Shown here: in pieces, positions 1-64,000 of the stretch
How positions within the stretch are numbered: the first letter of the stretch is position 1
Layout of the letters: each line of letters begins with the position of its first letter
Origin: an archaeon
Lineage (GTDB): Archaea > Iainarchaeota > Iainarchaeia > Iainarchaeales > 1-14-0-10-31-34
Assembly: GCA_043819075.1 (NCBI GenBank)
Contig: JBDRFE010000002.1
Coordinates: forward strand, 114 to 64,113
Length of the DNA: 64,000 nt
Direction: 5' to 3'
Position numbers and translations under genes: made by a program
The notes under the pieces: model-generated
Told to the model about the DNA's origin: nothing
Databases searched by the model: none
The model's input: the letters and a program-made list of their open reading frames with translations, nothing else

Positions 1-870
1 GTTTTTGACGTCATCAATTAAAGACTGAGAGCACTTTACTTCAACTAAAATTTTAGAGCCGGGATTTTTTAAAAGAAGTTCTCTTGAAAACAAAATCAAT
101 AACTGGTCGCCCCACAAAATTTCTCCTTTATCATTTACCACTCCAATCCTGTCTGCATCCCCGTCCAACGCAATCCCGATGTCTGCATTCAGTTTTTTTA
201 CTTTTGCAATTAAATCCTTTAAAGTGTCAGGCAAAGTAGGGTCCGGGTGATGGTTGGGAAAAGTGCCGTCAGAAACACAATACAATTCAGTTAAATCAAC
301 GCCTAATTCCTTAAAAATTTTTGGCGCAATAACTGAGCCAACCCCGTTGCCGCAATCCAGTACAACTTTTAGTTTTTTCTTTAAAACAACTTTTTTGCTG
401 ATTGTCTTGGCATAATCTTTGAGAATATCTTTTTTTGCAATCCTGCCTTTTCCTTTGGCAAAAACATTTTTTTCCATTAACTTGTAAATTTCCTGTATTT
501 CTTCTCCAAAAATTGCATGGCTTCCTTTTGAAATCTTAAAGCCATTAAATTCAGGCGGATTATGGGAGCCGGTAATCATTACCCCGCCATGCTGGTTTAA
601 GTGAATAACAGAAAAATAATAAGCCGGAGTAGGCACAAAACCTAAATCAGTTACTTCTAATCCAGTTGAAGCCATTCCGCGAATTAATCTTTTAGCATAA
701 GAAGGCGAAGAAGGCCTGTTGTCATAGCCTATAACAGCAAATTTTCCGCCTGATTTAATTAAGTAAGTGCCGACAGCTTTTCCAAGCAATTCGGCAAAAT
801 CGCCTGACAAGTCTTTATTGACTAATCCTCTGATGTCATACTGCCTGAAAACAAGGGGGTTTAATTGCAT
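1..870 (-). CDS. phosphoglucomutase/phosphomannomutase (alpha-D-phosphohexomutase family), N-terminal part; gene runs off the left edge
   Basis: Minus-strand translation from the ATG at 870 gives MQLNPLVFRQYDIRG...GVMITGSHNPPEFNGFK. This matches the YDIRG N-terminal motif and the T(A/G)SHNP phosphoserine loop of PGM/PMM. The six-frame track lists no ORF here because the reading frame continues past position 1. Confidence 0.85.
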   Translation of the reverse strand, partial: MQLNPLVFRQYDIRGLVNKDLSGDFAELLGKAVGTYLIKSGGKFAVIGYDNRPSSPSYAKRLIRGMASTGLEVTDLGFVPTPAYYFSVIHLNQHGGVMITGSHNPPEFNGFKISKGSHAIFGEEIQEIYKLMEKNVFAKGKGRIAKKDILKDYAKTISKKVVLKKKLKVVLDCGNGVGSVIAPKIFKELGVDLTELYCVSDGTFPNHHPDPTLPDTLKDLIAKVKKLNADIGIALDGDADRIGVVNDKGEILWGDQLLILFSRELLLKNPGSKILVEVKCSQSLIDDVKN

Positions 871-1902
871 AAAAAACAATACAAATATAAAAAACAAAGT
901 ATTAAAGAAATTATGGAAGAACTAAACGAATTAAGAAAAGACTATTTATTGGATGAATGGGTTGTAATCTCAAAAAACAGATCAACAAGGCCCTTTGATC
1001 ACAAAAAAGGTGAAACACAAAATACAGCAGAAAAAATTGAAATAGACTTAAACTGCCCTTTTTGTTTAGGCAACGAAAAACAGACTCCGCCGGAAATTTT
1101 CAGGACAGGAACAAAAATTAAATGGAATCTCAGAGGATTTGCAAACAAGTTTTCTGCAATGGAACTGGAAAAAGAGTTTTCAGTGCAAAAAAAAGGCTTG
1201 CTTGAATTCGGAAACGCATTCGGCTATCACGAAGTCATAGTTGAAACAAACAATCATTCAAAAGAATTAGGGGAATTAACCAAAGAAGAAATGGCTGGCT
1301 TATTTAATGCATACAAAGAAAGAGAAATTGAATTAAAAAAAAGAAATGGAGTGAAACACGTTTTAATCATAAAAAACTTTGGCAAAGAATGCGGTGCGTC
1401 CCTTGCACACAATCACTCGCAGTTAATCACTTTTCCTTTTGTTCCAGGCAGAATAAAAAAAGAAATTCAGAAATCAGAAGAATTTTTTGAAAAACACAAA
1501 AAAAATGTTTTCCTTGAAATAGCAGAAAAAGAAATTAAGTCAGAAAGAGGGTTGTTTGAAAATGACTCTTTTGTTGCTTTCTGTGCTTTTGCCCCAAAAT
1601 GGACTTACGAAGTATGGATTGTGCCGAAAAAACAATTTTCTAATTTAGGGGAAATACAAGAAAAAGAGCTGAAAGACTTGGGAGAAATAACACAAAAAGT
1701 TTTAAGCAAAATAAGAAACAATTTAGGCAATCCTCCATTCAATTTGTTTGTGCATGAATCAATGGAAAAAAACCCTGCTTACTGCTTTCATCTTGAAATC
1801 CAGCCAAACGTCAAAAAAATTTACGGCGGAATAGAAAAGGCTTCAGAGATAATCTTAATTGAAGTGCCGCCTGAACAGGCAGCGGAAGAAATAAGAAAAT
1901 AA
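865..1902 (+). CDS. galactose-1-phosphate uridylyltransferase-like nucleotidyltransferase (HIT superfamily, GalT family); possibly a hexose-1-P nucleotidyltransferase/NDP-sugar phosphorylase
   Basis: CPFC zinc motif near the N-terminus and an HNHSQ histidine-triad-like motif (H-x-H-x-Q). The N-terminal region aligns with GalT 'RYNPLTGxWxLVSPHRAKRP' (here LRKDYLLDEWVVISKNRSTRPF). The true start may be the M at 913. Confidence 0.6.
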   Translation: MHKKQYKYKKQSIKEIMEELNELRKDYLLDEWVVISKNRSTRPFDHKKGETQNTAEKIEIDLNCPFCLGNEKQTPPEIFRTGTKIKWNLRGFANKFSAMELEKEFSVQKKGLLEFGNAFGYHEVIVETNNHSKELGELTKEEMAGLFNAYKEREIELKKRNGVKHVLIIKNFGKECGASLAHNHSQLITFPFVPGRIKKEIQKSEEFFEKHKKNVFLEIAEKEIKSERGLFENDSFVAFCAFAPKWTYEVWIVPKKQFSNLGEIQEKELKDLGEITQKVLSKIRNNLGNPPFNLFVHESMEKNPAYCFHLEIQPNVKKIYGGIEKASEIILIEVPPEQAAEEIRK

Positions 1903-1952
1903 AAGAAAAATCTTAATCCAATAAATTTAATAAAAGAAAACCCTGATTATTA

Positions 1953-3761
1953 ATGGAAAAAACAGTTTTGGATGAAAAAATGGATTACGTTGTATTAGAA
2001 GTAAGCTATGAAGTCGGCAACAAGTTTGGAGGCATTCATACAGTCTTGACAAGCAAGAGCGCAAGAATGATGGAAAGGCTTTCAGAGTTTTATGAAATCG
2101 GGCCGTATTACGAAAAAAAAGCCCAGGCAGAATTCGAGGAAAAGCCTATTCCGGAAAAATTCCACAAAATTTTTGTTGAAATGGAAAAAGATTTTGGATT
2201 AAAATGCTATTACGGCAACTGGGTTATAGCAGAAAAAAGCCCTGAATGCATTTTAATTGACCACTCAAACCTGAAAAGAAAAGTGAATGAAATCAAAAAA
2301 GATTTATGGGATTACTATAAAATTGATTCTCTTGTAGCAGACGACTGGTTTAATGAGCCGGTTGCATGGGCGCAAAGCGTCGGCCTGTTAATAGAAAAAA
2401 TGGAAAAAAACAAGGTCTTTGGAAACAAAAAAATTGTTGCACACTTTCATGAATACTTAAGCGGTGCAGGATTACTGCATTTAAAAAAAATCAAAAGCAA
2501 GGCAAAAACAGTTTTTACAACCCATGCGACAATTTTGGGCAGAACAATAGCTGAGTCAAAAAACGAAGACCTTTATGAGTTAATTGAAGAAGGGTTCAGG
2601 CAGAAAAAATCTGCAGAAAATGAACTAGCCTACAAATACGGAGTGCAGGCAAAACATTTGCTGGAAAAAGCCAGTGCACTGAACGCAGATGTTTTTACAA
2701 GCGTAAGCAAGGCAGTGGCAAAAGAAGCTGAATTTATTTTAGGAAAAAAATGCGATTTAATTCTTCCAAACGGATTAGACATGGACAAGTTTCCGATAAT
2801 GGAGGATTTAAGCATTTTACACAAACAATACAGGAACAGAATAAGGCATTTTGTTGAAGCATACTTTTACCCATACTATTATTTTGACATAAAAAAAACA
2901 ATTTTTTATTTTATTGCAGGAAGATACGAGTTCCACAACAAAGGAATAGACTTGTTTATTGATGCTTTAGGCGAATTAAACAAGCAGTTAAAAAAAGAGA
3001 AAACAGACAAAATACTTGTTGCATTCATCTGGATTGCAGAAGAAACAACTGCAAGAAACCTTGCAGTAATGGAAAACCTTGTAATCCACCAGACAATAGA
3101 AGACATGCTTGAAAGAGAACTGCCTGTTCTTCAGAAAAAATTGTTCAGGAACCTAATGGAAGGAAAAAAAATGGAGGAAAACCTTTTTGACAAAGAATTC
3201 CTTTTAAACACGAAAAAAATGACAATGAAGCTGAAAAGCAAAAAAGAAACCCTGCCTCCTTTAAGCGCATTTGATACAAGAGAAAACGAAATCGTAAAAG
3301 CAATAAAACAAAACAATCTTTTAAACAGAGAAGAAGACAAAGTAAAAGTAATTTATTATCCAACTTATTTAAGCACTGCAGACGGGTTAATCGGATTAAA
3401 CTATTACGAGGCAATTATTGGCTCGCATTATGGGGTGTTTCCGTCTTATTACGAGCCATGGGGTTATACGCCGTTAGAGACAGCTGCATTAGGCGTTCCA
3501 GCAGTTACAACAGACTTAGGAGGCTATGGCCAGTTTATTTTAGAAAACCTTGGGGAAAAATCAAAGGGAAGCATTGAAGTATTAAAAAGAAAAGGAAAAA
3601 CCTATAAAGAAGAAATAGAGGGAATGAAACAGGCAATGCATGACATGTATTCAACAGGCAAGCCAGAGAGAATGGAAAGAAAATTAAAGGCAAAAGAATA
3701 CTCTAATTTAGCTGACTGGAGCAATCTCATAGAAAACTATATTCAGGCATACGAAAAATAA
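1953..3761 (+). CDS. glycogen synthase, GT3 family (eukaryote-like)
   Basis: N-terminus LEVSYEVGNKFGGIHTVL matches the GT3 signature FEVAWEVANKVGGIYTV. The internal GRYEFHNKGIDLFIDALGELN matches GRYEFSNKGADxFLEAL. Length of about 600 aa is typical of GT3. Confidence 0.85.
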   Translation: MEKTVLDEKMDYVVLEVSYEVGNKFGGIHTVLTSKSARMMERLSEFYEIGPYYEKKAQAEFEEKPIPEKFHKIFVEMEKDFGLKCYYGNWVIAEKSPECILIDHSNLKRKVNEIKKDLWDYYKIDSLVADDWFNEPVAWAQSVGLLIEKMEKNKVFGNKKIVAHFHEYLSGAGLLHLKKIKSKAKTVFTTHATILGRTIAESKNEDLYELIEEGFRQKKSAENELAYKYGVQAKHLLEKASALNADVFTSVSKAVAKEAEFILGKKCDLILPNGLDMDKFPIMEDLSILHKQYRNRIRHFVEAYFYPYYYFDIKKTIFYFIAGRYEFHNKGIDLFIDALGELNKQLKKEKTDKILVAFIWIAEETTARNLAVMENLVIHQTIEDMLERELPVLQKKLFRNLMEGKKMEENLFDKEFLLNTKKMTMKLKSKKETLPPLSAFDTRENEIVKAIKQNNLLNREEDKVKVIYYPTYLSTADGLIGLNYYEAIIGSHYGVFPSYYEPWGYTPLETAALGVPAVTTDLGGYGQFILENLGEKSKGSIEVLKRKGKTYKEEIEGMKQAMHDMYSTGKPERMERKLKAKEYSNLADWSNLIENYIQAYEK

Positions 3762-3905
3762 AAAAAGAAAAAAACAGGCAAAAAAACAAAACGAAAACTA
3801 ATTAAATAAATCAATAAATCACAAAAAAAACCGGATTATAAAACAAGCAATTAAATTAAATAAATCTCAGGCAAAAAAATAAAAGCAAAAAAAAAGAAAA
3901 AAATT

Positions 3906-4100
3906 TTATTCAGTTAAATAAAACTTGTTCTGAGACATGCCTATTTTTCCTTCTCTTGCAAGCCAGCCTAAAGCAGCAAACACGTGCTCTGATTTCAGCT
4001 TGGTTACTTTCTTTATCTGAAAAACATTCATTGGCTTTCCGCCGTTTAGAACACCCCAGACAGTGCCTGCCTTGCTTCCAAAATACTCATTTGAATCCAT
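3906..4100 (-). CDS. small winged-helix-like hypothetical protein
   Basis: 64-aa ORF in an intergenic gap. The pattern WGVLNGGKPMNVFQIKKVTKL...HVFAALGWLAREGKI resembles small wHTH proteins. Confidence 0.35.
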   Translation of the reverse strand: MDSNEYFGSKAGTVWGVLNGGKPMNVFQIKKVTKLKSEHVFAALGWLAREGKIGMSQNKFYLTE

Positions 4101-4187
4101 TAAACTACCCCCAAAAAAATAATGTTTTTTGCAACTTGCCTTTTTTTAAAAGACAGCAGTAATATAGCGAAAAATGAATTATTAAAC

Positions 4188-5363
4188 CTAACTGTCTTTC
4201 AATCTGGACTTTAAATCGCTTAAAACATTAGCGTAATTAAGAAAGGATTCATAAGGCGAGTCATATGGATTAAAGTATTTATGAACATCTCCATCAGCAA
4301 ACCATTTAGTGCACATGTAATAAAAATGGTCTGAAATCTGCATTTTCCTCCAATCCTGAATCAGTTTAGGGTTTCTGGAAGAAATAACTTTTTCCTCCAA
4401 AGACTTGATTTCACTGAAAGCCTGTTTCTGCATTTCATTTTCAAGCCAAGCAGATAAATCCCTGTCAACATCAGCCCAAGAACTAATATAAGGCACATCA
4501 AATTCCCCTACAACAGGAAAATCCCTTATTATTTCAGATGCAGTGGCAAAACTTAAATTATCGTATTTAAGGGCTTCATTCGGCAAATGCTCCAGAAAAC
4601 TGAATATTCCGGTTGATTCCCACTGGTGTTCGCCAAAAGTTTCGTAATCCATGAACAAATTAACGCAATGTCCTTTGTTAGATGAAAGCCAAGAAGCATA
4701 TTTGTCTGCAGTCAAAGGCCATTCACCCCATTCTCTTGAAGAAAAACGAAAAGCGATGTCATCAGCCAGCTTGAAATTCCTTAACAAAACTTTCATTCTA
4801 GAGCCTTTTGCCTTGTAAACAAAATTAGGTGAACGCCAGCCAAGAACATTAGATAAGCCTTCAGCAACAATTCCATTAAAACGCATTTCAGATACAGCTG
4901 AAGCAATATCATTAGAGTACATGGCTTCAGTGTTCCTGAAAATTTTTGGCTTGACTCCAAAAACTTTCCTGAATTTTTTTGAATGCATTCTTACCTGCTT
5001 AACAAACTCTTTTTTTGAAATCAAGTAAGCTAGAGAATGGTAATAAGTTTCATCAAACAATTCAACATTACCTGAATCAACTAATTTTTGGAATGATTCA
5101 ACAACCTCGGGAAATTCTTTTTCTAATTGATCCAAAAAAACTCCAGTAATACTGAAACAAAACTTGAATTTGTCTCCGTGCTTTTTGATTAAATCAAGCA
5201 ATAAATTGTTTGTAGGAATATAACATTTCCTTGACACTCTTTCAAGATAAAATTTGTTTGCAGAATCATCAAAATAATTATTGCTTTTCCCGATGTCAAA
5301 CAAAGAATAATGCCTTAACCTTAAAGGCTGGTGAACATGAAAATAAAGGCAGACTGCAGGCAC
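4188..5363 (-). CDS. glycoside hydrolase family 57 protein (alpha-amylase, 4-alpha-glucanotransferase or branching-enzyme type)
   Basis: N-terminal LYFHVHQPLR matches the GH57 HQP region. MDYETFGEHQWE is an acidic catalytic-region-like motif. About 390 aa, sitting in a glycogen gene cluster. Confidence 0.65.
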   Translation of the reverse strand: MPAVCLYFHVHQPLRLRHYSLFDIGKSNNYFDDSANKFYLERVSRKCYIPTNNLLLDLIKKHGDKFKFCFSITGVFLDQLEKEFPEVVESFQKLVDSGNVELFDETYYHSLAYLISKKEFVKQVRMHSKKFRKVFGVKPKIFRNTEAMYSNDIASAVSEMRFNGIVAEGLSNVLGWRSPNFVYKAKGSRMKVLLRNFKLADDIAFRFSSREWGEWPLTADKYASWLSSNKGHCVNLFMDYETFGEHQWESTGIFSFLEHLPNEALKYDNLSFATASEIIRDFPVVGEFDVPYISSWADVDRDLSAWLENEMQKQAFSEIKSLEEKVISSRNPKLIQDWRKMQISDHFYYMCTKWFADGDVHKYFNPYDSPYESFLNYANVLSDLKSRLKDS

Positions 5364-5608
5364 TACTTCTTCCTCGCGAATTTATTGTATGCAGAAATAA
5401 TCTTGCTTGCAAGGTAATTACTAACACAAACAATCAAATAACAAAAACTAAAAGTAATTGCAAAAAATATCAAAAAAAAGGGGTTGAACCACCACTTCGT
5501 GCCTCCTGGCATTATTTGGAGCCAAATCGTTATGTCAAGAAAAATGGCCAGAACAACAAACAAAATTATTTTTTCTTTTGTTGGCTTTAAAAATTCCTTC
5601 CAAGTCAT
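5363..5608 (-). CDS. small membrane protein (hypothetical)
   Basis: 81 aa with two hydrophobic segments, positioned between the GH57 gene and the synthase gene on the same strand. Confidence 0.35.
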   Translation of the reverse strand: MTWKEFLKPTKEKIILFVVLAIFLDITIWLQIMPGGTKWWFNPFFLIFFAITFSFCYLIVCVSNYLASKIISAYNKFARKK

Positions 5609-5609
5609 T

Positions 5610-6836
5610 TCAGATTACTCCTTTGTAAACTTCAATGCAGTTTTCTGCAACAGAATCCCAGCTGAACCCCTGCAGTTCATGGAAAGCGTTTTTCTTTAAT
5701 TCATTTGAAAGGCAGTCATTGTTGAGTATTCCGACAATTTTGTTTGCTGTTTCAAAAGTATCCCAGAAATCAACTTTAAAGCAATGGCTGATTACTTCTC
5801 CTACACCGGATTGCTTTGAAATAATTACAGGAGTATTAGAAGCCATTGCCTCTAAGGCGGTTAAGCCAAAAGGCTCTGAAACAGAAGGCATTACAAACAA
5901 GTCTGCAACAGAATAAAATTTTTTTACGTCATCTTGAAAGCCTGAAAAAACAACTTTATCTGAAATGCCCATTGCAATAGCCTTGTTAATTAAAGAAGGC
6001 AGCATGTCTCCGTCGCCTACAACAACAAATTTTGTGTCAGGCCTGAATTTTAATACCTGAAAAGCTGTTTCAAGAAACCAGTCAGGCCCTTTCTGAATTG
6101 TAAGCCTGCCCAAAAACAACACGATTTTTTCTTTTAAGCCAAGAGAATTAGAGGCAGTAATGTACTCTGACTTGTCAATGCCATTGTATACAACAACAAT
6201 TTTTTCTGCTGGAACCCCGTATCTGTCAATTAACTGTTTTTTCATGTAATTGCTTATAGTGATTACTTTGTCAGCAGAAAAAAGGCCTTTAGCCTCTATC
6301 TCACAGATTTTCTGGTTTGGAAATAAGTTTCCTGTCCTATCAAACTCAGTTGAATGAATTGTAACAACCAAAGGCTTGTTTTTCTGTTCTTTTAAGGCAA
6401 TCCCGGCAGGAAAAGTCATCCAGTCATGGCAGTGAATTACATCACAACTCCTTGACTTAAGCTTGTTCACCACAGAAAAAGTATAGCTTTTTACCTTGGA
6501 AAAAAAATCAAATCCATAAGCATTAATGCTTTTATTGCTTGAATTCTTGGAGTCATGCATTCTTTCCTCAAAACCAAAATAAATGTTTTCAGAAGCCACA
6601 TAAGGGTGAAAATCAAATCCTTCAATCTGGATTAAATCCAAGTGAGAGTAATCGTCTGCCTGAATGACTTCAATAAAACCTGGATTGATTTTAATTCCAG
6701 TTGAAGGCATAACAAAAGTTACTTTAGCGCCTTTGGCAGACAAAGCTTTTGTAAAGCCATGCAAATAGGTGCCCAAACCCCCGGATTTAAAGGGAGGAAA
6801 CTCCCAACCAAGCATTAGCACCTTCACATAACTCAC
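5610..6836 (-). CDS. glycogen/alpha-glucan synthase, GlgA-like GT-B glycosyltransferase (GT5/GT4)
   Basis: N-terminus KVLMLGWEFPPFKSGGLGTY resembles the KVGGLAEA-type N-terminus of archaeal glycogen synthases. The C-terminal EPFGLTALEAMASNTPVI matches the E-x7-E GT-B motif. Confidence 0.6.
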   Translation of the reverse strand: MSYVKVLMLGWEFPPFKSGGLGTYLHGFTKALSAKGAKVTFVMPSTGIKINPGFIEVIQADDYSHLDLIQIEGFDFHPYVASENIYFGFEERMHDSKNSSNKSINAYGFDFFSKVKSYTFSVVNKLKSRSCDVIHCHDWMTFPAGIALKEQKNKPLVVTIHSTEFDRTGNLFPNQKICEIEAKGLFSADKVITISNYMKKQLIDRYGVPAEKIVVVYNGIDKSEYITASNSLGLKEKIVLFLGRLTIQKGPDWFLETAFQVLKFRPDTKFVVVGDGDMLPSLINKAIAMGISDKVVFSGFQDDVKKFYSVADLFVMPSVSEPFGLTALEAMASNTPVIISKQSGVGEVISHCFKVDFWDTFETANKIVGILNNDCLSNELKKNAFHELQGFSWDSVAENCIEVYKGVI

Positions 6837-7057
6837 CGCAAGTGTATGATTTTCTCATAATTGTGCAGCCGTGTGGACAAAAAAAAAGGGTTATGGGACT
6901 GCAAATAATATACTACACAAGTTAAATAAAAGGGTTTCTATTAAGGAAAAAGAACCAGAAACAAGGCACCGGAACCTGAAAACCAAACCGCCAAGGCAGG
7001 CAAATTTTTCCGGCTTTTGCACAAAAAGAATAAATAAACTTAAAGCATAATCTTTTA

Positions 7058-8014
7058 GTGAAACAAAAAATAACCTGTGTGGGTTCTGCAACAGAAGACA
7101 TTTTTGTCAAAACAGATGAATTTCATTTCAGGAAAAGCAAATCAAAGAAAGGCATTGACTTGTGCCTGAAACTTGGCAAAAAATTTGACATAGAAGAAAT
7201 CTATTTTGATTTTGGAGGCGGGGCGTTAAACACTTCAATTGGCTTCAAAAAAATGGGTTTTGACACAAACGTATTAATTTCTTTAGGCAATGACTCTACT
7301 GCAAAAAAAATTTCAAACATTCTTAAAATGGAAAAAATCGGGTTAATCCCTGTTCCCTCAGAAAAAGAAACGGGCTTTTCGATTATTTTCAGGAAACCAA
7401 AAGGAGACAGGACAATAATGACTTACAGAGGAGCCAATAATGACTGGAATGAAAAAGAAATTCCTTGGAACAGCCTGAAAAAAATGGACTGGTTTTATAT
7501 CAGTTCTTTTGGCTCAAGCATTAAACTGCTTGAAAAAATTGCTTTGTTCTGCAAAAAAAACAAAATAAAAATTGCATTCAATCCAGGGGCATTCCAGAGA
7601 AAACTTGGCCTGGAAAAGCTTAGCAGGGTTGTAAAAGAATGCAGTGCAATAATCTTGAACAAAGAAGAAATAACTGAATGGACTAAAAAAAGGAATGAAC
7701 TGGATGCAATGCGGGAATTAAATGACTTAGGGGCAAAAATTGTTGTTGCAACAAACGGAAGAAAAGGCTGTATTGCATTCAATGGAAAAAAAATTTTCAG
7801 GCAAAAAGCATTTGATGTTAAAAGAGCTGATGTAACCGGCGCAGGAGATGCTTTCTCTGCAGGGTTTATTTCAGGAATAGCAAACAAAAAAAGCATCCAA
7901 GCTGCATTAAAAATCGGGACAGCAAACGCTTGTTCTGTAATAACTAAAGTGGGAGCACACAATGGGGTGCTTTCATTTGAGAAAGCAGAAAAATTTGCAG
8001 AAAGATTTGAATAA
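7058..8014 (+). CDS. carbohydrate kinase, PfkB/ribokinase family
   Basis: DVTGAGDAFSAGFISG (the PfkB GAGD motif), about 318 aa. The ORF begins at a GTG. Confidence 0.75.
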   Translation: MKQKITCVGSATEDIFVKTDEFHFRKSKSKKGIDLCLKLGKKFDIEEIYFDFGGGALNTSIGFKKMGFDTNVLISLGNDSTAKKISNILKMEKIGLIPVPSEKETGFSIIFRKPKGDRTIMTYRGANNDWNEKEIPWNSLKKMDWFYISSFGSSIKLLEKIALFCKKNKIKIAFNPGAFQRKLGLEKLSRVVKECSAIILNKEEITEWTKKRNELDAMRELNDLGAKIVVATNGRKGCIAFNGKKIFRQKAFDVKRADVTGAGDAFSAGFISGIANKKSIQAALKIGTANACSVITKVGAHNGVLSFEKAEKFAERFE

Positions 8015-8017
8015 AAA

Positions 8018-8320
8018 TTATTTTGGCTTTAATCCGTATCTTTTCGCTGTTTCCGTTATTCTTTCAGCTCTTTTCCTTGTTTCTTCTGCCCTTGAACGAA
8101 TAATCATTCTGCTGAAATTTCTTTCACGCATTCTTTCAAGCCTTTCAAACCCTTTAGGGCCTAAATGCTCTGGCATTAAAAGCCATTTCCTTTCAACTGC
8201 CTGCCATGAAAGGCTTTTGTTTTCAGGAAGCCACCTGAATGCACTAAATTTTGTTTTATAATCCTGCGCTGAAAGAAAAGATTCTTTTCCTTTTTCTTTT
8301 CCAAACGGGGCAAAAACCAT
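8018..8320 (-). CDS. hypothetical basic protein
   Basis: 100-aa ORF rich in R/K/E with no recognisable motif. May be spurious. Confidence 0.25.
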   Translation of the reverse strand: MVFAPFGKEKGKESFLSAQDYKTKFSAFRWLPENKSLSWQAVERKWLLMPEHLGPKGFERLERMRERNFSRMIIRSRAEETRKRAERITETAKRYGLKPK

Positions 8321-8433
8321 TTTACATCAGAAATAAAATTCTCTTTAAAACTTAATAATACTGTGTGTTGAATCAGTTAAATAAGAAAAATTTAAATACT
8401 GGAAGGGCAATAGTATTAGTGTTTGGTGATTGA

Positions 8434-8832
8434 ATGAATTTTGTTGAAATGTTTTTGCAGAAACTGAAAAAAGAAACAAGATTTCTTTTCAACGGAATGA
8501 ACAGGTATGAACTGCAGAGAACCCATCCGTCAGAGTGTGCTGCAGTGTTGTTAAGCGAAGTAAAGCATCCAGACCACTATTTTTATTTAAACAACAATCT
8601 TCCGATAAAAAGCCTGTGCGAGTTATCTGAGCATTTAAAGGAAATGGATGAAAGCACTTTCAAAAACCATGTTAACCCGGAAAGAAATGATTTCAGTCAG
8701 TGGGTTTCAAACACTATTGGAGACAAGACTTTAGGGAAAAAAATGGGCGAATTAAGCGAAAAAGATGAAATGAGCAAGGCAGTTGAAATACGAGTTAATT
8801 ACATCAAGAGAAGAGCAGAACAAAAATACTGA
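8434..8832 (+). CDS. hypothetical protein
   Basis: 132-aa ORF, first of three co-directional small genes. No motif recognised. Confidence 0.4.
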   Translation: MNFVEMFLQKLKKETRFLFNGMNRYELQRTHPSECAAVLLSEVKHPDHYFYLNNNLPIKSLCELSEHLKEMDESTFKNHVNPERNDFSQWVSNTIGDKTLGKKMGELSEKDEMSKAVEIRVNYIKRRAEQKY

Positions 8833-8837
8833 TTTAA

Positions 8838-9110
8838 ATGGAATTAACATTAAAAGAAAAAGAAATTTTGGTTAACCTCTTGGATTCAGCAAAAACTTTT
8901 GAAGAACTCCAAAGCAAAACCTTTTTCGGCTTCAACGAAACAAGAGAAACAATAAAAGAACTGATTAAAAAAAACCATATAAAAAAAGAGAAGTCTTTTC
9001 CCACAAAATATTCTTTGAAAAAAGAATTAATCAAAAACGTCAGGGAAATAAAGAGAAAAATTGACTGGACTGAATTAGTGTCAGATGCATGCTTTGTGTG
9101 CAAGTACTGA
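8838..9110 (+). CDS. hypothetical protein (possible small wHTH)
   Basis: 90-aa ORF that begins 6 bp after the previous stop. Confidence 0.4.
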   Translation: MELTLKEKEILVNLLDSAKTFEELQSKTFFGFNETRETIKELIKKNHIKKEKSFPTKYSLKKELIKNVREIKRKIDWTELVSDACFVCKY

Positions 9111-9118
9111 TGGTTTAA

Positions 9119-9337
9119 ATGGATGAATTTGAAAAAAAGCTTGAAGCACTTGACAAACAGATTGTAACAGAATCAAAAAAAGAAAAAAACCTTATTCCGG
9201 TCTGCTCAAAATGCGGTTCAGCAAACATTACTATGCCCCAGAACCCTGCAAAAATTTATTTCAGGGAACTAAAAGATTATTACTGCAGGGACTGCGGTTT
9301 TGAAGGCCCTGCAATACTAAAAAAAATGGAAAAATAA
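9119..9337 (+). CDS. zinc-ribbon protein
   Basis: Cysteine pairs CSKCGS ... CRDCGF spaced like a zinc ribbon. 72 aa. Confidence 0.45.
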   Translation: MDEFEKKLEALDKQIVTESKKEKNLIPVCSKCGSANITMPQNPAKIYFRELKDYYCRDCGFEGPAILKKMEK

Positions 9338-9399
9338 AATAGTTTACTGTAAAAAAATAATTTTCTTTTTTACTGCTCTTTATTGCAGCCTGTGCTAAA

Positions 9400-10014
9400 T
9401 CAGATTAAGTCAACTAAAGGCATGAAAATAAACGCGCCTTTTTTATACCCTAAAAGCACAATGTTTCCTTTGTCTGGTTCAGCTCTCCTTATTCTTCGCC
9501 AAAGCAAATTAAATTTGTCGTCAAGCTGTTGTTCTGTCACCCCGTATTTTTCTTGTATTTTTTCAAAAAACATTTTTCCTCTTTGAGTGCGGTCTTCTGG
9601 ATTGCCTGTTATTTCCTCTATTGAAGGGCAATCGGTTTTAGCCATTGCAATAAGATCTTTTCTTATTGCATAAGCTTTAGGCACAATCAAAACATACCCG
9701 CTTTCTGCCCCATACTTAGAGTTATGTTTTTTCACCATGCCCCTAATAAAAGAAACTGTTCTTCTTGCATTGGAATCTGAATCAGAAACACTTTTTTTAT
9801 GAGTTCTTTTTATCACTAACTCTGTTTTTGGATAATTTTTTGAAACATCCATCTGCCTGACTCTTCTTCCCCAAGTGTTTGTTGATTCAATTGAATTATT
9901 TCTTAAATCACTTCTGTGGTCAATGTTTTTCATTCTGCCTAAATACCTTGAAATAACAGGGGAAGCATTCTTCAATCGTTTAACCAGTTTTTTCGGCAGA
10001 GTTTTTACAGGCAT
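9400..10014 (-). CDS. hypothetical protein
   Basis: 204-aa basic ORF with no recognisable motif. Confidence 0.4.
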   Translation of the reverse strand: MPVKTLPKKLVKRLKNASPVISRYLGRMKNIDHRSDLRNNSIESTNTWGRRVRQMDVSKNYPKTELVIKRTHKKSVSDSDSNARRTVSFIRGMVKKHNSKYGAESGYVLIVPKAYAIRKDLIAMAKTDCPSIEEITGNPEDRTQRGKMFFEKIQEKYGVTEQQLDDKFNLLWRRIRRAEPDKGNIVLLGYKKGAFIFMPLVDLI

Positions 10015-10074
10015 GATAAAATTAGTGGTTCAAACTTATTTTAATTTTGCGTTTTTCGGCTGTTGTAATCTTGT

Positions 10075-12720
10075 TCACTGCTGTTTTCCTTTTTCCCTTA
10101 TTGCAGCCTGTGCTGCTGCTAATCTTGCAATCGGCACTCTGAACGGAGAACAAGAAACATAAGACAAATTCAGTGAATGGCAGAATTCAATTGAAGCAGG
10201 GTCTCCTCCGTGTTCGCCGCAGATTCCCATCTTAATTTTCTGGTTTGTTTTTCTCCCTAATTCAACTGCAATCTGCATTAACTTGCCTACTCCTAAAACA
10301 TCAACTGAAACAAAAGGCGAAACAAGAAGAATTTTTTGTTCAATGTATTTGTTCAAGAATTTTCCTTCAACATCGTCTCTTGAAAAACCAAAAGTTGTCT
10401 GGGTTAAATCATTTGTGCCAAAAGAAAAAAAATCTGCATGCAATGCAATTTCATCTGCAGTCAGGGCCGCTCTAGGCAGTTCAATCATTGTGCCAATTGA
10501 AATTCCAGAGTCAGGCGCAATTTCATTCAAAATTTTTTCAACTAATTTCCTTGAAATCTCTAATTCTTTTGCAATTCCAACTAATGGAATCATTATTTCT
10601 GGCCTTGCGTCAATGTTTTTTTTCTTCAAGTTAAGGAAGGCTTCTGCAATGGCTTTAGTCTGCATTTCAATTATTTCAGGATAAATTATTCCCAAACGAC
10701 ATCCCCTGAAGCCAAGCATTGGATTGCTTTCATGCAATTCATTTACTTTTGCAAGCAAAGCCTTTTTTTCGCTTAAATCTGAAACTAATTTAGAGTCATC
10801 CCTTGAATCAATTACGTGCTTTAAGTCAGAGATTTCCTGAATCAAGTTTTCCCTTGAAGGCAGGAACTCATGCAATGGCGGGTCAATCAGCCTGATAGTG
10901 ACAGGAAAGCCTTGCATTGCCTCTAAAATGCCTTCAAAATCTGTTCTCTGCATTTCAAGAAGCTTATCCAAAAAATGCTTTCTTTCCTTTAAAGAAGAAC
11001 TTAAAATCATTTTCTGAACAATTGGCAGCCTTTCAGGAGCAAAAAACATGTGCTCTGTCCTGCACAAGCCAATTCCTTCTGCACCTAATTCAACTGCTTT
11101 TCTTGCATCAGCCGGGGTGTCAGCATTAGCCCTTACCCCTAAAACTTTTAAGTCATTACTCCATTCAAGGAGTTCAGAAAAAAATTCATCTGGCTCTGGC
11201 GCAATTAATTTTACTTCCCCTAAAAAGAATTCTCCTGTAGCGCCGTCAATTGAAATAAAATCCCCTTCTTTTATTTTAGTGCCGTTAATATTCATTTCTT
11301 TTTTTGGGTAATCAATTTTTAGTTCCTCGCAGCCGACAATACATGGTTTTCCCATTCCTCTTGCAACAACAGCTGCATGAGATGTTTGGCCGCCTCTAGA
11401 AGTAAGAATTCCTTTTGATGCAATCATTCCGTGAATGTCATCAGGAGAAGTTTCATGCCTGACTAAAATAACATTTCCTGTTTCACTTTCTTTTTCAGCT
11501 GAATTAGCGTCAAAAAAAACTCTTCCGCTTGCAGCCCCAGGAGAAGCATTCAAGCCTTTGCCTAAAGCATTCAGTTTTTGGGTTGGGTCAATTCTTTTAT
11601 GCAATAACTGGTTTAAGTCAAAAGGATTAATTCTAAGCAAAGCTGTTTCTTTTGAAATCAGTCCTTCTTCAAATAATTCAACTGCAATCCTTACAGCAGA
11701 CTGGGCAGTCCTTTTTCCATTCCTTGTCTGCAAAAAAAACAGTTTTCCGTTCTCTATAGTGAATTCAGTGTCCTGCATGTCCTTGAAATGATTTTCTAAT
11801 TTATTGCAGACAAAAACAAATTCATTGAAGATTTCAGGCAAAATTGATTTTAATTCAGAAATTTTTTTCGGAGTGCGAATTCCTGCAACAACATCTTCTC
11901 CTTGAGCGTTCATCAAAAACTCGCCGTACAATTCTTTTACTCCATTAGAAGGGTTTCTGGTAAAACACACTCCTGTGCCAGAAGTATTTCCTAAATTGCC
12001 GAAAACCATTTCCTGAATTACAACTGCCGTGCCCCAGTCAGAAGGAATCTTGTTTAGTTTTCTGTAAGTAATTGCCCTGGGGTTATTCCAGGAATTAAAT
12101 ACTGATTTGACTGCCAAAAACAATTGTTCTTTAGGGTTTTCAGGAAAAGGATTTCCTGTCTCTGATTCAATCAAAGCCTTATAAGATTCTATTATTTTTT
12201 CCAAAGAAGCTTCAGTTAACTCAACATCAAGTTTTATTCCAGAAGCAGTTTTTTCTTTTTCTAAAATTTCTTCAAACTTGTCGTGCTCTAATCCTAACAC
12301 AACGTTTCCAAACATTTGGAGAAAACGCCTAAAAGAATCCAAGACAAATCTTTTGTTGCCTGTTTTTTCTGTTAAAGCATTTCTTGCTTTCTCGCTTAAG
12401 CCTAAATTTAATACAGTGTCCATCATGCCAGGCATTGAAGTTCTTGCACCGCTTCTGACAGAAACCAGCAAAGGGTTATCTGAATCAAATTTTTTTCCTG
12501 TTTTTTCTTCAAGAGAATTCAACGCAGAATTAACCTGTTCTTCTAATCCTTCGGGAAAATTGTTTGAATCAAAAAAATTAATGCATGCTTGGGTTGAAAT
12601 CACAAAACCTTTTGGCACAGGCAAGCCAAGCTTGGTCATTTCACATAAATTGCTTCCTTTTCCGCCTAAAAGCTCTTTCATTTCCTTTGAGCCTTCCTCA
12701 AAAAAATACACGTATTTCAA
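10075..12720 (-). CDS. ppdK: pyruvate, phosphate dikinase
   Basis: GGKGSNLCEMTKLGLPVP (ATP-grasp N-terminus), the phospho-His region GGQTSHAAVVARGMGKPCIVG, and a C-terminal PEP-utilising domain. The ORF-track N-terminal extension (MDAVLL...) is non-protein-like. The likely start is the TTG at 12720, giving MKYVYFFEEGSKEM, which matches the PPDK N-terminus. Confidence 0.9.
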   Translation of the reverse strand: MKYVYFFEEGSKEMKELLGGKGSNLCEMTKLGLPVPKGFVISTQACINFFDSNNFPEGLEEQVNSALNSLEEKTGKKFDSDNPLLVSVRSGARTSMPGMMDTVLNLGLSEKARNALTEKTGNKRFVLDSFRRFLQMFGNVVLGLEHDKFEEILEKEKTASGIKLDVELTEASLEKIIESYKALIESETGNPFPENPKEQLFLAVKSVFNSWNNPRAITYRKLNKIPSDWGTAVVIQEMVFGNLGNTSGTGVCFTRNPSNGVKELYGEFLMNAQGEDVVAGIRTPKKISELKSILPEIFNEFVFVCNKLENHFKDMQDTEFTIENGKLFFLQTRNGKRTAQSAVRIAVELFEEGLISKETALLRINPFDLNQLLHKRIDPTQKLNALGKGLNASPGAASGRVFFDANSAEKESETGNVILVRHETSPDDIHGMIASKGILTSRGGQTSHAAVVARGMGKPCIVGCEELKIDYPKKEMNINGTKIKEGDFISIDGATGEFFLGEVKLIAPEPDEFFSELLEWSNDLKVLGVRANADTPADARKAVELGAEGIGLCRTEHMFFAPERLPIVQKMILSSSLKERKHFLDKLLEMQRTDFEGILEAMQGFPVTIRLIDPPLHEFLPSRENLIQEISDLKHVIDSRDDSKLVSDLSEKKALLAKVNELHESNPMLGFRGCRLGIIYPEIIEMQTKAIAEAFLNLKKKNIDARPEIMIPLVGIAKELEISRKLVEKILNEIAPDSGISIGTMIELPRAALTADEIALHADFFSFGTNDLTQTTFGFSRDDVEGKFLNKYIEQKILLVSPFVSVDVLGVGKLMQIAVELGRKTNQKIKMGICGEHGGDPASIEFCHSLNLSYVSCSPFRVPIARLAAAQAAIREKGKQQ

Positions 12721-12818
12721 GCAAATCCCTTTGAAAGAAATGCATAAAGAAAGGGTTTTAAAACAAATGAAAAGAATTAATTTAAATTCATTAAAGAGCC
12801 AAATATTAAAGTGATTAA

Positions 12819-13964
12819 ATGAAAAAACTAAGCATTTTAGGTTCAACCGGAAGTATTGGCTCACAAACACTAGATGTAATAAAACAGCATCCAAAAGAAT
12901 TCAGGGTTTTGGGTTTAGCGGCTTACAATGAAACACAAAAAATATTAGAGCAAATAAAAGAATTCAAGCCGGAAAAAGTCTGCCTTTACGATGAAAAAGC
13001 CGCAGAAGAACTTGGAAAAAAAACTTCAATTGAAGTTGTTTCTGGAATGAAAGGATTAAAAGAAATTGCTGCAATGCAGGAAATTGAACAAACAATTGTT
13101 TCTGTTGTAGGGGCAATAGGAATTGAACCAACAATGCATGCAATAAAAAAAGGAAAAAATATTGCCTTGGCAAACAAAGAAACTTTGGTGGCAGCAGGCG
13201 AGCCAGTAATAAAAGAAGTGAAAAAAAAAGGCATTGTGCTGATGCCAATTGACTCAGAGCATTCAGCTATATTTCAGTGCTTAAATGGGGAAGAAAGAAA
13301 AAAAGTTTCAAAAGTAATTATCACCTGTTCAGGGGGGCCGTTCAGGGGAAAAAAAATTTCAGAATATTATAATGCTTCTCCTGAACAGGCTTTAGGCCAT
13401 CCGACCTGGAGTATGGGGGCAAAAATTACGATTGACTCTTCAACTTTAATGAACAAAGGATTAGAAGTGTTGGAAGCAAAATGGCTGTATGGTTTAAGCT
13501 TAGAAGAAATTGAAGTAATAATTCACCCGCAAAGCTTAATTCATTCAATGATAGAGTTTGTGGATGGAAGCATTATGGCACAAATTGGAACACATGATAT
13601 GCGGACTCCAATACAGTATGCTTTAACCTATCCAAAAAGATTATCAAATAATTTTCCTAGGCTGGATTTAATTCAGGCAAAACAAATGAGTTTTGAAAAA
13701 CCTGATTATGAAAACTTTCCATGCCTTGGCTTTGCATTCGAGGCAGGAAAAAAACAAGGAACTCTTGCAGCAGCAATGAATGCAGCAAATGAAGTGGCAG
13801 TTCATGCTTTTTTAAATAAAAAAATAAAGTATGGAAAGATTCCTGAAATAATAAAACAAGTAATGAATGAACACAAAAACAAGCTTCACCCTGAAATTGA
13901 AACAGTTTTAGAGGAAGACAAAAAAGCTAGAAAAGCAGCTGAAAAAATAATTGAAGAACTCTGA
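12819..13964 (+). CDS. dxr: 1-deoxy-D-xylulose 5-phosphate reductoisomerase
   Basis: LSILGSTGSIGSQTLDV NADPH-binding N-terminus, about 380 aa, typical DXR. Confidence 0.9.
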   Translation: MKKLSILGSTGSIGSQTLDVIKQHPKEFRVLGLAAYNETQKILEQIKEFKPEKVCLYDEKAAEELGKKTSIEVVSGMKGLKEIAAMQEIEQTIVSVVGAIGIEPTMHAIKKGKNIALANKETLVAAGEPVIKEVKKKGIVLMPIDSEHSAIFQCLNGEERKKVSKVIITCSGGPFRGKKISEYYNASPEQALGHPTWSMGAKITIDSSTLMNKGLEVLEAKWLYGLSLEEIEVIIHPQSLIHSMIEFVDGSIMAQIGTHDMRTPIQYALTYPKRLSNNFPRLDLIQAKQMSFEKPDYENFPCLGFAFEAGKKQGTLAAAMNAANEVAVHAFLNKKIKYGKIPEIIKQVMNEHKNKLHPEIETVLEEDKKARKAAEKIIEEL

Positions 13965-13970
13965 TGAAAA

Positions 13971-14408
13971 ATGAATGAAACGCCGGAAACAGAAATTTCA
14001 CAAAAATTAATTGAAGAAACAACAGAAAAATACATTAAATCATTGAATGTTTTTGGAAAAGGAGGAAAAATAGCCTTGTTTGCAGGATGGAACAAAAAAA
14101 AAGCATATAGCAATATACCAAGAGGAGAGTCAACAAAAATAGATATTATATCTGAAATCGAAAGAGAAGTAAGGGAAAAAGCAAGTATGCATGAAAAATA
14201 CAGGCTTGAAATAAGGAAAAAAATAATTGAATACATTAAAGGGAACTGGGAAACAGAAAAAAAATTCAATCAAGCAGTAAAAAGGCTTTCAAGAATTGAA
14301 GCAATCGCTAGTTCAAGGGTAATCGGAACTGCATTAAAAAAAATGAATGAAATAAGAAAAAGGGCAAGAGACAGAAAGAAAAGAAATTTAAGGAATAAAA
14401 GAGTTTAA
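13971..14408 (+). CDS. hypothetical charged protein
   Basis: 145-aa K/E-rich ORF inserted between dxr and ispD. Confidence 0.4.
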   Translation: MNETPETEISQKLIEETTEKYIKSLNVFGKGGKIALFAGWNKKKAYSNIPRGESTKIDIISEIEREVREKASMHEKYRLEIRKKIIEYIKGNWETEKKFNQAVKRLSRIEAIASSRVIGTALKKMNEIRKRARDRKKRNLRNKRV

Positions 14409-14413
14409 TTAAA

Positions 14414-15124
14414 GTGAGAAAAATGAATTTTGCGGTGATTTGTGCAGGCGGAAAAGGAATTAGAATGGGGCACGAAAAAAATAAGGTGTTCCTAAAGCTA
14501 GGGGAAAAAGAAATAATTGCATTAACAATAAAAGCGTTTGAAGAAACACCAGAAATAAACGGAATAATTGTTTCTGCAGGAAAAGAAGACATAAAAGAAA
14601 TACAAGAAATTGTTTCAAGAGAAGGCTTCAAAAAAGTTAAAGCAGTGATTGAAGGCGGAGAAAAAAGGCAGGATTCTGTTTGGAATGGAATAAAAAAACT
14701 CAAAGAGATTGCAGGAAAAAATAATATTATAGTGATTCATAACGCGGCAAACCCTTTTGTAGAAAAACAAACAATACAAAAATGCATTAAAGAAGCAGAA
14801 AAGTTTGGTGCAAGCGTTGCAGCACAAAAAGTAAAAGACACGATAAAAAGAGTTGACGAAGATTTAATGGTAAAAGAAACCCTTAACAGAAAAGAATTAT
14901 GGCAGATGCAGACCCCGCAAGCAATAATTTACCATATTGCGGTAAAGGCATTTGAAAAAGCTTTTTCAGAAAACTTTTACGGAACAGATGACGTGCAGTT
15001 AGTTGAAAGAATTCACGGAAAAATAAAAATCGTTGAATGCCCTTACACAAACATAAAAATCACAACAAAAGAAGACTACGAGACAGCAAAAAGAATGATG
15101 AAAGAAAAAACAGAAAACACATAA
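14414..15124 (+). CDS. ispD: 2-C-methyl-D-erythritol 4-phosphate cytidylyltransferase
   Basis: FAVICAGGKGIRMG nucleotide-binding N-terminus, about 236 aa. Confidence 0.85.
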   Translation: MRKMNFAVICAGGKGIRMGHEKNKVFLKLGEKEIIALTIKAFEETPEINGIIVSAGKEDIKEIQEIVSREGFKKVKAVIEGGEKRQDSVWNGIKKLKEIAGKNNIIVIHNAANPFVEKQTIQKCIKEAEKFGASVAAQKVKDTIKRVDEDLMVKETLNRKELWQMQTPQAIIYHIAVKAFEKAFSENFYGTDDVQLVERIHGKIKIVECPYTNIKITTKEDYETAKRMMKEKTENT

Positions 15125-15156
15125 GAGAACAGCAAAAAAAGACAAAAGTGAATTAA

Positions 15157-15609
15157 ATGTATAAAAGGCCTGCAAGAAAAAAATATCCCAAGAAAAAACA
15201 GGCAAGGCTGCCTATTGACACAGACGTGCTTCAGAGAATGAGAGAAGCAGAAAAACTAAGAAGACAGAAAGAACAGGCAGACAGACAAAAAGGGTTCAGA
15301 ATAACAGGGGAACCCGCAGAAGGGAGGCGTTCGCTGAAAGACTTTCCTGAACAAATTGGAATGAAAATGTTTCGAAAAGGATCCTGGGCTGCAAGAATTG
15401 AATTTAATGGAAATACCTTGTTGGTTGAGCCAACCCCGCTCAATACACCTAAAAACAAGCCAAAAATAATTGTGAGAACGCCGGAGGGAAATATGGTTGA
15501 ATGCACAGCAAAAACACAGAAAAAAATACTTAAAATTGTTGCAGAAATATGGAAGAAAACACCAAAGAGCGGAAGGCAGGGAGGGCACGTAACCGTGGGA
15601 GTTGTTTAA
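15157..15609 (+). CDS. hypothetical basic protein
   Basis: 150-aa ORF between ispD and ispF. Confidence 0.4.
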   Translation: MYKRPARKKYPKKKQARLPIDTDVLQRMREAEKLRRQKEQADRQKGFRITGEPAEGRRSLKDFPEQIGMKMFRKGSWAARIEFNGNTLLVEPTPLNTPKNKPKIIVRTPEGNMVECTAKTQKKILKIVAEIWKKTPKSGRQGGHVTVGVV

Positions 15610-15655
15610 ACAACAACAATATAAAAACCGTTTTATACATAATTAATGTGATGTT

Positions 15656-16174
15656 ATGCCGTTCAGAGTTGGATTAGGACAGGATTCCCACAGGTTTTCT
15701 CATGTTCACGAGAAAAGGCCTTTAATGTTAGGCGGGGTAAAAGTTGACGGCCATTTAGGGTTAAAAGGCAATTCTGATGCAGACGTAATACTTCACTCTT
15801 TATTTAATTCTTTAGCACAAATAATCGGCTGGAAAAGCCTTGGAAGCCATGCAGACAAATTATGCAAAGAACACGGAATAACTGATTCAAAAGAATACTT
15901 AAAAGAGCCGTTAGAAAAATTAAAAGAAATGGATTATGAAATAACAACAGTTGGAATAACAATTGAATGCAGCAAGCCAAAAATTGACCCAATATCAGAT
16001 GACATAAGAAAAAGCGTTGCAAAAATTCTTGGAATAGAAGAAGACCAAGTCGGAATAATTGCTACAACCGGAGAAAGATTAACTGCTTTTGGAAAAGGAC
16101 AAGGAATACAGGTTTTCTCTGTGATAACCGCAATACACAAGAACGTGAAAAAACTAGCTGGGAAAAAAAAGTAA
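15656..16174 (+). CDS. ispF: 2-C-methyl-D-erythritol 2,4-cyclodiphosphate synthase
   Basis: GLGQDSHRF metal-binding motif, about 170 aa. Confidence 0.85.
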   Translation: MPFRVGLGQDSHRFSHVHEKRPLMLGGVKVDGHLGLKGNSDADVILHSLFNSLAQIIGWKSLGSHADKLCKEHGITDSKEYLKEPLEKLKEMDYEITTVGITIECSKPKIDPISDDIRKSVAKILGIEEDQVGIIATTGERLTAFGKGQGIQVFSVITAIHKNVKKLAGKKK

Positions 16175-16275
16175 TTCGTCTTTTGTCGAAGTAAGGTTTT
16201 TAAATCAACGTAAGCTTTAAATAGTTTGGCGTTGAATAATTATAATTTGCAAAACAGAAAACGGGGTGTAATTTT

Positions 16276-18054
16276 TTGAGTGAAAAAAAACTGCTTGACG
16301 GAATTGAAAACCCAAAAGACTTAAAAAAACTTAAAATAGATGAACTGAAAAAACTGTCAGATGAAATACGAGAAGTTTTAATCCACACCTGCTCTATTAA
16401 TGGAGGCCACATCGGGGCAAACTTGGGTGTTGTTGAATTAAGCGTTGCATTACATTATGTTTTTAATTCCCCTGAAGACAAGTTTTTGTTTGACACCAGC
16501 CACCAGAGTTACACTCACAAAATTTTAACCGGAAGAAAAAAATACTTTCACACAATCTGCATTCCAAAAGGAATCCCAAGGTTTACTGTAAGAGGAGAAA
16601 CAGAACACGATGTCTGGAGCGCAGGCCATGCCTCAACAGCCTTAAGCGGTGCAATGGGAATGGCTGAAGCAAGAAAAAGAAACAAAAAAGAATACGATGT
16701 AATTGCAATTGTCGGCGACGGAGCATTAGGCGGAGGAATGTGCTATGAAGCACTAAACAACATTGGATACAATCAGACAACCTTATTGATTATATTGAAT
16801 GACAACAAAATGAGCATCTCACCAAATGTTGGAGCAATGTACAAGCATTTAAAAAAACTTTCAATGATTGCAGACGACCAAAAACCAAGAAGAGAAGTCG
16901 GAACAATCTTTGAAAAAATGGGAATACATTATTTTGGGCCAATAGACGGCCACAACATTGAAAAATTAGTGCAGGAATTAGAAAGATTAAAAGATCTTCC
17001 AGGGCCAAAACTGCTTCACGTCCTAACCATAAAAGGAAAAGGAATGCCTTACATGGAGAATGACAAGGCATCATGGCATGAACACCCTGCATTTGACATT
17101 GAAACAGGGGAAACAAGCAAAAAAAGCTCTACTTCAGTGGAAAAAATCGCAGTAGAAGACATGATTAAAGCAGCAGAAAAAGACGAAAAAGTTGTTGCAA
17201 TAACTGCCGCAATGCCTGCAGGAACAGGGTTATTAAAATTCGGGGAAAAATTTCCTGACAGGTTTTATGATGTGGGAATAGCAGAAGAGCATGCAGTTAC
17301 TTTTGCAGCAGGATTGGCAGCAGAAGGAGTAAAACCTTTTGTAGTAATTTACAGCCCTTTTTTGCAGAGAGCCTTTGACCAGATAGCACACGACGTTGCA
17401 TTACAAAACCTTCCTGTAAGGTTTATGGTGCCAAAAGCCTCAATAACAGGAGACGGGCCAACACAAGGAGGAATACTAGATTTCAGTTATTTGAGGATTA
17501 TTCCAAACATGATTGTAATGGCCCCAAAAGATGAAAACGAATTAGGAGACATGGTTGTAACAGCACATGAATACGATAAAGGGCCAATAAGTGTAAGGTA
17601 TCCGAAAGGAAGCCCTTTAGGAGTAAAAATAGAGAAATCAAAGGCATTAGAAATAGGCAAAGCAGAAATGATTAAAGAAGGAAAAGACATCAGCTTAATC
17701 AGCATTGGATTTATGCTAAAAGAAACAATGGAAGCCGCAGAATTATTAAAAAAAGACGGAATTGAAGCAGAAGTGATTAATGCCCGTTTTGTAAAGCCAT
17801 TAGATGAAAAAATGCTTTCAGATTCACTGAAAAAAACAGGAAAAGGAATTACAATAGAAGAAAATGTTTTAATGGGCGGGTTTGGTTCAGCTGTATTAGA
17901 AATGCTTGAAGAAAAAGGGTTAAATGAAGTTGAATTACACAGAATCGGTGCACCAGATTCATACATCAGCTATGACAGCCCTGAAAGCATTAAAAAAGAA
18001 TTCGGAATGGATGCAGAAAGCATTGCAAGAAAAGCAAAAGAAATGCTTAAATAA
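16276..18054 (+). CDS. dxs: 1-deoxy-D-xylulose-5-phosphate synthase
   Basis: GGHIGANLGVVELSVALHYVFNSPEDKFLFDTSHQSYTHKILTGR is a near-consensus DXS N-terminus. TPP-binding GDGALGGGM. Transketolase C-terminal domain. TTG start with an upstream GGGGTG. Confidence 0.9.
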   Translation: MSEKKLLDGIENPKDLKKLKIDELKKLSDEIREVLIHTCSINGGHIGANLGVVELSVALHYVFNSPEDKFLFDTSHQSYTHKILTGRKKYFHTICIPKGIPRFTVRGETEHDVWSAGHASTALSGAMGMAEARKRNKKEYDVIAIVGDGALGGGMCYEALNNIGYNQTTLLIILNDNKMSISPNVGAMYKHLKKLSMIADDQKPRREVGTIFEKMGIHYFGPIDGHNIEKLVQELERLKDLPGPKLLHVLTIKGKGMPYMENDKASWHEHPAFDIETGETSKKSSTSVEKIAVEDMIKAAEKDEKVVAITAAMPAGTGLLKFGEKFPDRFYDVGIAEEHAVTFAAGLAAEGVKPFVVIYSPFLQRAFDQIAHDVALQNLPVRFMVPKASITGDGPTQGGILDFSYLRIIPNMIVMAPKDENELGDMVVTAHEYDKGPISVRYPKGSPLGVKIEKSKALEIGKAEMIKEGKDISLISIGFMLKETMEAAELLKKDGIEAEVINARFVKPLDEKMLSDSLKKTGKGITIEENVLMGGFGSAVLEMLEEKGLNEVELHRIGAPDSYISYDSPESIKKEFGMDAESIARKAKEMLK

Positions 18055-18110
18055 CTACAAAAAAGGAATAAGAACTTTTTGCTGCAGGAATACTGTTCAG
18101 GGGGGAGAAA

Positions 18111-18548
18111 ATGAAAAATTATTCAAAAGCAATGGTTTTGTTTTTTCTGCTGATGGCGGCAGGAACAGCAAGTGCTGCAATAACAGTTGGTGTTTCAACT
18201 GATGCAGGCACATACAATGTAGGGGATAAAATAACAGTTACAGCCACGGTGTATGACGGCTCAAGCGCACTAAACAAGGTTACAGTAACCACAGCAATAA
18301 GATTTGTTACCACAAGCGTTCGTTACTGGAACGGTTTCGGAAACACAGGAACAGACGGGGCAGTAACCTGGAATGACGCACAAGTAGGGGAAACATGGTA
18401 CAACGGAAAATACAAAGTGACTGCAAGAATTTCAATAAACGGCAAAGTATACACTACAAGCGCTGATTTTGAAGTGAACAACCCGGATTACATTTACGCG
18501 CCTAAACCAAGGCCCAGGCCAAAGCTCCCATTAAGTGTGTGCCCTTAA
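18111..18548 (+). CDS. secreted hypothetical protein with signal peptide and Pro-rich C-terminus
   Basis: N-terminal hydrophobic signal MVLFFLLMAAGTASAA, a T/V-rich body and a PKPRPRPKLP tail. Confidence 0.5.
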   Translation: MKNYSKAMVLFFLLMAAGTASAAITVGVSTDAGTYNVGDKITVTATVYDGSSALNKVTVTTAIRFVTTSVRYWNGFGNTGTDGAVTWNDAQVGETWYNGKYKVTARISINGKVYTTSADFEVNNPDYIYAPKPRPRPKLPLSVCP

Positions 18549-18581
18549 AAAAGGATAACCAAAGAATAAAATTTCAGGGGA

Positions 18582-19421
18582 TTACAGAAAATCCCTTGTT
18601 TTTTTGTATTCAAGTTTTAGTTCAACACAAAAAGAAATAATTTTTTTTCTCTGCTCAGAGTTCAAGCCCTTCCAGTCAAATAAAACCAAATCAGTTTTTT
18701 CTATTGTGGTTGAAAGCATTTGCTTGAATAAAGAAAAATCTGCTTCTTCAACAAAATATTTTGAAAGAATATGAGAAACAGCTATTTCAGTTCTCTCCAT
18801 TATTTTAGAGAATTCAGGGCAGTAATGCGTGCCTCCGACACCTAAAGCGGTTTTAAAATTTGAATTAAAATTGGAAAAAGAATTAATTATTGCAGAAGAA
18901 ACAATTTTTCCTGCAACAGAATTATTCCATTCAAGTTCAGAACTGCCTATTTCAATAAAAACAGCAGGTTTTGACAAAAAAGGACCGTGATGGGTTTGCT
19001 CCATTAAAACAGGCCAGGAAAAATTCCGCGAGGTTTTTTCTTTCAGCAAATTCAAAAAAAAGTTTTTTAAAACAAGAGAAGACGTTTTAACCAGAGTTTT
19101 TTCTTTTCCGCCTAATCCAGCTGAAGAAAAATTTCCGATGGGATGGACTGAAAGAGCAGGCTGTTCTGAAGAACTTGAATGCTTTGAAGCAAAAACAAGC
19201 AAATCAGTTTTAATTTCATCCAAGTAATCAGCAAAAACCTGTTTCTGGTTAATGAAAATCAATTCAAGTTCAGTTCCATTAAAAGAACAAGAATAAACTG
19301 AATTAGAGTCAAACTGTTTTCCTGTTTCAGCAAAATTAAATTCTTTTATTAAATGGCCTGCAATATTCATTCCAGCTGAATCTGTTTTTGAAACAATTAT
19401 TGAAATTTTCTTGAACTGCAT
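18582..19421 (-). CDS. dtdA: D-aminoacyl-tRNA deacylase, archaeal type (DtdA)
   Basis: N-terminal IIVSKTDSAGMNIAGHLI, THHGP, and FIEIGSSELEWNN match the archaeal DtdA family (about 280 aa). Confidence 0.6.
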   Translation of the reverse strand: MQFKKISIIVSKTDSAGMNIAGHLIKEFNFAETGKQFDSNSVYSCSFNGTELELIFINQKQVFADYLDEIKTDLLVFASKHSSSSEQPALSVHPIGNFSSAGLGGKEKTLVKTSSLVLKNFFLNLLKEKTSRNFSWPVLMEQTHHGPFLSKPAVFIEIGSSELEWNNSVAGKIVSSAIINSFSNFNSNFKTALGVGGTHYCPEFSKIMERTEIAVSHILSKYFVEEADFSLFKQMLSTTIEKTDLVLFDWKGLNSEQRKKIISFCVELKLEYKKTRDFL

Positions 19422-19436
19422 AAAAAAGAAAAGGGA

Positions 19437-19946
19437 TTACTTGTTTTTATAGCTAGAGGATAACTGAAAAAAAACATCCTCTAAGTTGGCTAAAGTCGTG
19501 TTAATGTTTTTTGTCACATAATGATTAAAGCTTGCCCTTAAATCATCTCTTTCAGCAAAAGGCGCTGGATTAAACAAAAAAGCCTGTTTCTTTCTAACCA
19601 ATAAATCAAAGTCCTTCATCCTGTTCAAATGATACCTGAGAAGTTTTTCAGATACAGTCCTGGAATGCTTTTTTTTGATATAATCCTGTATTGCCTGAAT
19701 AGTAGGAGAAGATTTTTTTGAAAGATTAAGGTAAAACAAGGCATCCAATACATCCAAAACAGTTGTCCTGGATTCTTTTTCAGAAATCAGGCCGAAAGCC
19801 AAGGCAAACCACCGCATCATCGAACGCTTTGTCAGCTTAATGTTTGGAGGAAAATCCATTGCCCTGATAATAAAAGTTTTTCTTACAAGAGAGCTTTCAG
19901 GGAGTTCAGGCATAAAAATCACGGAAAAAGTTTTTTTCCTTTTCAA
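19437..19946 (-). CDS. hypothetical protein, probable winged-helix DNA-binding
   Basis: 169 aa. The C-terminal half (VSEKLLRYHLNRMKDFDLLVRK) is wHTH-like. Confidence 0.4.
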   Translation of the reverse strand: MKRKKTFSVIFMPELPESSLVRKTFIIRAMDFPPNIKLTKRSMMRWFALAFGLISEKESRTTVLDVLDALFYLNLSKKSSPTIQAIQDYIKKKHSRTVSEKLLRYHLNRMKDFDLLVRKKQAFLFNPAPFAERDDLRASFNHYVTKNINTTLANLEDVFFQLSSSYKNK

Positions 19947-20026
19947 ATAGATTATTCTTTAAAGTATTTATATTTATTGGAGTTAAAAACAAAAAGAAGC
20001 CAAGAAAATAGGTTTAAAAGAAGTTA

Positions 20027-20413
20027 ATGCCAGATAATTCTACTGATTTTATGAGCATTTCAATTAACACAGAATTCATTCCATATGCAATTAACCTGCA
20101 GGACAAAAAACCGGTTGAACTCAACATTCAAGTAATCAACAGGTATAATGCGCCAAAAAAAGTCAACCTTGAAATAACTGCAACAAACCAGATAGGATTC
20201 AACAAAACACTTTCATCCATTGAAAAATTCGAGTTAGGCTTGATTAAGCCAGGGGAAAACAGGGTGGTGAAAGTCAGTGTTGCCCCAAAAAACTTTGCAG
20301 CAAAAGGAGAAGAAAAAATCTCAATTATGGCAACAGAAATAACAGTGGAAGAAACAGGCTACAGCTATCCTTCAAAAAAGTTCAGGAAATTAATTGACAT
20401 AAAGCTGAAATAA
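20027..20413 (+). CDS. hypothetical protein
   Basis: 128-aa ORF with no motif recognised. Confidence 0.4.
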   Translation: MPDNSTDFMSISINTEFIPYAINLQDKKPVELNIQVINRYNAPKKVNLEITATNQIGFNKTLSSIEKFELGLIKPGENRVVKVSVAPKNFAAKGEEKISIMATEITVEETGYSYPSKKFRKLIDIKLK

Positions 20414-20419
20414 AAAAAA

Positions 20420-20608
20420 TTATTTTCTTGGCTTGCCTGGTTTTGACAGTTCCTGCTTAAACTCATCAATGTCTTCTTTGTCGAGACCGAGCTTTGAAAG
20501 CATTTTGCTGTGGTCTTCTGGAGTAAGCTTATCATACCACTCGTGCCAAACCATGTCCTCTGCCTTAGAAATAATTTTCCCTTCAACAGGCTTTCTTGTT
20601 CTGGGCAT
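20420..20608 (-). CDS. small charged hypothetical protein
   Basis: 62-aa ORF, E/K/D-rich. Confidence 0.3.
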   Translation of the reverse strand: MPRTRKPVEGKIISKAEDMVWHEWYDKLTPEDHSKMLSKLGLDKEDIDEFKQELSKPGKPRK

Positions 20609-20701
20609 AATAAAAAAACCTTAAAATAAACTTTAAAATACCTTTCTGTTAAGGGAAAAACTAATAAAAGTATTTAAAGGAATTAAATCATAATCAGTAA
20701 C

Positions 20702-21310
20702 ATGGGAAAAATACTTTCTGACACAGAAAAAAGCCAGAACCTGCTGCTGGTTGTTCCAGACGAAAAATACAGCAGAACAATAAAAAGCCTTGCAAGCGAA
20801 ACCACTTCAAAAAACAAATCATTGTGTTTTGTTTCAGTGAACAAGACAAAAACAGCAATAGAAGAAGAATTAAAAGACAGCAAAATAAACACAGAAAAAA
20901 TTTACTTCATTGACTGCGTAAGCAAAAGCATTTCAAAAGGAAAGATTTCCTGGAGCGACGAAAAAACACAATATATTGACAACCCTAAAAGCCTTACACA
21001 AATCAGCCTTGCAATACTCAAGTCATTTGAGCAAAACAAAATTGATTTCCTTGTGCTGGATTCAGTTAACACACTATTGATTTACAACAGCGAAAACGAT
21101 GTGCTAAAATTTGTGCATCATACAACAGGAAAGCTAAAAGAGAGCGGAAAAACAGGAATATTTATTTACTTAAAGGAAGGGGTAAACGAAAAACTCTTAA
21201 AAAAATTTTCGCAGTTCTTTGACAAAATGATTGAATCAAATCCCCCTGAAAAAAAAGAATTCATAAGAAAAAAAAATTCAATGAGCGGGTTTGAAGAACT
21301 CAAGCTTTAA
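20702..21310 (+). CDS. RecA-superfamily KaiC-like protein lacking Walker A (inactive ATPase-like, DUF835-type)
   Basis: Alternating beta-strand/helix pattern (LLVVPDE, CFVSVNKT, IYFIDCVS, FLVLDSVNTLLIY, GIFIYLKEG) typical of a RecA fold, but no GxxxxGK[ST] motif. Confidence 0.35.
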   Translation: MGKILSDTEKSQNLLLVVPDEKYSRTIKSLASETTSKNKSLCFVSVNKTKTAIEEELKDSKINTEKIYFIDCVSKSISKGKISWSDEKTQYIDNPKSLTQISLAILKSFEQNKIDFLVLDSVNTLLIYNSENDVLKFVHHTTGKLKESGKTGIFIYLKEGVNEKLLKKFSQFFDKMIESNPPEKKEFIRKKNSMSGFEELKL

Positions 21311-21343
21311 GAGAATGTTTAATTAATTAAAAAAAGTTTTTTT

Positions 21344-22027
21344 ATGCACCAGCTATTAAAAAAAATGTTTGCAAGAAAAAAATATCCCAGTGACCAGAGA
21401 AGGATGGGTTTAAGCCGAAGTGAAAGAAACAAACTAGCAAGATTGCTGAAAGAGGTAAGAGCAAACGACAGAAAATACAAAAACACGCGTTCTATAGAAT
21501 ACAGGACAAACAGAAGCATAAAAGAAGTCAGCGACTTGCTTGGGTACAACCTTATTGGGCTTTTAAAGGAAATGATAGAAACTCGCAGAGAAAGAACTTA
21601 CAGGGTTTTGGACATAGGTTGCGGGGAAGGAACTGCGTTAGCTGGCTTAAAAGAAGGCACTGGACCTCAAAAAAAACGAGTTGTAACTTACGGGCTTACT
21701 GCAACAAAACTAAAAAAAGAACAGAAAGGAAAAATAGACAACGTGTTTATAGGCGCTGTTGAAACCAAGCAGTTGCCTAGACAAACATTTGCTTTAGTGT
21801 ATTCTGCCCAAGCCATTTACGCAGATCAGCTTCCAAAAAAAGTGTTAGAAAAAATAGTGCATTCCCTCGTGCACGGGGGAATTTTTATTTCCCACATAAA
21901 TGCTAATTCTGGATTGAGAGAAACACTTGATGGAATGAAAAAACAAGGGAAAATAGATTATGAAATAAAAAAAGGTTTCAACGCATTGAGTGAAACTGTC
22001 GCAATAATCAAAACAAGAAACAACTGA
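21344..22027 (+). CDS. SAM-dependent methyltransferase (class I)
   Basis: VLDIGCGEGTALAGL, a glycine-rich motif I. Confidence 0.6.
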   Translation: MHQLLKKMFARKKYPSDQRRMGLSRSERNKLARLLKEVRANDRKYKNTRSIEYRTNRSIKEVSDLLGYNLIGLLKEMIETRRERTYRVLDIGCGEGTALAGLKEGTGPQKKRVVTYGLTATKLKKEQKGKIDNVFIGAVETKQLPRQTFALVYSAQAIYADQLPKKVLEKIVHSLVHGGIFISHINANSGLRETLDGMKKQGKIDYEIKKGFNALSETVAIIKTRNN

Positions 22028-22047
22028 TTTTAAAAAAGAATAAAAAA

Positions 22048-22836
22048 TCAGTCTTTTTCATTAATCATTTTCAGCAGTTCTTCGTGGACTAAGCCGTTTG
22101 AAGCAAAACAGTCAATCGGCAATGGTTTTAATGCACTTCCATCCGGGTCAGAAACTTTTCCACCCGCTTCCTCTACTAATAACGCGCCAGCACACAAATC
22201 CCAGGGCTTTAAATGGTATTCAAGATAGGAATCAATTCTTCCTGCAGCAACATAAGCTAAATCCAAGGCAGCTGAACCGCTTCTTCGAATGTCTTTTATT
22301 TTGTAAAGCATTCTTCTGACAGCGTTTAAAGTGAACTCCATTTTTTCTCCGCGGTTGTAGGAAAAACCAGTGTTCAACAAAATTTTTATGAGTTCAGAGT
22401 TTTTTGAAACAAAAATTTTTTTTCCGTTCAAAAAAGCGCCTTTTCCTTTTTCTGCAGTAAACAATTCTTTTAAAACAGGGTCAAAAATTACTCCGGCAAT
22501 AGTTTCAGCCTGTTTCTTTAATGCAATTGAAACACAGTAATGCGGGTAATCATGCGCAAAATTAACTGTTCCATCCAATGGATCAATTACCCACAAAAAA
22601 TCAGCTAATTCATATCCTCTCGGGGTTTCTTCTGCAAGAATTTCATGCGAAGGAAAAGATTTGAGAATAGTGTCTTTAATTATTTTTTCTGCTAAAAAAT
22701 CTGCTTCAGTCACAATATCCCTTGGGCCTTTATAGCTTACCTTGGATAAATCAGAGAACTCTCCTTTATGGGAAAGAATTGCTTTTCCTGCTTTTTTTGC
22801 TGCAAGAATTGCTGTCTCCAAAAACAATGACTGCAT
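22048..22836 (-). CDS. inositol monophosphatase / fructose-1,6-bisphosphatase family protein
   Basis: WVIDPLDGTVNFAHDYPHYCVSIAL matches the IMPase DPxDGT and WxIDPxDGT motifs. Probable start at the internal M (MQSLFLETAILAAKKAG). Confidence 0.8.
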   Translation of the reverse strand: MQSLFLETAILAAKKAGKAILSHKGEFSDLSKVSYKGPRDIVTEADFLAEKIIKDTILKSFPSHEILAEETPRGYELADFLWVIDPLDGTVNFAHDYPHYCVSIALKKQAETIAGVIFDPVLKELFTAEKGKGAFLNGKKIFVSKNSELIKILLNTGFSYNRGEKMEFTLNAVRRMLYKIKDIRRSGSAALDLAYVAAGRIDSYLEYHLKPWDLCAGALLVEEAGGKVSDPDGSALKPLPIDCFASNGLVHEELLKMINEKD

Positions 22837-22873
22837 GAAAAAAGAAAAGAACAAAAGAAATTAAAAGAAACTG

Positions 22874-24046
22874 CTAATTGTTTAGGAAAAAGCCGTTGAC
22901 AAACAACACAGTGAAAACAGTTAACAGCAAAACAGAACAAAAAAACAAAATCTTATTAAACAAAGAATTTTTTGATGCAAGCAAAGCCACACTAAAATAC
23001 AAGGGAAACAAAAAACCGATGTATCTTGGAAGACCCTCCAGAGAATTAGTGGACAAATAAAAAAACAACAAAACAGACGGATAAACAACAAAACTCTGCC
23101 TTGCCTTTAAATGAATTAAAAACCAGATAAAAAACAATGCAAGAAAAACCCAAAAGTATACATAAAAGTTAAATAAGTGGAAAACATTATCATAACTCCA
23201 TCTGGTTAAAGTAGTAAAAACTGAAGTGAACTCTCTTTCACTCCAGTCAAACAAAGCTGTCTTGAATGCAAAGGCATTGCCAAACCTTAAATGCAGGAAC
23301 AGCATGAAAGACAGCAAACCAGCTGGAACCAATGCAAGAAAAGCAAGGTCTGGCTTAATTTTTTTCAGCAAAAGCCTTAGATTAAACAAATTAATGTTTT
23401 TGTAAGAACTTAAATTCAGCCCAAAATATTCTATCAGCAAAGGAACAAGGATTAATCCGCCTAAAGGCTTTGTTAAGGCAACAAGAAAACCAAAAACAGA
23501 TGCAGCAAGCCAGTTCTTTTTTAAAGCAAAATAAAAGCAAGCAATGGCTAAAAACAAAAACAAGCCTTCAGCGTAAATAACTGAAAAAAAGAAACTCAAA
23601 GGAGCAAAAGCAGTAAACAAAACAGTTTTTTTTGCAAGAGAATTACTGTAGCCTGCAAGAGAAATTAATTTATAAAACAGGAAAAGCGCAAGAAAAAAAC
23701 TTATGTTTGATATAAGGTAAGCCATTAATTTTGGGCTGCCAAAAAACACTGAAAAAATTTTTATAAGCAAAGGATACAAGGGAAAAAAAGCAACAGTAGA
23801 GAATTCTCCCGGAATAAAAGAATAGCCTTTTTCTACAATAGAAATATACCAGCCAGAATCCCAGGCAAAAAACAAGTCAAGCAAAGAATTAGGCTGAACA
23901 AAAAACTTTCCTTTCTGGAAAAAAAACAATGAAGCAAAGCCGACAAAAAAAATGAACAGCCGTGAAGCAAGGAAAATTAAAAAAATTTCTTTAAACAGAT
24001 TTTTCTCTTTTGAAACAAAACCCTGTAAATTCATGAAAAAACCCAA
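22874..24046 (-). CDS. polytopic membrane protein, possible GT-C-type glycosyltransferase (PMT/PIG-V-like)
   Basis: 390 aa with about 10 predicted TM segments and a YAEGLFLFL motif. Confidence 0.35.
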   Translation of the reverse strand: MGFFMNLQGFVSKEKNLFKEIFLIFLASRLFIFFVGFASLFFFQKGKFFVQPNSLLDLFFAWDSGWYISIVEKGYSFIPGEFSTVAFFPLYPLLIKIFSVFFGSPKLMAYLISNISFFLALFLFYKLISLAGYSNSLAKKTVLFTAFAPLSFFFSVIYAEGLFLFLAIACFYFALKKNWLAASVFGFLVALTKPLGGLILVPLLIEYFGLNLSSYKNINLFNLRLLLKKIKPDLAFLALVPAGLLSFMLFLHLRFGNAFAFKTALFDWSEREFTSVFTTLTRWSYDNVFHLFNFYVYFWVFLALFFIWFLIHLKARQSFVVYPSVLLFFYLSTNSLEGLPRYIGFLFPLYFSVALLASKNSLFNKILFFCSVLLLTVFTVLFVNGFFLNN

Positions 24047-24289
24047 AGATAATCAAAAAGAAACAAAACAGGTTAAAAAGAAAACCTGATGGCAGCCAAA
24101 AAAAACCAACAGTTATGTAGCCAATTACATACATAATTGTTGAATTTTTTGTATTTTTTGCTGCAAAAACTCCCCTAACCTGAAAACTGCTTTTAATGGC
24201 TTTAAATGCCTTAAAACAAGTGTTTAACAAAGTCTTGGCTGAAACTGGTTTAAAAAAATGCAATTTATTTGAAGTTTAAGGAATTCTTG

Positions 24290-24540
24290 TTTAATCAGGC
24301 GAATTTTTCGGGTTTAGTGGCTTTTCTTGTATGGCATTTGACTCAAACAGGCTTTGTTTTGCCCTTGTTTTTCTGGCCTGTTTTTTTCCGGTTTTTTGGC
24401 TGTTTTTTTGCTGTTTTCTGGTTAAGCGAATAAAGGAATTGTTTTTGTTTTTTCTCAGAATTTTTGCAAAATTTTTCCACAAAACCGTTTTTTTAGCCAC
24501 TTTGCAGCCATTGTTTTTTTGGGTTTTTTGAGCCATTCCC
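24290..24540 (+). repeat. phased oligo-T tracts (about 11-bp periodicity) - intrinsically curved DNA, candidate island boundary
   Basis: ggcctgTTTTTTTccggTTTTTTggctgTTTTTTTgctgTTTTctgg and further T5-T8 runs spaced about 10-11 bp apart. Non-coding. Confidence 0.5.
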
Positions 24541-24990
24541 GGAAACGCCTTAGTTGTATACATAACCCTTTGGCTTGCTGGTTCCCTCACCCAGCCCCGT
24601 TGTTTTTCACACCACCACCCCCTACTTCCACTAAAATTCAGTTTTGACGATTTCTGATAAAGTTCCCTCTATGAGATTCGGTATAATCTGTATTATGGCG
24701 CATCCTGAAAACAAAAAATGCCCTAAAATAAGGCAAGGAAAAGGCGAATCTAGGGCACACGCCAGCAGTATCGGCGATTTTAAGCAGTTTTTTAGTTTTT
24801 ATGCCTTAAAATCAGAAATTAACTTTGAATAGTTATTGTTGCGCCAGAGCCGTTTTTGGCTGGTTGGCAGAGCGATTAGCGGGACGCGGTTAGCGGCACA
24901 ACAACACCTTGGTTATGTAGAAGATTGAGTGGTTTTGGTTTTGGAAAACAAATATAAATTCAATTAAACCCTTGTTATTAAGTTGATTGT

Positions 24991-25422
24991 ATGCCTACAA
25001 GAATAAAATTTTCACTCAAAAAGTATGCTGCTGCCGTTTTCAAGCCAAGCAGAAAAACAATTAAAGCAGTTAAAGCCGGTTTAAAGAAACCTGGAACAAT
25101 TAAAAGGCGGGTGTCTAATGAAAACACAGCGAATTCAATGGCAATAAAAATTGGATTAGATGCGTTTGGAATTAAAGACCATGAAACAAGGACAAGAATT
25201 AAAAGAAAATTATCAGCCCATTTTGACAGAGTAAAGCTGATTCACCATAAGGGAAAAAACAGTTTAGAAAACCACAAAAAACTATCGGAATCGGAAAACC
25301 GTGCGAAAAGAGAAATAACAGGAATGCTGGGTGGCGCAAAAAACGCTTACAAGGCCACAATACTTGTCACCAGTGTTGAAGCAAAAAGGCACCTGATAAA
25401 AGCAAAATTAGATAAAAAATGA
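24991..25422 (+). CDS. hypothetical basic (K/R-rich) protein, possibly nucleic-acid binding
   Basis: 143-aa ORF with pI clearly high and no motif recognised. Confidence 0.4.
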   Translation: MPTRIKFSLKKYAAAVFKPSRKTIKAVKAGLKKPGTIKRRVSNENTANSMAIKIGLDAFGIKDHETRTRIKRKLSAHFDRVKLIHHKGKNSLENHKKLSESENRAKREITGMLGGAKNAYKATILVTSVEAKRHLIKAKLDKK

Positions 25423-25429
25423 TTTTAGT

Positions 25430-25624
25430 TCAGTCTTCAAACTCAAAAATCTTTTCTATTGGTTCATTAAACACTTTAGCAATATCATAAGCTAATTTAA
25501 GGGAAGGATTATACTTTCCCTGCTCTAAAAAGACAATTGTTTCTCTCCTCACCTGCACGATTTTAGCTAATTGTTCTTGGGTTAAATTATATTTTGCCCT
25601 GAACTCTTTAATGCGGGTTTTCAT
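25430..25624 (-). CDS. XRE-family helix-turn-helix transcriptional regulator
   Basis: [39 protein letters not shown] is a classic Cro/C1 HTH. 64 aa. Confidence 0.8.
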
Positions 25625-26052
25625 TGAACATTCCCTTTATGGGTTAAATACAAAGCCGAAGCCATGAAAACTATTGCAGAAATTAAAATAATCATTTCAG
25701 CTGTCCTGTCTGCATCTAAAACAGGCCAGAAAACATTGTCTAAAGCAAAAGAATTGTAAAACATTGTTCCTAATGCCCCATAGATTGCGGCAAAAAAACC
25801 ATAATAACCTGCTTTAATTAAAGCCTTTTTTGATAACTCGTCTTCTGCCGGCAGCCCCTGCTTGACTGCTTTAGCTCTGTTCCAAAATAAGTAAACTGCG
25901 CCAAAAACCAGCAAAAGCACTATTACAGGCAAAGAAATTTCAGCAAAACCAATTGAACCTGCATTAACCAGCCAGGCAAGCAATCCAGCAACAACTAAAA
26001 CCGAAATAATTAACCCAAAAACAATTTTTATTCTGTCATTCAACCAAAACAA
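25621..26052 (-). CDS. membrane protein co-transcribed with the XRE regulator (DUF2178-like, 4 TM)
   Basis: Four hydrophobic helices. A 4-bp overlap with the downstream HTH gene. Confidence 0.5.
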
Positions 26053-26219
26053 CCCCTGTGTTAGAAAAACACAACTTAATGTTAGATTTATATAACAACT
26101 AGTATTTATTTGTTTTTATCTCAATGGCTTTGTTGGTTAAGCCATAAAATAAGCTGTTTGATTAGCCGGGCAGTTAGCTGATGCCTGGCTAAAAGCTTAT
26201 TAATCCAAAAAAACTAGTT

Positions 26220-27527
26220 TTGTTTGTTATTATGAAACAAAAAATGTTTGTTGTTGGCTTTCTTTTTGTTTTGTTGTTTTTCTTTGGCTGCACAGATTTT
26301 CTAAAAGAAATTGAATCTAATGCAGGCAAAGACTTTGATTTTTTTGGAAGCGACGCCAATCTTTTTGACGAAAATTTTCTCTGGAATGACGTTAATTTTT
26401 TTGATGAACTCAACAAAATGGGTTTTTGCCCTGAAGGCCAAAGAAGTTTTGAAGGAAAATGCATTCCAATAGTCAAGTGCGCAGACAACACTCTTGAACC
26501 CGATTGTTCTCTGAAAAAACCTTTTCAGTGCATTAAAGGAGAACTTGTTGAAAACATTTTTTTGTGCGGCTGCCCTTTGGACTTCAAACAGGATAACAAT
26601 AAATGCGTTGAAATCCAGCGCTGCCAGGACGGCACAGAATACGGAACTTGTAGCTCGGTCAAGCCTGTTTTTTGTGAAAACAACAAGCTTATAAATAAAG
26701 CAAGTTTTTGCGGCTGCCCTGAATTCAATAAAATTAATGCTGAAGCCTGTGAATTTGATTTCAGCATAAAATCAATTCAAAGAAAATTTGATTTTGTGCT
26801 TAAAGGAGAAAAAAAATTGTTTTTGTTTTCCATGCAGGCTGAACTCAAAAAACAGCTTGCAGGAATTTCAAGAACAAATTACTGTAATCCTGACTGCCCG
26901 ACAGACAAAGAACTGATTTTAAGGTTTTTAGACGAAAAAAGCCAAAGAAAGGAATTGCTGAAGCTGGTTGAATTGATTAAAGAACAGTCCAATGAACCAG
27001 ATGACAGGGCAAGAATCGCAGTCAGTTTAGTGCAAAGAATTCCTTATGACTGGACAAAATTTACTGCAGAAAGGTCGCAGGAAAGATATCCTTTCGAGGT
27101 TTTGTTTGATTACAGGGGGGTGTGCGGGGAAAAATCAAAACTGCTTGTTTTTTTGCTCCAGGAATTAGGTTATGGCACTGCAATCTTTGACTTTAAAGCA
27201 GAAAACCACTGGGCTGTCGGAATAAAATGCCCTTTAAAATACAGTTATAAAAACTCAGGTTATTGTTTTGTTGAATCAACCACTCCGACAATAATCACTG
27301 ACTTTAACGGAGATTATGTTGGTGTTGGAAAACTGGTGTCTGAGCCAAAAATAACTGAATTAAGCGACGGCAATTCTTTTGACAGCGTTTCAGAGGAATA
27401 CCAGGATTTAGCTGAACTCACAGAACTAAATCAACTTAAATCAATGAACTTCGCTGAATACGAGAGATGGCTGGAAATAACCAAAAAATATGGTTTGGTG
27501 GATTCAGATGAAACGAAATCAAGCTGA
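26220..27527 (+). CDS. secreted/lipoprotein Cys-rich protein with C-terminal transglutaminase-like cysteine-protease domain
   Basis: Signal peptide plus LFFFGC lipobox-like. Repeated C-x-C-P and EGF-like cysteine spacing. The C-terminus has GVCGEKSKL (Cys), NHWAVG (His-x-Trp) and CFVEST, consistent with the transglutaminase-like catalytic core. Confidence 0.5.
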   Translation: MFVIMKQKMFVVGFLFVLLFFFGCTDFLKEIESNAGKDFDFFGSDANLFDENFLWNDVNFFDELNKMGFCPEGQRSFEGKCIPIVKCADNTLEPDCSLKKPFQCIKGELVENIFLCGCPLDFKQDNNKCVEIQRCQDGTEYGTCSSVKPVFCENNKLINKASFCGCPEFNKINAEACEFDFSIKSIQRKFDFVLKGEKKLFLFSMQAELKKQLAGISRTNYCNPDCPTDKELILRFLDEKSQRKELLKLVELIKEQSNEPDDRARIAVSLVQRIPYDWTKFTAERSQERYPFEVLFDYRGVCGEKSKLLVFLLQELGYGTAIFDFKAENHWAVGIKCPLKYSYKNSGYCFVESTTPTIITDFNGDYVGVGKLVSEPKITELSDGNSFDSVSEEYQDLAELTELNQLKSMNFAEYERWLEITKKYGLVDSDETKSS

Positions 27528-27593
27528 ATTATTTGTTTTTTCAGTCTAAAAAAGTATCATTTTTCTGAAAACACGCAAGTTTAATGCATTAAG

Positions 27594-28040
27594 CTATTCT
27601 CTTTGATAAGTTCCCATTAACTCGCCTTGGGCTAAAAGCCTTCCTTTCATTGCTTTCTCTAAATCTGTTTTAGTTGAGCCTTCTTTCAGGCTTAAATTCG
27701 AGTCTAATGCATAAACCTTGAAGTAATACTTGTGGGTTCCGCTTGGCGGGCAGGGGCCGTGAAATTCAAGGCTTGCTGCGCTATTTGTTCCTTGCACCCC
27801 GGGAACAGAGTTTTCTTGGATTGTTTTTGTTTTTCCTTCAACAGGAATATTCCATACAACCCAGTGCGTCCAAACCCCACCTGGCGCATCAGGGTCGTCT
27901 ACAATTAACGCAAGGCTTGCGGTTTTTTCCGGAATGCCTGAAATCATTATTTCAGGATTAAAGTCTGTTCCGTCACAAGAATATTTTGCCGGAATAGCTT
28001 TTCCTGAAGAAAAAGCATTAGTTGAAACTTTTAACTTCAT
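27594..28040 (-). CDS. phosphatidylethanolamine-binding protein (PEBP / YbhB-YbcL family)
   Basis: DPDAPGGVWTHWVVWNIP and YYFKVYALD match PEBP signatures. Probable start at MKLKVST, preceded by GGAGGG. Confidence 0.8.
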   Translation of the reverse strand: MKLKVSTNAFSSGKAIPAKYSCDGTDFNPEIMISGIPEKTASLALIVDDPDAPGGVWTHWVVWNIPVEGKTKTIQENSVPGVQGTNSAASLEFHGPCPPSGTHKYYFKVYALDSNLSLKEGSTKTDLEKAMKGRLLAQGELMGTYQRE

Positions 28041-28187
28041 TTTATCCCCCTCCTTGGTTTTGTGATTGCACACAGCCTGAAAGCAGGACAAAAGGCACAA
28101 AAAATTTTTTCATTACAATAAAGAACCGGATTCAAAGTTGTTTTAAGCACAAAAACACAGAAAATTATGTATAAAGTGGTTTTTGTT

Positions 28188-28652
28188 TTAGTTTAATACA
28201 AAAACAAAGTAATTCAGCACTGCGGCAAAACTCACCCACAAAATATACGGGATTAACAAATATGCTGCTCTTTTGTCAATTGAATAAAATTCTTTTATTG
28301 TTAATACAATGAAAACCCATAACAAAACTATTCCTGCCAGGCCAAGCACCGGGCTTCTTAAGCCAAAAAACAGAATTGACCACAAAGCATTCAATCCAAG
28401 CTGGATGTAAAAAAAATTAACCGCTTTATTATTTTCTTTTAATCCTTTTTCCCAGACCAAGAAAAAAGCTATTCCCATTAAAGTATACAAAATTAACCAG
28501 ACTGGCGCAAAAAGCCAGTTTGGCGGAGAAAAAAATGGTTTGTTCAGGAAAGCATACCATTCAGTTATTGCTGAAAAAGTGAAAACCGAACCAACAATTC
28601 CTGCCAGCTGGCACAAAACAATTGAAGCAAGCGCTTTGGTTATTTTGTTCAT
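28188..28652 (-). CDS. tspO: TspO/MBR family tryptophan-rich sensory protein
   Basis: WYAFLNKPFFSPPNWLFAPVWLILYTLMGIAFFLVW and five TM helices. Probable start at MNKITKA. Confidence 0.8.
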   Translation of the reverse strand: MNKITKALASIVLCQLAGIVGSVFTFSAITEWYAFLNKPFFSPPNWLFAPVWLILYTLMGIAFFLVWEKGLKENNKAVNFFYIQLGLNALWSILFFGLRSPVLGLAGIVLLWVFIVLTIKEFYSIDKRAAYLLIPYILWVSFAAVLNYFVFVLN

Positions 28653-28747
28653 CACTAATAATGTGTTCGAACTTTTATTTATTCTTTCACAAAACCCAGA
28701 GTTATGTATAAACAAAGCTTTTTTAATTTCAATCCCGTTTCTTTTCT

Positions 28748-29092
28748 ATGACTTCAGTTAATTTTGTGTTAGGGGTTTTGCTTGATATTGTTGTCTTGTT
28801 TTATGCTGCAAAATTTTTGGGGATTCCAGGAAGAACTTCTGTCAAGGCATTAACTGCCACGCTTGTTTCTGCTTTAATCGGCTTTTTCGTCGGAGATGTT
28901 TTAATCAGAATAATTTTTTCTCCTTTAATTTCTTTCCTGCTTTTGCTTGCTCCGTTAGTCTTAATCTCAATTATTTTTTTAAGGCTGTTTGTAATCAAAT
29001 TTGTTTATAAAATTGGTTTTGGCTCTGCTTTTGGTTTATGGCTTGTCTCCGCCGTAATTTCAGTTATTGTTTCTTTTTGGCTGCCTTTCTGA
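28748..29092 (+). CDS. small membrane protein (hypothetical)
   Basis: 114 aa, 3-4 TM segments. Confidence 0.4.
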   Translation: MTSVNFVLGVLLDIVVLFYAAKFLGIPGRTSVKALTATLVSALIGFFVGDVLIRIIFSPLISFLLLLAPLVLISIIFLRLFVIKFVYKIGFGSAFGLWLVSAVISVIVSFWLPF

Positions 29093-29144
29093 AAAAACAG
29101 TAAATTTAATAATTCCTTTAACTATGATTTAGTTTGGTGGTTTT

Positions 29145-29639
29145 TTGTTTAAAGAATACTTTAAGGAAGGTTTGATTGTTTTAGTTCTTGCTTTAGTTCT
29201 AAGTTTTTTGATTGAATTTATTCCTGAACCAGAAATAACAAAAGAAACAATTTATTCTCCTGCAATAATGCTTTTAGGATTAATTGCTTTAATTCTGCCC
29301 GCAATTGCTGCAATCCCTGGAGGCTATTTAATTGCAAAAAAAACTAAAGAAGCAAAACCAACCCTAGGGGTTCCTGCTGTTGCAGTTGCTTTGGCCGGCT
29401 TTTTATTAATTTCTTTTTCTATTGTCCAGGTTTCTTTTGCATCTGATGCTGAACTGCAAAAAGAATTAGATGAAGTAAAAGAATTAGATTTGGGAATGTT
29501 TGACGACTTTACGGCGCAGGAGTTCAGGGATTTCACTCTGGCTTCTTCTGCAATTGGCTTAATTTTTATTATGATCTTTAATTTTGCTTTGGGTTTGGGG
29601 GGGGCATTTATCGGAAAATACTTTGCTGGAAAAAATTAA
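29145..29639 (+). CDS. membrane protein (hypothetical)
   Basis: 164 aa, 4 TM segments with an acidic loop. Confidence 0.4.
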   Translation: MFKEYFKEGLIVLVLALVLSFLIEFIPEPEITKETIYSPAIMLLGLIALILPAIAAIPGGYLIAKKTKEAKPTLGVPAVAVALAGFLLISFSIVQVSFASDAELQKELDEVKELDLGMFDDFTAQEFRDFTLASSAIGLIFIMIFNFALGLGGAFIGKYFAGKN

Positions 29640-30049
29640 ACTCCGCATTGTGTTCTGATTATTGTCCCGTCTGCTGCAACAGTAAAAACTTTTTCTTCTC
29701 CGCTGAAATCCACGAACAAATTATAAAACACTGAATTAAGCTTTACTGCGCTTGTCATTGTGTGTGGCTCTGAAAAAACAAGCAGGTATTTTTCTACAAC
29801 TGAAATTGCCTGCTGTTCGTTTTGTATTGTTGTATTGCCTTCAAACAAAACAGGGTCTTCAACTGAAGATTCACACCAGCAGTTGTCAACCATACAGGCG
29901 AACAACCCGCACACATCGTCTTTTTGCTGAATGCATTTGTCTGGCACTTTAACTGCTTCGGCGTCATCAAACAAAACTTTTTCCTGTGCACAGCCAGACA
30001 AAAAAACAAGCAAAACCAAAAACAAACCAACAAAAACCTTGTTTTTCAT
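29636..30049 (-). CDS. putative lipoprotein, Cys-rich
   Basis: MKNKVFVGLFLVLLVFLSGCAQ is a lipobox-like signal. 137 aa. Confidence 0.45.
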   Translation of the reverse strand: MKNKVFVGLFLVLLVFLSGCAQEKVLFDDAEAVKVPDKCIQQKDDVCGLFACMVDNCWCESSVEDPVLFEGNTTIQNEQQAISVVEKYLLVFSEPHTMTSAVKLNSVFYNLFVDFSGEEKVFTVAADGTIIRTQCGV

Positions 30050-30069
30050 GCTAAAAGAATGGTTTTGGA

Positions 30070-30939
30070 TTATATAAATTTTGTGTTTTTTCCTTTTTGT
30101 TCTGCAAACAAAAGCACGTCTCCGTAGTGCTTTCTTTTTTTTACTTTAAACCCTTTTGAAGACAAAAATTCAATCAAGTGCTCCGGCCTGTTTTTTCCCA
30201 CAAAATGTGCTTCCATTGAAATTCTTGTAATTTTTTCAAGAATTTTATCTGGCGCATTAAAAAGAATTTCATATTCTGCGCCTTCAGCATCCATTTTAAG
30301 CAAATCGCATTTTTCTAGTTTGTTTTCAGAGAAAACGTTTTCCAAGGAAATTGTATTGCATTCAATGAACCCCTTATTTTTCCCAAAAAGATTGCTTTTC
30401 CCAAAAAAAGAGTGCCCGCCTGTATTGTTTTCGCTTAAAAAAATCTTTTGTTTTCCGTTTTTTCCTGCAACAGCCTTGTTGAATGCAACAACCCTGTTTT
30501 TACGGTTATTTAATGCAAGATTTTTTTTAAGCAGTTCAAAGTTTTCCGGAACAGGCTCAAAAGCAAAAACTTTTCCCACTCTCCGGGAAATAAAAACAGA
30601 AAAAAAGCCTGCCTGCGCTCCGATGTCAAGCACAGCAGATTTGCTATCTAAAAAAATTTTGTCTGTTCTGTACTGGTCGGCTATTGCTGTTTCAACAAAA
30701 ATATCCCTGTCTTTTGTTTTTGTACGGGTAATGAATTTTGTGCCGTTTCTTAATTCAAAAATTATTTGTTTTTGGTTTGAAATGTTTTGTGAATTAAGCA
30801 GGTAATCTTTCCAGTTTTTTACTTCAAGGATTACTTTAAATGCATAATAAGCGTTAAGGCACTTGATTAAAACAGTATCCGCAATCTGCCTCAGCAAACG
30901 AAACACAAAAACAGGAATCCTCTTAAAATAACTGTTCAC
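30070..30939 (-). CDS. FkbM-family SAM-dependent methyltransferase
   Basis: VLDIGAQAGFFSVFISRRVGKVFAFEPVPENFELLKKNLALN matches the FkbM domain. Confidence 0.7.
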   Translation of the reverse strand: MNSYFKRIPVFVFRLLRQIADTVLIKCLNAYYAFKVILEVKNWKDYLLNSQNISNQKQIIFELRNGTKFITRTKTKDRDIFVETAIADQYRTDKIFLDSKSAVLDIGAQAGFFSVFISRRVGKVFAFEPVPENFELLKKNLALNNRKNRVVAFNKAVAGKNGKQKIFLSENNTGGHSFFGKSNLFGKNKGFIECNTISLENVFSENKLEKCDLLKMDAEGAEYEILFNAPDKILEKITRISMEAHFVGKNRPEHLIEFLSSKGFKVKKRKHYGDVLLFAEQKGKNTKFI

Positions 30940-30965
30940 GCAAGAAAAAAACAGGAAAACTTCTT

Positions 30966-31340
30966 TTAAACTTCTTTGCTGTTAAGCCTGTTAAACTCTC
31001 TTTCAACAGTGTTTTTATTCACAAAAGGCTTGTGGTGCCTGAATCCTCCGCCAAAAGCATGAGGAATGTGCATTAGTTCATGAATCAGGGTTTTTGTCTG
31101 CTCTTCTTCTGCTTGGCTGAAAAATGGCTCCATTAATTCAATTACATAAAAAGGCTCCTGCTGCATGCCAATCTGCACTGCCTTGCCAATAGTGTGGATT
31201 CTGGCAATAGTTCTTTTTGTTTTAGTGCCGTTAGAGACAATGCAAGAAACCCTGTCTAACTGAATGTGTTTGAAATCCAGTTTCTGAATTAAATCCCTTG
31301 CTTTTAAAGTAAATGCTGTAGAAAACTCGTATTTCACCAA
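30966..31340 (-). CDS. SprT/Wss1-like zinc metallopeptidase (HExxH)
   Basis: TLIHELMHIPHAFGGGFRHH. 124 aa. TTG start. Confidence 0.45.
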   Translation of the reverse strand: MVKYEFSTAFTLKARDLIQKLDFKHIQLDRVSCIVSNGTKTKRTIARIHTIGKAVQIGMQQEPFYVIELMEPFFSQAEEEQTKTLIHELMHIPHAFGGGFRHHKPFVNKNTVEREFNRLNSKEV

Positions 31341-31374
31341 AAAAACCCGTAGTTATGTATAAGCTTGTTTTTGG

Positions 31375-31743
31375 TTATTTGAATTCGTTTATGTTTGCTT
31401 TTATTGTGAGCCTGCCTGAGCTTGTTGCATTCAGCAAGGGGCCGCCAAAAGAATTTGAATTATTTCCCGCCAGAGAAACAACTAATTCTCCTTTATAACC
31501 CATGTTTCCTTTTTCAAAAAACACCCCGTGTACTGAAGTCAGCTTGAATTCCTCATCAAAATGCTTTCTCCTGAATGCCCCACCTATAAAAATATTCAGG
31601 TCAAAGTTTTTTATTCTTCCTTCAACACTCCTTATTGTGGCGCGCTGTATCTTGTTTTCTGCCAGCGCATTCTTTATTCCTGAAATCAATTCTTCCCCGT
31701 CTTCAAACTCCATTGCAATAATTTTGTTTTGTTCCATAAACAA
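31375..31743 (-). CDS. PPC (DUF296)-domain protein
   Basis: GELVVSLAGNNSNSFGGPLLNATSSGRLTIKANINEF resembles the DUF296 core. 122 aa. Confidence 0.35.
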   Translation of the reverse strand: MFMEQNKIIAMEFEDGEELISGIKNALAENKIQRATIRSVEGRIKNFDLNIFIGGAFRRKHFDEEFKLTSVHGVFFEKGNMGYKGELVVSLAGNNSNSFGGPLLNATSSGRLTIKANINEFK

Positions 31744-31850
31744 CCCCTGCCTTTTATTATATATTTATTACAATAAAACCAAATAAAAAACAAATCGCTT
31801 GGCTTCCTGAACAAAGAAACTTTATTAACCCAGGCAAACATACTTTTTTC

Positions 31851-32711
31851 GTGCCCAAAGAACCCAATGCATTCACTGAAGAGCAAAAAATTGCCCTGCA
31901 GAGGACAAGAGAAGAATTAGTTATAAGTGGTTACTCCGAAAAAACAATTAAAATGTATTTATGCTACTTAGAAAATTTTTTTAGGATTGTTTCAAAACCA
32001 TTGAATGGCATTGCAAGAGAAGACATTGTGAAATACATTGCGTTGAAAAAAGAAAAAGACTCGCTTTCAAATTCATCCCTTTCCCTTATCCACGCTGCAT
32101 TAAAATTCTTTTTTGAAAAAATAATGAAAAACAAGGTATTAAATGAAATAATAATACCAAAAAAAGAAAAAAAACTTCCAAATGTGCTTACACAAAAAGA
32201 AATAAAAGCATTAATTAAGGCTGCGAGAGCCGGAAGGGACAGGACAATAATTGAATTCCTTTACTCCAGCGGGGTAAGAGTAAGTGAATGTTCTTCAATG
32301 AAAGTTGCAAGCCTTGAGTTAAATGAGGGAATTGCAAGAGTTAAAGGCGGGAAAGGAAAAAAAGACAGAATAATAATCCTTTCAAAAAAATGGATGCATA
32401 ATTTAAAAAAATATTTGAAAAGAAAAAAAATCCAGAGTGAATTCGTGTTCTCCAAGAAAAACGGCAAGCCAATCACCCCAGACACCATAGAACGGTTGGT
32501 GAAAAAATGCGCTGAAAAAGCAGGAATACAAAAACATGTCACCCCTCACTCACTCAGGCACAGTTTTGCCACACACTTGCTTGAGTCAGGGGAAAATATA
32601 AGGAAAATACAGGAACTGTTAGGCCACAGCAACCTGGCCACAACCCAGATTTATACTTTTGTTTCAACAGAAGAGCTCAAAAAAGTCCAGAGCCCTTTAG
32701 ACAGGCTTTGA
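31851..32711 (+). CDS. tyrosine recombinase, XerC/XerD (archaeal XerA)-type integrase
   Basis: C-terminal HSLRHSFATHLLESGENIRKIQELLGHSNLATTQIYT with the catalytic R..H..R..Y. An N-terminal SAM-like core-binding domain. Confidence 0.85.
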   Translation: MPKEPNAFTEEQKIALQRTREELVISGYSEKTIKMYLCYLENFFRIVSKPLNGIAREDIVKYIALKKEKDSLSNSSLSLIHAALKFFFEKIMKNKVLNEIIIPKKEKKLPNVLTQKEIKALIKAARAGRDRTIIEFLYSSGVRVSECSSMKVASLELNEGIARVKGGKGKKDRIIILSKKWMHNLKKYLKRKKIQSEFVFSKKNGKPITPDTIERLVKKCAEKAGIQKHVTPHSLRHSFATHLLESGENIRKIQELLGHSNLATTQIYTFVSTEELKKVQSPLDRL

Positions 32712-32986
32712 CACCCTGCAATTCCGGTAATAACCGCAAAATTCCAATAACAAACGGGTTTTGGCAAAAAGACAAAAAAACAAAAAAAATTATGTATATC
32801 TTAACCAAAAGAGGTTTGTGTGGTGTCTGCTTATAACATAAAAAAAAACCAGTTATGTATATTTGTGTTTTTTGATTTTTTTTAGCCAGCAAAACACTGA
32901 AAAACAAGGGTTTTTCACATAACAAACCCAAAAGTTTATATATATAAATGAAGTTATTATTTAATCAAAGTTTTTGAGGTGTTTTT

Positions 32987-33307
32987 GTGACCGTTAGATT
33001 GTCAAAACTATTTGGAATAGACATTTACACTGAGAACGCAGAATACAAGGGAAAAGTCTTTGATTTAGTTATTAATTTGGAAAAGGGAAGAATTGAAACA
33101 ATTACGACCGAACCATTGAAAGTTAAATCAAAACAGGAAGCAAAAAAAATAATTAAAGAAAAAAGCGTCCCTTATAGAAACGTTAAGTCAGCAAAAGATA
33201 TTCTGATAGTTAGAACCGGAAGAGTTGACATTGAAGAAGAAGAAGCAGAAGCTGTGGCAGCCAAGCCGCAAAAATCTTATTATTCTTCTTATGTCAGAAG
33301 AAGATAA
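32987..33307 (+). CDS. PRC-barrel domain protein
   Basis: LFGIDIYTENAEYKGKVFDLVINLEKGRIETI matches the PRC-barrel pattern. GTG start with GAGGTG upstream. Confidence 0.45.
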   Translation: MTVRLSKLFGIDIYTENAEYKGKVFDLVINLEKGRIETITTEPLKVKSKQEAKKIIKEKSVPYRNVKSAKDILIVRTGRVDIEEEEAEAVAAKPQKSYYSSYVRRR

Positions 33308-33494
33308 CTTTGTTTTTTTACAAGGTTATTTCTTCACTTTTTACCTCTAAACTTCTGTTTATATTCCTGCTTTATAAATAATGCTTTAAATCAGTTATTT
33401 TTAGCAAACATTTATATTTAATTAGAGTATAATATATATACATAAAAACATGTTAGTTATTAATATAACACATTACTGGAAGTAAGGGGTCTCT

Positions 33495-34082
33495 GTGAAA
33501 GGGTATTTTGTGCAGTATAAATTTATTCTGCCTAAAGACATAAAACATTCTTCTTATACCTATCAGAAGCTTTTCAGGGCAATTTATGGTTATTCCCAGC
33601 AGGTTTCAAAATCAAACGGAAAAACCTATGTCTATCACAGGCCCGGAGTTCTCTCAGATACGCCTTTCATAAAGCATGGAAAGAATTGTGTTGTAATCCC
33701 ACAAGAAAAATTTTCTGAGTTAATAAATTTTTTCAAGACAGGAAAAAACCCAAGCCACTCCTGGGCAGTTAAAGGCGACTGGAAAGCAGTCTATTATTTA
33801 AATGAAAAAGAGATTCACGAACCAGATATAATTAAGTCTCTTGAAAATCTTATTGACAGGACTTACATCATTAATCCATTAAAAGAGCACGGGTCAATCC
33901 TGCCTGAAATGGAAAAATTAAGGAAACAGGTTGTTGAAAAGAAAAATCCAGACAGCGGGTTTTCCCAGACTGTTTTGAATGAATCAAAGAAAATAGTTAA
34001 CTCACAGTGGTTCAAGGATGTTTATTCAAAGTCTGATAAGCTAAAACACTTCCACTCACTGCACAGCTTTCTCAAAGGCTAA
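33495..34082 (+). CDS. hypothetical protein
   Basis: 195 aa, GTG start with AAGGGG upstream. No motif recognised. Confidence 0.4.
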   Translation: MKGYFVQYKFILPKDIKHSSYTYQKLFRAIYGYSQQVSKSNGKTYVYHRPGVLSDTPFIKHGKNCVVIPQEKFSELINFFKTGKNPSHSWAVKGDWKAVYYLNEKEIHEPDIIKSLENLIDRTYIINPLKEHGSILPEMEKLRKQVVEKKNPDSGFSQTVLNESKKIVNSQWFKDVYSKSDKLKHFHSLHSFLKG

Positions 34083-34484
34083 TAATTTTTCTTCTTCTTT
34101 TATTTTTTCCTTGATTTTTATTATTAAATCCTTTTTTCTCCATTTTCTTTTTCCGCCCACGCTGGTGGTTTCCAACAGGCCGACATCAACTAAAGTCTTA
34201 ATATATGGGTAAAGGCTTCTGTCATTTTTGTAATCTATAAGAAATAATTCCTGGATTCTCCTTTTTATTTCATCCATTGGAACCCATTCGTCAAAGCTAA
34301 TAACTGAAAGGATGTGGTGTGCCTGGGTATTTTCAATTAAATTTATGTAATCCCATAAACTATAAATCCCAAAAGAACTTTCTTTTTCTTCAGTCTCGTA
34401 AATTGTTTCAGATTTTTTTTCTGTTTTTTTCTCTGAAAAAACCGAAAAAATTTTGTTTAAAAATTCTTTTAACACAACAATCAA
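34056..34484 (-). CDS. hypothetical protein, possible winged-helix regulator
   Basis: 142 aa. The C-terminal LYPYIKTLVDVGLLETTSVGGKRKWRK is wHTH-like. Confidence 0.4.
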   Translation of the reverse strand: MIVVLKEFLNKIFSVFSEKKTEKKSETIYETEEKESSFGIYSLWDYINLIENTQAHHILSVISFDEWVPMDEIKRRIQELFLIDYKNDRSLYPYIKTLVDVGLLETTSVGGKRKWRKKDLIIKIKEKIKEEEKLLAFEKAVQ

Positions 34485-34485
34485 T

Positions 34486-35096
34486 ATTATAATTACCTTA
34501 ACTACTTAAAAACTTAACCGTTTTTACCTTTTTTACTGGTAATTACTCGTTTTTTTGTGTTTTTTTAGTTAAATCAGGCACTTATCGTGCCTTAAAACGC
34601 CAAATAAAGCCATTTTGTCTAAAAGTGAGTTTTTGTGTTGTTTGCTAGTTGGTGTGCTGTACACTAATTTTATCGCGAGTTTGTTTTGTTGTTTTATAAG
34701 TGAGTTTGTTTTTTGGTTGTTTTTCGGTTTGTTGAGTTGTGCTTTTCAATGCATGAATAAGTATTTTTAGCTTTGGCTGTCTTATGAGTCCTTTTTTTGC
34801 TTTTTGTGTTTAGAATTAGCTGTTTTTGAGTGTTTTTTTAGTAGCGGGGGAAGGATTTGAACCTTCGACCTTCGGGTTATGAGCCCGACGGGCACTCCTG
34901 GCTGCCCTACCCCGCTGACTTTTTTTTTAGGTTTAAAGCTTTTTTATCGCTTTTTTAGTTCTTTTAACCTTTTTTTTGCTTTTTTTGGCGGCTCTTTCGT
35001 GTTTTTTTACTTTAAAACCAGTTTAACCTTTTTTTTTGGTTTTTTCTTTTTGTTAGTTGTTTTCTTTTATTTGTCCAACTTTTTGTGTTTTTTTTG
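34486..35096 (+). repeat. T-rich non-coding region with phased T-tracts flanking the tRNAi gene
   Basis: Multiple T6-T9 runs at about 10-12 bp spacing on the + strand on both sides of the tRNA. Only low-complexity ORFs. Confidence 0.45.
34842..34916 (-). tRNA. initiator tRNA-Met (CAT), archaeal type
   Basis: Minus-strand sequence AGCGGGG TA GGGC..GCCC G TCGGG CTCATAA CCCGA AGGTC GAAGG TTCAAAT CCTTC CCCCGCT A. It has an A1:U72 pair and three G-C pairs in the anticodon stem, close to the archaeal tRNAi consensus. No encoded CCA. Confidence 0.85.
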
Positions 35097-35624
35097 CTAT
35101 TTTGAAAGACCTTTTAATGCAGTTTCTATTACCCCTAACTGTTTTTTTATGTCTTTTATTCTTTTTTTGTTGTCAACTATTTCCATTGTTCCCCCGCATT
35201 TAGGGCATTTGAACTGGTATTCTGCTGCCACCTCAAATGGAACGCTGTCACACATTTGTTTGCATGAAAAAAACACATAATCTTTTTCAAACCCTAATTT
35301 TTTCTCTAAGTTTTCTATTTTCCCGCCTTGTTCTTCTATTATTAGTTCTGCTATTCTTTTTGTTTTTATTTCCCAAGTGTATGAATACCAGCCCGTTTTG
35401 TTGTTCTTTTTTTTGTCGTAGCAGGCAATTCCTCTGTAATGAAGCCTGTTAAGTATTGCTCTCACTTCAGTGATTTTCATTTTAGTCTGTTTTGCTATTT
35501 CTTCATCACTGAATCTCTTTTTTTTATCTTGGCAAACTCTTACTAAATCAACTGCTTTTTCCCCAGCCGTGTTTACTATAAAATTTCTTGCAAGTTCCTG
35601 TGCCATCATTTGTTTCTTTACCAT
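35097..35624 (-). CDS. tfe: transcription factor E (TFIIE-alpha homologue)
   Basis: N-terminal winged helix (ITEVRAILNRLHYRGIACY...TGWYSYTW) plus a C-terminal zinc ribbon FKCPKCGGTMEIVD. Confidence 0.75.
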   Translation of the reverse strand: MVKKQMMAQELARNFIVNTAGEKAVDLVRVCQDKKKRFSDEEIAKQTKMKITEVRAILNRLHYRGIACYDKKKNNKTGWYSYTWEIKTKRIAELIIEEQGGKIENLEKKLGFEKDYVFFSCKQMCDSVPFEVAAEYQFKCPKCGGTMEIVDNKKRIKDIKKQLGVIETALKGLSK

Positions 35625-35665
35625 ATATTGTTTTTTTGTGAATGATAATTTAAATTAATGTGGTT

Positions 35666-36196
35666 TCACTGCTTAATAGTTTTTTTCCCTTTTTTTTGGG
35701 GCACGATTTTTATTTTTGCTTTGGGAAACTTTTTCCAGAGCTCTTTTCCTTCAAACAATTCATGCAGTGCCAATGCAAGTGCAGCAATTTCTGAGTGCGG
35801 CTGTGTTCCAACAGAAACATTATAATCACTTTTCTGGTAAATTTCTGGAGGCACTTTTTCCCCGCCTATTATTATGCAAACTTTTTTTTCCTTTCTTAAT
35901 TCTTTTATTTTTTTTTGCAGTTCTTCCCCGTACATTGTCAGGTGAACCAGCGTAAAGCCTTGTTTTTTCAGTTCAGTTATTTCTTTTTTTCTGTCTTCAG
36001 AAAAACTTATTTTAAAATTTCCGCCCCACACTAAAACAACTTTTTTCACACTTTCTTCTATCGATTTGTCCTGTTCCCCGATTATTGTTATTTGTTCTGC
36101 GCCTAAAGCCCTTGCAGTTAAAGCACAGTGTGTTGTGGTCCTGATATCCCGGTAAATTCTGTGTCCAAGCCTTAAAACCCGCACTTTTTCAACCAT
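35666..36196 (-). CDS. tRNA (cytidine56-2'-O)-methyltransferase aTrm56 (SPOUT)
   Basis: VRVLRLGHRIYRDIRTTTHCALTARALGA matches the aTrm56 N-terminal signature. 176 aa. Confidence 0.75.
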   Translation of the reverse strand: MVEKVRVLRLGHRIYRDIRTTTHCALTARALGAEQITIIGEQDKSIEESVKKVVLVWGGNFKISFSEDRKKEITELKKQGFTLVHLTMYGEELQKKIKELRKEKKVCIIIGGEKVPPEIYQKSDYNVSVGTQPHSEIAALALALHELFEGKELWKKFPKAKIKIVPQKKGKKTIKQ

Positions 36197-36253
36197 ATTA
36201 TTTTATTGGTTACTTTCTATTTTTATATTAACTTATTATCACAGTGCGTTTGA

Positions 36254-37531
36254 ATGATTGATATTAAATTAGTAAGGGAAAACCCTTTTCTTGTAAGAAA
36301 AAACCTTGAAAGAAGGCAGACAAAAGAATGTTTGGTTTTGTTTGACGAGCTGGTTGAAAAAGACAAGGAAATGAGGAGTGTTTTGCAGGAAACAGAGGAA
36401 CTAAAACACAAAAGAAATATTGTTTCGCAGGAAATAAAGCAGTTGGTTTCGGCAAAAAAAGACGCGTCAAAAGAAATAATTGAAGCAAAAGACTTGCCAA
36501 TAAAAATAAAAGCAAAAGAAGATCTGCTCATTAAACTTAAAGAAGCCCAGAAAAACCTTTTGTACAGAATTCCTAATTTATTGCATAAAGACGTGCCTTT
36601 TGGCAAAGACGATTCACAAAACAAGGAAATCAGGCGAACAGGAAAAATTCCTTCTTATTCTTTTGAGTTAAGGCATCACGGTCAGTTTGCGGTGGAATTA
36701 GGCTTGGCTGACTTTGACAGGGCAGTAAAGATTTCTGGTTCAGGGTTTTATTTCCTTAAAGGAGATTTGGCTTTGCTTGAACAGGCTTTAAGGAAACTGG
36801 CAGTTGACTTGCTTGTAAAAAAGAATTATTTGTTTATCAGGCCGCCTTTTCTTTTGAGGAGAAAGCCTTACAGCGGGGTAACAGATTTAAATGATTTTGA
36901 AAATGTAATGTATAAAATCGAAGGGGAAGACCTTTATTTGATTGCAACTTCCGAACATCCGTTAGTTTCAATGTTTTTGGATGAAATTATTGAAGAAAAG
37001 CTTCCGTTGAAATTTGTTGCTTCTTCTCCTTGTTTTAGGAAAGAAGTCGGAAAACACGGGTTAGATGAAAGAGGCTTGTTTAGGGTGCATCAGTTTGATA
37101 AAGTAGAGCAGGTAATTATCTGCGACCCAAAGGATTCAGAGAAATTTCATGAAGAGCTTTTAAAAAATTCAGAGAACTTCCTTAAGCTTTTAAAAATTCC
37201 TTTTAGGACAGTTAATGTTTGTACTGGTGACATCGGAATTGTTGCGTCAAAAAAATATGATGTTGAAGCCTATTCTCCGAGGGAAAAAAAGTTTATTGAA
37301 GTAATGTCTTGTTCTAACTGTACAGATTATCAGGCAAGAAGGCTTAACATGCGTGTTGTTGTTAAAGGAGAAAAAATTTTTCCTCACACCTTAAACAACA
37401 CAATGGTTGCAACAGCAAGAATGCTTAGAGTTATTTTAGAGAATTTTCAGACAAAAAAGGGCACAGTGAAAATTCCAAAGGTGTTGTGGCCTTACCTGAA
37501 CGGCTTAAAGGAGTTAAAACCCAAAAAGTAA
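36254..37531 (+). CDS. serS: seryl-tRNA synthetase
   Basis: MIDIKLVRENP N-terminal coiled coil. Class II motifs (FRKEVGKHGLDERGLFRVHQFDKVE; GIVASKKYDVEAYSP). Confidence 0.9.
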   Translation: MIDIKLVRENPFLVRKNLERRQTKECLVLFDELVEKDKEMRSVLQETEELKHKRNIVSQEIKQLVSAKKDASKEIIEAKDLPIKIKAKEDLLIKLKEAQKNLLYRIPNLLHKDVPFGKDDSQNKEIRRTGKIPSYSFELRHHGQFAVELGLADFDRAVKISGSGFYFLKGDLALLEQALRKLAVDLLVKKNYLFIRPPFLLRRKPYSGVTDLNDFENVMYKIEGEDLYLIATSEHPLVSMFLDEIIEEKLPLKFVASSPCFRKEVGKHGLDERGLFRVHQFDKVEQVIICDPKDSEKFHEELLKNSENFLKLLKIPFRTVNVCTGDIGIVASKKYDVEAYSPREKKFIEVMSCSNCTDYQARRLNMRVVVKGEKIFPHTLNNTMVATARMLRVILENFQTKKGTVKIPKVLWPYLNGLKELKPKK

Positions 37532-37621
37532 GTTTAAATAAGTTTTTTCACTTAATTTTTTCAGCTGATTCTCAAAGACAGTTTATATTTTTATTGACAT
37601 AATTTTATTTATTGTTTTTCT

Positions 37622-37694
37622 GGGTCCGTAGCTCAGTCGGTAGAGCACCGGCCTTTTAAGCCGGGTGTCAGGGGTTCGAATCCCCTCGGACTCG
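37622..37694 (+). tRNA. tRNA-Lys (TTT)
   Basis: GGGTCCG TA GCTC AGTCGGTA GAGC A CCGGC CTTTTAA GCCGG GTGTC AGGGG TTCGAAT CCCCT CGGACTC G. Acceptor stem with one G-U pair. Upstream TATA-like TTTATATTTTTATT. Confidence 0.85.
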
Positions 37695-37815
37695 TTAGCC
37701 GCTTCAGTGCGGCTGTAACTGTGCACGGCGTTCGCTTCACTCAGCCGAGTGTGCTTCGCTTTCGCGGTTTCGCCCGCGAGCCCCGAAAAATGTCAAGCCA
37801 TTGCTTTGCAACGGC
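37695..37815 (+). repeat. GC-rich hairpin-dense repeat element (copy 1), between the two tRNA-Lys genes
   Basis: agccgcTTCAGTgcggct, cgcggTTTCGCccgcg and aagccattgcTTTgcaacggctt hairpins. Shares gtgcttcgcttt..cgcggtttcgcccgcgag and cactcagccgag segments with the element at 59160-59455. Confidence 0.6.
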
Positions 37816-37892
37816 TTATTAATTTCTCATTTCTTTCTTAAAACTTTTGCAGTTAAAATTTAAATGAATAAAACTTTTTTTGAAAAAGTTTT

Positions 37893-37980
37893 GGGCCCAT
37901 AGCTCAGTCGGTAGAGCACCAGCCTCTTAAAAAAGTTCAGGGAAAGCTGGGTGTCGGGGGTTCGAATCCCCCTGGGCTCG
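37893..37980 (+). tRNA. tRNA-Lys (CTT) with a 15-nt intron at canonical position 37/38
   Basis: GGGCCCA TA GCTC AGTCGGTA GAGC A CCAGC CTCTTAA [aaagttcagggaaa-type insert] GCTGG GTGTC GGGGG TTCGAAT CCCCC TGGGCTC G. Removing about 15 nt after the anticodon loop restores a 73-nt cloverleaf. Confidence 0.75.
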
Positions 37981-38112
37981 TAACTGCCACAGCTAGTTAA
38001 CATCTGAATATGTCGAGCTGTTTCATTTCATTCAACAGCTCATTAATATTTTTTTTCACCGGCAGTCATGTGTTTAGTTCTTGTTTTAAAAGAGAAAAAA
38101 TAATTTTTTATA

Positions 38113-39048
38113 ATGCAACCTGCCGACTTTCTAAAAACTAATTATGGCTTGATTCCTAAAAGCCAGCTTAAGGAAATTAAAATTCCAGTTGCACCGAAAG
38201 CCCGGCTCCTTAATTACTTGCCAGATTTGTTTGTTGAAGAAGTTGATGAAAAATCTTCTTATTTAAGCTGTCTTTTTGATGGCAAATACTTTGATATAAA
38301 CAAAGATTTTTTGAGGAAAGATTTGAATAAAATTTATTCAAAATTCGTGTTTGTAAAAGCAAAAGGGGCGGCACCAGTAAAGTTGCCAAAAATCTTGAAC
38401 CCTGAACTAGCTTACTTTATTGGCTATTTTATTGGCGACGGCGGTTTAAAGGATATTAAAAAAACATACGCCAAAACCAAAACATTTGAACATAAAATTA
38501 TTGTTGGCGACGAATTTCTTTTGCAGGCTGAAAGGATTCAAAAACTTTTTTTTGGTTTGTTTGGAGCCGAGTTTCCTATCAGGGATGAAAGAATCAGAAA
38601 AAGAGAAAAACTTTATTATCTGAATCCTACAAACAAAGTCATTTATCGCTTTTTGACGCAGGTTTTTGATATTCCTTCAGGCAAAAAACATGTTTTGTTG
38701 AAAATTCCAAAGTTAATTCTGGCTGCTCCGTTAGAAATTAAGAAGTGGTTTGCACGAGGGGTGTTTGATGCCGATGGTGAAACAAGAGCAGTTGAAAAAG
38801 GATTGAACTCCCAGCCAAGAATAAAGCTTAGAATGAAATCACACAAATTTATACAGTCGATGAAACTGCTTTTGAAGGAAGTTTTTGGGGTCAGCGTGAA
38901 TGGTCCTTATTTTGATTCAAACAAGCAATCAAGTTATATTCAAATAGAAAGACACGGGGATATCAAAAAACTTAATAATGAAACCTTGTTCATTCATCCA
39001 GTAAAACAATGGCGGCTTAATAAAATGGTTTTGCTTATGAAAACATAA
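38113..39048 (+). CDS. free-standing double-motif LAGLIDADG endonuclease-like protein
   Basis: Two dodecapeptide motifs, LAYFIGYFIGDGG and KKWFARGVFDADGE, about 110 aa apart. 311 aa. Confidence 0.6.
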   Translation: MQPADFLKTNYGLIPKSQLKEIKIPVAPKARLLNYLPDLFVEEVDEKSSYLSCLFDGKYFDINKDFLRKDLNKIYSKFVFVKAKGAAPVKLPKILNPELAYFIGYFIGDGGLKDIKKTYAKTKTFEHKIIVGDEFLLQAERIQKLFFGLFGAEFPIRDERIRKREKLYYLNPTNKVIYRFLTQVFDIPSGKKHVLLKIPKLILAAPLEIKKWFARGVFDADGETRAVEKGLNSQPRIKLRMKSHKFIQSMKLLLKEVFGVSVNGPYFDSNKQSSYIQIERHGDIKKLNNETLFIHPVKQWRLNKMVLLMKT

Positions 39049-39087
39049 CTTTAAAACATTTCCATAGCCTATTTGATAAATGGTTCT

Positions 39088-39205
39088 GGGGTCGTAGCTC
39101 AGCCTGATATTGTAGAGGAATAATCTTTTTATTGGCTCACAGTAGGCTTTGGAGAGCACACGGCTGAAGACCGTGGTGTCGCGGGTCCAAATCCCGCCGA
39201 CCCCA
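39088..39205 (+). tRNA. tRNA-Phe (GAA) with a roughly 44-nt non-canonical intron in the D-loop
   Basis: GGGGTCG TA GCTC AGCCTG[atattgtagaggaataatctttttattggctcacagtaggcttt]GGA GAGC A CACGG CTGAAGA CCGTG GTGTC GCGGG TCCAAAT CCCGC CGACCCC A. The spliced D-arm GCTCAGCCTGGGAGAGC is the canonical tRNA-Phe sequence. Confidence 0.7.
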
Positions 39206-39209
39206 TTTT

Positions 39210-39926
39210 TTATTTCTCTTTCCACAAATAAATTATTCCTAATCCTGTTTCAATCGTTTCCAGTTTTTTGTTTTCTTCTATTATTCCTTTGATTTCTTTT
39301 GGGTTTGCGCAATAATATTCAAATCCACCTTCAATGAAAATGCTTTCTCCGTTTATCCAAGAATTAAAGCCTGCTTTGTTGTAGTATTCTTTAAGTTTTG
39401 GGAGCGACTCTTTTCGGTAAATGCTTACTGCACCATTTCTAGACCACTCAAGCATTTTTTTAAGAATGCTTTCGATATTTTTCTTTCCAACTAATGGCAG
39501 TGTGCAATAGCAAAAAACATAATCAAAATAATTTTTTGGAAGAGAAACCTTTCTCATGTCTGTAACAGCAATTAAAAGCTTTTTTGGATTTTTTCCCGCC
39601 TTTTCATCTAAAAATTGTTTTGAAAAAGAAGAAACACCCCTTAAGACTTCAAATTCTATTCCTTCTTTCTCCAGTTTTTTGCAAGCAATTTTTATCATTT
39701 CTTCTGAGAAGTCCAACGTGAAAACTTTTGCCCCGGCTTTCGCTAATTGAGTTATGTGAAATCCAGAGCCTGTAGCAAAATAAAAAACTTTTTTGCCCGC
39801 TCCGTGTTTCAAGAGATTATTTTCTTTTTCTCTGAGTTCTTTTAGCAAAGGAAATTCGTTTATTCTGCTTTCAAATAAATCGTAAGATTTTGGGTTCTTA
39901 TTGTAAAATTCTTTTATTTTGTTCAT
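39210..39926 (-). CDS. class I SAM-dependent methyltransferase (hypothetical)
   Basis: VFYFATGSGFHITQLAKAGAKVFTLDFSEEMI (motif I). 238 aa. Confidence 0.5.
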   Translation of the reverse strand: MNKIKEFYNKNPKSYDLFESRINEFPLLKELREKENNLLKHGAGKKVFYFATGSGFHITQLAKAGAKVFTLDFSEEMIKIACKKLEKEGIEFEVLRGVSSFSKQFLDEKAGKNPKKLLIAVTDMRKVSLPKNYFDYVFCYCTLPLVGKKNIESILKKMLEWSRNGAVSIYRKESLPKLKEYYNKAGFNSWINGESIFIEGGFEYYCANPKEIKGIIEENKKLETIETGLGIIYLWKEK

Positions 39927-39987
39927 TTACATAACTTGTTTCCACATTTTCTTTTTAAATTCTTCCCAGCATATTTTGAATGGTTTT

Positions 39988-41286
39988 ATGAGTTCAGTTT
40001 TTGTTATTGGCGCGCAGTTCGGGGATGAAGGAAAAGGAAAATTAGTTGACTGTTTGGCTGAAAAATCTGATTGTGTTGTTAGATTCCAAGGAGGAAACAA
40101 CGCAGGCCACACTGTTGTGGTAAACGAAAACATTTTCAAGCTGCATTTGCTTCCTTCTGGAGTGATAAGGAATAAGCGTTCTTTGATTGGAGCAGGAGTT
40201 TCATTGGATCCAAGAGTGTTAAAAGAAGAAATTAATGAACTCAAAGAAAAAGGAATTGAAGTGAATTTAGGCATTGACCCGCGATGCCAGATAATAATGC
40301 CTTGGCATAACATAATTGACATTGGCAAAGAAGAAGCTTTGAAAGAAAAAAACATTGGCACCACGAGAAGAGGGGTTGGCCCTTGTTATGCTGACCGTGC
40401 TTCAAGAATCGGAATAAGGTTTGATGACTTGATTGACGAGAAAAGGCTGAAAGAAAAACTGTCTTTTAACTTTTTTTATTACCAGGAATTATGCGAGCTT
40501 GTTCTTGGAAAAAAATTTGATTTTACTGTAGAAGAAGTGTTTGAAGAATACTCTGTTCTTGGAGCTGAATTCGAAAAATTCCTGTCTGATGTTTCAATTG
40601 AAGTAAATTTGCTTTTAGACAAAAAAAAGAAGGTTTTGTTTGAGGGTGCACAGGGAACAATGCTTGACAATGATTTTGGCACTTATCCTTTTGTCACTTC
40701 ATCCCATCCAATGTCTGGTGCAGCAACAATTGGTGTAGGAATTTCTCCTAAAAAAATTGAGTATGTTGTTGGTGTAGTAAAAGCTTATACTACTAGGGTT
40801 GGTTCTGGCCCTTTTCCAACTGAATTGTTTGAAGATGAAGCAGATTTTTTGAGAAACGCGGGAAATGAGTTCGGAACAACGACCGGAAGGGCAAGGCGTG
40901 TTGGCTGGCTTGATTTGCCTATGCTGCGTTTGTCTCACAGGCTGAACGGTTTTGATGAAATTGCAATAACAAAGTTAGATGTTTTAAGCGGGTTGAAAAC
41001 TCTTTTGGTTGCAGAATCTTATTCAATTGACGGGAAAAAAGTCTTTGAATTTCCTTATGCAAATCATTTGGTTGAAAAAGCAGAGCCAAATTACACTGAA
41101 TTAAAAGGCTTTACTTTTGAAGAAAAGGAAAGGGAAAAATTAAGGAAAAACGGTTTTACCGCAATGCCATCTAATGCAAAAAAATACTTATCTTTTATTG
41201 AAAAACAGCTGAAAGTGCCGGTTAAAACAGTTTCTTTTGGAGCAGAAAGAAATGATACTGTAACAAAAGGAAAATTACTCTGCTAA
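39988..41286 (+). CDS. purA: adenylosuccinate synthetase
   Basis: VIGAQFGDEGKGKLVD P-loop and GGNNAGHTVV. Start taken at the internal M (MSSVFVIGAQ) because the upstream extension is non-protein-like. Confidence 0.9.
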   Translation: MSSVFVIGAQFGDEGKGKLVDCLAEKSDCVVRFQGGNNAGHTVVVNENIFKLHLLPSGVIRNKRSLIGAGVSLDPRVLKEEINELKEKGIEVNLGIDPRCQIIMPWHNIIDIGKEEALKEKNIGTTRRGVGPCYADRASRIGIRFDDLIDEKRLKEKLSFNFFYYQELCELVLGKKFDFTVEEVFEEYSVLGAEFEKFLSDVSIEVNLLLDKKKKVLFEGAQGTMLDNDFGTYPFVTSSHPMSGAATIGVGISPKKIEYVVGVVKAYTTRVGSGPFPTELFEDEADFLRNAGNEFGTTTGRARRVGWLDLPMLRLSHRLNGFDEIAITKLDVLSGLKTLLVAESYSIDGKKVFEFPYANHLVEKAEPNYTELKGFTFEEKEREKLRKNGFTAMPSNAKKYLSFIEKQLKVPVKTVSFGAERNDTVTKGKLLC

Positions 41287-42610
41287 TTCAGCCGCTTTTC
41301 CAAGATAATTTTCAGGCTTTAGTTTCATTAGCTTGTTTTTTTCTTTTTCGCTTAAAGAGCTTTTTTTGATGAATTCTTTCAGTTCATCCAAAGTTAATTT
41401 TTTCCCTCTTGAAAACTCTTTTAATTCTTCGTAAGCTTTTTTGTTTCCTTCTTTTCTCATTACAGTCTGAATTGCTTCAGTTAATACTTCTGGATGAGTT
41501 TTTAATTCTTCAAGCATTTTTTCTTTGCTTGTTTGGGTTCTTTCAAGGCCTTTAATGCACATTTTTATTCCAAGCAATGAATGTCCAAAAGCCGTTCCAT
41601 AATTTCTTTTAATTGTTGAATCGCTTAAATCTCTCTGCATTCTGGTTTTCTGCAGCCTTGAACTCAGAAAAACAAGCAAATTGTTTGCAAGCAATAAGTT
41701 GCCTTCACTGTTTTCAAACTGAATCGGATTAATTTTGTGCGGCATAATTGAACTGCCTGTTTCACTTGCCATTTTTTTCTGTGAAAGGTATTCTTTGCTG
41801 ATGTAAAACCATAAATCAGTGTCAAGGTTGATTACAATATTGTTGAGCAAAACCATTTCATTGAATATTCGTGAAATGCTGTCATGCGGAATAATCTGTG
41901 TTGTCAGTTTCTTTGATTCAAACCCAAGGCTTGAAACAAACTCTTTGCTTAATTTAATCCAGTTTTTTTCAGGGAAAGCAGAATGCATTGAATTAAAGTT
42001 TCCTACAGCAGAATTAAGTTTTCCCGGCAACCTCATTTTTTTTTAATACCAATAAACTTTCCTCTATTCTTGAACCAAAAACTGCAATCTCTTTCCCAAA
42101 GGTTGTCGGTGATGCAGGCTGGCCGTGTGTATGGCTTAACATTGCGGTGTTTTTTTCTTTGTGGGAAATTTCTTTGAGTTTTTTTAGCAGCAAAAAACAA
42201 CCAGTTATGTATAACTCTAATCCTTTTTCTATTTGTTTCGAGTTCGCCAGATTATTTATGTCTTCTGATGTTAACCCGAAATGAACAAAGCTTTCAGCGT
42301 TTTTCAGAGAATTTTTCTGCATTTTTTTTCTTATAAAATATTCTATTGCTTTGACATCGTGGTTTGTCGTTTTTTCTGTTGCTTTTATTTCTTTGAAGTC
42401 TTTTTCACTGAATTTTTTGTAAATGTTTTCCAAAAAAGTTTTTTCTTTTTCACTGAACTTTCTCGCAATCCCTTTTTTTGACAAAAACAACAGGTATTTT
42501 ATTTCAATTTCTGCCCTGAATTTTTGCAGTGCGTATTCAGAGAAAATTTCCTTTAATTCTTTTGTCAAATCTGCATATCTTCCGTCTAAAGGGGAAATTG
42601 CTTTTTTCAT
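41275..42610 (-). pseudogene. purB: adenylosuccinate lyase (purB) split by a +1 frameshift in an A9 homopolymer (coding strand) at about 42036-42044
   Basis: N-terminal ORF 42014-42610 (SPLDGRYA..., HFGLTSEDINNLA, THGQPASPTTFGKE). C-terminal ORF 41275-42036 (GKLNSAVGNFN..., GSSIMPHKINP lyase signature). Removing one A from the run gives the continuous ...LLVLKKMRLPGKLNSAVGNFN. The cause could be a sequencing error, a real pseudogene or programmed slippage. Confidence 0.8.
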
Positions 42611-42716
42611 AAATATTTATAGTTTGAATTGTTTTTATTGTTATTGTTTTTTTGTTTTACCTTTCAGTTTGATTTAAATTCTTTTAAGTCTTTGAATATA
42701 TTATTGGTTTGTTTTT

Positions 42717-44138
42717 ATGTGCGGGATTATCGGAATCATCTCCAAGCAGGACGTTCTTTCTGACGTATTCATCGGAATGCTTTCCTTACAGCACCGCGGC
42801 CAGGATTCTGCGGGAATACTTTCTTTTGACAAAAAAATGAAGTTAATCAAAAAAGAAGGCCTTGTTGGAAGCATTTTCACTGAAAAAGAATTAGCTGAAT
42901 TAAAAGCTAACACAGCAATCGGGCACACAAGGTATCCTACTATTGGCTCAGATTTTTCTTCTGATGCACAGCCTTTCATGGTTTCAAAGCCTTTTGAAAT
43001 AGGCATGGCGCATAACGGCAACATAACAAATTATTTTGACTTAAAAAAAGAGTTAAACACTAAAACGCATTGTGTTTTGTCTTCATGTGATGTTGAAGTT
43101 GTTTTGAATGTTTTTGCCCAGTCTTTGCCTGAAAAATTTTCTGTTGAAGCATTGTTTGATGCAGTCAAAAAAGTTTTTGGCAAAGTAAAAGGTTCGTATT
43201 CTGTTGTTGTATTGATAAAAGACAAAGGCTTGCTCGCCTTCCGTGACCCTCATGCAATAAGGCCTCTAATAATGGCAGAAAAAGAGGTTAATGGAATAAA
43301 ATCTGTTGGTTTTGCTTCTGAAAGCCTTTCTTTGACTTCAACCGGCTATAAATTAATCAGGGACATTAATGCAGGAGAAGCAGTGTTTGTTGATTCAAAC
43401 CTTAACATTGTTTCAAAAATTTTAGCAAATGAAAAACCTTCGCATTGTATGTTTGAATGGGTTTATTTTTCCGGTGCAGAATCAATTATTGACAATTTAG
43501 AGGTTTATACTGCAAGAATTAATTTAGGAAAAGAATTAGCTGAAGCATGGAAGAAAACCGGCTTGAAAGCAGATGTTGTTATCCCTGTTCCTGACACAAG
43601 CAGGACAGCTGCCTCAAAGTTAGCTGAAGAAATTAATATTCCTTATCGTGAAGGATTAATAAAAAACAGGTACATTGGAAGGACTTTTATTATGGCTTCA
43701 CAGGAAAAAAGAGAGAATGGAGTAAGGTTAAAACTTAATCCAGTGCAAAGTGAAATAAACGGAAAAAACATTATTCTTGTTGATGACAGTATTGTTCGTG
43801 GCACTACTTCAAAAAAAATCGTCAAGCTATTGAAAGACAATGGGGCAAAAAAAGTTTTCTTTCTTTCAACTTGCCCGCCGATTATTTCGCCATGTTTTTA
43901 TGGGGTTGACATGCCTTCAAAAAAAGAACTGATTGCTTCAAGGCTGTCAGTCGAGGAAATCAGAAAAGAAATTAACGCTGACTTTTTGCTTTACAATTCA
44001 ATTGATTCCTTGAAAAAAGCCTTGGAAAGGAATGACTTGTGCATGGCGTGCCTTACAGGAAATTATCCGGTTCCAATTCCAAAGCAAACTGAAGACGAGT
44101 TTGAGAAAACAAGAAAAAAAGAGCAGGAAAAGCATTAA
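42717..44138 (+). CDS. purF: amidophosphoribosyltransferase
   Basis: MCGIIGI N-terminal nucleophile Cys. PRTase domain VDDSIVRGTT. Confidence 0.9.
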   Translation: MCGIIGIISKQDVLSDVFIGMLSLQHRGQDSAGILSFDKKMKLIKKEGLVGSIFTEKELAELKANTAIGHTRYPTIGSDFSSDAQPFMVSKPFEIGMAHNGNITNYFDLKKELNTKTHCVLSSCDVEVVLNVFAQSLPEKFSVEALFDAVKKVFGKVKGSYSVVVLIKDKGLLAFRDPHAIRPLIMAEKEVNGIKSVGFASESLSLTSTGYKLIRDINAGEAVFVDSNLNIVSKILANEKPSHCMFEWVYFSGAESIIDNLEVYTARINLGKELAEAWKKTGLKADVVIPVPDTSRTAASKLAEEINIPYREGLIKNRYIGRTFIMASQEKRENGVRLKLNPVQSEINGKNIILVDDSIVRGTTSKKIVKLLKDNGAKKVFFLSTCPPIISPCFYGVDMPSKKELIASRLSVEEIRKEINADFLLYNSIDSLKKALERNDLCMACLTGNYPVPIPKQTEDEFEKTRKKEQEKH

Positions 44139-44142
44139 AGAG

Positions 44143-45117
44143 GTGCTTGTGTTGGGTTCAGTAAAAGATTTAACTGTATTAAAAAAGGCTTCGGAAAAAA
44201 ATTTTGGTGAAGGAATTTTTTCTTTTACCGATGATTACAGCGTGTTTGATTTTGGCAAAATGCCTCAGACAATTCCAGGCAAAGGCGAGTCATTGTGCAG
44301 GATGGCTGTATATAATTTTGAAAAAATAGCTGAAGCAGGAATTAACACTCATTTTGGGGACTTTGTTTCTCCAAACAAAATGAAAGTTAAATTAGTCCAA
44401 GTTATTTTTCCACAGGAAAGAAAGTTAACTGAAAAAGACTCTAATTATTTGATTCCATTGGAAGTTGTTTTTCGTAACATGCTTCCGGAAGGAAGCTCTT
44501 TGCTTGCAAGATTCAGGGAAGGAAAAGCAAAGCCGTCTGATTACGGATTGAAAAGCATTCCTCCGGCAAACACTTTTTTTGAAAAACCTTTAATTGAATT
44601 TTTTACAAAGCTTGAGCCTGTTGACAGATTACTTTCAGAAACAGAAGCAAAAACAATGAGTGCTTTAACTGAAAACCAGTTAAATGAAATAAAGTCAATT
44701 GCCTTGAAAGTGAATTCTTTTTTAAACAAAAAAGCTTTTTCTCTTGGTTTAGTGCATGCTGATGGAAAAATTGAATTAGCTTTTTCTCCTGAAAGAAAAT
44801 TAATTTTAGTTGATGTTTTTGGCACTTTAGATGAAAACCGTTTTTTGTTTAATGGAGTTCATGCAAGCAAGCAGATTGCAAGAGACTATTATTTGACAAC
44901 TGACTGGGGTAAAGAGCTTTCTGAAGCAAAAAAATCAGGCAAGCCAAAAGAAGACTGGCCTGTGCCGCCTGATTTGCCTTCAAAGCTTTTGGAATTGATT
45001 TCAGAAATTTATTCTGCTACAGCACAGGAATGGATTAATGAAAAATTCGCTTCTGCCAGGCCGTTAAAAAAAGTTATTGTTGAATACAAAGAATTAAAGG
45101 AAAAAAACAAGTGGTAA
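44143..45117 (+). CDS. purC: phosphoribosylaminoimidazole-succinocarboxamide (SAICAR) synthase
   Basis: GSVKDL..FSFTDDYSVFDFGKMPQTIPGKGESL...KIAEAGINTHF...LEVVFRN aligns with E. coli PurC (GKAKTVY..FRNDTSAFDGE..KGMVNN..KLAEAGIPTQ..VECVVRN). Probable GTG start at 44143 with AAGAGG 5 nt upstream, directly after the purF stop. Confidence 0.75.
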   Translation: MLVLGSVKDLTVLKKASEKNFGEGIFSFTDDYSVFDFGKMPQTIPGKGESLCRMAVYNFEKIAEAGINTHFGDFVSPNKMKVKLVQVIFPQERKLTEKDSNYLIPLEVVFRNMLPEGSSLLARFREGKAKPSDYGLKSIPPANTFFEKPLIEFFTKLEPVDRLLSETEAKTMSALTENQLNEIKSIALKVNSFLNKKAFSLGLVHADGKIELAFSPERKLILVDVFGTLDENRFLFNGVHASKQIARDYYLTTDWGKELSEAKKSGKPKEDWPVPPDLPSKLLELISEIYSATAQEWINEKFASARPLKKVIVEYKELKEKNKW

Positions 45118-45132
45118 ACCTTTTTTTTTGTT

Positions 45133-45555
45133 TCATTTTTTTGGCCTTATAATGCTTGTTCTTTTAGGTTGGTTCAGCCTGATGTGTTCCTTTCTTCCAA
45201 GGGGTTTTGGTTTGGATTTTTTTTTGTATTTAAACGGTTTGGTTCTGCGGTCTCTCATGAATACACTGACAATTTTTTGCCTGCCAGACACTGTTTTCTT
45301 TTTGCCAGCCACTTTTACCCTGTAGCCTGCAGGAGCCTCAATGTACTGGATTCCTTTAACAAGCACTCTCCTGCCTATAGTGCCTTTTTTCACGCCTTCT
45401 TGAAAGCGTTTAAAAGGAATTTCAAAAACTTTTTTTCCCGCTGTTTTTCTTTTTGATTTAGGAGGGTTAACCCTTCTTTCAATGTGCTGTTTTGGGTCAA
45501 ACACAGAATGCTTTCGCGAGTTAAACGCAATTTTTTTGGGTTTTCTCATAATCAA
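45133..45555 (-). CDS. small basic protein (possible RNA/ribosome-associated), hypothetical
   Basis: 140 aa, very K/R-rich with a central beta-rich segment (GRRVLVKGIQYIEAPAGYRVKVAGKKKTVSGRQKIVSVF). No confident family assignment. Confidence 0.4.
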   Translation of the reverse strand: MIMRKPKKIAFNSRKHSVFDPKQHIERRVNPPKSKRKTAGKKVFEIPFKRFQEGVKKGTIGRRVLVKGIQYIEAPAGYRVKVAGKKKTVSGRQKIVSVFMRDRRTKPFKYKKKSKPKPLGRKEHIRLNQPKRTSIIRPKK

Positions 45556-45616
45556 ATTAAGGGATTAGCTTTATTTAATCTATTGCATTTTATTTATATT
45601 ATTGTTTGGTGTTTTG

Positions 45617-45997
45617 ATGAAAGTTGCAATTGTAATGGGTTCAGAGTCGGATAAGCCAATAGCGGAAAAAGCTGAAAAAGTTTTAAAAGAAAACAAGATT
45701 CCATTTGAATCTTTTGTTGCTTCAGCTCACAGAAACCCGGAAAAAGTAAAAGAAATTGCTTCAAAAGATTTTGATGTCTTTATTGCTATTGCTGGCTTGA
45801 GTGCTGCATTGCCTGGAGTAATTGCTTCGCATACAAAAAAGCCTGTGATAGGCGTTCCAGTTTCATCCAAGTTAGGCGGATTGGATGCATTATTGGCTAT
45901 TGCCCAGATGCCTAAAGGCGTTCCAGTTGCATGTGTTGGAATAGATAACGGAGAAAACGCTGCCTGGCTTGCAATCCGAATCCTTCAATCAAAATAA
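45617..45997 (+). CDS. purE: N5-carboxyaminoimidazole ribonucleotide mutase / AIR carboxylase catalytic subunit
   Basis: [13 protein letters not shown] and [22 protein letters not shown] match PurE. Confidence 0.85.
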
Positions 45998-46087
45998 TTA
46001 AAATAACCTTCTTCTATTATTATTTATGTTGCAGGAAATTAAGCCAGTTTTATCTGATTCTTTTTTTAGTTTCTTCGGGGTGTTTAA

Positions 46088-47617
46088 TTGATTGCAGTAA
46101 TTAATTTTGGTGGCCAGTACTGCCATTTAATTGCAAGAAAAATAAGGGAATTAGGCGTTAAAGCAGAAGTTTTTCCTAACACTATTACCGCAGAAGAACT
46201 TGTTTCAATTAAGCCTGCCGGAATAATCCTTTCAGGCGGGCCTTCAAGCGTTAACCAATCTAATGCCCCGAAAATGGATAAAAAAATTCTTGAATTAAAT
46301 ATTCCTGTTTTAGGAATCTGTTATGGGTTGCAGTTAATTGCTGTTTTTTTAGGCGGAAAGGTAAAGCCAGGCCAAACAAGAGAATACGGAAAAAACATTA
46401 TTTTAGTTAAAGGAAATGACCCTTTGCTTAAAGGCTTGAAAAAAGAGCAGGTGTGGCTGTCGCATTTTGATATAGTTGAAAAAATTCCTGAAGGATTCAA
46501 AATTTCTTCTTCAACTAAAACCTGCCCTGTTTCTTCAATGTTTTCTTCTTCAAAAAAATTTTTTGGATTACAGTTCCATCCTGAAGTGCATCACACCCCG
46601 AAAGGAAAAAAAATCCTGTCAAATTTCTTGAAACAATGCAAGGCAAAAAAAGACTGGAAAATCAGTTCTGTGATAAAAGAAGTTGAAAGCCAGATTAAGG
46701 CTAAAGCAGGAAAAGAGAAAGTGATTATGGGTGTTTCAGGCGGAGTCGATTCTTTGGTTGCATCAGCTTTGTTGCATAAAACAATTCCAGGGCAGTTGTT
46801 TTGTGTTTTTGTTGACAATGGCTTGATGAGGAAAAACGAAAAGCAGTACATTGAATCCTTGTATAAGAAAATGGGTTTCAGGCATTTTTTTGCAGTTGAT
46901 GCATCAAAAGAATTTGTTTCTGCTTTGAAAGGAGTTTCTGATCCGGAAGAAAAAAGAAAAATTATCGGCCACACGTTTATTTCTGTTTTTGAGACAAAAG
47001 CAAAAGAATTAGAGCAGTCTTTTGGAAAAATTTCTTTTTTAGGCCAGGGAACAATTTACCCTGACAGGATTGAGTCAGCTGAACCATCTAAAACTGCTTC
47101 AAAAATTAAATCCCACCATAATTTGTCTTTGCCTGAAACAATGAAGTTAAGTTTGATTGAGCCTTTAAGGGAATTCTATAAAGACGAAGTAAGGCAGATT
47201 GGAAGAACGCTTAAAATTCCTTTAGAGTTTCTTGACAGGCATCCTTTTCCAGGCCCTGGCCTTGGAGTAAGGATTTTAGGCGAGGTATCAGAAGAAAAAC
47301 TTGTTATTTTAAGGCAGGTTGATTTTATTTTTATTGAAGAATTAAAGAAAAACAATTTTTACAACAAAACCTGGCAGGCGTTTGCAGTGTTATTTCCAAT
47401 TAAGGCAGTCGGCGTCAAAGGAGATGAAAGAAGTTATTCGTATGTTGTCTGCCTGCGTGCAGTTAATTCAGTTGACGGAATGACAGCTGACTGGACTAAA
47501 ATCCCGAATGATTTGCTGGAAAAAATTTCTTCAAGGATTTTGAATGAAGTGCCTGAAGTTGGAAGGGTTTTGTATGACATTTCCCAGAAGCCGCCTGCAA
47601 CAATTGAATTTGAGTGA
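46088..47617 (+). CDS. guaA: GMP synthase (glutamine-hydrolysing), fused GATase + ATP-PPase (bacterial-type single polypeptide)
   Basis: IAVINFGGQY GATase N-terminus, SGGVDS PP-loop and a C-terminal dimerisation domain. TTG start. Confidence 0.9.
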   Translation: MIAVINFGGQYCHLIARKIRELGVKAEVFPNTITAEELVSIKPAGIILSGGPSSVNQSNAPKMDKKILELNIPVLGICYGLQLIAVFLGGKVKPGQTREYGKNIILVKGNDPLLKGLKKEQVWLSHFDIVEKIPEGFKISSSTKTCPVSSMFSSSKKFFGLQFHPEVHHTPKGKKILSNFLKQCKAKKDWKISSVIKEVESQIKAKAGKEKVIMGVSGGVDSLVASALLHKTIPGQLFCVFVDNGLMRKNEKQYIESLYKKMGFRHFFAVDASKEFVSALKGVSDPEEKRKIIGHTFISVFETKAKELEQSFGKISFLGQGTIYPDRIESAEPSKTASKIKSHHNLSLPETMKLSLIEPLREFYKDEVRQIGRTLKIPLEFLDRHPFPGPGLGVRILGEVSEEKLVILRQVDFIFIEELKKNNFYNKTWQAFAVLFPIKAVGVKGDERSYSYVVCLRAVNSVDGMTADWTKIPNDLLEKISSRILNEVPEVGRVLYDISQKPPATIEFE

Positions 47618-49216
47618 TTATTTTATTTTTTTTAATTTTTTTATTACTTTTTCTTTTCCTATTGCGGTAATTAACTGCCCTAATTTCGGCCCTCTTTCTT
47701 TTTTAATTAAAAACAAATAAAATTCTTTGAATAATTCCCCTGCAGGAATATTTTTTTCTTTCCCTATTTCATAGATTTTCTGCTGGATTTCTTCTGGGTC
47801 GCTTGTTTTTTCAAGCACTCTAATTGTTTCAGAAAAGATTTCTTTCATTTTGTCTGGGGCTTCATGAATTTCTTCTGAGAACACAATCCTGTTTTCTTCC
47901 GGCGCAAATTTTTCCAGCCAGTTTTTTGAAAGCTTAATTCTTTCCTTTAATGCCTCTGCTTCTTTTTTTGTTTCAGTGCCTTTATTCATTTCATTTAATT
48001 TTTCAATTAATTCTTTTTCCTGGTAAAACCCGTTCAAGAAAGCGCATAAAGCGTAGTCTGCTTTCAATGAAATTAATTCTCTGTTATTAACTTTTACTGA
48101 ATCAAAATATTTTTTGTTTTTCAGCTGTTCAATTTCATTCCCTGTTTTTGTTTCAGCGCTTTCAGTTACTCTATCTAATTCAAGTTCAAGCAATGGAACG
48201 TCTTTCCATTCAAAGCTTCTTGTCTTCATTAATCTTTTCATATACAAATATTTTAGTGTTTCTGGCCTTGCAACTTTCAGCCAGTCAGCCGGATAAACCA
48301 CGTTACCTAAAGAAGCGCTCATTTTTGTTCCGCCAATTACAATGTGTTCATAAAAAATAGGCTCTGGGTGCGGAAAATCCAGTATTTTTTCGCATATTTC
48401 TGCGTTAACCCAGAAAGCAGAGTTTTTGCTTTCATATTCTTTTCCTGCTCCTTCTGAACAGACTTTCCAGTTCTTCCATTGCGCTGCCCACTCGCTTTTC
48501 CACACTAATTTTCCGTTTGCTTTCTTTAAATCTGATATTCCTTCAAAACCGCATCCTTTTGCAGTGAATTTTTCAAAAGCATAATCAATGCATTTGTAAT
48601 TGATTTTTGTGCCATCCACTTTTGTTATTGCAGTTGTCTGCAGATTCCCGCATTTTTCGCATATTGGCTTCCAGACACTCCAGTTTTTTCCTGTTTTGCT
48701 TCCCTGGACTTCTTCAATTATTTTTTTTACTTTTTCAGCGTTTTTCACTAATTCTATTGCGCTGTCGGTAAAGCTTCCTTTTTTGTATTCTTTTCTCATT
48801 GAATAAACTTCTGGTTCAATTAAGAGAAAGTCTTTGAATACTTTAAGGAATTCTTCTGTGAAGTGCTCTGCATAGCTTTTATGGCATCCGAATGGATCCG
48901 GAACATCTGACACAGGAAAGCCGATGAATTCTTCAAATTTTTTTGGAACCCCTTTAGGTATTTTCCTTAATGGATCCATGTCTTCTGTTACATAAATGAA
49001 TTTTGTTTTGAATCCTTTTTCTTCTAAAGCCCTTGCTTCTGCTTCGCCTCTGATGATGTCTGACAATCTTCCGATATGCAGCACCCCGGATAAAGAAGAA
49101 GAGCTTTTTACTGTCCAAGTTTTTTCTTCTGGAATTTTTTTGTCAATGAAATGAAATTTTTTCCTGTTAATTATTTTTTCTGCTATTTCGTCTGCCCAGA
49201 AAACCCATTCAGCCAT
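47618..49216 (-). CDS. lysK: lysyl-tRNA synthetase, class I (archaeal type)
   Basis: N-terminal WADEIAEKI...SGVLHIGRLSD (HIGH-like) and KMSASLGN (KMSKS). About 530 aa, typical of LysRS-I. Confidence 0.75.
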   Translation of the reverse strand: MAEWVFWADEIAEKIINRKKFHFIDKKIPEEKTWTVKSSSSLSGVLHIGRLSDIIRGEAEARALEEKGFKTKFIYVTEDMDPLRKIPKGVPKKFEEFIGFPVSDVPDPFGCHKSYAEHFTEEFLKVFKDFLLIEPEVYSMRKEYKKGSFTDSAIELVKNAEKVKKIIEEVQGSKTGKNWSVWKPICEKCGNLQTTAITKVDGTKINYKCIDYAFEKFTAKGCGFEGISDLKKANGKLVWKSEWAAQWKNWKVCSEGAGKEYESKNSAFWVNAEICEKILDFPHPEPIFYEHIVIGGTKMSASLGNVVYPADWLKVARPETLKYLYMKRLMKTRSFEWKDVPLLELELDRVTESAETKTGNEIEQLKNKKYFDSVKVNNRELISLKADYALCAFLNGFYQEKELIEKLNEMNKGTETKKEAEALKERIKLSKNWLEKFAPEENRIVFSEEIHEAPDKMKEIFSETIRVLEKTSDPEEIQQKIYEIGKEKNIPAGELFKEFYLFLIKKERGPKLGQLITAIGKEKVIKKLKKIK

Positions 49217-49292
49217 TAATTCACCTGAATAAAACTAGTTGCAAATAGTATTTAATTGTTAATTTGTTTTTTTGTGTGTTGAAAGCTTTCAG

Positions 49293-50036
49293 TCAGCTTT
49301 CATCGTAGGCTTCTTCTATTCCGTGGATTTTGATTCCGTCTTTTGTTATTGTTAATGGATGCAAATCTTCTGAATGTTTTGTTGAACGCATTTTCCTTAT
49401 ATGCACTGTCCTGTTTGTTCCGCCGCCGCCTATTCCAGAGTAATGCAGTACTATTACTCCGTCAACAACGTATTCTTCTACTTCGTATCTGCCGAATTTT
49501 GCTGTCCCTTCCTGTATTTCAGAGGTCATGATTGATGTAACGCCTATTCTCATCAGCATATAGCTTAATTTGAGTATTGCTTTTCTTGTCTCGTTTTCGT
49601 TGTCAAAATTGAATCCTAATGCAGGAATTGAGTCAATTACAACTCTTTTTGCGCCGATTCTTTTTGTTACTCTCATTATTTCAAGCAATAGTTTATCCAA
49701 GTCAAATCCTGTCATTGGCAGAGAAAATTCTTCTTCTGATGGCATTCCAATTCTTGCAACGCTTCCGTCTATTATGCTTAACAGTTTTTTTTCCTCTAAT
49801 TTTCTTAAATCCCAGCCAAATCTTGTAACATCTTCTCTTATTAGTTCAGGTCTTTCATCTAAAGTAACATAAATTCCTGGCTCATTGTATTTTACTGCCC
49901 CGTTGTAAATGTATTGCATTGAAAAAATTGTTTTTCCTGTTCCGCATGCACCTGAAACCAGCACAGCCCTTTTTTCCGGAAAGCCTCCTTCAAGCAGTTC
50001 ATCTAATCCAGTTATTCCTGTTTTAACTCTTTTCAT
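49293..50036 (-). CDS. KaiC/RadA-like RecA-superfamily ATPase
   Basis: GITGLDELLEGGFPEKRAVLVSGACGTGKT Walker A in a KaiC-domain context. 247 aa. Confidence 0.8.
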   Translation of the reverse strand: MKRVKTGITGLDELLEGGFPEKRAVLVSGACGTGKTIFSMQYIYNGAVKYNEPGIYVTLDERPELIREDVTRFGWDLRKLEEKKLLSIIDGSVARIGMPSEEEFSLPMTGFDLDKLLLEIMRVTKRIGAKRVVIDSIPALGFNFDNENETRKAILKLSYMLMRIGVTSIMTSEIQEGTAKFGRYEVEEYVVDGVIVLHYSGIGGGGTNRTVHIRKMRSTKHSEDLHPLTITKDGIKIHGIEEAYDES

Positions 50037-50106
50037 TTAATCCCCTTTTTTTTATTATAAGGCTTTTTGTTTAATAAAAACTTTTGTGTTTGCCTTTTTT
50101 TAACCT

Positions 50107-51927
50107 TTAAACCCTGCTTACCTCTTTCACTCCGTCAATTCCCTTTATTTTTTCAATTATTTTTGTTATTGTTTCAGGTTTTTTTGCCTGTAGCGTGAAC
50201 TTGCATGAAATATTTTTGTTTTCAACTTTTGCTTCAGTTGAAACAGCTTTTGCTTTCATTGAAGCTATTGCATCAAGTATGTCAGTCAAAAGATTTATTT
50301 TTTCTATTGCCTCAATTTTTATTTCAGTGCTCGTCTCCGTTTTCCCGACCATTCCCCAGTTCAAAGGGATTATTTTTTTCTTGTTTTCCCTTAATAAATT
50401 AGGGCAGGTTTCTCTGTGGACAATCAGCTTTCTTTTGGTTGTTTTTATTGCAAAAATTTTGTCCCCTGAAATCGGGCTGCAGCATTTTGCAATCTTTATT
50501 GAGTCAATTATTTTTTTTCCTGTTTTTTCAGGGATTTTTTTTGTTTTTGTCACCTCTATTTTAAGGAAATTCATTATTCTTGCTTTCGCTTTCTGGCTTT
50601 TCACTATTGACAGCCATTGTTTTTTTGGAAACTGTTTTTTTGAGGTGATTATTTCAACTAAGTCCCCGTTTTCAAGCTTGTGGTCAAGCTTTACCAGCTT
50701 GCCGTTGACTTTTGCTTTTTCGCAGCTGTTGCCAAGGCTTGAATGGATTGCATAGGCAAAATCCAATGGAGTTGAATTCAACGGAAGCTCTATTATTTTG
50801 TCTTTTGGCGTTAGAGTGAAAATTTTTTTTTCTTCAAAGCTTAAGTTAAATGTTTCAAACATTTTTTCTTTTTTGTTTTTTCTCTGCCATTCAATCAGTT
50901 CTCTTGCCCATGTAAGCTTTCCGTCAAACTCCTTGTCTTTTTTCAGCTCCTTGTATGCCCAGTGAGCAGGCATTCCTTCTTCTGCTTCAATATGCATTTG
51001 CATTGTCCTTATTTGTGCTTCAAATACTTTTCCGTCAGCTGTTTTAAGGTCTGTGTGAATTGACCTGTAATTATTTTTTTTTGGGCTTGCAATGTAGTCG
51101 TCAAACGACCCAAGCAATGGCTCGTGCATTGAATGAATAAAGCCAAGTATCAGGTAGCATTCTTTTATTGTGTTGCAGATTATCCTTACTGCTGTAAGGT
51201 CACGCAGGTCTTTTAGCCTGCATTTTTTTTTCTTCATTTTTTTGTATATTCCGTAAAAGTTTTTTGTCCTGCCGATTATGTTTGCGTTAATTCCCTCTTT
51301 TTTCAGTTTTTTCCTTATTTCTTCAACTATTTTTTTTAGTTCTGAATCCCTTTCTTTCCTGGTTTTTTTCATTGCATTTTTTATGGCATTGTATGCTTTT
51401 GGCTCTATTATTCTGAATGAAAGATCTTCAAGCTCCCAGTTTATTTCTTCTAATCCGAGTTTTTGGCTTATCGGGCAATAGACTTCCATAACATTTTTTG
51501 CGAGCTCTTCATTGCTTTTCGTGTTCCTGAGTTCAGCCAGTTTGGCTGAAAGAATTATTATTATTGTTCTGATGTCTTTTGTTGTTGCAAGAATTATTTT
51601 GCTTAATGTTTCTGGGCTGAAATTCTTGTTCTGGGATTCAATTTTTTTTATTTTCCTTGTTTCCATCACAAGCTTTTGTGCATCTTCATTTAGCTCTTTC
51701 AGTATTTCTTCTTCTTTTAATCCGGTTTCCCAAAGCAGTGCAGCCGAAATTGTGTTTTCTTTTAATCCAAGAGAAACAAGAGTGAATGCGGTGTTAAGCG
51801 CGTTTGAAAGCTGTTTTCCTTCAAGGTGGTTTTTTGCGAGTTCTGTGGCTTTTTTTATTGTCAGCAAATCAGTGTCTTTTTTCAAGGATTTAAACAAGTC
51901 ATTTGCTGAAACATTTTTGTATTTCAT
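50107..51927 (-). CDS. RelA/SpoT-homologue (long RSH) (p)ppGpp synthetase with degenerate or truncated HD domain, TGS and ACT domains
   Basis: Synthetase motifs GRTKNFYGIYKKM, DLTAVRIIC, DYIASPKKNNYRSIHT, EAQIRTMQMH, AEEGMPAHWAYKE. TGS-like PLDFAYAIHSSLGNSCEKAKVNGKLV...NGDLVEIITS. C-terminal ACT-like fold. The N-terminal 150 aa lack the HD dyad. Confidence 0.8.
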   Translation of the reverse strand: MKYKNVSANDLFKSLKKDTDLLTIKKATELAKNHLEGKQLSNALNTAFTLVSLGLKENTISAALLWETGLKEEEILKELNEDAQKLVMETRKIKKIESQNKNFSPETLSKIILATTKDIRTIIIILSAKLAELRNTKSNEELAKNVMEVYCPISQKLGLEEINWELEDLSFRIIEPKAYNAIKNAMKKTRKERDSELKKIVEEIRKKLKKEGINANIIGRTKNFYGIYKKMKKKKCRLKDLRDLTAVRIICNTIKECYLILGFIHSMHEPLLGSFDDYIASPKKNNYRSIHTDLKTADGKVFEAQIRTMQMHIEAEEGMPAHWAYKELKKDKEFDGKLTWARELIEWQRKNKKEKMFETFNLSFEEKKIFTLTPKDKIIELPLNSTPLDFAYAIHSSLGNSCEKAKVNGKLVKLDHKLENGDLVEIITSKKQFPKKQWLSIVKSQKAKARIMNFLKIEVTKTKKIPEKTGKKIIDSIKIAKCCSPISGDKIFAIKTTKRKLIVHRETCPNLLRENKKKIIPLNWGMVGKTETSTEIKIEAIEKINLLTDILDAIASMKAKAVSTEAKVENKNISCKFTLQAKKPETITKIIEKIKGIDGVKEVSRV

Positions 51928-52048
51928 TCATAATATTTTTCATTGAATACTGCTTTAATTTTATTCTTTGCCCATTTTTTCTCTGGTTTTAAGGCAGTTT
52001 AAGGTAGTTTTATTTACTTGTTTGTTTTTTTATTGTTATGGTGTTTTA

Positions 52049-52783
52049 ATGCCGGTAATTGCAGGAAACTGGAAGATGAACAAAAGCATTCCAGAAACAA
52101 ACGATTTTTTCAAACAATTCAACAAACTTGTTTCTAAAACAAAAAACAAAATTGTTGTGTTCCCTTCTTTTCCGTGCATTCCTGCTGCAAGAAAATCTGC
52201 TTCAAAAAAAATTTTTATCGGAGCACAAAACATTTTTTTTGAGGATTCAGGCGAATTCACTGGCGAGGTTTCTTTAACCCAGCTGAAAGGATTATGCGAT
52301 TTTGTTGTTTTAGGGCATTCTGACAGAAGGCAAAAGTTTTCTGAATCAAGTGAATTAATCAACAAAAAAGTTAATTCTGCTTTAAAGCACAATTTTAGTG
52401 TTATTTTGTGTGTTGGGGAAACTTTTAGTGAAAGGGAAAGCAATCTCACAAACACTGTTTTAAGCGAGCAATTAAGTGATTCCCTGAAAGGAATTCCTTT
52501 TTCTCCGAATCTTTTGATTGCTTATGAACCTGTCTGGGCAATTGGTTCTGGGCAGACTGCAAAACCAAAAGACATTTTCCAGGCGCATTCTTTTATTAAA
52601 AGCCAGTTAACCGAGCTCTTCGGCGAAAAAGCAAGCCAGATAAAAATCCTTTATGGCGGAAGCGTTAAGCCTGAAAACATTAAAGAAATTTTTTCTGTTG
52701 AAAACATTGACGGGGTTTTAGTCGGTGGGGCATCGCTTAATCCTGTTTCTTTTGCAAAAATAGCTAATTATATTAAATCATAG
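52049..52783 (+). CDS. tpiA: triosephosphate isomerase (bacterial/eukaryal-type)
   Basis: PVIAGNWKMN, and a YEPVWAIGSG-type active-site region (AYEPVWAIGSGQTA). Start taken at MPVIAGNWKMN. Confidence 0.85.
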   Translation: MPVIAGNWKMNKSIPETNDFFKQFNKLVSKTKNKIVVFPSFPCIPAARKSASKKIFIGAQNIFFEDSGEFTGEVSLTQLKGLCDFVVLGHSDRRQKFSESSELINKKVNSALKHNFSVILCVGETFSERESNLTNTVLSEQLSDSLKGIPFSPNLLIAYEPVWAIGSGQTAKPKDIFQAHSFIKSQLTELFGEKASQIKILYGGSVKPENIKEIFSVENIDGVLVGGASLNPVSFAKIANYIKS

Positions 52784-52818
52784 AAAAGAAAAATAAAAAA
52801 ATAGGGATGAAAATGCAG

Positions 52819-53271
52819 TTAACTGCATTTTCCAATTAATCCTTTGTCGCCTATCTGGACCAAGCCTGTAACATTTTTTGAATTGTATGTGAACATCACG
52901 TTTTTGTCAAAGCCTGCCCCAAGGTTTCCGCATGCGTTTAACGCTGTTAACTGAACAAGTTTTCTTTCTCCTGCGTTAAATGAAACGCTTGCAGCCAGAG
53001 TGCCTACTCCGTCAAACTTTACTTCAGTTAAAGTCAGCTTGTTTGCTGAAACATTTTGCACTTCCAAGTCAGCTGTTGTTCCACTGAACTTGTATTCAAG
53101 CATTGTGAAAGGCGAAGTGCTCTGCCAGTAAGCTTTTGACTGCTGTTCTGTTATGCCTCCGCTTAATCCAGGAACCCAGCCCATTACCCCGACAACAACT
53201 AATGCAATTACAATTATTACCGCAAGAATAATCAAGTATTCGGTTGTTCCCTGTGCTTTTCTTCCGAACAT
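52819..53271 (-). CDS. type IV pilin-like protein with class III (prepilin) signal peptide
   Basis: MFGRKAQGTTEYLIILAVIIVIALVVV has a short basic leader, a G/A cleavage context, E at +5 and a hydrophobic helix. Confidence 0.65.
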   Translation of the reverse strand: MFGRKAQGTTEYLIILAVIIVIALVVVGVMGWVPGLSGGITEQQSKAYWQSTSPFTMLEYKFSGTTADLEVQNVSANKLTLTEVKFDGVGTLAASVSFNAGERKLVQLTALNACGNLGAGFDKNVMFTYNSKNVTGLVQIGDKGLIGKCS

Positions 53272-53348
53272 TTTTTCCCTCCTTTTTTTTGCAAAATAAA
53301 ACAATTATGCTATCTATTTAGTCGGTTTTCATTTATATTCTTTTCTCA

Positions 53349-54356
53349 TTATAAAACCGAAATAAACCCTGAAACCAGTGTTTTGAACCCAAAAAACAAT
53401 ATCACTGATGCAATGAATATTACTGGAAAATATTTTATTCCAAGCTGGGGTTTTCTTTCAGTTAATACTCCAATGAACAGGCTTGAAAGAATTGCATTTC
53501 CGAAAAACAGCACTAAAGCCATTTTCTGCATGAAATCTGGCGTGATGAGCAGTTCAGAGCTTAGGAAGCCAACATTAATTGTTCCTGTTGTTGTTTGTTG
53601 TGCCTGAATTGAAGAAATCATTTCAAGGAATTGCACTGAAATTGACATTAAAAGCGGGGTGGCAACAATTATTACAAACAACACAAACATTACATACATT
53701 TTTGTCCCTGAAATCATTTCTTTTTTCAGTTCATCTGTTTTTGAAATATCTTCTGCACTGGCTTCAAGAATGTTTGCAAGCTTTCCCCCTGACTTCAGGC
53801 TTTCAGAGAAAAATGAAACGCTTTCGCTTAAAATCCTTGAATCAATTTTTTTTGCCAGTTCTTTCAGTGAGCCGCTGAATGATTCAATGCCAAGGCTTTT
53901 GGCTGTAACTGTTTTTATTTCTTCTGCTAAAGGGCCGAATTCTTCTCTTGAACTGCTTTTGAATGCATAAAATGGTGTCATTCCTGACCTGAGGTTTGAT
54001 GCAACTAACAGCAGGAAATCAGGCAGAACGCTTTCAACTCTTTTTCTCCTGTCATCAATCTGGTATTCTAAATGCAGGTAATAAAGGAATAAAGTTGTTG
54101 CAAAAAAAATTATGCCAAAAATTATTCCTGCAAGAAACTGCAATCCAATTTCAGTGAATTCAATGAATCTTCCAAGGCTTAAAGGCATCAAAAAACCAAT
54201 CAAAAAAAATAATACTGCAAGCATTAATCTTTTTCCAAGCCAGGTATCTGTGTCCTGGCTTATTCCTGCAAAATCTAATCTGGCTGAAACAAGTTTTCTT
54301 TTTTTTTCAGGCACCAGCTCTGAAAGCCTTTTCTGGATTAATTCAAGTTGTTTCAC
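53349..54356 (-). CDS. type II secretion system F-domain membrane protein (FlaJ/TadC-like)
   Basis: Polytopic, with a T2SSF-like cytoplasmic domain. Adjacent to the FlaI/TadA-like ATPase. Confidence 0.6.
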   Translation of the reverse strand: MKQLELIQKRLSELVPEKKRKLVSARLDFAGISQDTDTWLGKRLMLAVLFFLIGFLMPLSLGRFIEFTEIGLQFLAGIIFGIIFFATTLFLYYLHLEYQIDDRRKRVESVLPDFLLLVASNLRSGMTPFYAFKSSSREEFGPLAEEIKTVTAKSLGIESFSGSLKELAKKIDSRILSESVSFFSESLKSGGKLANILEASAEDISKTDELKKEMISGTKMYVMFVLFVIIVATPLLMSISVQFLEMISSIQAQQTTTGTINVGFLSSELLITPDFMQKMALVLFFGNAILSSLFIGVLTERKPQLGIKYFPVIFIASVILFFGFKTLVSGFISVL

Positions 54357-55237
54357 ATTATCACCTTTGGCTTCCTGTTTTTTACAAAACCAATCAATAT
54401 AACCTGAACTGCAAAGGCAAAAAAAATTGTTGCCATTACATGAATTTCACTTATGTCAGAGCCGCCCATTGAAGAAAGGATTATAAGAAAAGTTATTCCT
54501 AAAGTCGGAATTGCTGCAGCCAAAAGCAAATACATTAAAATCCATAAATTGAGTTCAGCTGAATAATTTTTTATTCCCCTTAACTGGTTTGATGTAAGAG
54601 TGTTAATTGTTGTTTCTAATGCACCTGTAATGCTTGCCCCGCTTTTAATTGAAGTTACAATCTGCCAGCAGGCTTTTTTTAAGTACTCTGATTTGGTGCG
54701 CAAAGCCATTTTTTCCAGTGCTTTTGCTTCTGGTGTTCCTGCAACAATTTCTTTTACAACTAACCGAAATTCTTTTGATACAACGCCATAATCTGCTTTT
54801 GCAGTGTTTTCAATTGCATTAAATAGCGGAACACCTGATTTTGTCTGCAAAAGCATTCCCTTTAATGCAAAAACAAGGTCCTGGTCTATTCCCAAGGCAA
54901 TGTTTTTTGAAATTATTCCAGGGTAAATTATGTGCAGGAAAAAAAATAATACAAAAAAAGCAAACCCGATTAATAAATTCACGGGAAAAACTGTTTCTAA
55001 ACTAAAATCCCTTAAAAAAATAAGCATTGTTCCAAGCAAAAAAAATACTGTTCCATAAACCAGGGCTGAAATAATTGATGCAGTAAGGTATTCTTCTGCT
55101 GAAAGAGGTATTTCTGCTTTCTTTAAATCATATTTTGTTCCTACAAAAATTTTCTGCAGGAAGTTTCCAACAAACAAAATCCTTTTATTGAATTTTTTTG
55201 CCTGTTCTGTTGAAAAAACAAGGAATTTTACTCTCAT
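54353..55237 (-). CDS. type II secretion system F-domain membrane protein (FlaJ/TadB-like)
   Basis: T2SSF domain (LKGMLLQTKSGVPLFNAIENTAKADYGVVSKEFRLVVKEIVAGTPEAKALEKMA). A 4-bp overlap with the downstream paralogue. Confidence 0.6.
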   Translation of the reverse strand: MRVKFLVFSTEQAKKFNKRILFVGNFLQKIFVGTKYDLKKAEIPLSAEEYLTASIISALVYGTVFFLLGTMLIFLRDFSLETVFPVNLLIGFAFFVLFFFLHIIYPGIISKNIALGIDQDLVFALKGMLLQTKSGVPLFNAIENTAKADYGVVSKEFRLVVKEIVAGTPEAKALEKMALRTKSEYLKKACWQIVTSIKSGASITGALETTINTLTSNQLRGIKNYSAELNLWILMYLLLAAAIPTLGITFLIILSSMGGSDISEIHVMATIFFAFAVQVILIGFVKNRKPKVIM

Positions 55238-55247
55238 TTATTTCACT

Positions 55248-56981
55248 TCAGATTTTATCCAGATTAATTTTTTTTTCTGATGCATTAATTATTGTTTCAG
55301 GGTTGCTGTAATATAATTCCATTACTTTTCCCACTTCGTTAACTGAATTAATTTTTTTTTCAGCCATCCATTCAAGGATTTTTTTTCTTTGCTGTAAATC
55401 CTTGTTTATTTCCTGTTCTGTCAGCCCTGTATGAATGTTTAATTCCCCGTAAAATTTTACCGGCTCTTCTGTTTTGTCCCATGAATCAGTTCTAGGAGAC
55501 CAGCGGTAAATTGTGTTGATTGAAACGCTTCCTTCATGAGAGCCGGTTTCAATTTCACTTATTTCTAATGTCCTTCTCTTGTTTGTTTTTCTGTCCCTGT
55601 ACTGAACTAAAACCAAATGCAGTGCTTCTATTTCTAATGCAGGAATTTCAATCGGCGGCTCTGTCAGCCTTCTAATCAATTGATAACCTGAATCAGCGTG
55701 CATTGTGGAATAAACTGAATGCCCTGTATGCATTGCTTCAAACAATACTTCTGCTTCTTTTCTTTTCCTCATTTCGCCTAAAATTATTCTGTCAGGCCTC
55801 ATTCTAAGAGAGGACATCATTAAGTCAAACATGCTTATTTCTCCAAGGCCTTCTGGGTTAGGGTTTCTTGTTGTTAACGGAATCCAGTTCCATTTAAGGT
55901 AATCAGGCAGAGTTAATTCTCTTACGTCTTCTATTGTTATTATTCTATGATAGCTTGGAATCATTGCACATAAAGTGTTTAATGCAGAAGTCTTTCCTGA
56001 AGCAGTTGAGCCTGCGACCATTAAATTCATTTCATAGTGTATTGCCATCCACAAAAAAGCCGCCATCTCTGAATTCATTGTATGCTTTTCCTGAATAAAA
56101 TCTGTTATTGTCCAGGGTTTTCTTGCAAACTTTCTTATTGTAATAGTGTTTCCTAAAGAAGAAACAGGGAATAAAGTGGAATTAACTCTGTCTCCGGTTC
56201 CTAAATGAGCATCTAGAATAGGATTTAATGTTGTTATTTCTCTTCCGACTTTTCTTGCAATCTGTGCCGCATAATTTTTTATTAATTCCTCTGATTCAAG
56301 CATTATGTTTGTTTTCAGCCAGCCGAATTCTCTGTGATAAACTGCAATAGGCGTTATAGAAGAATTTATTGCAATTTCTTCAAGCAAATCGTCTTTCATC
56401 AGCAATTCAAGTTTTCCCATTCCATACATTTCATGCAATAAGATTCCTGCAAGCTTTTCAGTTATTTTTTCCTGGTTTTCTGGCAGGTATTTCAGCAGGG
56501 TTTTGTTCACTGTTTGAATGAATTTTTTCTTTAATTTCTCGTTTTTTTCGTCTTCATCCCCTGGTTCAATTTCAATGTTTTTTGCGATTTCTTCTTTTAA
56601 TTCGTCAATGAATTTTTGTGTTGCGGAATCAATTTCATCGAATTCAACATTGTATTGGTGTGTCCTGCTTCCTTTTTCTTCTGTAATCCTTGTTTTTGCT
56701 TTGGTGTTGTCTGCATTCAATTCATATTCTAATAAAATTTTTTGCGCTTTAACAGGTATTTCAGGCCCTAATTTTATTTCTTTTTCAATTTTTATGAAAG
56801 GCTTTGACAAAACGTTTGCAGGGTAAATTACGTTCAATAACCCTGTTTTTTCCATTATTTTTGCAGTTAATTCAAGTTTTTCTTTTTCCCATCCCAGTTC
56901 AGCTGAAATTTCTTCAATTGAAAGCTTTTTTTCCCTGTTAAGGAGTTCAGCTAATTCAAGGATTTTTGTTTTTATTATCAT
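55248..56981 (-). CDS. type IV pilus/archaellum assembly ATPase (FlaI/TadA/VirB11 family)
   Basis: Walker A LMVAGSTASGKTSALNTL. Asp-box and His-box region (RIITIEDVRELTL...PDRIILGEMRKRKEA). Confidence 0.85.
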   Translation of the reverse strand: MIIKTKILELAELLNREKKLSIEEISAELGWEKEKLELTAKIMEKTGLLNVIYPANVLSKPFIKIEKEIKLGPEIPVKAQKILLEYELNADNTKAKTRITEEKGSRTHQYNVEFDEIDSATQKFIDELKEEIAKNIEIEPGDEDEKNEKLKKKFIQTVNKTLLKYLPENQEKITEKLAGILLHEMYGMGKLELLMKDDLLEEIAINSSITPIAVYHREFGWLKTNIMLESEELIKNYAAQIARKVGREITTLNPILDAHLGTGDRVNSTLFPVSSLGNTITIRKFARKPWTITDFIQEKHTMNSEMAAFLWMAIHYEMNLMVAGSTASGKTSALNTLCAMIPSYHRIITIEDVRELTLPDYLKWNWIPLTTRNPNPEGLGEISMFDLMMSSLRMRPDRIILGEMRKRKEAEVLFEAMHTGHSVYSTMHADSGYQLIRRLTEPPIEIPALEIEALHLVLVQYRDRKTNKRRTLEISEIETGSHEGSVSINTIYRWSPRTDSWDKTEEPVKFYGELNIHTGLTEQEINKDLQQRKKILEWMAEKKINSVNEVGKVMELYYSNPETIINASEKKINLDKI

Positions 56982-57023
56982 TTTTCTGCCTTCACCAATA
57001 ATACTGTTTTTTTATTAATAAAC

Positions 57024-57890
57024 CTAACTAAACTTCTTTAATTCAATTAAAGAACTTGAATTAAGATCCTGCTGAAAATAATTCAAATCAATGTCAGCAA
57101 AAACTTTTAATCCAGAATTCAGGTCAAGCTGGGGCATTACAGCCTTTAATGCAAGCAATGTTTTTTTCTGGCCAAAAGTTTTATTCCACACTCTTACAGC
57201 ATTAATTTTTCCTTCAAAACTTCCAAAATGAATTTCTATTACGTCTTCTGCACTGCCTGAAAACCTTATTACAATAACATTATCTGAAAGCGAATTAACC
57301 TGAAGGATTTCATGTTTTTCGTTAAGTGAATTCAGGTCAGAATAATTAAAGTTAACAGTTAAATCCGGGCTTGAAGTGAAAAGTGTTTCATTCACTTGAA
57401 TTGAACTCGCATTTACATTAAGGTTCAAGTCAATTGAAACTGCATTGGTGTTCCTGTTTTCAGCAAAAAATTCCGCTGAACTCCCTGCACCAAAACCATA
57501 TTCATATACTAATCCGTTGCTGAACTTAACTGGAACAGAACTGCTTATTCTTTCAGAGCCGATTTTTATTTTCGTGTTGTTTACCGCAGAATAGCTGGTT
57601 TCAGCGAATTCCTTGAATTTGTTTATTCCTGCAATTTTGCTGTATTCTGCGGGAAGGGTTTCAATGAAAGTTATTTCAAGGTTTGGTTCAATTTGAATGC
57701 TTATTTGTGTTCCCAGAATTTCGCTTAAATCAAACCCCAAATCATCTTTCACAAATTCTGCCTTAGAATACTTTTTTATGTCATTAAAAGAATAATTCCT
57801 GTCCTGTGCATTTTGCGAGTAAAACACTGAAAACAACATCATTGAAGAAAGCAGGATTATTGCGCTAAAGCTTATTATGTATCCTTTCAT
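57024..57890 (-). CDS. pilin-like/secreted hypothetical protein with N-terminal hydrophobic anchor
   Basis: MKGYIISFSAIILLSSMMLF N-terminus. S/N-rich body. Confidence 0.4.
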   Translation of the reverse strand: MKGYIISFSAIILLSSMMLFSVFYSQNAQDRNYSFNDIKKYSKAEFVKDDLGFDLSEILGTQISIQIEPNLEITFIETLPAEYSKIAGINKFKEFAETSYSAVNNTKIKIGSERISSSVPVKFSNGLVYEYGFGAGSSAEFFAENRNTNAVSIDLNLNVNASSIQVNETLFTSSPDLTVNFNYSDLNSLNEKHEILQVNSLSDNVIVIRFSGSAEDVIEIHFGSFEGKINAVRVWNKTFGQKKTLLALKAVMPQLDLNSGLKVFADIDLNYFQQDLNSSSLIELKKFS

Positions 57891-58306
57891 GCATTCACCT
57901 TATGCCATGCCTTTATTTCAGCCCAATAAAATTTTTCCTGTTCTATTACAAAAAAACTTCTTTTCACTGAAATAACTGAAATCCCTTTTTCACAGCCTTT
58001 TTTTGTTGCAGTGCTTAATGCGCTTGAATTATTGTCAAAATCAATTAAATTGATTTCAAAGCATAAATTTTGTGAAGTCTTATTTAAGTACTTCGCTATT
58101 TCATTGTTTTTTCCCTGCAGTACAGCCTGCTGGAGTTTGCTGTTTTTTTCAAGCACTGTTAAAACGTCTTCTGAAACCAGTGCAAGCTTTGCTTCGTTTA
58201 ATGAATTCAGCCTGCTTTCATTGAAATGCACTGCAATGGAAAAAAGCATTGCAAAAGCAATAACCAATGCAATTACTGCATCAACTGAAATAACAAACCC
58301 TTTCAC
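57887..58306 (-). CDS. pilin-like protein (class III signal peptide-like)
   Basis: MKGFVISVDAVIALVIAFAML. A 4-bp overlap with the neighbour. Confidence 0.5.
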   Translation of the reverse strand: MKGFVISVDAVIALVIAFAMLFSIAVHFNESRLNSLNEAKLALVSEDVLTVLEKNSKLQQAVLQGKNNEIAKYLNKTSQNLCFEINLIDFDNNSSALSTATKKGCEKGISVISVKRSFFVIEQEKFYWAEIKAWHKVNA

Positions 58307-58809
58307 CCGAACACACCTAAAACAAGTTTTCTTTCAACACCGTTTAACAAAACAAATCTTTCAATTACAACTGCCTTGGTTTCGGGCCCGGGCATAACGC
58401 CAAAAAACTTGATTTCACTTGCTGAATTCATTTCTGTTACCTTAAAATAAAAATCGTATTTCCCTAACCCAAGAATTTCTTTTATTTCACTGTAACTGCT
58501 TTGGTTTAAGTCAATAAGCTTGTCTATTTTTTTTTCATCCAAAACATTTCTTTCTTTTGCAATGCCAATTGAATTAACATTCAGGTCATTCATTAACTCC
58601 CATGAATCCGGGTCGCCTGGAGTTGAAACCAACGCCTGAGAAGCATTCAGGGTTTTTTCCTGCATCTCTGAATAAAATTCTTCTTCGTTAAGTGAATTCT
58701 GTATTAAGCCAAAAGAGCTAACTGAAATAACCAGAATAAACAATAATGCAGTTAATGCAACAATTAAGTCTGTTGTAAAAATCTGGCCTTTAGAGTTCTT
58801 CAACTTCAA
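58303..58809 (-). CDS. pilin-like protein (class III signal peptide)
   Basis: MKLKNSKGQIFTTDLIVALTALLFILVISV has a KG-Q cleavage context. Confidence 0.55.
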   Translation of the reverse strand: MKLKNSKGQIFTTDLIVALTALLFILVISVSSFGLIQNSLNEEEFYSEMQEKTLNASQALVSTPGDPDSWELMNDLNVNSIGIAKERNVLDEKKIDKLIDLNQSSYSEIKEILGLGKYDFYFKVTEMNSASEIKFFGVMPGPETKAVVIERFVLLNGVERKLVLGVFG

Positions 58810-59449
58810 TCACTCCGTTCAGGTTTTTAACTGAAATTTCTGTTGCATTTTCTTTGCTTATGAAAACTATTTTTTTTGCTATCAGTGAAGCTGAAACAAA
58901 CTGCCCTTGCCTGAAAAAAACTTTAACTGAGTTTTCCTCAAACCCTAATTCAAAATCAAATTGTTTTTCAATTACTGTCGTACTTCCGTTTCCGCTCAAA
59001 TAAATTCCGTTGACTGCTCTTGTAGTTTTTTCCAAAAGGGTTTTTGCCTTTATTTTTTCTGAATTAAAATCAGTGAGTTCTTTTTGCTGGAATGAAACAA
59101 AAACAACCAAAGAAAATAATGAAAAAAGAATAACAAGCGTTATAACGAATTCAGCTGAAATCTGCCCTCTCGCGGTTTCGCCCGCGAGTGACGAAATACG
59201 GCATAAAGCCGTATGTGCTTCGCTTTTCGCTCGCGAGTGACGAAGCACAACCTGCGGTTGAGCGTGCTTCGCTTTCCCGCTTCCGTGCGGGAGTAACGGA
59301 GCACTATCTTCGCTTGCGCTCGATAGAGCCAGCACAGCTTTACGCTGTGCCTCGCTACAACCAGCCAAAACTGGTTCACGGCATTCACTTCGTTCAGCCG
59401 AGCTGGCACACCTTTGGCGTGCCTCGCTGTTTTTTGTTTTTTTTTTCAT
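58790..59449 (-). CDS. pilin-like protein whose 5' end is occupied by a GC-rich repeat insertion (N-terminal about 90 codons of the ORF are repeat-derived; native start apparently lost)
   Basis: The mature-pilin-like segment ARGQISAEFVITLVILFSLFSLVVFV begins exactly at the repeat boundary (about 59177). No ATG/GTG/TTG lies in frame between it and the repeat-encoded MKKKTKNSEARQRCASSAERSE... Confidence 0.45.
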   Translation of the reverse strand: MKKKTKNSEARQRCASSAERSECREPVLAGCSEAQRKAVLALSSASEDSAPLLPHGSGKAKHAQPQVVLRHSRAKSEAHTALCRISSLAGETARGQISAEFVITLVILFSLFSLVVFVSFQQKELTDFNSEKIKAKTLLEKTTRAVNGIYLSGNGSTTVIEKQFDFELGFEENSVKVFFRQGQFVSASLIAKKIVFISKENATEISVKNLNGVIEVEEL

Positions 59450-59455
59450 TTAATC
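59160..59455 (+). repeat. GC-rich hairpin-dense repeat element (copy 2, about 295 bp) inserted in the pilus locus
   Basis: Hairpins ctcgcggTTTCGCCcgcgag, atacggcATAAAgccgtat, gtgcttcg...cgaagcac, cccgcTTCCGTGcggg, gcacagcTTTACgctgtgc, ggcacACCTTTGGCgtgcc. The GTGCTTCGCTTT unit occurs three times. Shares about 50 nt with 37695-37815. Confidence 0.6.
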
Positions 59456-61265
59456 ACGGAGTCCTCTGAATAATGCTAATGTCATCAACATAAAAATAAT
59501 CTCCTGTGCTGTTCATCCATGAATCAAATCCAATCCAGAATTCGCTTGAAAGAGTGTAAGCATTCAAGTCAAAAGCATAAAAATGATAAACATTATCTGA
59601 ATCAGCTGAAGTAAAAGTTTTTATTACACTCCAGGTTATCCCGTCAGATGAAACAAGGACATTCTGGTAATCGCTTCCTTCAAATGAATTTACTTTAGCC
59701 CAGAATTCAAGCCTTGGCTTTGAATAAGAACTTAAGTCAACTGCTCTTGTAGCATAGCCTGTTGCCAGCCTAAGCCTCAAATGTCTTGGAGGAGTGTATG
59801 TTCCTCCTGAAGTTACAAGAGATGAATCGCCTGAATGAATCCAGCCTGCAGTCCACCCTGTTCCTGAATTCCAGCTTGTGTCCGGAAAGTTATCAAATGC
59901 AATTACAACAGGATATTGGATTACATTTATTTGTATAACCCTGTTTTCATTGCTGCTTCCTTCATTAGAGTTAGCTGAATCATCAACACAATTGATACCC
60001 CAAAAATAATTTCCATTAACCGAAAAAGTTTTTGTAAAACTCTGTGTTATTCCTTCGCTTACTGAATTGTCTGTCTGGTCAACTGCTCCGTTAATTATTA
60101 GTTCACAGAAAGCAATTCCAGAGTCAATGTCATTAACAGAATAATCAAACTGCACTGAAAAGTTTCCTGAAACAAATCCGTTTGAAGGCGACACCAAGCT
60201 TATTGTTGGTGCAAGAGTATCATTAAACGGAACACTGACTGTAACTGAAACATAATCTGAATTAATTCCATCTGAAGCAGTTATTGTTCCTGCACTGCTT
60301 CCTGCCCCGATTGGCACATCAATTATTGCAGTGAATTCATTGCAGGTATTTCCTGTAAGCAAACCGACTGAAGGAATTGGCTGAATCCATAAAGCAATGG
60401 TTCCGGAAAAAATAAAATCAATTCCTGTTATTGTTGAATCAGTTGTATTGCATAACTGGAAACTCGTTGAATCAGAGTTTCCTTCAATTATTGTTGTATT
60501 CCAGTAATTTGGGAAAACCCTTAAAGGCTTTTCAGCTGAACCAGTTATTACTTCAAGTGTTACCGGAACAACAATTCTTTTTGCACCATCAGTTGTTGCT
60601 GCATCAAAAATTATTTCCCCTGAATAATTGCCTGCTGCTGTCTGGCTTGAAGAAAAATTAATGTCAATTGAATAGCTTGAACCAGATGCTACAACAAAAA
60701 AATTGCTGCTTAAATTCATTGAAACCTCAACTGAATTCCAGTTAAAGCTTACTGTTACATTTGCATCAGCTGAAGTGCTGTTTATTATTGAAATGCTTTC
60801 AGTTGAATTTGAATCCTGTGCTATTGCAGAGTAAATGCTTCCCTTGTTTGACTCAATTTTAATGTCACCTATTACAACATATCCTTCAAATGCTGTAATC
60901 CAAACCCAGTGGCCTCCTGGTTCTGTGGGAATGCTTCCGCTTAACTCTGTTTTTGATTCAGCTATTAAGTCTGTTCCGTTTACATTAATTCTTACAGTCT
61001 TGTCTGAAACACTTGTTTTTGTTTCATCAACTCCTGATGGAATTACCACAAAAATCTGTTTTGTTGTGCCAGGCCCTGAAACAAAAACTTCTTCTGCTGT
61101 CCTTGCAATTTTGTTTACAGTGTTTTGTGCATCAGAATTAGCTTTAGCTGAATTAATTCCTGTTATTTCATTGTTTGATGTAACAAGGATTAATCCTATT
61201 GCAACCATTGAAACAGCAAGAATAACTAATAATTCCACTGAAGCCTGGGCTTTTCCGCAAACCAT
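59454..61265 (-). CDS. large pilin-like / adhesin-like protein with class III signal peptide
   Basis: MVCGKAQASVELLVILAVSMVAIGLILV (E at +5). 603 aa. S/T/N-rich with repeated beta-rich segments. Confidence 0.55.
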   Translation of the reverse strand: MVCGKAQASVELLVILAVSMVAIGLILVTSNNEITGINSAKANSDAQNTVNKIARTAEEVFVSGPGTTKQIFVVIPSGVDETKTSVSDKTVRINVNGTDLIAESKTELSGSIPTEPGGHWVWITAFEGYVVIGDIKIESNKGSIYSAIAQDSNSTESISIINSTSADANVTVSFNWNSVEVSMNLSSNFFVVASGSSYSIDINFSSSQTAAGNYSGEIIFDAATTDGAKRIVVPVTLEVITGSAEKPLRVFPNYWNTTIIEGNSDSTSFQLCNTTDSTITGIDFIFSGTIALWIQPIPSVGLLTGNTCNEFTAIIDVPIGAGSSAGTITASDGINSDYVSVTVSVPFNDTLAPTISLVSPSNGFVSGNFSVQFDYSVNDIDSGIAFCELIINGAVDQTDNSVSEGITQSFTKTFSVNGNYFWGINCVDDSANSNEGSSNENRVIQINVIQYPVVIAFDNFPDTSWNSGTGWTAGWIHSGDSSLVTSGGTYTPPRHLRLRLATGYATRAVDLSSYSKPRLEFWAKVNSFEGSDYQNVLVSSDGITWSVIKTFTSADSDNVYHFYAFDLNAYTLSSEFWIGFDSWMNSTGDYFYVDDISIIQRTP

Positions 61266-61331
61266 ACAAAACCATAATTATAACAGAAAACCATTTATTA
61301 TACTTTTTGAGTTTAAAGGAAAAAATTTGAA

Positions 61332-61556
61332 TCAGTATAATGTTCCAAGAACCTGTTTTCCTTTTAAGTAAATCCAGATTGTTGCGCCAAGAGACAGCAT
61401 TGAAACAAAATAGAATGTTGTTGCAACAAGGCTGTAACCGCTGGTTTGTGCGAGAATTCCTTCAACAAAAGTTGCAATAGAAAAAGTAACTAAAATTATT
61501 CCGCTTAAAAGAAAGAAAACAATTTTCATTTCCTGTTGTCTTGTCTCGTTTTTCAT
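61332..61556 (-). CDS. small membrane protein (hypothetical)
   Basis: 74 aa, two TM helices. Confidence 0.3.
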   Translation of the reverse strand: MKNETRQQEMKIVFFLLSGIILVTFSIATFVEGILAQTSGYSLVATTFYFVSMLSLGATIWIYLKGKQVLGTLY

Positions 61557-61566
61557 TTAATTCAGC

Positions 61567-62436
61567 TCAAAATATTTCTATATCCGCATATATTTTTATG
61601 CCTTCCTTTTCAAAATTCAGGGCGCAAATTTTGTTGGTGTGTTTTGTTCCCCTCATTTTAAGGATTTCAAGCGAATGCACTCTTACATCTTTTTCTTCTT
61701 TTTTTTCGTAATACAATGAAATCAGCGAGTCAACCAAAAACCCTACAGAGCCTTTAGCTGTTTCAGCTTCTTTTGGGCCCATTTCGCTTAATATCATTGA
61801 AGTGCAGTCCCATTTTTTCAGCAACTCAAAAAACCTTAAAGTGTTTTCTCTTTGCTGGTATTCGTCTTTAAACAATAAACTGTAAGAAGTAATTGAATCA
61901 ACAACTAATCTTTTTGCTTTCATTTCCTGTATTGCATCTTTTATCGGTCCCCCGCCCTGCTCTAATAATCTTCCAACCTGATGCGGCTTGTATTCTAACA
62001 CACGAAACAGGTTTTTTTCCTCTAATTCCTTGAAATCCCAGCCGTATTCAGCGCTGTGCCTGTAATATGATTCCCTGCTTTCTTCAAAACTGATTAGTAT
62101 TCCAGGGTCATTATAAATTTTTGCCCCGTTATAAAGGAACTGTAACCCAAAAGTTGTTTTTCCTGTTCCGGCACTGCCTGTTACAAGAATAGTGGAATTT
62201 TTTTCAAACCCGCCTTCAATTAATTCGTCAAAACCAAAAATTCCTGATGGAATTCTTTTAAGTTCACCGAGTTTTGGCTTGTTTTCAGGAACCTTGTTTT
62301 TTTCTTCAGGTTTTTTTATTACAGGCTTTTCTTTTTGAGCTGAATTTTCGGGTGTCTTTTTTTTTGTTTCAGGCAATTCTTTTTTTATCCCTAAATCGCT
62401 TTCAATTACTAGTTTTTTTTCTTCCATTGCATTCAC
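61567..62436 (-). CDS. KaiC-like RecA-superfamily ATPase with K/E-rich N-terminal extension (FlaH-like candidate)
   Basis: GIFGFDELIEGGFEKNSTILVTGSAGTGKTTFGLQFLYNGA Walker A in a KaiC domain. It lies at the edge of the pilus/archaellum-like locus. Confidence 0.75.
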   Translation of the reverse strand: MNAMEEKKLVIESDLGIKKELPETKKKTPENSAQKEKPVIKKPEEKNKVPENKPKLGELKRIPSGIFGFDELIEGGFEKNSTILVTGSAGTGKTTFGLQFLYNGAKIYNDPGILISFEESRESYYRHSAEYGWDFKELEEKNLFRVLEYKPHQVGRLLEQGGGPIKDAIQEMKAKRLVVDSITSYSLLFKDEYQQRENTLRFFELLKKWDCTSMILSEMGPKEAETAKGSVGFLVDSLISLYYEKKEEKDVRVHSLEILKMRGTKHTNKICALNFEKEGIKIYADIEIF

Positions 62437-62595
62437 TTGCTTAATTAAACAAATTCCGCTGAATTTGTAACGTCAAAAACCATTCGTGCTGACAGCTTAG
62501 CTTGTGGTTTTTGACCCAAATATAATTGCAGTTACTTATTTAAATACCTGATTATTTAAAAAAAGAAAAAGAAAAAAAGCAGTTAAACTGCTTTT

Positions 62596-62955
62596 TTAGA
62601 CTTTCATTGCAAGTTTTTTGATGGCAACAATTGCTACTATTACTGCTGCCGGAGCAACAAATATTGCAATGTTGGAGAAAATGTTTGCAAGAATGGTTCC
62701 TAACATCGGGACTGCGTCATCTATTATTCTAAAGCTGTTAATTGCTCCTGTTGCCAGCAAGGCAATTGATGCAATCAAGAACGGTGTTGTTTCTTTGTCT
62801 TTAATGTTCAGCAATCCAACAATTATTCCTAGGATTACAAGCACTAAAGGAATCCATGCTTCAAGGTTAGGCAAAAACCCAATAAACACCCCTGCAAGGA
62901 AAGCTATTATTACACCGAGCACAAAAGCCCATTCTCCTATTTGCTCTAATTCCAT
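62596..62955 (-). CDS. membrane protein (hypothetical)
   Basis: 119 aa, 3-4 TM helices. Preferred over the antisense ORF 62618-62974. Confidence 0.45.
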   Translation of the reverse strand: MELEQIGEWAFVLGVIIAFLAGVFIGFLPNLEAWIPLVLVILGIIVGLLNIKDKETTPFLIASIALLATGAINSFRIIDDAVPMLGTILANIFSNIAIFVAPAAVIVAIVAIKKLAMKV

Positions 62956-63079
62956 TTTTTCCCTCCTTTTATAGTATTAAAAAACAATCAATCGTATTGA
63001 TTTAGAATTACTTATTTAAATTCCTTTGCTTTTAGAATTTCCTGTTCTTTTCTTTGATTAAGCCAAATAAAGCCTTTTT

Positions 63080-63378
63080 TTGCGGTTTTCAGGCAGTTTA
63101 AGCATTGGGCACGCCCTGAAGTCGAATCAATTCAAGAAATTGGATTAGCCCTTAATTGTTCTTCCCTCCGCTGCTCCCAAAAGCATTAAGCAGTAAAATT
63201 TCCGTTGCTCCCTTCCAGGCCTGGCGGGTTGACTTTAAAGCCCAATCTCAGGGGACAGAGGTTCATTGAAACAGTCAAGGATCCTTTTCCCTGGATTAAA
63301 TCCTTCTCCAAAGCTTCGGCTCCTGCTAAAGCAGATTTCAGGTAACAAGGAACTGCTGACTCCCCGGCCTAGCCCAAA
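63080..63378 (-). ncRNA. signal recognition particle RNA (7S/SRP RNA); ends approximate
   Basis: The minus strand contains CCGCCAGGCCUGGAAGGGAGCAACGG, matching the universally conserved SRP RNA domain IV (helix 8) AGGUCCGGAAGG(A/G)AGCA(G/A)C with GGAA tetraloop. It is GC-rich relative to its surroundings. A TTTTTAAA box lies about 24 nt upstream of the GGGCUAGG 5' end. Confidence 0.55.
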
Positions 63379-63466
63379 AAATTGTGTTAAAAAAGGTTTA
63401 AAAACTTTAAAAAAACAGGAAAAAGGTTATTAAGTGGTTTTTTCATTAATTTATTAGTGAGTTAAA

Positions 63467-63874
63467 ATGGTTAGTGCTAAAGCAAAATTAATTGCAGTTA
63501 TTACTGCTTTAGGAGCCATAGCAGGCTCTCTTGGCGGAGTAAAAGCTATTTCTGCAATTGAAGCTTTAACTGAAACACAGGCCGCAAGAGTTTTAAAAGA
63601 CAAGTCTTTAATTGAATTGCAAAACTGGATTGCAAAAGCAAGAACCGACACAAGATTAAACGCACAAGAACAGAAGTTAAGAATCCAACAGAAACTAGAA
63701 AACTGGAAAACCTTTAAGAACGATTTTAACGCTTCTTTTGGAAAACAAGTAAAAAGAAATCAGTGGCGAAAAGTCGGTGGTGGTGCAGCAGGAGGAGCTG
63801 CTTTAGGTCTAACTTTTTTAGGGGCAGGAGCGGCATTAGCCAGAAGACGTGCAAGAAGAAGAGGCAGACCTTAA
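63467..63874 (+). CDS. hypothetical protein with N-terminal hydrophobic segment and C-terminal Gly-rich / TM / Arg-rich tail (sorting-signal-like)
   Basis: N-terminus KLIAVITALGAIAGSLGG. The C-terminus VGGGAAGGAALGLTFLGAGAALARRRARRRGRP resembles a C-terminal membrane-anchor or sorting tripartite signal. Confidence 0.4.
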   Translation: MVSAKAKLIAVITALGAIAGSLGGVKAISAIEALTETQAARVLKDKSLIELQNWIAKARTDTRLNAQEQKLRIQQKLENWKTFKNDFNASFGKQVKRNQWRKVGGGAAGGAALGLTFLGAGAALARRRARRRGRP

Positions 63875-64000
63875 TTAATTCAATTTAAAAAAACAAAATC
63901 TATAATTATTTTATGAATCTTTTTTTTGATTTAAACTATTTTTCCCAGAAAATTTTTTCTTCAAAAAAATTAATGGTTTTTTTGATTCTGGCTAATTTAA

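Follow-up and report, generated by a model that had tools for sequence, protein, structure and literature searches.

In a 64-kb stretch of archaeal DNA (the window, by which we mean the whole stretch analyzed), the segment 12819-18054 holds dxr, ispD, ispF, and dxs, the core of a bacterial-type cluster for isoprenoid precursors (MEP pathway; Table 1). On sequence grounds, these genes are best explained by horizontal acquisition, and the transfer seems to have been ancient and followed by inheritance within the Iainarchaeales rather than a recent pick-up by this genome. The module is probably what is left of a cluster of seven genes, which sister lineages have in full. Overall, we lean modestly toward an ancient bacterial MEP cluster that has been vertically kept, with IspE, IspG, and IspH encoded elsewhere in the genome and a pathway that yields IPP and DMAPP.

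Predicted enzymes of the cluster and selection on their genes

The four enzymes were assigned to families using NCBIfam equivalog cut-offs and Pfam domains, and all of them scored above the cut-off: Dxr with 487.8 bits (cut-off 315.7), IspD with 202.5 bits (181.3), IspF with 149.3 bits (116.45), and Dxs with 725.2 bits (465.95). Each aligned end to end with a solved enzyme, and the catalytic motifs are intact. Dxr aligned over its full length with 6mh4 and keeps the GSTGSIG, DSEHSAIFQ, HPxWSMG, and MNKG-x-E motifs, IspD matched the B. subtilis enzyme (5ddt) with an E value of 1.5e-45, and the Zn-ligand motifs G-x-D-x-H and SD-x-DV-x-x-H of IspF line up with those of 3re3. The bacterial-type MEP genes proposed in an earlier, sequence-only reading of this DNA are thus real; they are co-directional and interleaved with 2 additional ORFs, exactly where that reading had placed them. 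The intergenic gaps from dxr to dxs measure 5-101 bp, and the arrangement is operon-like.

Table 1. Features of the MEP locus and its surroundings (positions in the window)
Feature	Predicted product	Position	Strand	Basis
PPDK	pyruvate phosphate dikinase	10075-12726	-	Pfam PPDK_N, PEP-utilizers, PEP-utilizers_C
dxr (IspC)	DXP reductoisomerase	12819-13964	+	TIGR00243 and three Dxr Pfam domains
orfA	145 aa basic protein, dxr-ispD slot	13971-14408	+	ORF, no family match
ispD	MEP cytidylyltransferase, stand-alone, not fused to ispF	14414-15124	+	TIGR00453 and Pfam IspD
orfB	150 aa basic protein, ispD-ispF slot	15157-15609	+	ORF, no family match
ispF	MEcPP synthase	15656-16174	+	TIGR00151 and Pfam YgbB
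dxs	DXP synthase, clade-specific subtype	16276-18054	+	TIGR00204
orf145	small ORF, hydrophobic N-terminus	18111-18548	+	no family match above threshold
dtdA	archaeal-type D-aminoacyl-tRNA deacylase	18582-19421	-	Pfam tRNA_deacylase, 6.3e-59
orf169	conserved hypothetical protein	19437-19946	-	positional orthologs across Iainarchaeales
SRP RNA	archaeal SRP RNA	63103-63379	-	

Within family 1-14-0-10-31-34, dN/dS was approximately 0.13 for dxs and dxr, 0.17 for ispF, and 0.24 for ispD, compared with 0.19 for PPDK and 0.30 for dtdA in the same family. The most conserved of the 4 MEP genes is ispF (80-91% identity within the family). These sequence comparisons indicate that dxr, ispD, ispF, and dxs are under purifying selection and that their function is maintained.

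The cluster resides on an archaeal contig

The contig is predicted to come from a DPANN archaeon of the Iainarchaeota (formerly Diapherotrites), order Iainarchaeales, family 1-14-0-10-31-34. Relatives classed in this family are L003 (Meg19_1012_Bin_505) and CG10_big_fil_rev_8_21_14_0_10_31_34, which we take to be the organism of the Dxs sequence P0004. Profile searches recovered the archaeal information-processing genes that had been named on the contig, namely those for DtdA, TFE (TFIIE_alpha), aTrm56, and a class-I LysRS. The archaeal-type tRNA introns that had also been claimed were not found: ARAGORN, in both its standard and its intron mode, and Rfam gave only three tRNAs, all intron-less.

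Because the MEP genes are of bacterial type and the window holds further bacterial-looking genes (a long RelA/SpoT and PPDK), we considered that the segment might be a bacterial fragment placed on an archaeal contig by assembly or binning, or that the contig itself is bacterial. However, the junctions PPDK(-)/dxr and dxs/dtdA(-)-orf169(-) are identical in L002, L003, L004, L005, and L008, and six independent assemblies, which come from different studies, show the junctions with archaeal neighbors on either side of the cluster. A closed Iainarchaeum genome of 1.05 Mb moreover contains a complete version of the cluster. GC is 0.33-0.38 along the whole window with no step at the cluster borders, an archaeal SRP RNA is encoded in the window alongside the information-processing genes, and the labeled sequences of the clade to which its Dxs belongs are archaeal only. 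An artefact or a bacterial contig is therefore extremely improbable, and we regard this reading as refuted for practical purposes.

An ancient transfer and a reduced locus

The window Dxs is 100% identical to MFH1663226.1. In a Dxs tree, sequences P0001-P0036 formed an exclusive 36-tip Iainarchaeal clade whose labeled members are all archaeal, separate from Woesearchaeota Dxs; the nearest labeled bacterial or Woesearchaeota Dxs are only 46-50% identical and lie elsewhere in the tree. Because of this exclusive clade, and because the composition of the MEP cluster is fully ameliorated, the transfer appears to be old and inherited. Of the proposal that a partial MEP module had been horizontally acquired, the horizontal origin stands, and the gain of a partial module gives way to an old, inherited remnant.

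All Dxs of the Iainarchaeal clade carry R99C, R420K, H431Q, and R478K (E. coli numbering; 36/36 in the clade, 0/82 in other Dxs). We mapped this signature on the E. coli DXPS structure (PDB 2o1s), with which the window Dxs aligns over its full length and shares the three-domain architecture, the ThDP motif GDG...NDN, and residues H49, E370, Y392, R398, and D427; unlike it, the clade enzymes have a one-residue deletion before D427, seen in all 36 clade members and none of the 82 others. In the E. coli enzyme, R420 and R478 are D-GAP-binding residues, and R99 and H431 form part of a network stabilizing the LThDP intermediate (PMC11908136, PMC9068908). The clade Dxs is thus non-canonical at 4 characterized active-site positions, and its exact activity is assumed.

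Seven MEP genes (ispE, ispH, dxr, ispD, ispF, dxs, and ispG, all identified at equivalog level) are contiguous in L001 (CP064981.1) and L007 (a Logan ERR15087765 contig), both from other Iainarchaeales, with ispE-ispH directly upstream of dxr and ispG directly downstream of dxs. The loci of family 1-14-0-10-31-34 have in common with these clusters the order dxr-ispD-ispF-dxs, the Dxs clade and its active-site signature, and the downstream orf169, but ispE-ispH and ispG are gone from the locus. Upstream of dxr, ispE-ispH is absent in all loci of the family, and PPDK (its start set as in the 883-aa gene called in L008) occupies the side where L007 has this pair; PPDK orthologs of 74-81% identity at the same position in L002, L004, L005, and L008 make it a conserved upstream boundary. 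Downstream, orf145 sits where ispG is in L007 and L001 and is strain- or species-variable, being present in L008 and without room in L002 and L003, where dxs abuts dtdA. The conserved neighbor dtdA has 69% identical orthologs at the same position in L002, L003, L004, and L008, and it is adjoined by orf169 in all loci of the family. In L007, an ortholog of orf169 (13272-13745, 58% identity) immediately follows ispG, and in L001 another (17335-17811, 53% identity) is found downstream of the cluster, suggesting that this gene is a downstream anchor of the MEP locus throughout the Iainarchaeales. Retention of the anchor beyond dxs indicates that ispG was lost in situ. We therefore propose that a bacterial MEP cluster would have entered an ancestor of the Iainarchaeal clade long ago and would then have been inherited vertically, its composition drifting toward that of the host while purifying selection kept the genes; in family 1-14-0-10-31-34, ispG would have been excised in situ and the upstream ispE-ispH pair replaced by other genes.

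Relation to other DPANN clusters

Archaea canonically use the mevalonate pathway, and the cluster had been presented as surprising for this reason. The MEP genes are real, but their occurrence in DPANN archaea has been reported before, with Woesearchaeota, Micrarchaeota, and "a few DPANN" as carriers (PMC8204110, PMC8421398, PMC6107057, PMC12892359). MEP transfer into DPANN is thus documented, and our finding is only moderately new. The Woesearchaeota clusters (Castelle et al. 2021, PMC8204110; Huang et al. 2021, PMC8421398) likewise consist of co-located bacterial MEP genes in a DPANN host and are attributed to horizontal transfer. Here, in contrast, the host phylum is Iainarchaeota, and the window Dxs shares only 48% identity with labeled Woesearchaeota Dxs and belongs to a different clade. 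Most Woesearchaeota of subgroup J have a fused ispDF in their genomes, but here the two genes are separate. Within the window, the surroundings of the cluster showed neither a UbiA prenyltransferase nor a G3P dehydrogenase. Complete, horizontally acquired MEP pathways are also known from orders of the Micrarchaeota, a sister phylum within DPANN, in a study that does not name Iainarchaeota as carriers (Natl Sci Rev 2025, PMC12892359). Among the matches listed, the best archaeal-labeled relatives of the sister-lineage IspH are from Micrarchaeota; unlike the Micrarchaeota pathways, only 4 genes are clustered in the window.

The interleaved ORFs are variable and dispensable

As had been noted, the ORFs between the MEP genes are basic (net charge +18 for orfA and +22 for orfB) and unassigned, without a match among Pfam, NCBIfam, or PHROGs families. 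Their position inside an operon-like array (gaps of 5-46 bp) and the lack of IspE in the window would fit one or both being a non-orthologous replacement of IspE, as had been raised, or of another absent enzyme of the pathway. The presence/absence pattern among relatives contradicts this. In L008, a 99.3%-identical strain, window positions 13959-14375 are replaced by 35 bp, which cleanly deletes orfA; the gene is also absent in L004, and its positional orthologs in L002 and L005 are only 27-33% identical, evolving approximately 5 times faster than the cluster enzymes. Although orfB is identical in L008, it is missing between ispD and ispF in L002, L003, and L005, and in L004 an unrelated 283-aa ORF takes its place; the orfB family has 7 representatives among 1.84 billion sequences, with a conserved core lacking kinase motifs, and the L002 relative is located outside the MEP cluster. 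Neither ORF occurs in the compact, complete cluster of L007, and these strongly basic proteins of 145-150 aa have no P-loop or GHMP motifs. The models of both are of low confidence (pLDDT 54.9 for orfA, predicted all-helical, and 54.5 for orfB). A role as IspE substitute is thus highly implausible. We consider orfA and orfB to be lineage-specific small basic proteins in variable intergenic slots, dispensable and not pathway enzymes, and probably co-transcribed with the MEP genes.

Where are IspE, IspG, and IspH?

In agreement with the sequence-only reading, ispE, ispG, and ispH were not detected in the window: neither these nor mevalonate-pathway genes occur among all ORFs of at least 200 aa in the 64 kb, and tblastn with archaeal IspE, IspG, and IspH probes found none. 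The search for these genes was extended to more than 1 Mb of family contigs (the contigs covered are of 146,652, 364,048, 111,364, 103,231, 83,394, 58,218, and 43,273 bp). Using L007 IspH as query, no IspH of this type (at least 57% identity) was found on the family contigs or from five NCBI-annotated family MAGs, and with L001 IspG as query, no IspG on family contigs was among the best 120 matches. The ispH-ispG pairs on contigs L009-L011, L013, and L015 belong to other organisms.

These results could mean that the pathway is truly truncated, the family having lost ispG and ispH, and perhaps ispE. IPP would then come from a mevalonate route, or lipids from a host organism, and Dxs-Dxr-IspD-IspF would serve another purpose, such as supplying DXP for thiamine or pyridoxal, or making MEP, CDP-ME, or MEcPP either as an end product (a solute or stress metabolite) or for exchange of an intermediate with a partner. 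Besides the excision of ispG between dxs and the orf169 anchor and the absence of ispE-ispH upstream, this is favored by the calibration of the IspH search, since a vertically inherited IspH is expected to be approximately 72-76% identical to that of L007 and would have been listed if present. Purifying selection on the 4 genes would then imply a function of the truncated module. Listeria innocua is not known to carry gcpE or lytB. Mevalonate-using bacteria with incomplete MEP sets, in which early genes persist but the last two Fe-S enzymes are missing, have been described (PMC10663253), and mevalonate-pathway genes have been reported in Diapherotrites/Iainarchaeota (PMC6107057; PMC10936187). 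Differently from those bacteria, however, IspE is also missing from the locus here, purifying selection on the genes that remain is clear, and both a genome-wide lack of ispG and ispH and a mevalonate pathway are suppositions for this archaeon. Further points speak against truncation: the family-contig search covered IspH of the L007 type and IspG matches down to approximately 60% identity, so that the 59%-identical archaeal IspG of L010 fell outside. A supply of DXP would account for dxs only. We therefore consider truncation a serious but less probable explanation.

Most likely, the genes for IspE, IspG, and IspH lie elsewhere in the genome. Across 4,400 bacterial species, IspG and IspH are kept by all users of the MEP pathway, neither being bypassed (PMC10663253), which argues that both are present in this genome as well. 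IspH may be of a different type, a replacement with precedent in these archaea since the L001 and L007 IspH are only 29% identical. Without IspE, IspF would have no substrate; it is nevertheless better conserved than the other 3 enzymes, which also suggests that the remaining genes lie elsewhere. In the expected pathway, Dxs would convert pyruvate and glyceraldehyde-3-phosphate to DXP, Dxr would form MEP, and IspD CDP-ME; IspE would phosphorylate this product, and IspF would then cyclize it to MEcPP. With IspE, IspG, and IspH supplied from elsewhere in the genome, the pathway of these archaea would still deliver IPP and DMAPP.

The four-gene MEP array and its conservation

Four of the seven enzymes of the MEP/DOXP pathway, Dxs, Dxr/IspC, IspD and IspF, were found in the window. 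NCBIfam equivalog cut-offs were used as the criterion for enzyme assignment, and all four proteins scored above them, matched the expected Pfam domains and gave full-length alignments to solved enzymes in which the catalytic motifs can be seen (Table). The sequence-only reading had placed these genes and two interleaved small ORFs (orfA and orfB) in one co-directional array, and the six ORFs were recovered exactly where it had put them, separated by intergenic gaps of 5–101 bp. That ispE, ispG and ispH are missing from the window, as it had also claimed, held when ORFs of at least 200 aa were scanned and tblastn searches were run: these ORFs include no GHMP kinase and archaeal IspE probes gave no tblastn match, and neither IspG nor IspH was matched among the same ORFs or by tblastn with archaeal probes. 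Mevalonate-pathway genes were likewise not found among the ORFs of at least 200 aa in the 64 kb. Within the family to which the window is assigned (1-14-0-10-31-34, see below), dN/dS was approximately 0.13 for dxs and dxr, 0.17 for ispF and 0.24 for ispD, with values of 0.19 and 0.30 for the flanking genes PPDK (pyruvate phosphate dikinase, the upstream boundary gene) and dtdA (the downstream neighbour), respectively. The four retained MEP genes are thus under purifying selection and not in decay.

Coordinates of the features discussed, in the window and in related loci (L001, L007, sister Iainarchaeales lineages; L009–L011, L013, L015, contigs of other organisms)
Feature	Locus	Position	Strand	Evidence or content
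dxr (IspC)	window	12819-13964	+	TIGR00243 487.8 bits, cut-off 315.7; alignment to 6mh4
orfA	window	13971-14408	+	no Pfam, NCBIfam or PHROGs match
ispD	window	14414-15124	+	TIGR00453 202.5 bits, cut-off 181.3; alignment to 5ddt
orfB	window	15157-15609	+	no Pfam, NCBIfam or PHROGs match
ispF	window	15656-16174	+	TIGR00151 149.3 bits, cut-off 116.45; Zn-ligand motifs kept
dxs	window	16276-18054	+	TIGR00204 725.2 bits, cut-off 465.95; full-length alignment to solved DXPS
orf145	window	18111-18548	+	no PHROGs match; hydrophobic N-terminus, Pro-rich C-terminus
orf169, conserved hypothetical	window	19437-19946	-	no family match
orf169 ortholog	L007	13272-13745	-	58% identity
orf169 ortholog	L001	17335-17811	-	53% identity
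ispH	L001	2363-3376	-	
ispH	L007	6534-7475	-	
ispH-ispG pair	L009	10001-12194		
ispH-ispG pair	L010	308-2530		
ispH-ispG pair	L011	5352-7590		
ispH-ispG pair	L013	9560-11774		
ispH-ispG pair	L015	2406-4635		
Carbohydrate-storage cluster	window	865-8014		
Segment missing from L008	window	21324-22051		
SAM-methyltransferase ORF	window	21344-22027	+	227 aa
XerC/D-type integrase	window	31851-32711	+	
tRNA-Lys, tRNA-Leu and 311-aa ORF	window	37892-39048		
311-aa ORF	window	38113-39048	+	weak LAGLIDADG_3 match
Adenylosuccinate lyase, two overlapping ORFs	window	41275-42036; 42014-42610	-	
Long RelA/SpoT homolog	window	50107-51927	-	HD_4, RelA_SpoT, TGS and ACT
Type IV pilus/archaellum-like cluster	window	53349-62436	-	
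Archaeal SRP RNA	window	63103-63379	-	Rfam RF01857, 123.8 bits

An archaeal genome on a non-chimeric contig

The contig had been called archaeal on account of TFE, aTrm56, DtdA and LysRS-I, and family matches bore this out for TFE (TFIIE_alpha), aTrm56, class-I LysRS and DtdA. The window also contains an archaeal SRP RNA (Table) and encodes KaiC-type ATPases and an archaeal-style pilus/archaellum-like ATPase with membrane-protein genes. The archaeal-type tRNA introns reported together with these genes were not recovered: the 3 tRNAs are all intron-less by ARAGORN, with and without intron mode, and by Rfam. The GC content stays at 0.33–0.38 along the whole window and does not shift at the MEP genes, and the frame PPDK(-), dxr..ispD..ispF-dxs, dtdA(-)-orf169(-) is repeated in the independent assemblies L002, L003, L004, L005 and L008, syntenic loci that share 69–91% protein identity (L002–L005) or, in the case of the strain L008, 99.3% nucleotide identity with the window. 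With uniform GC and MEP-flank junctions repeated in independent assemblies, the contig is no chimera; the genome is genuinely archaeal.

The window Dxs is 100% identical to MFH1663226.1, from an NCBI MAG, where it lies on a contig of 146,652 bp. NCBI has already annotated the MEP proteins of this clade correctly, and its labels for close relatives disagree (Iainarchaeum, Diapherotrites, Micrarchaeota, archaeon). In published genome tables, the relative Meg19_1012_Bin_505 (L003) is classified by GTDB as d__Archaea; p__Iainarchaeota; o__Iainarchaeales; f__1-14-0-10-31-34, and CG10_big_fil_rev_8_21_14_0_10_31_34, which we take to be the organism of the related Dxs P0004, is listed in the same GTDB family, f__1-14-0-10-31-34. 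Because these two relatives are classified there, synteny and identity to them place the window, most probably, in family 1-14-0-10-31-34.

Iainarchaeal Dxs proteins form a clade of their own

A neighbour-joining tree was built from the 118 best full-length Dxs homologs. In this tree, 36 proteins (P0001–P0036) form an exclusive clade with Dxs identities of at least 58%, and every label within it reads Diapherotrites, Iainarchaeum or archaeon, apart from one Micrarchaeota. The nearest labelled bacterial Dxs proteins (Patescibacteria, Schekmanbacteria, Desulfobacteria) and the labelled Woesearchaeota Dxs proteins are 46–50% identical and lie elsewhere in the tree. The MEP genes are thus an old acquisition handed down within Iainarchaeales and, to judge from Dxs, separate from the published Woesearchaeota case. 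Horizontal acquisition, as proposed from the sequence alone, thus stands in outline; at its resolution, the Dxs tree points to no particular donor.

MEP genes have been reported in "a few DPANN archaea" (Hoshino and Gaucher 2018, PMC6107057) and, co-located, in 52 Woesearchaeota that together form a monophyletic clade (Castelle et al. 2021, PMC8204110, citing Castelle and Banfield 2018). Woesearchaeota subgroups F and J also carry them, and there ispDF is mostly a fusion (Huang et al. 2021, PMC8421398). The single Iainarchaeota MAG of another study was assigned the mevalonate pathway (PMC10936187), and in the literature searched we found no paper naming Iainarchaeota or Diapherotrites as MEP carriers. 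Whereas ispDF is fused in most subgroup J genomes, ispD and ispF are separate in the window, with orfB between them, and the Woesearchaeota Dxs is 48% identical to that of the window and has a separate position in the tree. The surprise claimed by the sequence-only reading is therefore smaller than it seemed: the genes are real and the genome is archaeal, but MEP genes in DPANN were already published, and this case differs in its lineage, in having ispD and ispF unfused, in a Dxs clade of its own and in a cluster that is broken.

The clade shares a variant DXP synthase active site

All 36 Dxs proteins of the clade, and none of the 82 others, have P-K-x-x-x-T-x-[gap]-D-G-x-T-Q-G-G in place of D-R-x-G-x-V-G-x-D-G-x-T-H-x-G, and the same 36 versus 0 distribution was found for TIC in place of TIR and YPKG in place of YPRG. 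Mapped on E. coli DXPS (2o1s), these changes correspond to R99C, R420K, H431Q and R478K (C95, K387, Q397 and K444 in the window Dxs) and to deletion of residue 426, before D427. In the E. coli enzyme, D-GAP is bound by R420 and R478, substrate turnover by the R420A variant is extremely inefficient, and the LThDP intermediate is stabilised by a network of R99, D427 and H431, although catalysis can proceed without H431 (PMC11908136, PMC9068908). Thus, four D-GAP or gating residues differ from canonical DXPS, while the ThDP-binding GDG...NDN motif and five further residues (H49, E370, Y392, R398 and D427) are kept in the alignment to 2o1s. Because the same subtype also occurs in the complete clusters of the sister lineages L001 and L007, beside a canonical Dxr, we infer that the clade Dxs still makes DXP. 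As a naturally occurring variant, this DXP synthase is at hand for work on mechanism and inhibitors.

Sister lineages have complete clusters and the family has a broken one

L001 (CP064981.1), a closed 1.05-Mb genome with a GC content of 0.52 and a Dxs 60% identical to that of the window, has all 7 MEP genes together, along with a geranylgeranyl reductase, a methyltransferase, a NUDIX gene and small ORFs. L007, a Logan ERR15087765 contig (GC 0.34; Dxs 70% identical), has the arrangement ispE-ispH(-), dxr-ispD-ispF-dxs-(65 aa)-ispG. IspE, IspH and IspG of both lineages score above the equivalog cut-offs. Their IspH proteins are only 29% identical, although orthology is clear for Dxs (62%), Dxr (52%) and IspG (62%); IspH has thus been replaced at least once, and the complete Iainarchaeal clusters seem to be mosaics.

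In the window, orf169 lies beyond dtdA on the downstream side, and its orthologs lie directly downstream of ispG in L007 and downstream of the MEP cluster in L001 (Table). Since orf169 orthologs flank all three clusters, the chromosomal anchor is the same in the three lineages, and in the family of the window ispG was lost in situ, with dxs-ispG-orf169(-) changed to dxs-[orf145]-dtdA(-)-orf169(-). On the upstream side, PPDK occupies the place of ispE-ispH in L007, with no upstream flanking genes in common. The linkage of orf169 to the downstream side persists across Iainarchaeales with Dxs proteins only 60–70% identical; orf169 could be a regulator, or the linkage may simply reflect conserved synteny.

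The ORFs interleaved with the four genes are strongly basic (net charge +18 for orfA and +22 for orfB) and had been put forward as a possible non-orthologous IspE replacement. However, their presence is variable. In L008, whose DNA is otherwise 99.3% identical, 35 bp stand in place of window positions 13959–14375, which removes orfA. The same dxr-ispD slot holds an ORF of 145–149 aa in L002 and L005 (27–33% identical to orfA, a relationship that jackhmmer detects). In L001 it holds an ORF of 107 aa, and in L004 and L007 it is empty. orfB is identical in L008 and missing from the ispD-ispF slot of L002, L003, L005 and L007, a slot that holds an unrelated 283-aa ORF in L004 and a NUDIX gene with a 171-aa ORF in L001. 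When 1.84 billion cluster representatives were searched exhaustively with HMMER, only seven relatives of orfB were found. Most are proteins of 124–147 aa in which a basic tail is followed by a conserved core, and nucleotide-binding motifs are lacking. The single relative of orfB in L002 sits outside the MEP cluster. In single-sequence AlphaFold models of low confidence (pLDDT approximately 55), orfA is all-helical, and in orfB three short strands lie between two helices. Given the variable presence of both ORFs and the lack of nucleotide-binding motifs in the orfB family, we rejected them as IspE substitutes, and they are small, dispensable proteins of fast turnover that occupy variable slots between the genes. 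Another such slot, the third, lies between dxs and dtdA, the place of ispG in the sister lineages, and is filled by orf145 in the window and in L008; in L002 and L003 there is no room between the two genes.

Whether ispE, ispG and ispH lie elsewhere

Protein searches for the missing genes were performed with L001 IspG and L007-type IspH as queries. Homologs were found on dxs contigs of relatives outside the family (P0011, P0013, P0014, P0015, P0016 and others). L007-type IspH of at least 57% identity was not found on the seven family contigs (146,652, 364,048, 111,364, 103,231, 83,394, 58,218 and 43,273 bp), and no archaeal-labelled IspH or IspG match has an accession in the Dxs blocks of five NCBI-annotated family MAGs. 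As calibration, a vertically inherited IspH would be expected to be approximately 72–76% identical to that of L007 and thus to appear near the top of the matches. No IspG on the same seven contigs was among the best 120 matches to L001 IspG, which reach from approximately 60% identity upward. Amino-acid composition, taken as a sign of low-GC origin, was too noisy to help.

Five candidate ispH-ispG loci were looked up as possibly the family's own, and all belong to other organisms: P0352 (L009) has a GC content of 0.59, P0354 (L010) and P0244 (L011) both have 0.51, P0245 (L013) has 0.42 and a dxr only 41% identical to that of the window, and P0257 (L015) has its own dxr. In these DPANN-like or unlabelled contigs the two genes are adjacent and co-directional, often near YjbQ genes and sometimes near dxr, and the MEP gene order is highly variable among the organisms.

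Removal of ispG from its ancestral position, and the lack of an L007-type IspH on family contigs and in the five annotated MAGs despite the expected identity, are what would be seen if the module were truly truncated, with ispE, ispG and ispH lost and the four-gene core retained. We regard this as doubtful though well worth weighing, since the substrate of IspF requires IspE and yet ispF is the best conserved of the four genes, since the IspG matches, which begin at approximately 60% identity, miss the 59%-identical archaeal IspG of L010, and since IspG and IspH were kept by every MEP user in a survey of 4,400 bacteria (PMC10663253). For the same reasons of IspF substrate and bacterial precedent, and because IspH replacement has already occurred in the clade (L001 versus L007), we mildly favour a complete pathway whose remaining genes are encoded elsewhere: IspE, IspG and IspH would be specified by other parts of the genome, and the MEP pathway would be complete in pieces. 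An unlikely extension of the truncated module is that, once the family had discarded ispE, ispG and ispH, Dxs, Dxr, IspD and IspF came to serve a purpose other than IPP around the remodelled Dxs subtype. The DXP synthase, with its D-GAP site and intermediate-gating network altered (R99C, R420K, H431Q, R478K), would then feed a methylerythritol-derived end product (MEP, CDP-ME or a cyclic phosphate), or alternatively an intermediate might be delivered to a host cell or obtained from one.

Other features of the window

A second strain-level indel besides that of orfA was found in L008, which lacks a segment holding a SAM-methyltransferase ORF. A 311-aa ORF lies just downstream of tRNA-Lys and tRNA-Leu, and a XerC/D-type integrase is also present (Table). 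The long RelA/SpoT homolog is of bacterial type and unusual for archaea. Adenylosuccinate lyase is split into an N-terminal Lyase_1 part and a C-terminal Lyase_1 part with ASL_C, by a frameshift, pseudogene formation or an assembly error. The carbohydrate-storage cluster encodes a GalT-like HIT protein, a eukaryote-type glycogen synthase (PF05693), a GH57 enzyme, a GT4/GT5 starch-synthase-like enzyme and a PfkB kinase, and recalls the GH57 and glycolysis genes reported for biosynthetically richer Woesearchaeota. The type IV pilus/archaellum-like cluster encodes a T2SSE ATPase and two T2SSF membrane proteins, then five ORFs without a family match and a KaiC/ArlH-like ATPase.

Implications

With these results, the DPANN lineages documented to have received the bacterial MEP pathway come to include Iainarchaeota, as a coherent, vertically inherited clade apart from that of Woesearchaeota. 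They bear on how frequently pathways have been transferred between domains across the "lipid divide" and on the isoprenoid autonomy of small-genome archaea. If whole genomes of the family lack ispE, ispG and ispH, this would be an unusual truncated MEP module that is selectively maintained. In this one family, a seven-gene cluster has been broken up in situ, with a four-gene core still under selection.

Follow-up and report, generated by a model that had tools for sequence, protein, structure and literature searches.

A short asymmetric DNA element clustered around xerA in Diapherotrites: a candidate operator of a local regulon

What is the function of a short AT-rich motif that recurs around a recombinase gene of an uncultivated archaeon, and which protein would read it? 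The window analysed here, a DNA stretch of 64,000 nucleotides, stems from a metagenome-assembled genome of the Diapherotrites (Iainarchaeota, DPANN). To our knowledge, nothing is known about gene regulation, replication landmarks or chromosome segregation in uncultivated Diapherotrites or other DPANN.

Expected counts in the window were derived from 100 dinucleotide shuffles with at most one mismatch allowed. The comparison set consists of 57 de-duplicated related metagenome loci; because all of them were retrieved via xerA, their sites near this gene are mostly orthologous and not independent. Genes in most of these loci were predicted by a simple ORF script. The permutation test ranks the motif among 504 permutations of its letters within ±2 kb of xerA, and 118 kb of ordinary Diapherotrites loci serve as the control set.

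A recurring asymmetric motif and its distribution

With one mismatch allowed, AGTTATGTATA has nine matches in the window as against 0.48 expected, and nine were reached in none of the 100 shuffles, which confirms the non-random recurrence described in an earlier note on this DNA. Eight of the nine copies listed there are real; the ninth, AATTATGCTATC at 53303-53314, is devoid of the conserved TTATGTA core and is taken as a chance match. The palindrome AGTTAT/ATAACT, which the note had regarded as the motif unit, gives way to the asymmetric TTATGTA(T/G)A. Likewise, the proposed dimer on an AGTTAT-GT-ATAACT dyad is not supported; the conserved unit is a half-site, which is arranged in phased direct repeats or in inverted repeats with an offset of 16 bp.

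Across 117 related sites, the tendency towards an upstream A-run and a downstream T-run is real: A accounts for 55-65% at positions -16 to -5 and T for 50-55% at positions +8 to +20. The A-tract is usually located 4-7 bp upstream of TTATGTA(T/G)A and the T-tract 5-8 bp downstream. A MITE or a long dispersed repeat was rejected, because nine copies with 35-bp flanks share only TTATGTA and compositional A/T runs.

A position weight matrix built from the relatives only yielded 12 matches in the window versus 2.4 in Markov-simulated sequence, and eight of the 12 fall within 24.5-33.5 kb. In the 57 loci, TTATGTATA ranks first among the 504 permutations within ±2 kb of xerA (94 matches versus a mean of 6.5) and is weakly enriched at a distance of 2-10 kb. 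No enrichment was found in the 118 kb of control loci (one match versus a permutation mean of 2.98) or in the window outside 24-34.5 kb (three matches versus a permutation mean of 1.56). A uniform distribution is thus excluded, since the copies cluster near xerA; in Diapherotrites, arrays of about 5-12 copies lie within about 10 kb of the locus formed by xerA, a PRC-barrel gene, geneX and a wHTH-like gene. The density of the motif is 18-fold higher in intergenic than in coding DNA, and the view that it is a functional, non-random intergenic element is supported. In a pattern scan of GTDB genomes, most of the matches listed were chance occurrences in bacteria; the archaeal ones pointed to Iainarchaeota, and several of them corresponded to purB codons (L130), to a xerA neighbourhood (L145) or were uninformative.

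Sites, neighbours and spacing across the clade

The array is centred on xerA (31851-32711, + strand), which encodes an archaeal Xer tyrosine recombinase with a Pfam Phage_integrase domain and a SAM-like N-terminal domain. Its product exceeds the cut-off for the XerA equivalog only (NCBIfam NF040815, recomb_XerA_Arch), which is also its best score with 273 bits versus a cut-off of 220, and it is conserved at 53-82% identity in 61 related loci. The gene order SprT-like, PCC, xerA, PRC, geneX and wHTH is kept across the clade, and the motif occupies orthologous positions in dozens of relatives; the earlier label "island-specific" is therefore not appropriate. The PRC-barrel gene (32987-33307, + strand) has a conserved canonical promoter of its own (AAAAGTTTATATATATAAA, with the TATA element at 32935-32948) and a GAGGTG Shine-Dalgarno sequence; members of the PRC-barrel family act in archaeal cell division (bioRxiv 10.1101/2023.03.28.534520). 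It is followed by geneX (33495-34082, + strand), which encodes a Diapherotrites-specific protein, and by a small conserved gene for a wHTH-like protein (34056-34484, - strand), which is conserved in 32 loci.

Exact copies of AGTTATGTATA are found at 28700-28710, 31351-31361, 32851-32861 and 42203-42213, all of them on the + strand, while one-mismatch or shortened copies are located at 24111-24120 (AGTTATGTAG), 24557-24567 (- strand), 24911-24920 (GGTTATGTAG) and 32788-32798. To these, four copies that were absent from the earlier note can be added, at 28163-28173 (+), 33437-33445 (-), 24129-24136 (-) and 15634-15644 (-).

The spacer between xerA and the PRC-barrel gene contains a direct pair, in which the copy at 32788-32798 (AATTATGTATA) precedes the exact copy at 32851-32861 (A9-CC-AGTTATGTATA-N6-T6; 125 nt before the PRC GTG). 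Both copies are on the + strand and are separated by 63 bp, rather than by the 60 bp initially given. A footprint of this spacer across four genomes shows conservation of only a box adjoining xerA, the pair of motif copies and the PRC promoter; the distance of 63 bp is maintained, whereas the intervening sequence is not conserved. Of 43 unique PRC upstream regions, 38 have at least one copy in the orientation of the window and 25 have at least two. The intergenic region between PRC and geneX contains the copy at 33437-33445 on the - strand, where the + strand reads TATACATAA; it lies 49 nt before the geneX GTG and is preceded by a TATA-like CATTTATATTTAAT at 33409-33422. TACATAA occurs in 35 of 36 unique PRC-geneX intergenic regions and the full inverted pair TTATGTA-N9-TACATAA in 13, and the copy of the window is a half-decayed remnant of this pair. 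On average, the site is located 5 nt downstream of a TTTAAAT element.

Additional copies are located left of xerA. The exact copy at 31351-31361 (+ strand) is placed between the PCC stop (31375) and the start of the SprT-like metallopeptidase gene, and its core ends 10 nt before TTG 31340 or 13 nt before GTG 31337, which corrects the 25 nt reported previously. In five relatives (L188, L189, L190, L193 and L277) the motif lies 21-23 nt before the SprT-like ATG, and the site stays in place whether the upstream gene encodes PCC or YbjQ. The exact copy at 28700-28710 (+ strand) resides in the divergent intergenic region (28653-28747) between TspO and a membrane protein, 47 nt from the TspO ATG at 28652 and 37 nt from the membrane-protein ORF 28748-29092. 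At the other end of TspO, the AATTATGTATA copy at 28163-28173 (+ strand) is found 14 nt past the stop codon and about 49 nt before the signal-peptide ATG of PEBP (~28113); in L277, the motif is located 21 nt upstream of PEBP, with cupredoxin replacing TspO as the upstream gene.

The most distal part of the cluster frames an ORF-poor segment that is rich in A/T tracts. Its left edge is the inverted pair AGTTATGTAG-CCAAT-TACATACATAAT (24111-24137), which is formed by the 24111 and 24129-24136 copies, carries A8 and T6 flanks and is located 76 nt upstream of the ATG (24034) of a GT-C/PIG-V-like gene. The segment includes the copy at 24557-24567 (GGTTATGTATA on the - strand), and its right edge is the weak copy GGTTATGTAG at 24911-24920 (+ strand; weight-matrix score 14.9), 70 nt before ORF 24991-25422. 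Conserved segments devoid of ORFs, with A/T tracts in 10-11-bp phase, have motif copies at their borders. An RNA gene in this segment or between paired copies was rejected: an Rfam search returned tRNAs and SRP RNA only, no conservation is seen between the pairs, and the segment contains too many runs of at least five T for transcription through it.

Two copies are found apart from the cluster. The exact copy at 42203-42213 (+ strand) lies in the N-terminal ORF of the minus-strand purB, where it corresponds to the codons L-Y-I-T-G-C-F and to the ELYITGCF reading given before. The same codons are present in purB of the relatives L001, L130 and L277; the copy is probably a coding coincidence held by conserved codons, outside the array. 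The isolated copy at 15634-15644 (- strand), which has no A-run and lies 11 nt before the ATG of ORF 15656-16174, is possibly due to chance.

Direct pairs are separated by 51-53 bp (8 cases), 60-64 bp (19 cases) or 72-74 bp (6 cases), and these clusters at 52, 63 and 73 bp correspond to whole helical turns, which implies that a protein recognises the motif in its DNA form. Inverted pairs, with the conserved form TTATGTATAA-TAT-TAATACATAA, show an offset of 16 bp in 14 of 15 cases and of 17 bp in one. In tandem intergenic regions, TATACATAA followed by oligo-T runs with the genes at a ratio of 9:1, and the minus-strand reading into the next gene, as first proposed, is thus the dominant orientation. 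Apart from the SprT-like and PEBP sites, the core can be anywhere between 11 and more than 500 nt away from the start codon; 11 of 54 copies lie 3-24 nt after the upstream stop codon, with T-runs following. A KOPS-like switch of polarity at xerA was also considered and dismissed, because forward copies predominate on both sides and gene direction accounts for the bias.

A second conserved element flanks the PRC-barrel gene. Box 1 (CACCCTGCAATTCCGGTAAT, 32712-32731, + strand) abuts the xerA stop and follows the clade consensus CCCC-N3-4-AyTTCCrsTAaT, whereas its inverted partner, box 2 (33472-33494, - strand), abuts the geneX start codon. The two boxes are 520-1100 bp apart with the PRC gene in between; a third 'box' at 24618-24637 is located about 50 nt from the 24557-24567 motif copy, and the box pattern has no occurrence in the 118 kb of control DNA. 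An invertible DNA switch between the inverted boxes was rejected, as PRC and xerA are co-oriented in all of about 45 loci, and so were tRNA-derived att sites, as no box consistently follows a conserved tRNA-Met.

Candidate readers and competing explanations

An operator for a neighbouring regulator or recombinase, as already suggested in the earlier note, is still the best class of explanation. Promoter-proximal positions are orthologous across species at the PRC, PRC-geneX and SprT-like sites, and the phased direct pairs and inverted pairs have the architecture of protein-binding repeats. We tentatively favour, at a confidence that stays somewhat below even, an operator-like reading in which a lineage-specific factor runs a local, xerA-proximal regulon through the motif as its core-promoter-proximal site. 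TTATGTA(T/G)A would then be the half-site recognised by a DNA-binding protein with sequence specificity in the Diapherotrites/Iainarchaeota, which would probably bind each half-site as a monomer. Direct pairs that are 5, 6 or 7 turns apart would allow cooperative binding on one helix face, and binding would be back-to-back at the inverted pair (16-bp offset) of the geneX promoter region. From its intergenic, core-promoter-proximal sites, which in their main orientation read TATACATAA-N4-oligoT into the downstream gene, the factor could co-regulate the PRC-barrel cell-division-type gene, geneX, the SprT-like peptidase, PEBP, TspO and GT-C, most likely by occluding or replacing TBP/TFB.

From this arrangement we infer a role in transcriptional regulation, by repression or by activation, with the wHTH neighbour, XerA and geneX as candidate factors. 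The wHTH-like protein is a candidate binder of the motif, and its profile gave a weak, non-significant match in the PDB to the haloarchaeal wHTH protein RosR (E = 0.5). For geneX, the AlphaFold model (pLDDT 88.8) found no significant fold match in the PDB, only weak RRM/ferredoxin-like ones with a TM of about 0.15, and a profile search against PDB sequences found nothing. For the XRE regulator (25430-25624), which was named earlier as a possible binder, none of 15 related loci has a homologue, and this rules it out as the protein that recognises a motif found clade-wide.

Several observations stand against the operator reading. The PRC pair is located 100-200 nt upstream of its gene, in an orientation opposite to the other sites and beyond a separate canonical promoter, so that a single simple repression geometry does not fit all sites. 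The SprT-like start in the window is 10-13 nt from the core, versus 21-23 nt in the relatives, and the genes flanked by the sites are functionally mixed. In addition, the copies close to stop codons, with their T-runs, also fit a component of a terminator or insulator. A compact promoter/terminator module is in essence how the earlier note had read the motif. Here, TATACATAA would be a variant TATA box with leaderless mRNAs starting about 22 nt downstream, and the flanking oligo-T would terminate upstream or antisense transcripts. In archaea, a TATA box has its centre about 26-27 bp ahead of the transcription start; with the 21-23 nt spacing seen at SprT-like (five genomes) and PEBP (L277), the 10-mer comes to lie at -32 to -23, the canonical TATA position. 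About half of the copies are TTTATACA, one mismatch from TTTATATA, and T-runs of at least five lie 4-5 bp past the core in gene direction, in line with a terminator part that the copies past stop codons would also suit. We nevertheless consider this module improbable. The G is present in every copy and TTATGTAG variants are common; this constant G:C pair and the frequent CTACATAA variants fit TBP binding poorly. The strong promoters of this genome, including those of tRNA, SRP RNA and PRC, are TTTAAA or TTTATATA, which excludes that the motif is simply the standard BRE/TATA of every promoter; PRC and geneX own separate canonical TATA-like elements beside the sites, the distances to start codons vary widely, ordinary Diapherotrites genes show no enrichment, and neither TATA boxes nor terminators are characterised by pairs whose spacing varies in whole helical turns. 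A role as a terminator alone fails as well, because no gene has its 3' end at the 28700-28710 copy in the divergent intergenic region and because sites keep to the 5' end of the downstream gene even if a different gene lies upstream. The main rival of the operator reading is instead an array of XerA-binding sites, dif-related or XDS-like, in which the motif is a XerA arm and the cluster marks the region of chromosome-dimer resolution or the terminus; such an array could hold a degenerate dif together with non-recombining, chromosome-organising Xer sites. The analogy builds on Bacillus, in which XDS sites unload SMC, and on Thermococcus, in which A-tract-rich boundary DNA surrounds dif. The copies are centred on the XerA equivalog and restricted to about 10 kb around it, ORF-free segments with phased A/T tracts are bounded by them, and the genes of the window converge on a region at 24-47 kb that is terminus-like in look. 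TTATGTATAAR shares 8 of 11 positions, the first six included, with the E. coli XerD arm (TTATGTTAAAT), and 8-9 of 11 with the Pyrococcus abyssi arm TTATATCTAAA (PMC2958812). The xerA operon of haloarchaea has a dif-like site on its upstream side, and the boundary DNA surrounding archaeal dif is rich in A-tracts (PMC11840125). Against this, no locus contains a canonical succession of 11-bp arm, 6-8-bp spacer and 11-bp arm (TAA-N6-8-TTA), and a search of all clade loci for an inverted arm, 5-8 nt and an arm found only degenerate A-rich left arms. In the inverted pair (10-3-10 or 8-7-8) the TTAT ends point outward, and its length falls short of a dif by about 5 bp. The likeness to Xer arms partly reflects AT-rich composition, and site orientation tracks the local gene at fixed distances from start codons, neither of which is expected of Xer or XDS sites. 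We therefore rate the XerA-binding array as unlikely.

In the most far-reaching reading, an undescribed chromosome-organising locus of the Diapherotrites might be composed of the motif array together with the inverted CCCC-N3-ACTTCCACTAAT boxes and the segment of phased A/T tracts, either XerA-associated and dif/XDS-like or a terminus- or centromere-like landmark, which would be coupled to the PRC-barrel gene and bound by XerA or a lineage-specific partner such as wHTH or geneX; we rate this as unlikely. For a replication-origin or centromere-like array, in which ORB-like inverted boxes, phased repeats and A/T-tract DNA would mark oriC or a partition site, the likelihood appears to be very small. 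The opposite strand of the box reads ATTAGTGGAAGT-N3-GGGGT and shares TTCC/GGAA and a G-string with archaeal ORB elements (PMC1904270), and the boxes form an inverted pair that is absent from control DNA, with phased repeats and a non-coding segment of curved DNA also present. However, the motif itself is unlike ORB, no gene for Orc1/Cdc6, ParA/ParB or SMC lies within ±10 kb in the window and in two annotated relatives, a protein-coding PRC gene sits between boxes as far apart as these, and gene orientation converges on the region instead of diverging. Site-specific recombination of a cassette- or IMEX-like kind, by which the tyrosine recombinase would have inserted or exchanged accessory genes at motif copies, would explain direct repeats that bound variable gene content left of xerA. 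TspO is bracketed by two copies (28163 and 28700), the gene content between copies varies (PEBP is beside TspO in the window but beside cupredoxin in L277), and SprT-like is located 1.7-8 kb from xerA among the relatives. The strong window copies left of xerA are all on the + strand regardless of gene orientation, and 16 forward versus 5 reverse copies occur there across loci; this strand bias arises because most neighbouring genes are on the minus strand. The two-armed core is found in no copy, flanks cannot be aligned beyond about 35 bp, would-be att copies are non-identical, and the recombinase is a housekeeping XerA orthologue in strict synteny. Recombination at these sites is thus very unlikely. 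Scans of viral contigs gave single chance matches only, and a phage or mobile-element origin was rejected, as two motif patterns had 32 and 35 single-copy matches in IMG/VR, which is at chance level. Integrons are recognized by imperfect palindromic attC sites of 57-141 bp and an integron-type integrase; an attC/cassette array was rejected here, as the repeat unit is about 35 bp with unalignable flanks and integron-integrase models scored below their cut-offs.

Significance and relation to known systems

The locus provides a clade-wide cis-element whose helical phasing shows that it is recognised in DNA form by a protein. The copies of this element concentrate at xerA, which serves chromosome-dimer resolution, and at a PRC-barrel gene. 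It also offers a testable entry point, with three small conserved neighbour proteins to be matched to a defined site of 9-11 bp. If the sites are operators, they would define the first local regulon in this lineage. If they are bound by XerA instead, they would reveal where the dif/terminus region lies in these genomes and carry the XDS/boundary concept over to DPANN, and if the chromosome-organising locus is real, dimer resolution, chromosome folding and the expression of division genes would be coordinated from one site.

Of the known systems, archaeal BRE/TATA elements share with the motif an AT-rich, quasi-symmetric sequence at -32 to -23 from the start codon, as seen in two gene families, an A-rich upstream flank and a T-rich downstream flank that resembles the 'proximal promoter element'. 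The motif differs from the TATA elements of its own genome (TTTAAA or TTTATATA) by the constant G and the CTACATAA variants, and it is confined to a handful of genes near xerA. The box, but not the motif, resembles the ORB and mini-ORB elements bound by Orc1/Cdc6, as it contains TTCC..(G)GAA followed by a G-string, is asymmetric and occurs as an inverted pair. Different from ORB, it has no internal TTCCAnTGGAA dyad, its pair is placed 0.5-1.1 kb apart around a gene, and orc1/cdc6 is not nearby.

Like dif and the XDS sites bound by XerD in B. subtilis, the array lies beside a XerA orthologue, and its 11-mer resembles Xer arms (TTATRT..AA); several copies are clustered in A-tract-rich DNA, as is the case around archaeal dif (PMC11840125). 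Different from these systems, the motif shows no 11-6-11 core of inverted arms, its conserved inverted pair has the arms tail-to-tail, and its sites follow gene orientation and promoter distances.

The closest parallels to the operator reading are the operators of archaeal transcription factors, such as MDR1, Phr, TrmB/TrmBL1, Lrp-type regulators and NrpR, although we know of no operator of these factors that TTATGTA(T/G)A matches. As in these systems, a short half-site is arranged in inverted or direct repeats, it is located over or just downstream of TATA/BRE or in phased pairs upstream, it is conserved in orthologous promoters, and it clusters near a small conserved wHTH-like gene. The array differs from them by its A- and T-tract flanks, by its frequent position directly past the preceding stop codon and by its restriction to one neighbourhood of about 10 kb.

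The neighbourhood of xerA

The window is archaeal, has a G+C content of about 35% and includes an Archaea_SRP RNA (63103-63379); for two of its proteins, the closest homologues bear the label Candidatus Diapherotrites or Iainarchaeum. The analysis also covered 80 related metagenome loci fetched via the recombinase (45-82% identity, some contigs up to 1.24 Mb); gene calls were made mostly with a simple ORF script. The tyrosine recombinase gene xerA (31851-32711, +) scores 273 bits against the NCBIfam XerA equivalog (cut-off 220), and its product is a housekeeping XerA, not an island integrase. It opens an invariant order that continues with a PRC-barrel gene (32987-33307, +), geneX, which has no functional assignment (33495-34082, +), a gene for a small wHTH-looking protein (34056-34484, -), tRNA-Met (34841-34916, -), TFE, Trm56 and SerRS. 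Left of xerA, the minus strand encodes a GT-C-like glycosyltransferase (22874-24034), an XRE HTH regulator (25430-25624), PEBP (27594-28040), TspO (28188-28652), an FkbM methyltransferase (30070-30939), a SprT-like/phage metallopeptidase (30966-31340) and a PCC-domain protein (31375-31737). Content here varies among relatives, yet SprT-like, PCC, FkbM and TspO genes recur beside the invariant xerA-SerRS order, so that the accessory block of the earlier note is partly a conserved neighbourhood.

Genes converge on the xerA region, positions 1-22000 being mostly plus-strand and 47600-63000 entirely minus-strand, and the sign of the AT skew flips at about 26-34 kb, a pattern that is expected near a replication terminus and is confounded with transcription direction. 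Elsewhere, a 311-aa LAGLIDADG_3 ORF (38113-39048, +) directly 3' of tRNA-Lys and tRNA-Leu genes could be a free-standing homing-endonuclease-like gene. In two related loci (L268, 10404-12230; L269, 15072-16901), the gene next to triose-phosphate isomerase specifies a protein of 608 aa whose HD_4, RelA_SpoT, TGS and ACT domains give it the architecture of bacterial RelA/SpoT; a 606-aa ORF of the window (50107-51927, -) is syntenic with this gene.

A short unit concentrated around xerA

At no more than one mismatch, AGTTATGTATA has nine matches in the window against 0.48 expected. Eight of the nine copies first listed are real, the one at 53303 is not, and four had been overlooked (28163, 33437, 24129 and 15634). 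Copies share no sequence beyond about 35 bp, which rules out a MITE. Conservation is seen for TTATGTA(T/G)A and not for the 14-bp dyad described earlier; the weight matrix used had TTATGT as its anchor. The DNA is rich in A 4-16 bp upstream of this unit and rich in T 8-20 bp downstream of it. The copy in the N-terminal purB ORF, where the LYIT..CF codons are also present in three related genomes, is regarded as a probable coding coincidence outside the array. purB itself is divided between two ORFs that overlap and are 198 and 253 aa long (41275-42036, -, and 42014-42610, -). It stops at the identical place in a relative of 73% identity (L001), and L130 and L277 have an intact purB of 446 aa; the break may thus be no sequencing error but a genuine split or frameshift of the lineage.

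In the loci of the clade, the density of the motif in intergenic DNA is 18 times that in coding DNA. From -1.6 to +1.9 kb around xerA it ranks first among 504 letter permutations, with 94 matches against a mean of 6.5, counts that reflect conservation among 57 loci of common ancestry and not independent events; in remoter parts it ranks 29th (27 against 10.3). The window behaves alike: the motif ranks first at 24-34.5 kb (7 matches against 0.41) and is unremarkable in the remainder (3 against 1.56). Six Diapherotrites loci fetched via the unrelated gene FlaI (55248-56981), one of which shares its contig with xerA at a distance of 10-30 kb, gave a single match in their combined 118 kb, where the permutation mean is 2.98. 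The near-xerA excess and the control loci together define a local array and no genome-wide signal, contrary to a uniform distribution. Among the matches listed in a GTDB genome pattern scan, most were chance ones in bacteria, and several were on Iainarchaeota contigs. Nor is the motif the general promoter, since the boxes upstream of tRNA, SRP RNA and most protein-coding genes are TTTAAA or TTTATATA; the PRC gene has a perfectly conserved AAAAGTTTATATATATAAA promoter separate from it.

Spacing, gene attachment and competing readings

Neighbouring direct copies lie 5, 6 or 7 helical turns apart, at 51-53 bp in 8 cases, 60-64 bp in 19 and 72-74 bp in 6. Conservation in a four-genome footprint of the xerA-PRC spacer is confined to the box described below, two motif copies and the PRC promoter. 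The copies stay 63 bp apart; the intervening sequence varies freely. Of 15 inverted pairs (TTATGTA-N9-TACATAA), 14 are offset by 16 bp and one by 17 bp. Because of the helical phasing, the whole-turn spacing changes and the unconserved intervening sequence, a protein probably recognises the element in double-stranded DNA form; phasing and unconserved intervening sequence rule out an RNA element and a simple composition effect.

At least one copy, in constant orientation, precedes PRC in 38 of 43 unique upstream regions, the proximal one about 100-140 nt ahead of the start codon. TACATAA occurs in 35 of 36 unique PRC-geneX spacers (the full inverted pair in 13); it follows a TTTAAAT element by a few bases and precedes geneX by 50-66 nt. 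In five relatives, the orthologue of the 31351 copy ends 21-23 nt ahead of the ATG of the SprT-like gene; in one of these five, YbjQ stands in for PCC upstream. PEBP likewise keeps a copy, 21 nt ahead of its start in L277, despite an upstream neighbour unlike that of the window. In the window, a lipoprotein-type signal peptide (MKKFFVPFVLLSGC...; 28040-28115, -) starts at about 28113 in a frame other than that of the PEBP ORF (27594-28040/28100), which points to a frameshift in the run GGAGGGGGA.

The sites attach to particular gene 5' ends irrespective of the upstream neighbour, and the inverted pair sits beside a TATA-like element; both fit a local regulon in which the sites would be operators or would control the core promoter. 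This is the best explanation, to which we give slightly less than an even chance. The main rival holds that the sites are XerA arms. The array hugs xerA, and the 11-mer resembles the bacterial XerD arm, that of E. coli XerD being used for comparison. It also resembles the P. abyssi dif arm TTATATCTAAA (PMC2958812), and motif copies edge conserved, ORF-free A/T-tract segments with 10-11-bp periodicity. Against XerA arms, no locus contains an 11-6-11 core, the conserved inverted pair would place the arms tail-to-tail, and sites follow gene orientation, the TATACATAA-N4-oligoT reading running with the genes 9:1 in tandem intergenic regions. Readings as a terminator or TATA variant, as cassette recombination or as an origin were each weakened by specific tests.

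For the operator or core-promoter site, the XRE regulator proposed earlier is excluded as the binding protein, since none of 15 related loci has a homologue of it; candidates are the conserved neighbours, namely the wHTH-like protein, XerA and the geneX product. The geneX family comprises 381 proteins, from Diapherotrites only, with many invariant aromatic and basic residues. Its AlphaFold model, a confident one (pLDDT 88.8), combines a ferredoxin/RRM-like N-terminal domain with a helical C-terminal domain and has no significant match in the PDB.

A second element and A/T-tract segments

In almost every locus of at least 53% identity, xerA is followed by a box with the sequence CCCC-N3-4-AyTTCCrsTAaT, by one or two motif copies and by PRC, in that order. 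In the window, the box (32712-32731, +) abuts the xerA stop codon and an inverted partner (33472-33494, -) the geneX start codon, so that the pair brackets PRC, as it also does in related loci (L188-L247); a further box lies at 24618-24637 (+), and none occurs in the 118 kb of control DNA. Its opposite strand, ATTAGTGGAAGT-N3-GGGGT, bears a loose resemblance to one half of an archaeal origin recognition box.

Motif copies form the edges of an ORF-free segment (24137-24912) that has homologues in L194 (5398-5790), L208 (2380-2801), L215 (4302-4694) and others, the segments measuring 400-800 bp. Homology extends among distant relatives (72% identity across three), and no Rfam match was found. 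The segment is full of A5+ and T5+ runs with a period of 10-11 bp, a sign that its DNA may be intrinsically curved or straightened. In favour of XerA arms, the A/T-tract segments at motif copies recall both the A-tract boundary DNA in which Thermococcus dif is set (PMC11840125) and the XDS sites, the XerD-binding sites of Bacillus subtilis.

Follow-up and report, generated by a model that had tools for sequence, protein, structure and literature searches.

An archaea-specific long RelA/SpoT homologue with a degenerate hydrolase domain, a predicted active synthetase and no AH domain

Signalling by (p)ppGpp is regarded as a hallmark of bacteria and plastids. The described enzymes closest to the protein studied here are the long RelA/SpoT homologues (RSHs), namely E. 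coli RelA, a monofunctional enzyme of the [hS] type that has SpoT as its partner, and the bifunctional Rel of B. subtilis, S. equisimilis, M. tuberculosis and T. thermophilus. The small alarmone synthetases (RelQ/RelP/SAS), which are single-domain proteins without TGS, RIS or ACT domains, occur sporadically in Euryarchaeota, and in 2011 long RSHs were viewed as generally absent from archaea (PMC3153485). Direct measurement in model archaea gave no (p)ppGpp (PMC8646023). A 2021 study of DPANN archaea recorded RelA/SpoT in four phyla, with 69% of genomes carrying it in Diapherotrites, 41.7% in Woesearchaeota, 21.3% in Pacearchaeota and 19% in Nanoarchaeota, and attributed these homologues to transfer from Bacteria (PMC8407392). 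Those percentages, together with the GenBank record MFH1663267.1, contradict the view, repeated in the original prediction of the gene described below, that long RSHs are generally absent from archaea. No treatment of these DPANN homologues beyond PMC8407392 was found in the literature searched, and RSH genes in DPANN are on record solely as presence/absence percentages in that one comparative-genomics paper, which mentions neither the deletion of AH nor the decay of the hydrolase across the clade nor the linkage to KaiC and LysRS reported here.

One of these DPANN homologues is encoded in the window, the 64,000-nucleotide stretch of contig JBDRFE010000002.1 (assembly GCA_043819075.1) that was analysed. 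The gene (50107..51927, minus strand) is an ORF with an ATG start encoding a long RSH of 606 aa, as assigned by Pfam, NCBIfam and PDB alignment, and exactly the same protein sequence is already deposited as MFH1663267.1. The domain order is pseudo-HD, SYNTH, TGS, a short linker (stub), RIS/ZFD and ACT, which is the order found in bifunctional Rel. The domain search that had been proposed returned RelA_SpoT, TGS, HD_4 and ACT_4, all above the Pfam gathering cut-offs. The protein thus has the SYNTH domain, HD fold, TGS domain with its His, RIS/ZFD and ACT/RRM of a long RSH; it lacks the AH domain (PF19296) and narrowly misses the trusted cut-off of TIGR00691 spoT_relA (490.0 bits against 499.2), since the AH deletion breaks the match into two stretches. 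The AlphaFold model (pLDDT 83.4, pTM 0.75) gave as its best Foldseek matches ribosome-bound RelA (RelA-70S, 5IQR, E = 1.2e-34), Rel 6YXA and SpoT 7QPR.

The (p)ppGpp synthetase domain (aa 219-328; 50944..51273, minus strand) was matched by PF04607 RelA_SpoT (E = 5.5e-36, 123.7 bits). Residue-level alignment to the sequences of solved Rel/RelA structures in the PDB and to 120 homologues showed its motifs to be whole (G219-R-T-K, D243, D276-D277-Y-I-A-x-P-K and E303-A-Q-I-R-T), with D243 corresponding to D264 of B. subtilis Rel. R220, K222, D243, D277, Y278, E303, Q305 and T308 are invariant in 47/47 archaeal homologues spanning ~36-76% identity. These results agree with the near-consensus synthetase motifs originally read from the 606-aa translation: the RSH family match is kept, and both EAQIRT and the Gly-rich loop (GRTK) are present on alignment. 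The acidic S274-F-D-D stands where bifunctional Rel has RxKD; relative to the RelA-type ExDD motif the DD is kept and the Glu replaced, and some members of the clade carry E-F-D-D. As judged from the alignments, no part of the SYNTH active site is missing or varies, and this constancy over the 47 homologues argues for retained synthetase catalysis.

The N-terminal domain (aa 37-159; 51451..51819, minus strand) retains the HD_4 fold (PF13328, 64.4 bits against a cut-off of 27.2, E = 1.3e-17); it is wholly helical in the model and superposes onto Rel N-terminal domains with a TMt of 0.6-0.78 (Foldseek). The hydrolase motifs that are whole in bifunctional Rel/SpoT are each broken in the alignment to 8fr8, 6yxa and the 120 homologues: the His of 'HP' is N42, 'LLHDxxED' has become 'LLW66-E' with a 4-residue deletion, and 'RLHNMRT' has become 'KLAELRN' (A131-E132). 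The score against NF008303 was 333.7, with a cut-off of 947. By alignment, then, the N-terminal domain preserves the HD fold as a pseudo-hydrolase with none of the catalytic residues left, as anticipated by the original prediction of a synthetase-only protein without the HD catalytic dyad. Mean identity by domain was highest for TGS (61%), followed by SYNTH (51%), RIS (50%) and pseudo-HD (36%). The last value, obtained within the HD-dead clade, compares with 56% in HD-intact relatives, and constraint on the pseudo-HD domain in the HD-dead clade is relaxed.

From its residues, the archaeal RSH should make (p)ppGpp yet not degrade it. Custom HMMs run against all six-frame ORFs of ≥50 aa in the 64-kb window revealed no further RSH domain, hydrolase or synthetase, and no small alarmone hydrolase, nothing scoring better than E = 0.4. 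Nudix, GppA/Ppx and HD proteins were absent from the ~50 window ORFs annotated by Pfam, and HD, Nudix and SAH genes were absent from the precomputed Pfam lists covering ±8-10 kb around 12 homologous loci. Unlike RelA with its SpoT, the archaeal RSH was therefore found with no hydrolase partner in the window or at those 12 loci. A synthetase unaccompanied by a hydrolase is, as a rule, toxic to bacteria (PMC3153485).

The C-terminal half begins with a TGS domain (aa 371-428; 50644..50817, minus strand; PF02824, 73.2 bits, E = 1.7e-20), in which H395 maps by alignment to H432 of E. coli RelA and H420 of B. subtilis Rel and is invariant in 47/47 archaeal homologues and 54/54 short-form representatives; the equivalent His in bacteria stacks on the tRNA 3' CCA end (PMC7797070). 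The RIS/zinc-finger domain (aa 477-528; 50344..50499, minus strand; PF28438 RelA_RIS, precomputed) aligns with RelA residues 608-660, and its C482, C483, H504 and C508 are invariant in the 47 archaeal homologues. It is followed by an ACT/RRM domain (aa 533-605; 50113..50331, minus strand; PF13291 ACT_4, 44.3 bits, E = 3e-11) with a beta-alpha-beta-beta-alpha-beta topology in the AlphaFold model, so that the predicted TGS and ACT domains are both present. TGS with its CCA-reading His, the Cys/His RIS and ACT form a strongly constrained sensor module.

A feature overlooked by the original prediction is that no AH domain separates TGS from the zinc-finger/RIS. Relative to Rel/RelA, ~90-95 residues are missing at this position in the alignment, and the TGS-to-RIS spacing is 54 aa as against 136-157 aa in bacterial homologues. 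The alpha-helical domain has been cut down to a stub (50500..50643, minus strand) of two short helices (aa 438-441 and 445-455) and a disordered linker (aa 456-476), with a pLDDT of <50 at aa 463-475. What the TGS His, RIS/ACT and AH do in bacteria is taken from PMC7797070 and PMC4974054; in B. subtilis Rel, TGS by itself gives no stable tRNA binding and the helical region is required (PMC7797070). With AH reduced to a stub, either the tRNA/ribosome geometry must differ or a partner must substitute.

Like E. coli RelA, the archaeal RSH combines a pseudo-hydrolase with a synthetase, predicted to be active in the archaeal case, and the two have in common an acidic xxDD in place of RxKD, a CCA-reading TGS His, a Cys/His RIS/ZFD and a C-terminal ACT/RRM; ribosome-bound RelA is also its best structural match. 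They differ in length (606 aa compared with 744 aa) and in AH, which in RelA (aa 485-580) packs on the D-stem of the A/R-tRNA. The description of the protein as RelA-like holds by analogy, hydrolase lost and synthetase kept, but not as orthology, given its placement in an archaeal clade and its score against the RelA equivalog NF008124 (339.2 bits, cut-off 728); the hydrolase losses in the two are independent events. The highest sequence similarity is to bifunctional Rel (8fr8, E = 2e-100; 6yxa, E = 4e-93), from which the archaeal RSH differs in the loss of all hydrolase residues, in xFDD for RFKD and in the deletion of AH. Bifunctional Rel is likely the ancestral state of the archaeal family, and the HD-intact archaeal short forms keep its HP...HDxxED...RLHNMRT. 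Small alarmone synthetases have the same SYNTH fold and chemistry and, like the archaeal RSH, are synthetase-only in archaea with no hydrolase identified.

The protein belongs to an archaea-specific, AH-less branch of 'short forms' within the long RSH family; clustering at 50% identity gives at least 54 clusters in this branch. PF19296 RelA_AH_RIS is missing in every short form, and the absence of AH is common to the whole archaeal family. In a census of the best 150 matches, the 54 short-form representatives were divided into 38 HD-dead, 10 partial and 6 HD-intact. A scan of reference genomes with the family alignment gave 79 bacterial Rel loci and 1 archaeal locus (L001) among the matches listed. 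The phylogenetic placement among RSH subfamilies that had been suggested was carried out as a distance tree with bootstrap; the RSH fell not within a bacterial subfamily but in the HD-degenerate archaeal clade (bootstrap 100%), apart from all bacterial sequences, with 100% also for the subclade containing it. The HD-intact short forms were placed between this clade and bacteria. Since the monophyly of all short forms with respect to bacteria received a bootstrap of only 56%, a single acquisition is likely rather than demonstrated. Decay of the hydrolase unites a single monophyletic clade of archaea, independently of proteobacterial RelA, and this major clade lost its hydrolase very long ago. 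The family shows purifying selection on its catalytic and tRNA-sensing residues.

The host contig is archaeal, as originally noted. It carries an archaeal SRP RNA (63103..63379, minus strand; Rfam RF01857 Archaea_SRP, 123.8 bits, gathering score 96.5), TFE (TFIIE-alpha) and aTrm56 on the far side of the RSH gene (35097..36196, minus strand; PF02002, 64 bits, and PF01994, 153 bits), an archaeal-type DTD2, and a class III signal-peptide pilin with T2SSE/T2SSF genes. The contig is metagenome-assembled and several genes adjoining the RSH are bacterial-type, as would be expected of bacterial contamination or a chimeric assembly in which the RSH is not archaeal; that explanation is scarcely credible, because archaeal markers flank the gene on both sides within 15 kb (TFE/aTrm56 at 35 kb, the pilin at 52.8 kb, the SRP RNA at 63 kb) and the arrangement recurs in >20 independent contigs from JGI, NCBI, Logan and ENA samples. 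Recent horizontal transfer into one genome, as an accessory, island-borne bacterial gene, is very improbable. It could draw on the bacterial-type genes common on the contig (tpiA, the MEP pathway) and on an integrase at 31851-32711, but GC at the RSH interval is 34%, within the 33-38% of the window, the same TIM/RSH-KaiC slot is kept in relatives in which identity of the RSH falls to 39-45%, and the RSH lies in the deep archaeal clade with 100% support. Contamination and recent transfer were both rejected on genomic context and synteny. Of the horizontal acquisition originally proposed, a bacterial origin stands as the most economical reading; the acquisition is ancient, not recent, as GC matches the surroundings and the gene keeps its position in homologues down to ~39% identity.

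The RSH gene has a KaiC-like ATPase gene on one side and a bacterial-type tpiA on the other, an arrangement already recognized from the ORFs and confirmed by profile matches. Downstream by 70 bp is a single-domain KaiC-like ATPase of 247 aa (49293..50036, minus strand; PF06745, 261 bits), of the same type as archaeal ATPases such as ArlH and TIGR03877; it scores 192.7 bits against TIGR03877 thermo_KaiC_1 and falls below every equivalog cut-off, which places it in an unnamed subfamily. Next comes a class I (archaeal-type) lysyl-tRNA synthetase (LysRS; 47618..49216, minus strand; TIGR00467 lysS_arch, 303 bits). A lysyl-tRNA synthetase usually follows the RSH-KaiC pair at loci of the HD-dead clade, being either class I or class II, and in L084 and L088 the slot holds class II lysS_bact. 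Upstream and divergent, across a 121-bp intergenic region, is the triosephosphate isomerase gene tpiA (52049..52783, plus strand; TIGR00419, 157 bits, compared with just 31.5 bits for the archaeal PRK04302), with the ATG at 52049, not the TTG at 51968, as its true start; the TIM slot in L084 and L085 is occupied by the archaeal type (PRK04302, 241-254 bits). The purine genes purA, purB, purF, purC and guaA were considered as functional evidence and set aside, being conserved only in the window subclade and L084 and absent from L085-L088. The loss of AH, the KaiC-like linkage and the following LysRS, with class I or II in the same slot, look to be three features undescribed so far.

Taken together, we consider it probable from sequence that this is a functional synthetase-only long RSH of a small-genome (DPANN) archaeon, within the archaea-specific short-form branch and most economically an ancient bacterial gift. 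It is unlikely, though worth weighing, that the RSH and the KaiC-like ATPase, perhaps with LysRS, form one functional module in which KaiC regulates the RSH, is regulated by it, or substitutes for AH or hydrolase control. The ATPase lies directly downstream in 9/10 RSH-side loci of the HD-dead clade, on the same strand and 45-110 bp away, the pair outlasts rearrangements that flip or replace genes on both sides, and an RSH lies upstream of 13/16 close KaiC orthologues. KaiC was looked for next to the HD-intact short forms and was absent, so that linkage and loss of the hydrolase go together. The 70-bp spacer is ambiguous, since a Shine-Dalgarno-like GGGG precedes the KaiC ATG but a TATA-like TTATAATA would permit independent transcription. 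Against a module, KaiC orthologues of 54-70% identity occur without any RSH (L101, L106, L111, L113-L116), a 4-kb insertion splits the pair in L091 and L100, and no RSH-KaiC link was found in the literature searched. The KaiC-like proteins are 62-94% identical at loci where the RSH is just 39-67% identical, and this far greater conservation points to a KaiC function independent of the RSH. The wider SerRS-Trm56-TFE synteny is also kept in the window lineage, and the adjacency may therefore be an inherited position.

Sequence divergence of the RSH outpaces that of every neighbouring gene (39-67% identity, compared with 50-94%), suggesting that its role is under weaker constraint or is shifting. 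A protein that no longer makes (p)ppGpp, being either a ribosome/tRNA-binding regulator with a vestigial site or an enzyme with another product, would fit this rate, the lack of a visible hydrolase partner in the window or around the homologous loci, and the failure to detect (p)ppGpp in the archaea studied so far. The alternative products would be (p)ppApp, pGpp or tRNA 3'-pyrophosphorylation, which are those of some toxic small synthetases. We regard this as quite unlikely, as all catalytic SYNTH residues are invariant across the 47 homologues despite their divergence, and both sequence and fold are nearest to the (p)ppGpp-making long RSHs, with small alarmone synthetases only a remote structural match at E ~1e-7.

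By analogy with its bacterial relatives, the archaeal RSH is most likely a tRNA/ribosome-gated, synthetase-only (p)ppGpp synthetase. RIS and ACT would anchor it at the ribosomal intersubunit bridge (A-site finger, uL16, uS19), like RelA/Rel, and TGS would detect the 3' end of uncharged tRNA. This detection would free the SYNTH domain, which would then move pyrophosphate from ATP onto GDP/GTP, such that (p)ppGpp would be produced during amino-acid or tRNA-charging stress. Archaeal and bacterial ribosomes differ. The conserved candidates for downstream targets are translational GTPases and purine-nucleotide enzymes, and alarmone removal would have to come from something besides the RSH. It seems doubtful, although conceivable, that Iainarchaeota/Micrarchaeota-type DPANN possess an archaea-adapted stringent response in which the AH-less, hydrolase-dead RSH reads uncharged tRNA on archaeal ribosomes, makes (p)ppGpp and acts as a module with the KaiC-like ATPase, perhaps also with LysRS, that partner supplying the control or turnover for which bacteria have the AH and hydrolase domains.

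If this is just an ordinary transferred Rel, it is still a well-annotated, uncharacterised member of a known family. The archaeal RSH genes form a large archaea-specific family with a distinct AH-less architecture and, in the HD-dead clade, a stable KaiC-like/LysRS link, and this trimmed version of the RSH appears to have been characterised by nobody. If active, these enzymes would raise the question of how cells tolerate a synthetase lacking a cognate hydrolase; they would provide a natural minimal RelA, useful for asking what purpose the AH domain serves, and would bring alarmone signalling into Archaea.

The gene at 50107..51927 (-) starts with ATG and encodes a RelA/SpoT homologue (RSH) of 606 aa, exactly where the original prediction had placed it. 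The Pfam domains HD_4 (aa 37-159), RelA_SpoT (aa 219-328, E = 5.5e-36), TGS (aa 371-428) and ACT_4 (aa 533-605) were all detected well over their gathering cut-offs, and the protein scored 490 bits against NCBIfam TIGR00691 (RelA/SpoT subfamily), slightly below the cut-off of 499.2. Sequence matches to solved structures included mycobacterial Rel (E = 2e-100), B. subtilis Rel (4e-93) and E. coli RelA (5e-90). Residue-level alignments bore out the predicted combination of a kept synthetase and a lost hydrolase. The synthetase (SYNTH) domain retains G219-R-T-K-N-F-Y-G-I-Y-K-K-M, D276-D277-Y-I-A-S-P-K and F-E303-A-Q-I-R-T, so that both the Gly-rich loop (G219-R-T-K) and the EAQIRT motif are present, together with D243, the counterpart of B. 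subtilis Rel D264, where the exchange D264G abolishes synthetase activity (PMC7797070). In the hydrolase domain, the His of the 'HP' motif is replaced by N42, 'LLHDxxED' is reduced to 'LLW66-E' with four residues deleted, and 'RLHNMRT' reads 'KLAELRN'. The original observation was confirmed and its interpretation held in part: the gene encodes a genuine, probably active long RSH of the synthetase-only type, belonging to a DPANN archaeon.

The predicted archaeal context was confirmed by an archaeal SRP RNA (63103-63379, 123.8 bits), TFE and the archaea-specific tRNA methyltransferase aTrm56 (35.1-36.2 kb), an archaeal-type D-aminoacyl-tRNA deacylase and an archaeal-type class I LysRS on the same contig, and the class III signal-peptide pilin of an archaeal type-IV-pilus-like locus (52819-62436, -), which also holds two T2SSF genes and a T2SSE ATPase. 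GC content is uniform across the window (33-38%). An identical GenBank protein (MFH1663267.1) is annotated as 'MAG: TGS domain-containing protein [archaeon]', and relatives carry the labels Candidatus Micrarchaeota, Diapherotrites or Iainarchaeum. Contamination or chimerism is ruled out for practical purposes, as the arrangement recurs in >20 independent contigs from different sources. The pilus-like locus, which also flanks the RSH gene in the homologous loci L081 and L082, includes five ORFs without a Pfam match (57024-61265) and is closed by a second, distinct KaiC-like ATPase (61567-62436, 289 aa), possibly ArlH-like.

Elsewhere on the contig, a carbohydrate-storage and gluconeogenesis block (865-12894) encodes GalT/HIT-like, eukaryote-type glycogen synthase (PF05693, 441 bits), GH57, GT4/starch synthase, PfkB kinase and pyruvate phosphate dikinase proteins, a set of functions that is notable in a DPANN genome. 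The bacterial MEP/DOXP isoprenoid genes dxr, ispD, ispF and dxs are co-located at 12819-18054 (+); this is not new, since the pathway is already recorded in a Woesearchaeota clade (PMC8204110), but it has a bearing on the DPANN lineage of the organism, given that the RSH relatives carry Micrarchaeota or Diapherotrites labels. A tyrosine recombinase (Phage_integrase; 31851-32711, +) about 2 kb from a tRNA-Met (region 34841-34916) and a LAGLIDADG-domain ORF (38113-39048) right behind tRNA-Lys and tRNA-Leu (region 37621-39048) may be mobile-element or homing-endonuclease remnants.

The architecture of the protein differs from that of RelA/Rel in a point absent from the original prediction. Alignment to Rel and RelA showed that it lacks ~90-95 residues in the stretch linking TGS to the zinc-finger/RIS domain. 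In a set of 120 homologues, TGS and RIS were 54-70 residues apart in every protein of ~605-650 aa, compared to 136-157 in the bacterial ones of ~720 aa, and the short proteins all lacked PF19296 (RelA_AH_RIS) and all contained PF28438 (RelA_RIS). Thus the alpha-helical (AH) domain is present in bacterial Rel/RelA but absent from the archaeal short forms. An AlphaFold model built from a 47-sequence alignment (pLDDT 83.4, pTM 0.75) placed TGS at aa 368-428, followed by two short helices (aa 438-441 and 445-455), a disordered stretch (aa 456-476; pLDDT <50 at 463-475), RIS (aa 477-522) and ACT (aa 532-605); its top Foldseek matches were ribosome-bound RelA (5IQR, E = 1.2e-34), B. subtilis Rel and full-length SpoT. 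Since stable tRNA binding in B. subtilis Rel is achieved by TGS plus the helical region and not by TGS alone (PMC7797070), the deletion costs a mechanistically important part.

To place the protein, a bootstrapped distance tree was constructed from 48 short forms and 34 diverse bacterial RSHs (631 columns). All short forms with degenerate hydrolase (HD) motifs fell into one clade of 35 sequences (100% bootstrap), within which the subclade of the window protein (P0001-P0011, 59-76% identical) also received 100%. HD-intact short forms, which keep HP...HDxxED...RLHNMRT, were placed between this clade and the bacteria; the branch that separates bacteria from the short forms as a whole received a bootstrap of only 56%. 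Of three HD-intact genes whose context was inspected, two are clearly archaeal, lying beside ribosomal protein S6e, aIF2-gamma and aIF5B, and the surroundings of the third were uninformative. The hydrolase therefore decayed once, within Archaea, independently of the proteobacterial RelA/SpoT split. The placement sought by the original prediction thus yielded a separate archaeal clade, and the term RelA-like applies to the protein only by analogy. In keeping with such decay, constraint on the pseudo-HD domain is relaxed (mean pairwise identity 36% in the HD-degenerate clade versus 56% in the HD-intact group), with TGS (61%), SYNTH (51%) and RIS (50%) of the degenerate clade constrained. The SYNTH catalytic residues, the CCA-stacking H395 (RelA H432, Rel H420) and RIS C482, C483, H504 and C508 are invariant in 47 archaeal sequences. 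When 1.84 billion representatives were searched exhaustively with HMMER, 4,126 relatives were returned at E ≤ 1e-30; the best 150 of these include 54 short forms (linker 52-85 aa), with the hydrolase motif set dead in 38, partial in 10 and intact in 6, and the TGS histidine kept in 54/54. The window protein is the most eroded form. It evolves clearly faster than all of its gene neighbours when the same two genomes are compared (identity to L081: RSH 67%; KaiC 94%, PurF 81%, LysRS ~76-77%, GuaA 75%).

The gene order in the window is tpiA (divergent), RSH, KaiC-like ATPase and class I LysRS, then guaA and the purine-biosynthesis cluster, which agrees with the predicted position between a KaiC-like ATPase and a bacterial-type tpiA. 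The single-domain KaiC-like protein (49293-50036, -; 247 aa) is encoded directly downstream of RSH. The pair occurs in one orientation, mostly with a 45-110 bp gap, in 9/10 loci of the HD-degenerate clade, a count that took in the window, L001 and L081-L088. In the exception, L091, the two genes are 4.4 kb apart through insertion of an ABC transporter (MacB/FtsX) and a CARDB-domain protein (9897-15045), which also separate them in L100. The same genes lie upstream of KaiC in L101 (4583-7869) and L106, where no RSH was detectable in the available flank; this arrangement may be a sign that the sublineage has lost RSH or that the gene has been displaced. Sampling from the KaiC side, by a metagenome scan with a KaiC alignment, found RSH upstream of 13/16 orthologues with at least 62% identity and enough upstream DNA, 0/5 at 54-57% identity (where FMN_dh/Glu_synthase-like or NFACT-R genes precede KaiC), and none among ~50 KaiC-like genes that are more distant. 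Conservation of the KaiC-like protein is unusually high, at 62-94% identity across loci where RSH reaches only 39-67%, and at 83% where RSH is 45% identical.

The flanking genes vary. Almost all loci carry a LysRS downstream of KaiC, of differing kinds: class I (lysS_arch) in the window (47618-49216, -), L081, L082, L087 and L085 (10650-12269); class II (lysS_bact, 518-637 bits) in L084 (12741-14222) and L088 (10710-12197); and a very divergent class I enzyme, ~29-31% identical, on the opposite strand. This looks like in-situ non-orthologous displacement beside a tRNA-charging sensor. The divergent upstream slot is a second in-place replacement: triosephosphate isomerase is bacterial-type in the window subclade (tpiA, 52049-52783, +; true start ATG 52049, MPVIAGNWKMN, the ORF-call TTG at 51968 being too early) and archaeal-type (PRK04302, 241-254 bits) in the more distant L084 (9267-9935) and L085 (7208-7888). 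Because flanking genes on both sides have been replaced in place, the RSH-KaiC pair forms a constant core while its surroundings change. However, KaiC is clearly present without RSH in related lineages and other blocks, SerRS and Trm56-TFE, are conserved too, so we consider a functional RSH-KaiC module possible but rather unlikely.

In bacteria, the classical targets of (p)ppGpp include PurF, PurA and enzymes of GTP synthesis. In the window, L081, L082 and L084, though not in L085-L088, the RSH-KaiC-LysRS block borders directly on the purine-nucleotide cluster (39919-47617 in the window; purA, purB, purF, purC, probable purE, guaA), an association that is suggestive and not conserved. Within the cluster, purB (adenylosuccinate lyase; 41275-42610, -) is broken into two overlapping ORFs, owing to a frameshift in an A9 homopolymer (~42037-42045); in L082 the orthologue is a single protein of 446 aa that shares 72-81% identity with both halves, and the split is either an assembly error or recent pseudogenisation.

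In the window protein the synthetase site is thus intact and the hydrolase dead; the tRNA-CCA-reading TGS and the RIS/ACT anchor module are both conserved, and the AH core is missing. By analogy with bacterial Rel/RelA, RIS and ACT would dock at the intersubunit bridge, contacting the A-site finger, uL16 and uS19, all universal elements; TGS would sense the free 3' end of deacylated tRNA, and the N-terminal domains, once released, would synthesise (p)ppGpp from ATP and GDP/GTP. No hydrolase candidate, including the small alarmone hydrolase suggested as a counterbalance, was found in the 64-kb window or near 12 homologous loci.

The view that long RSHs are generally absent from archaea stems from a 2011 survey (PMC3153485) and is superseded by genome shares of 69.0% in Diapherotrites, 41.7% in Woesearchaeota, 21.3% in Pacearchaeota and 19.0% in Nanoarchaeota (PMC8407392, 2021). 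RSH presence in DPANN is therefore already known, that paper giving it one sentence and ascribing it to transfer from Bacteria. In Haloferax and Sulfolobus, both without RSH, (p)ppGpp was measured and none was found (PMC8646023). A full-text literature search found nothing on the architecture, hydrolase state, gene context or biochemistry of archaeal long RSHs, and the protein apparently represents an undescribed archaeal variant of the family, marked by the missing AH domain, clade-wide hydrolase loss and linkage to KaiC and LysRS.
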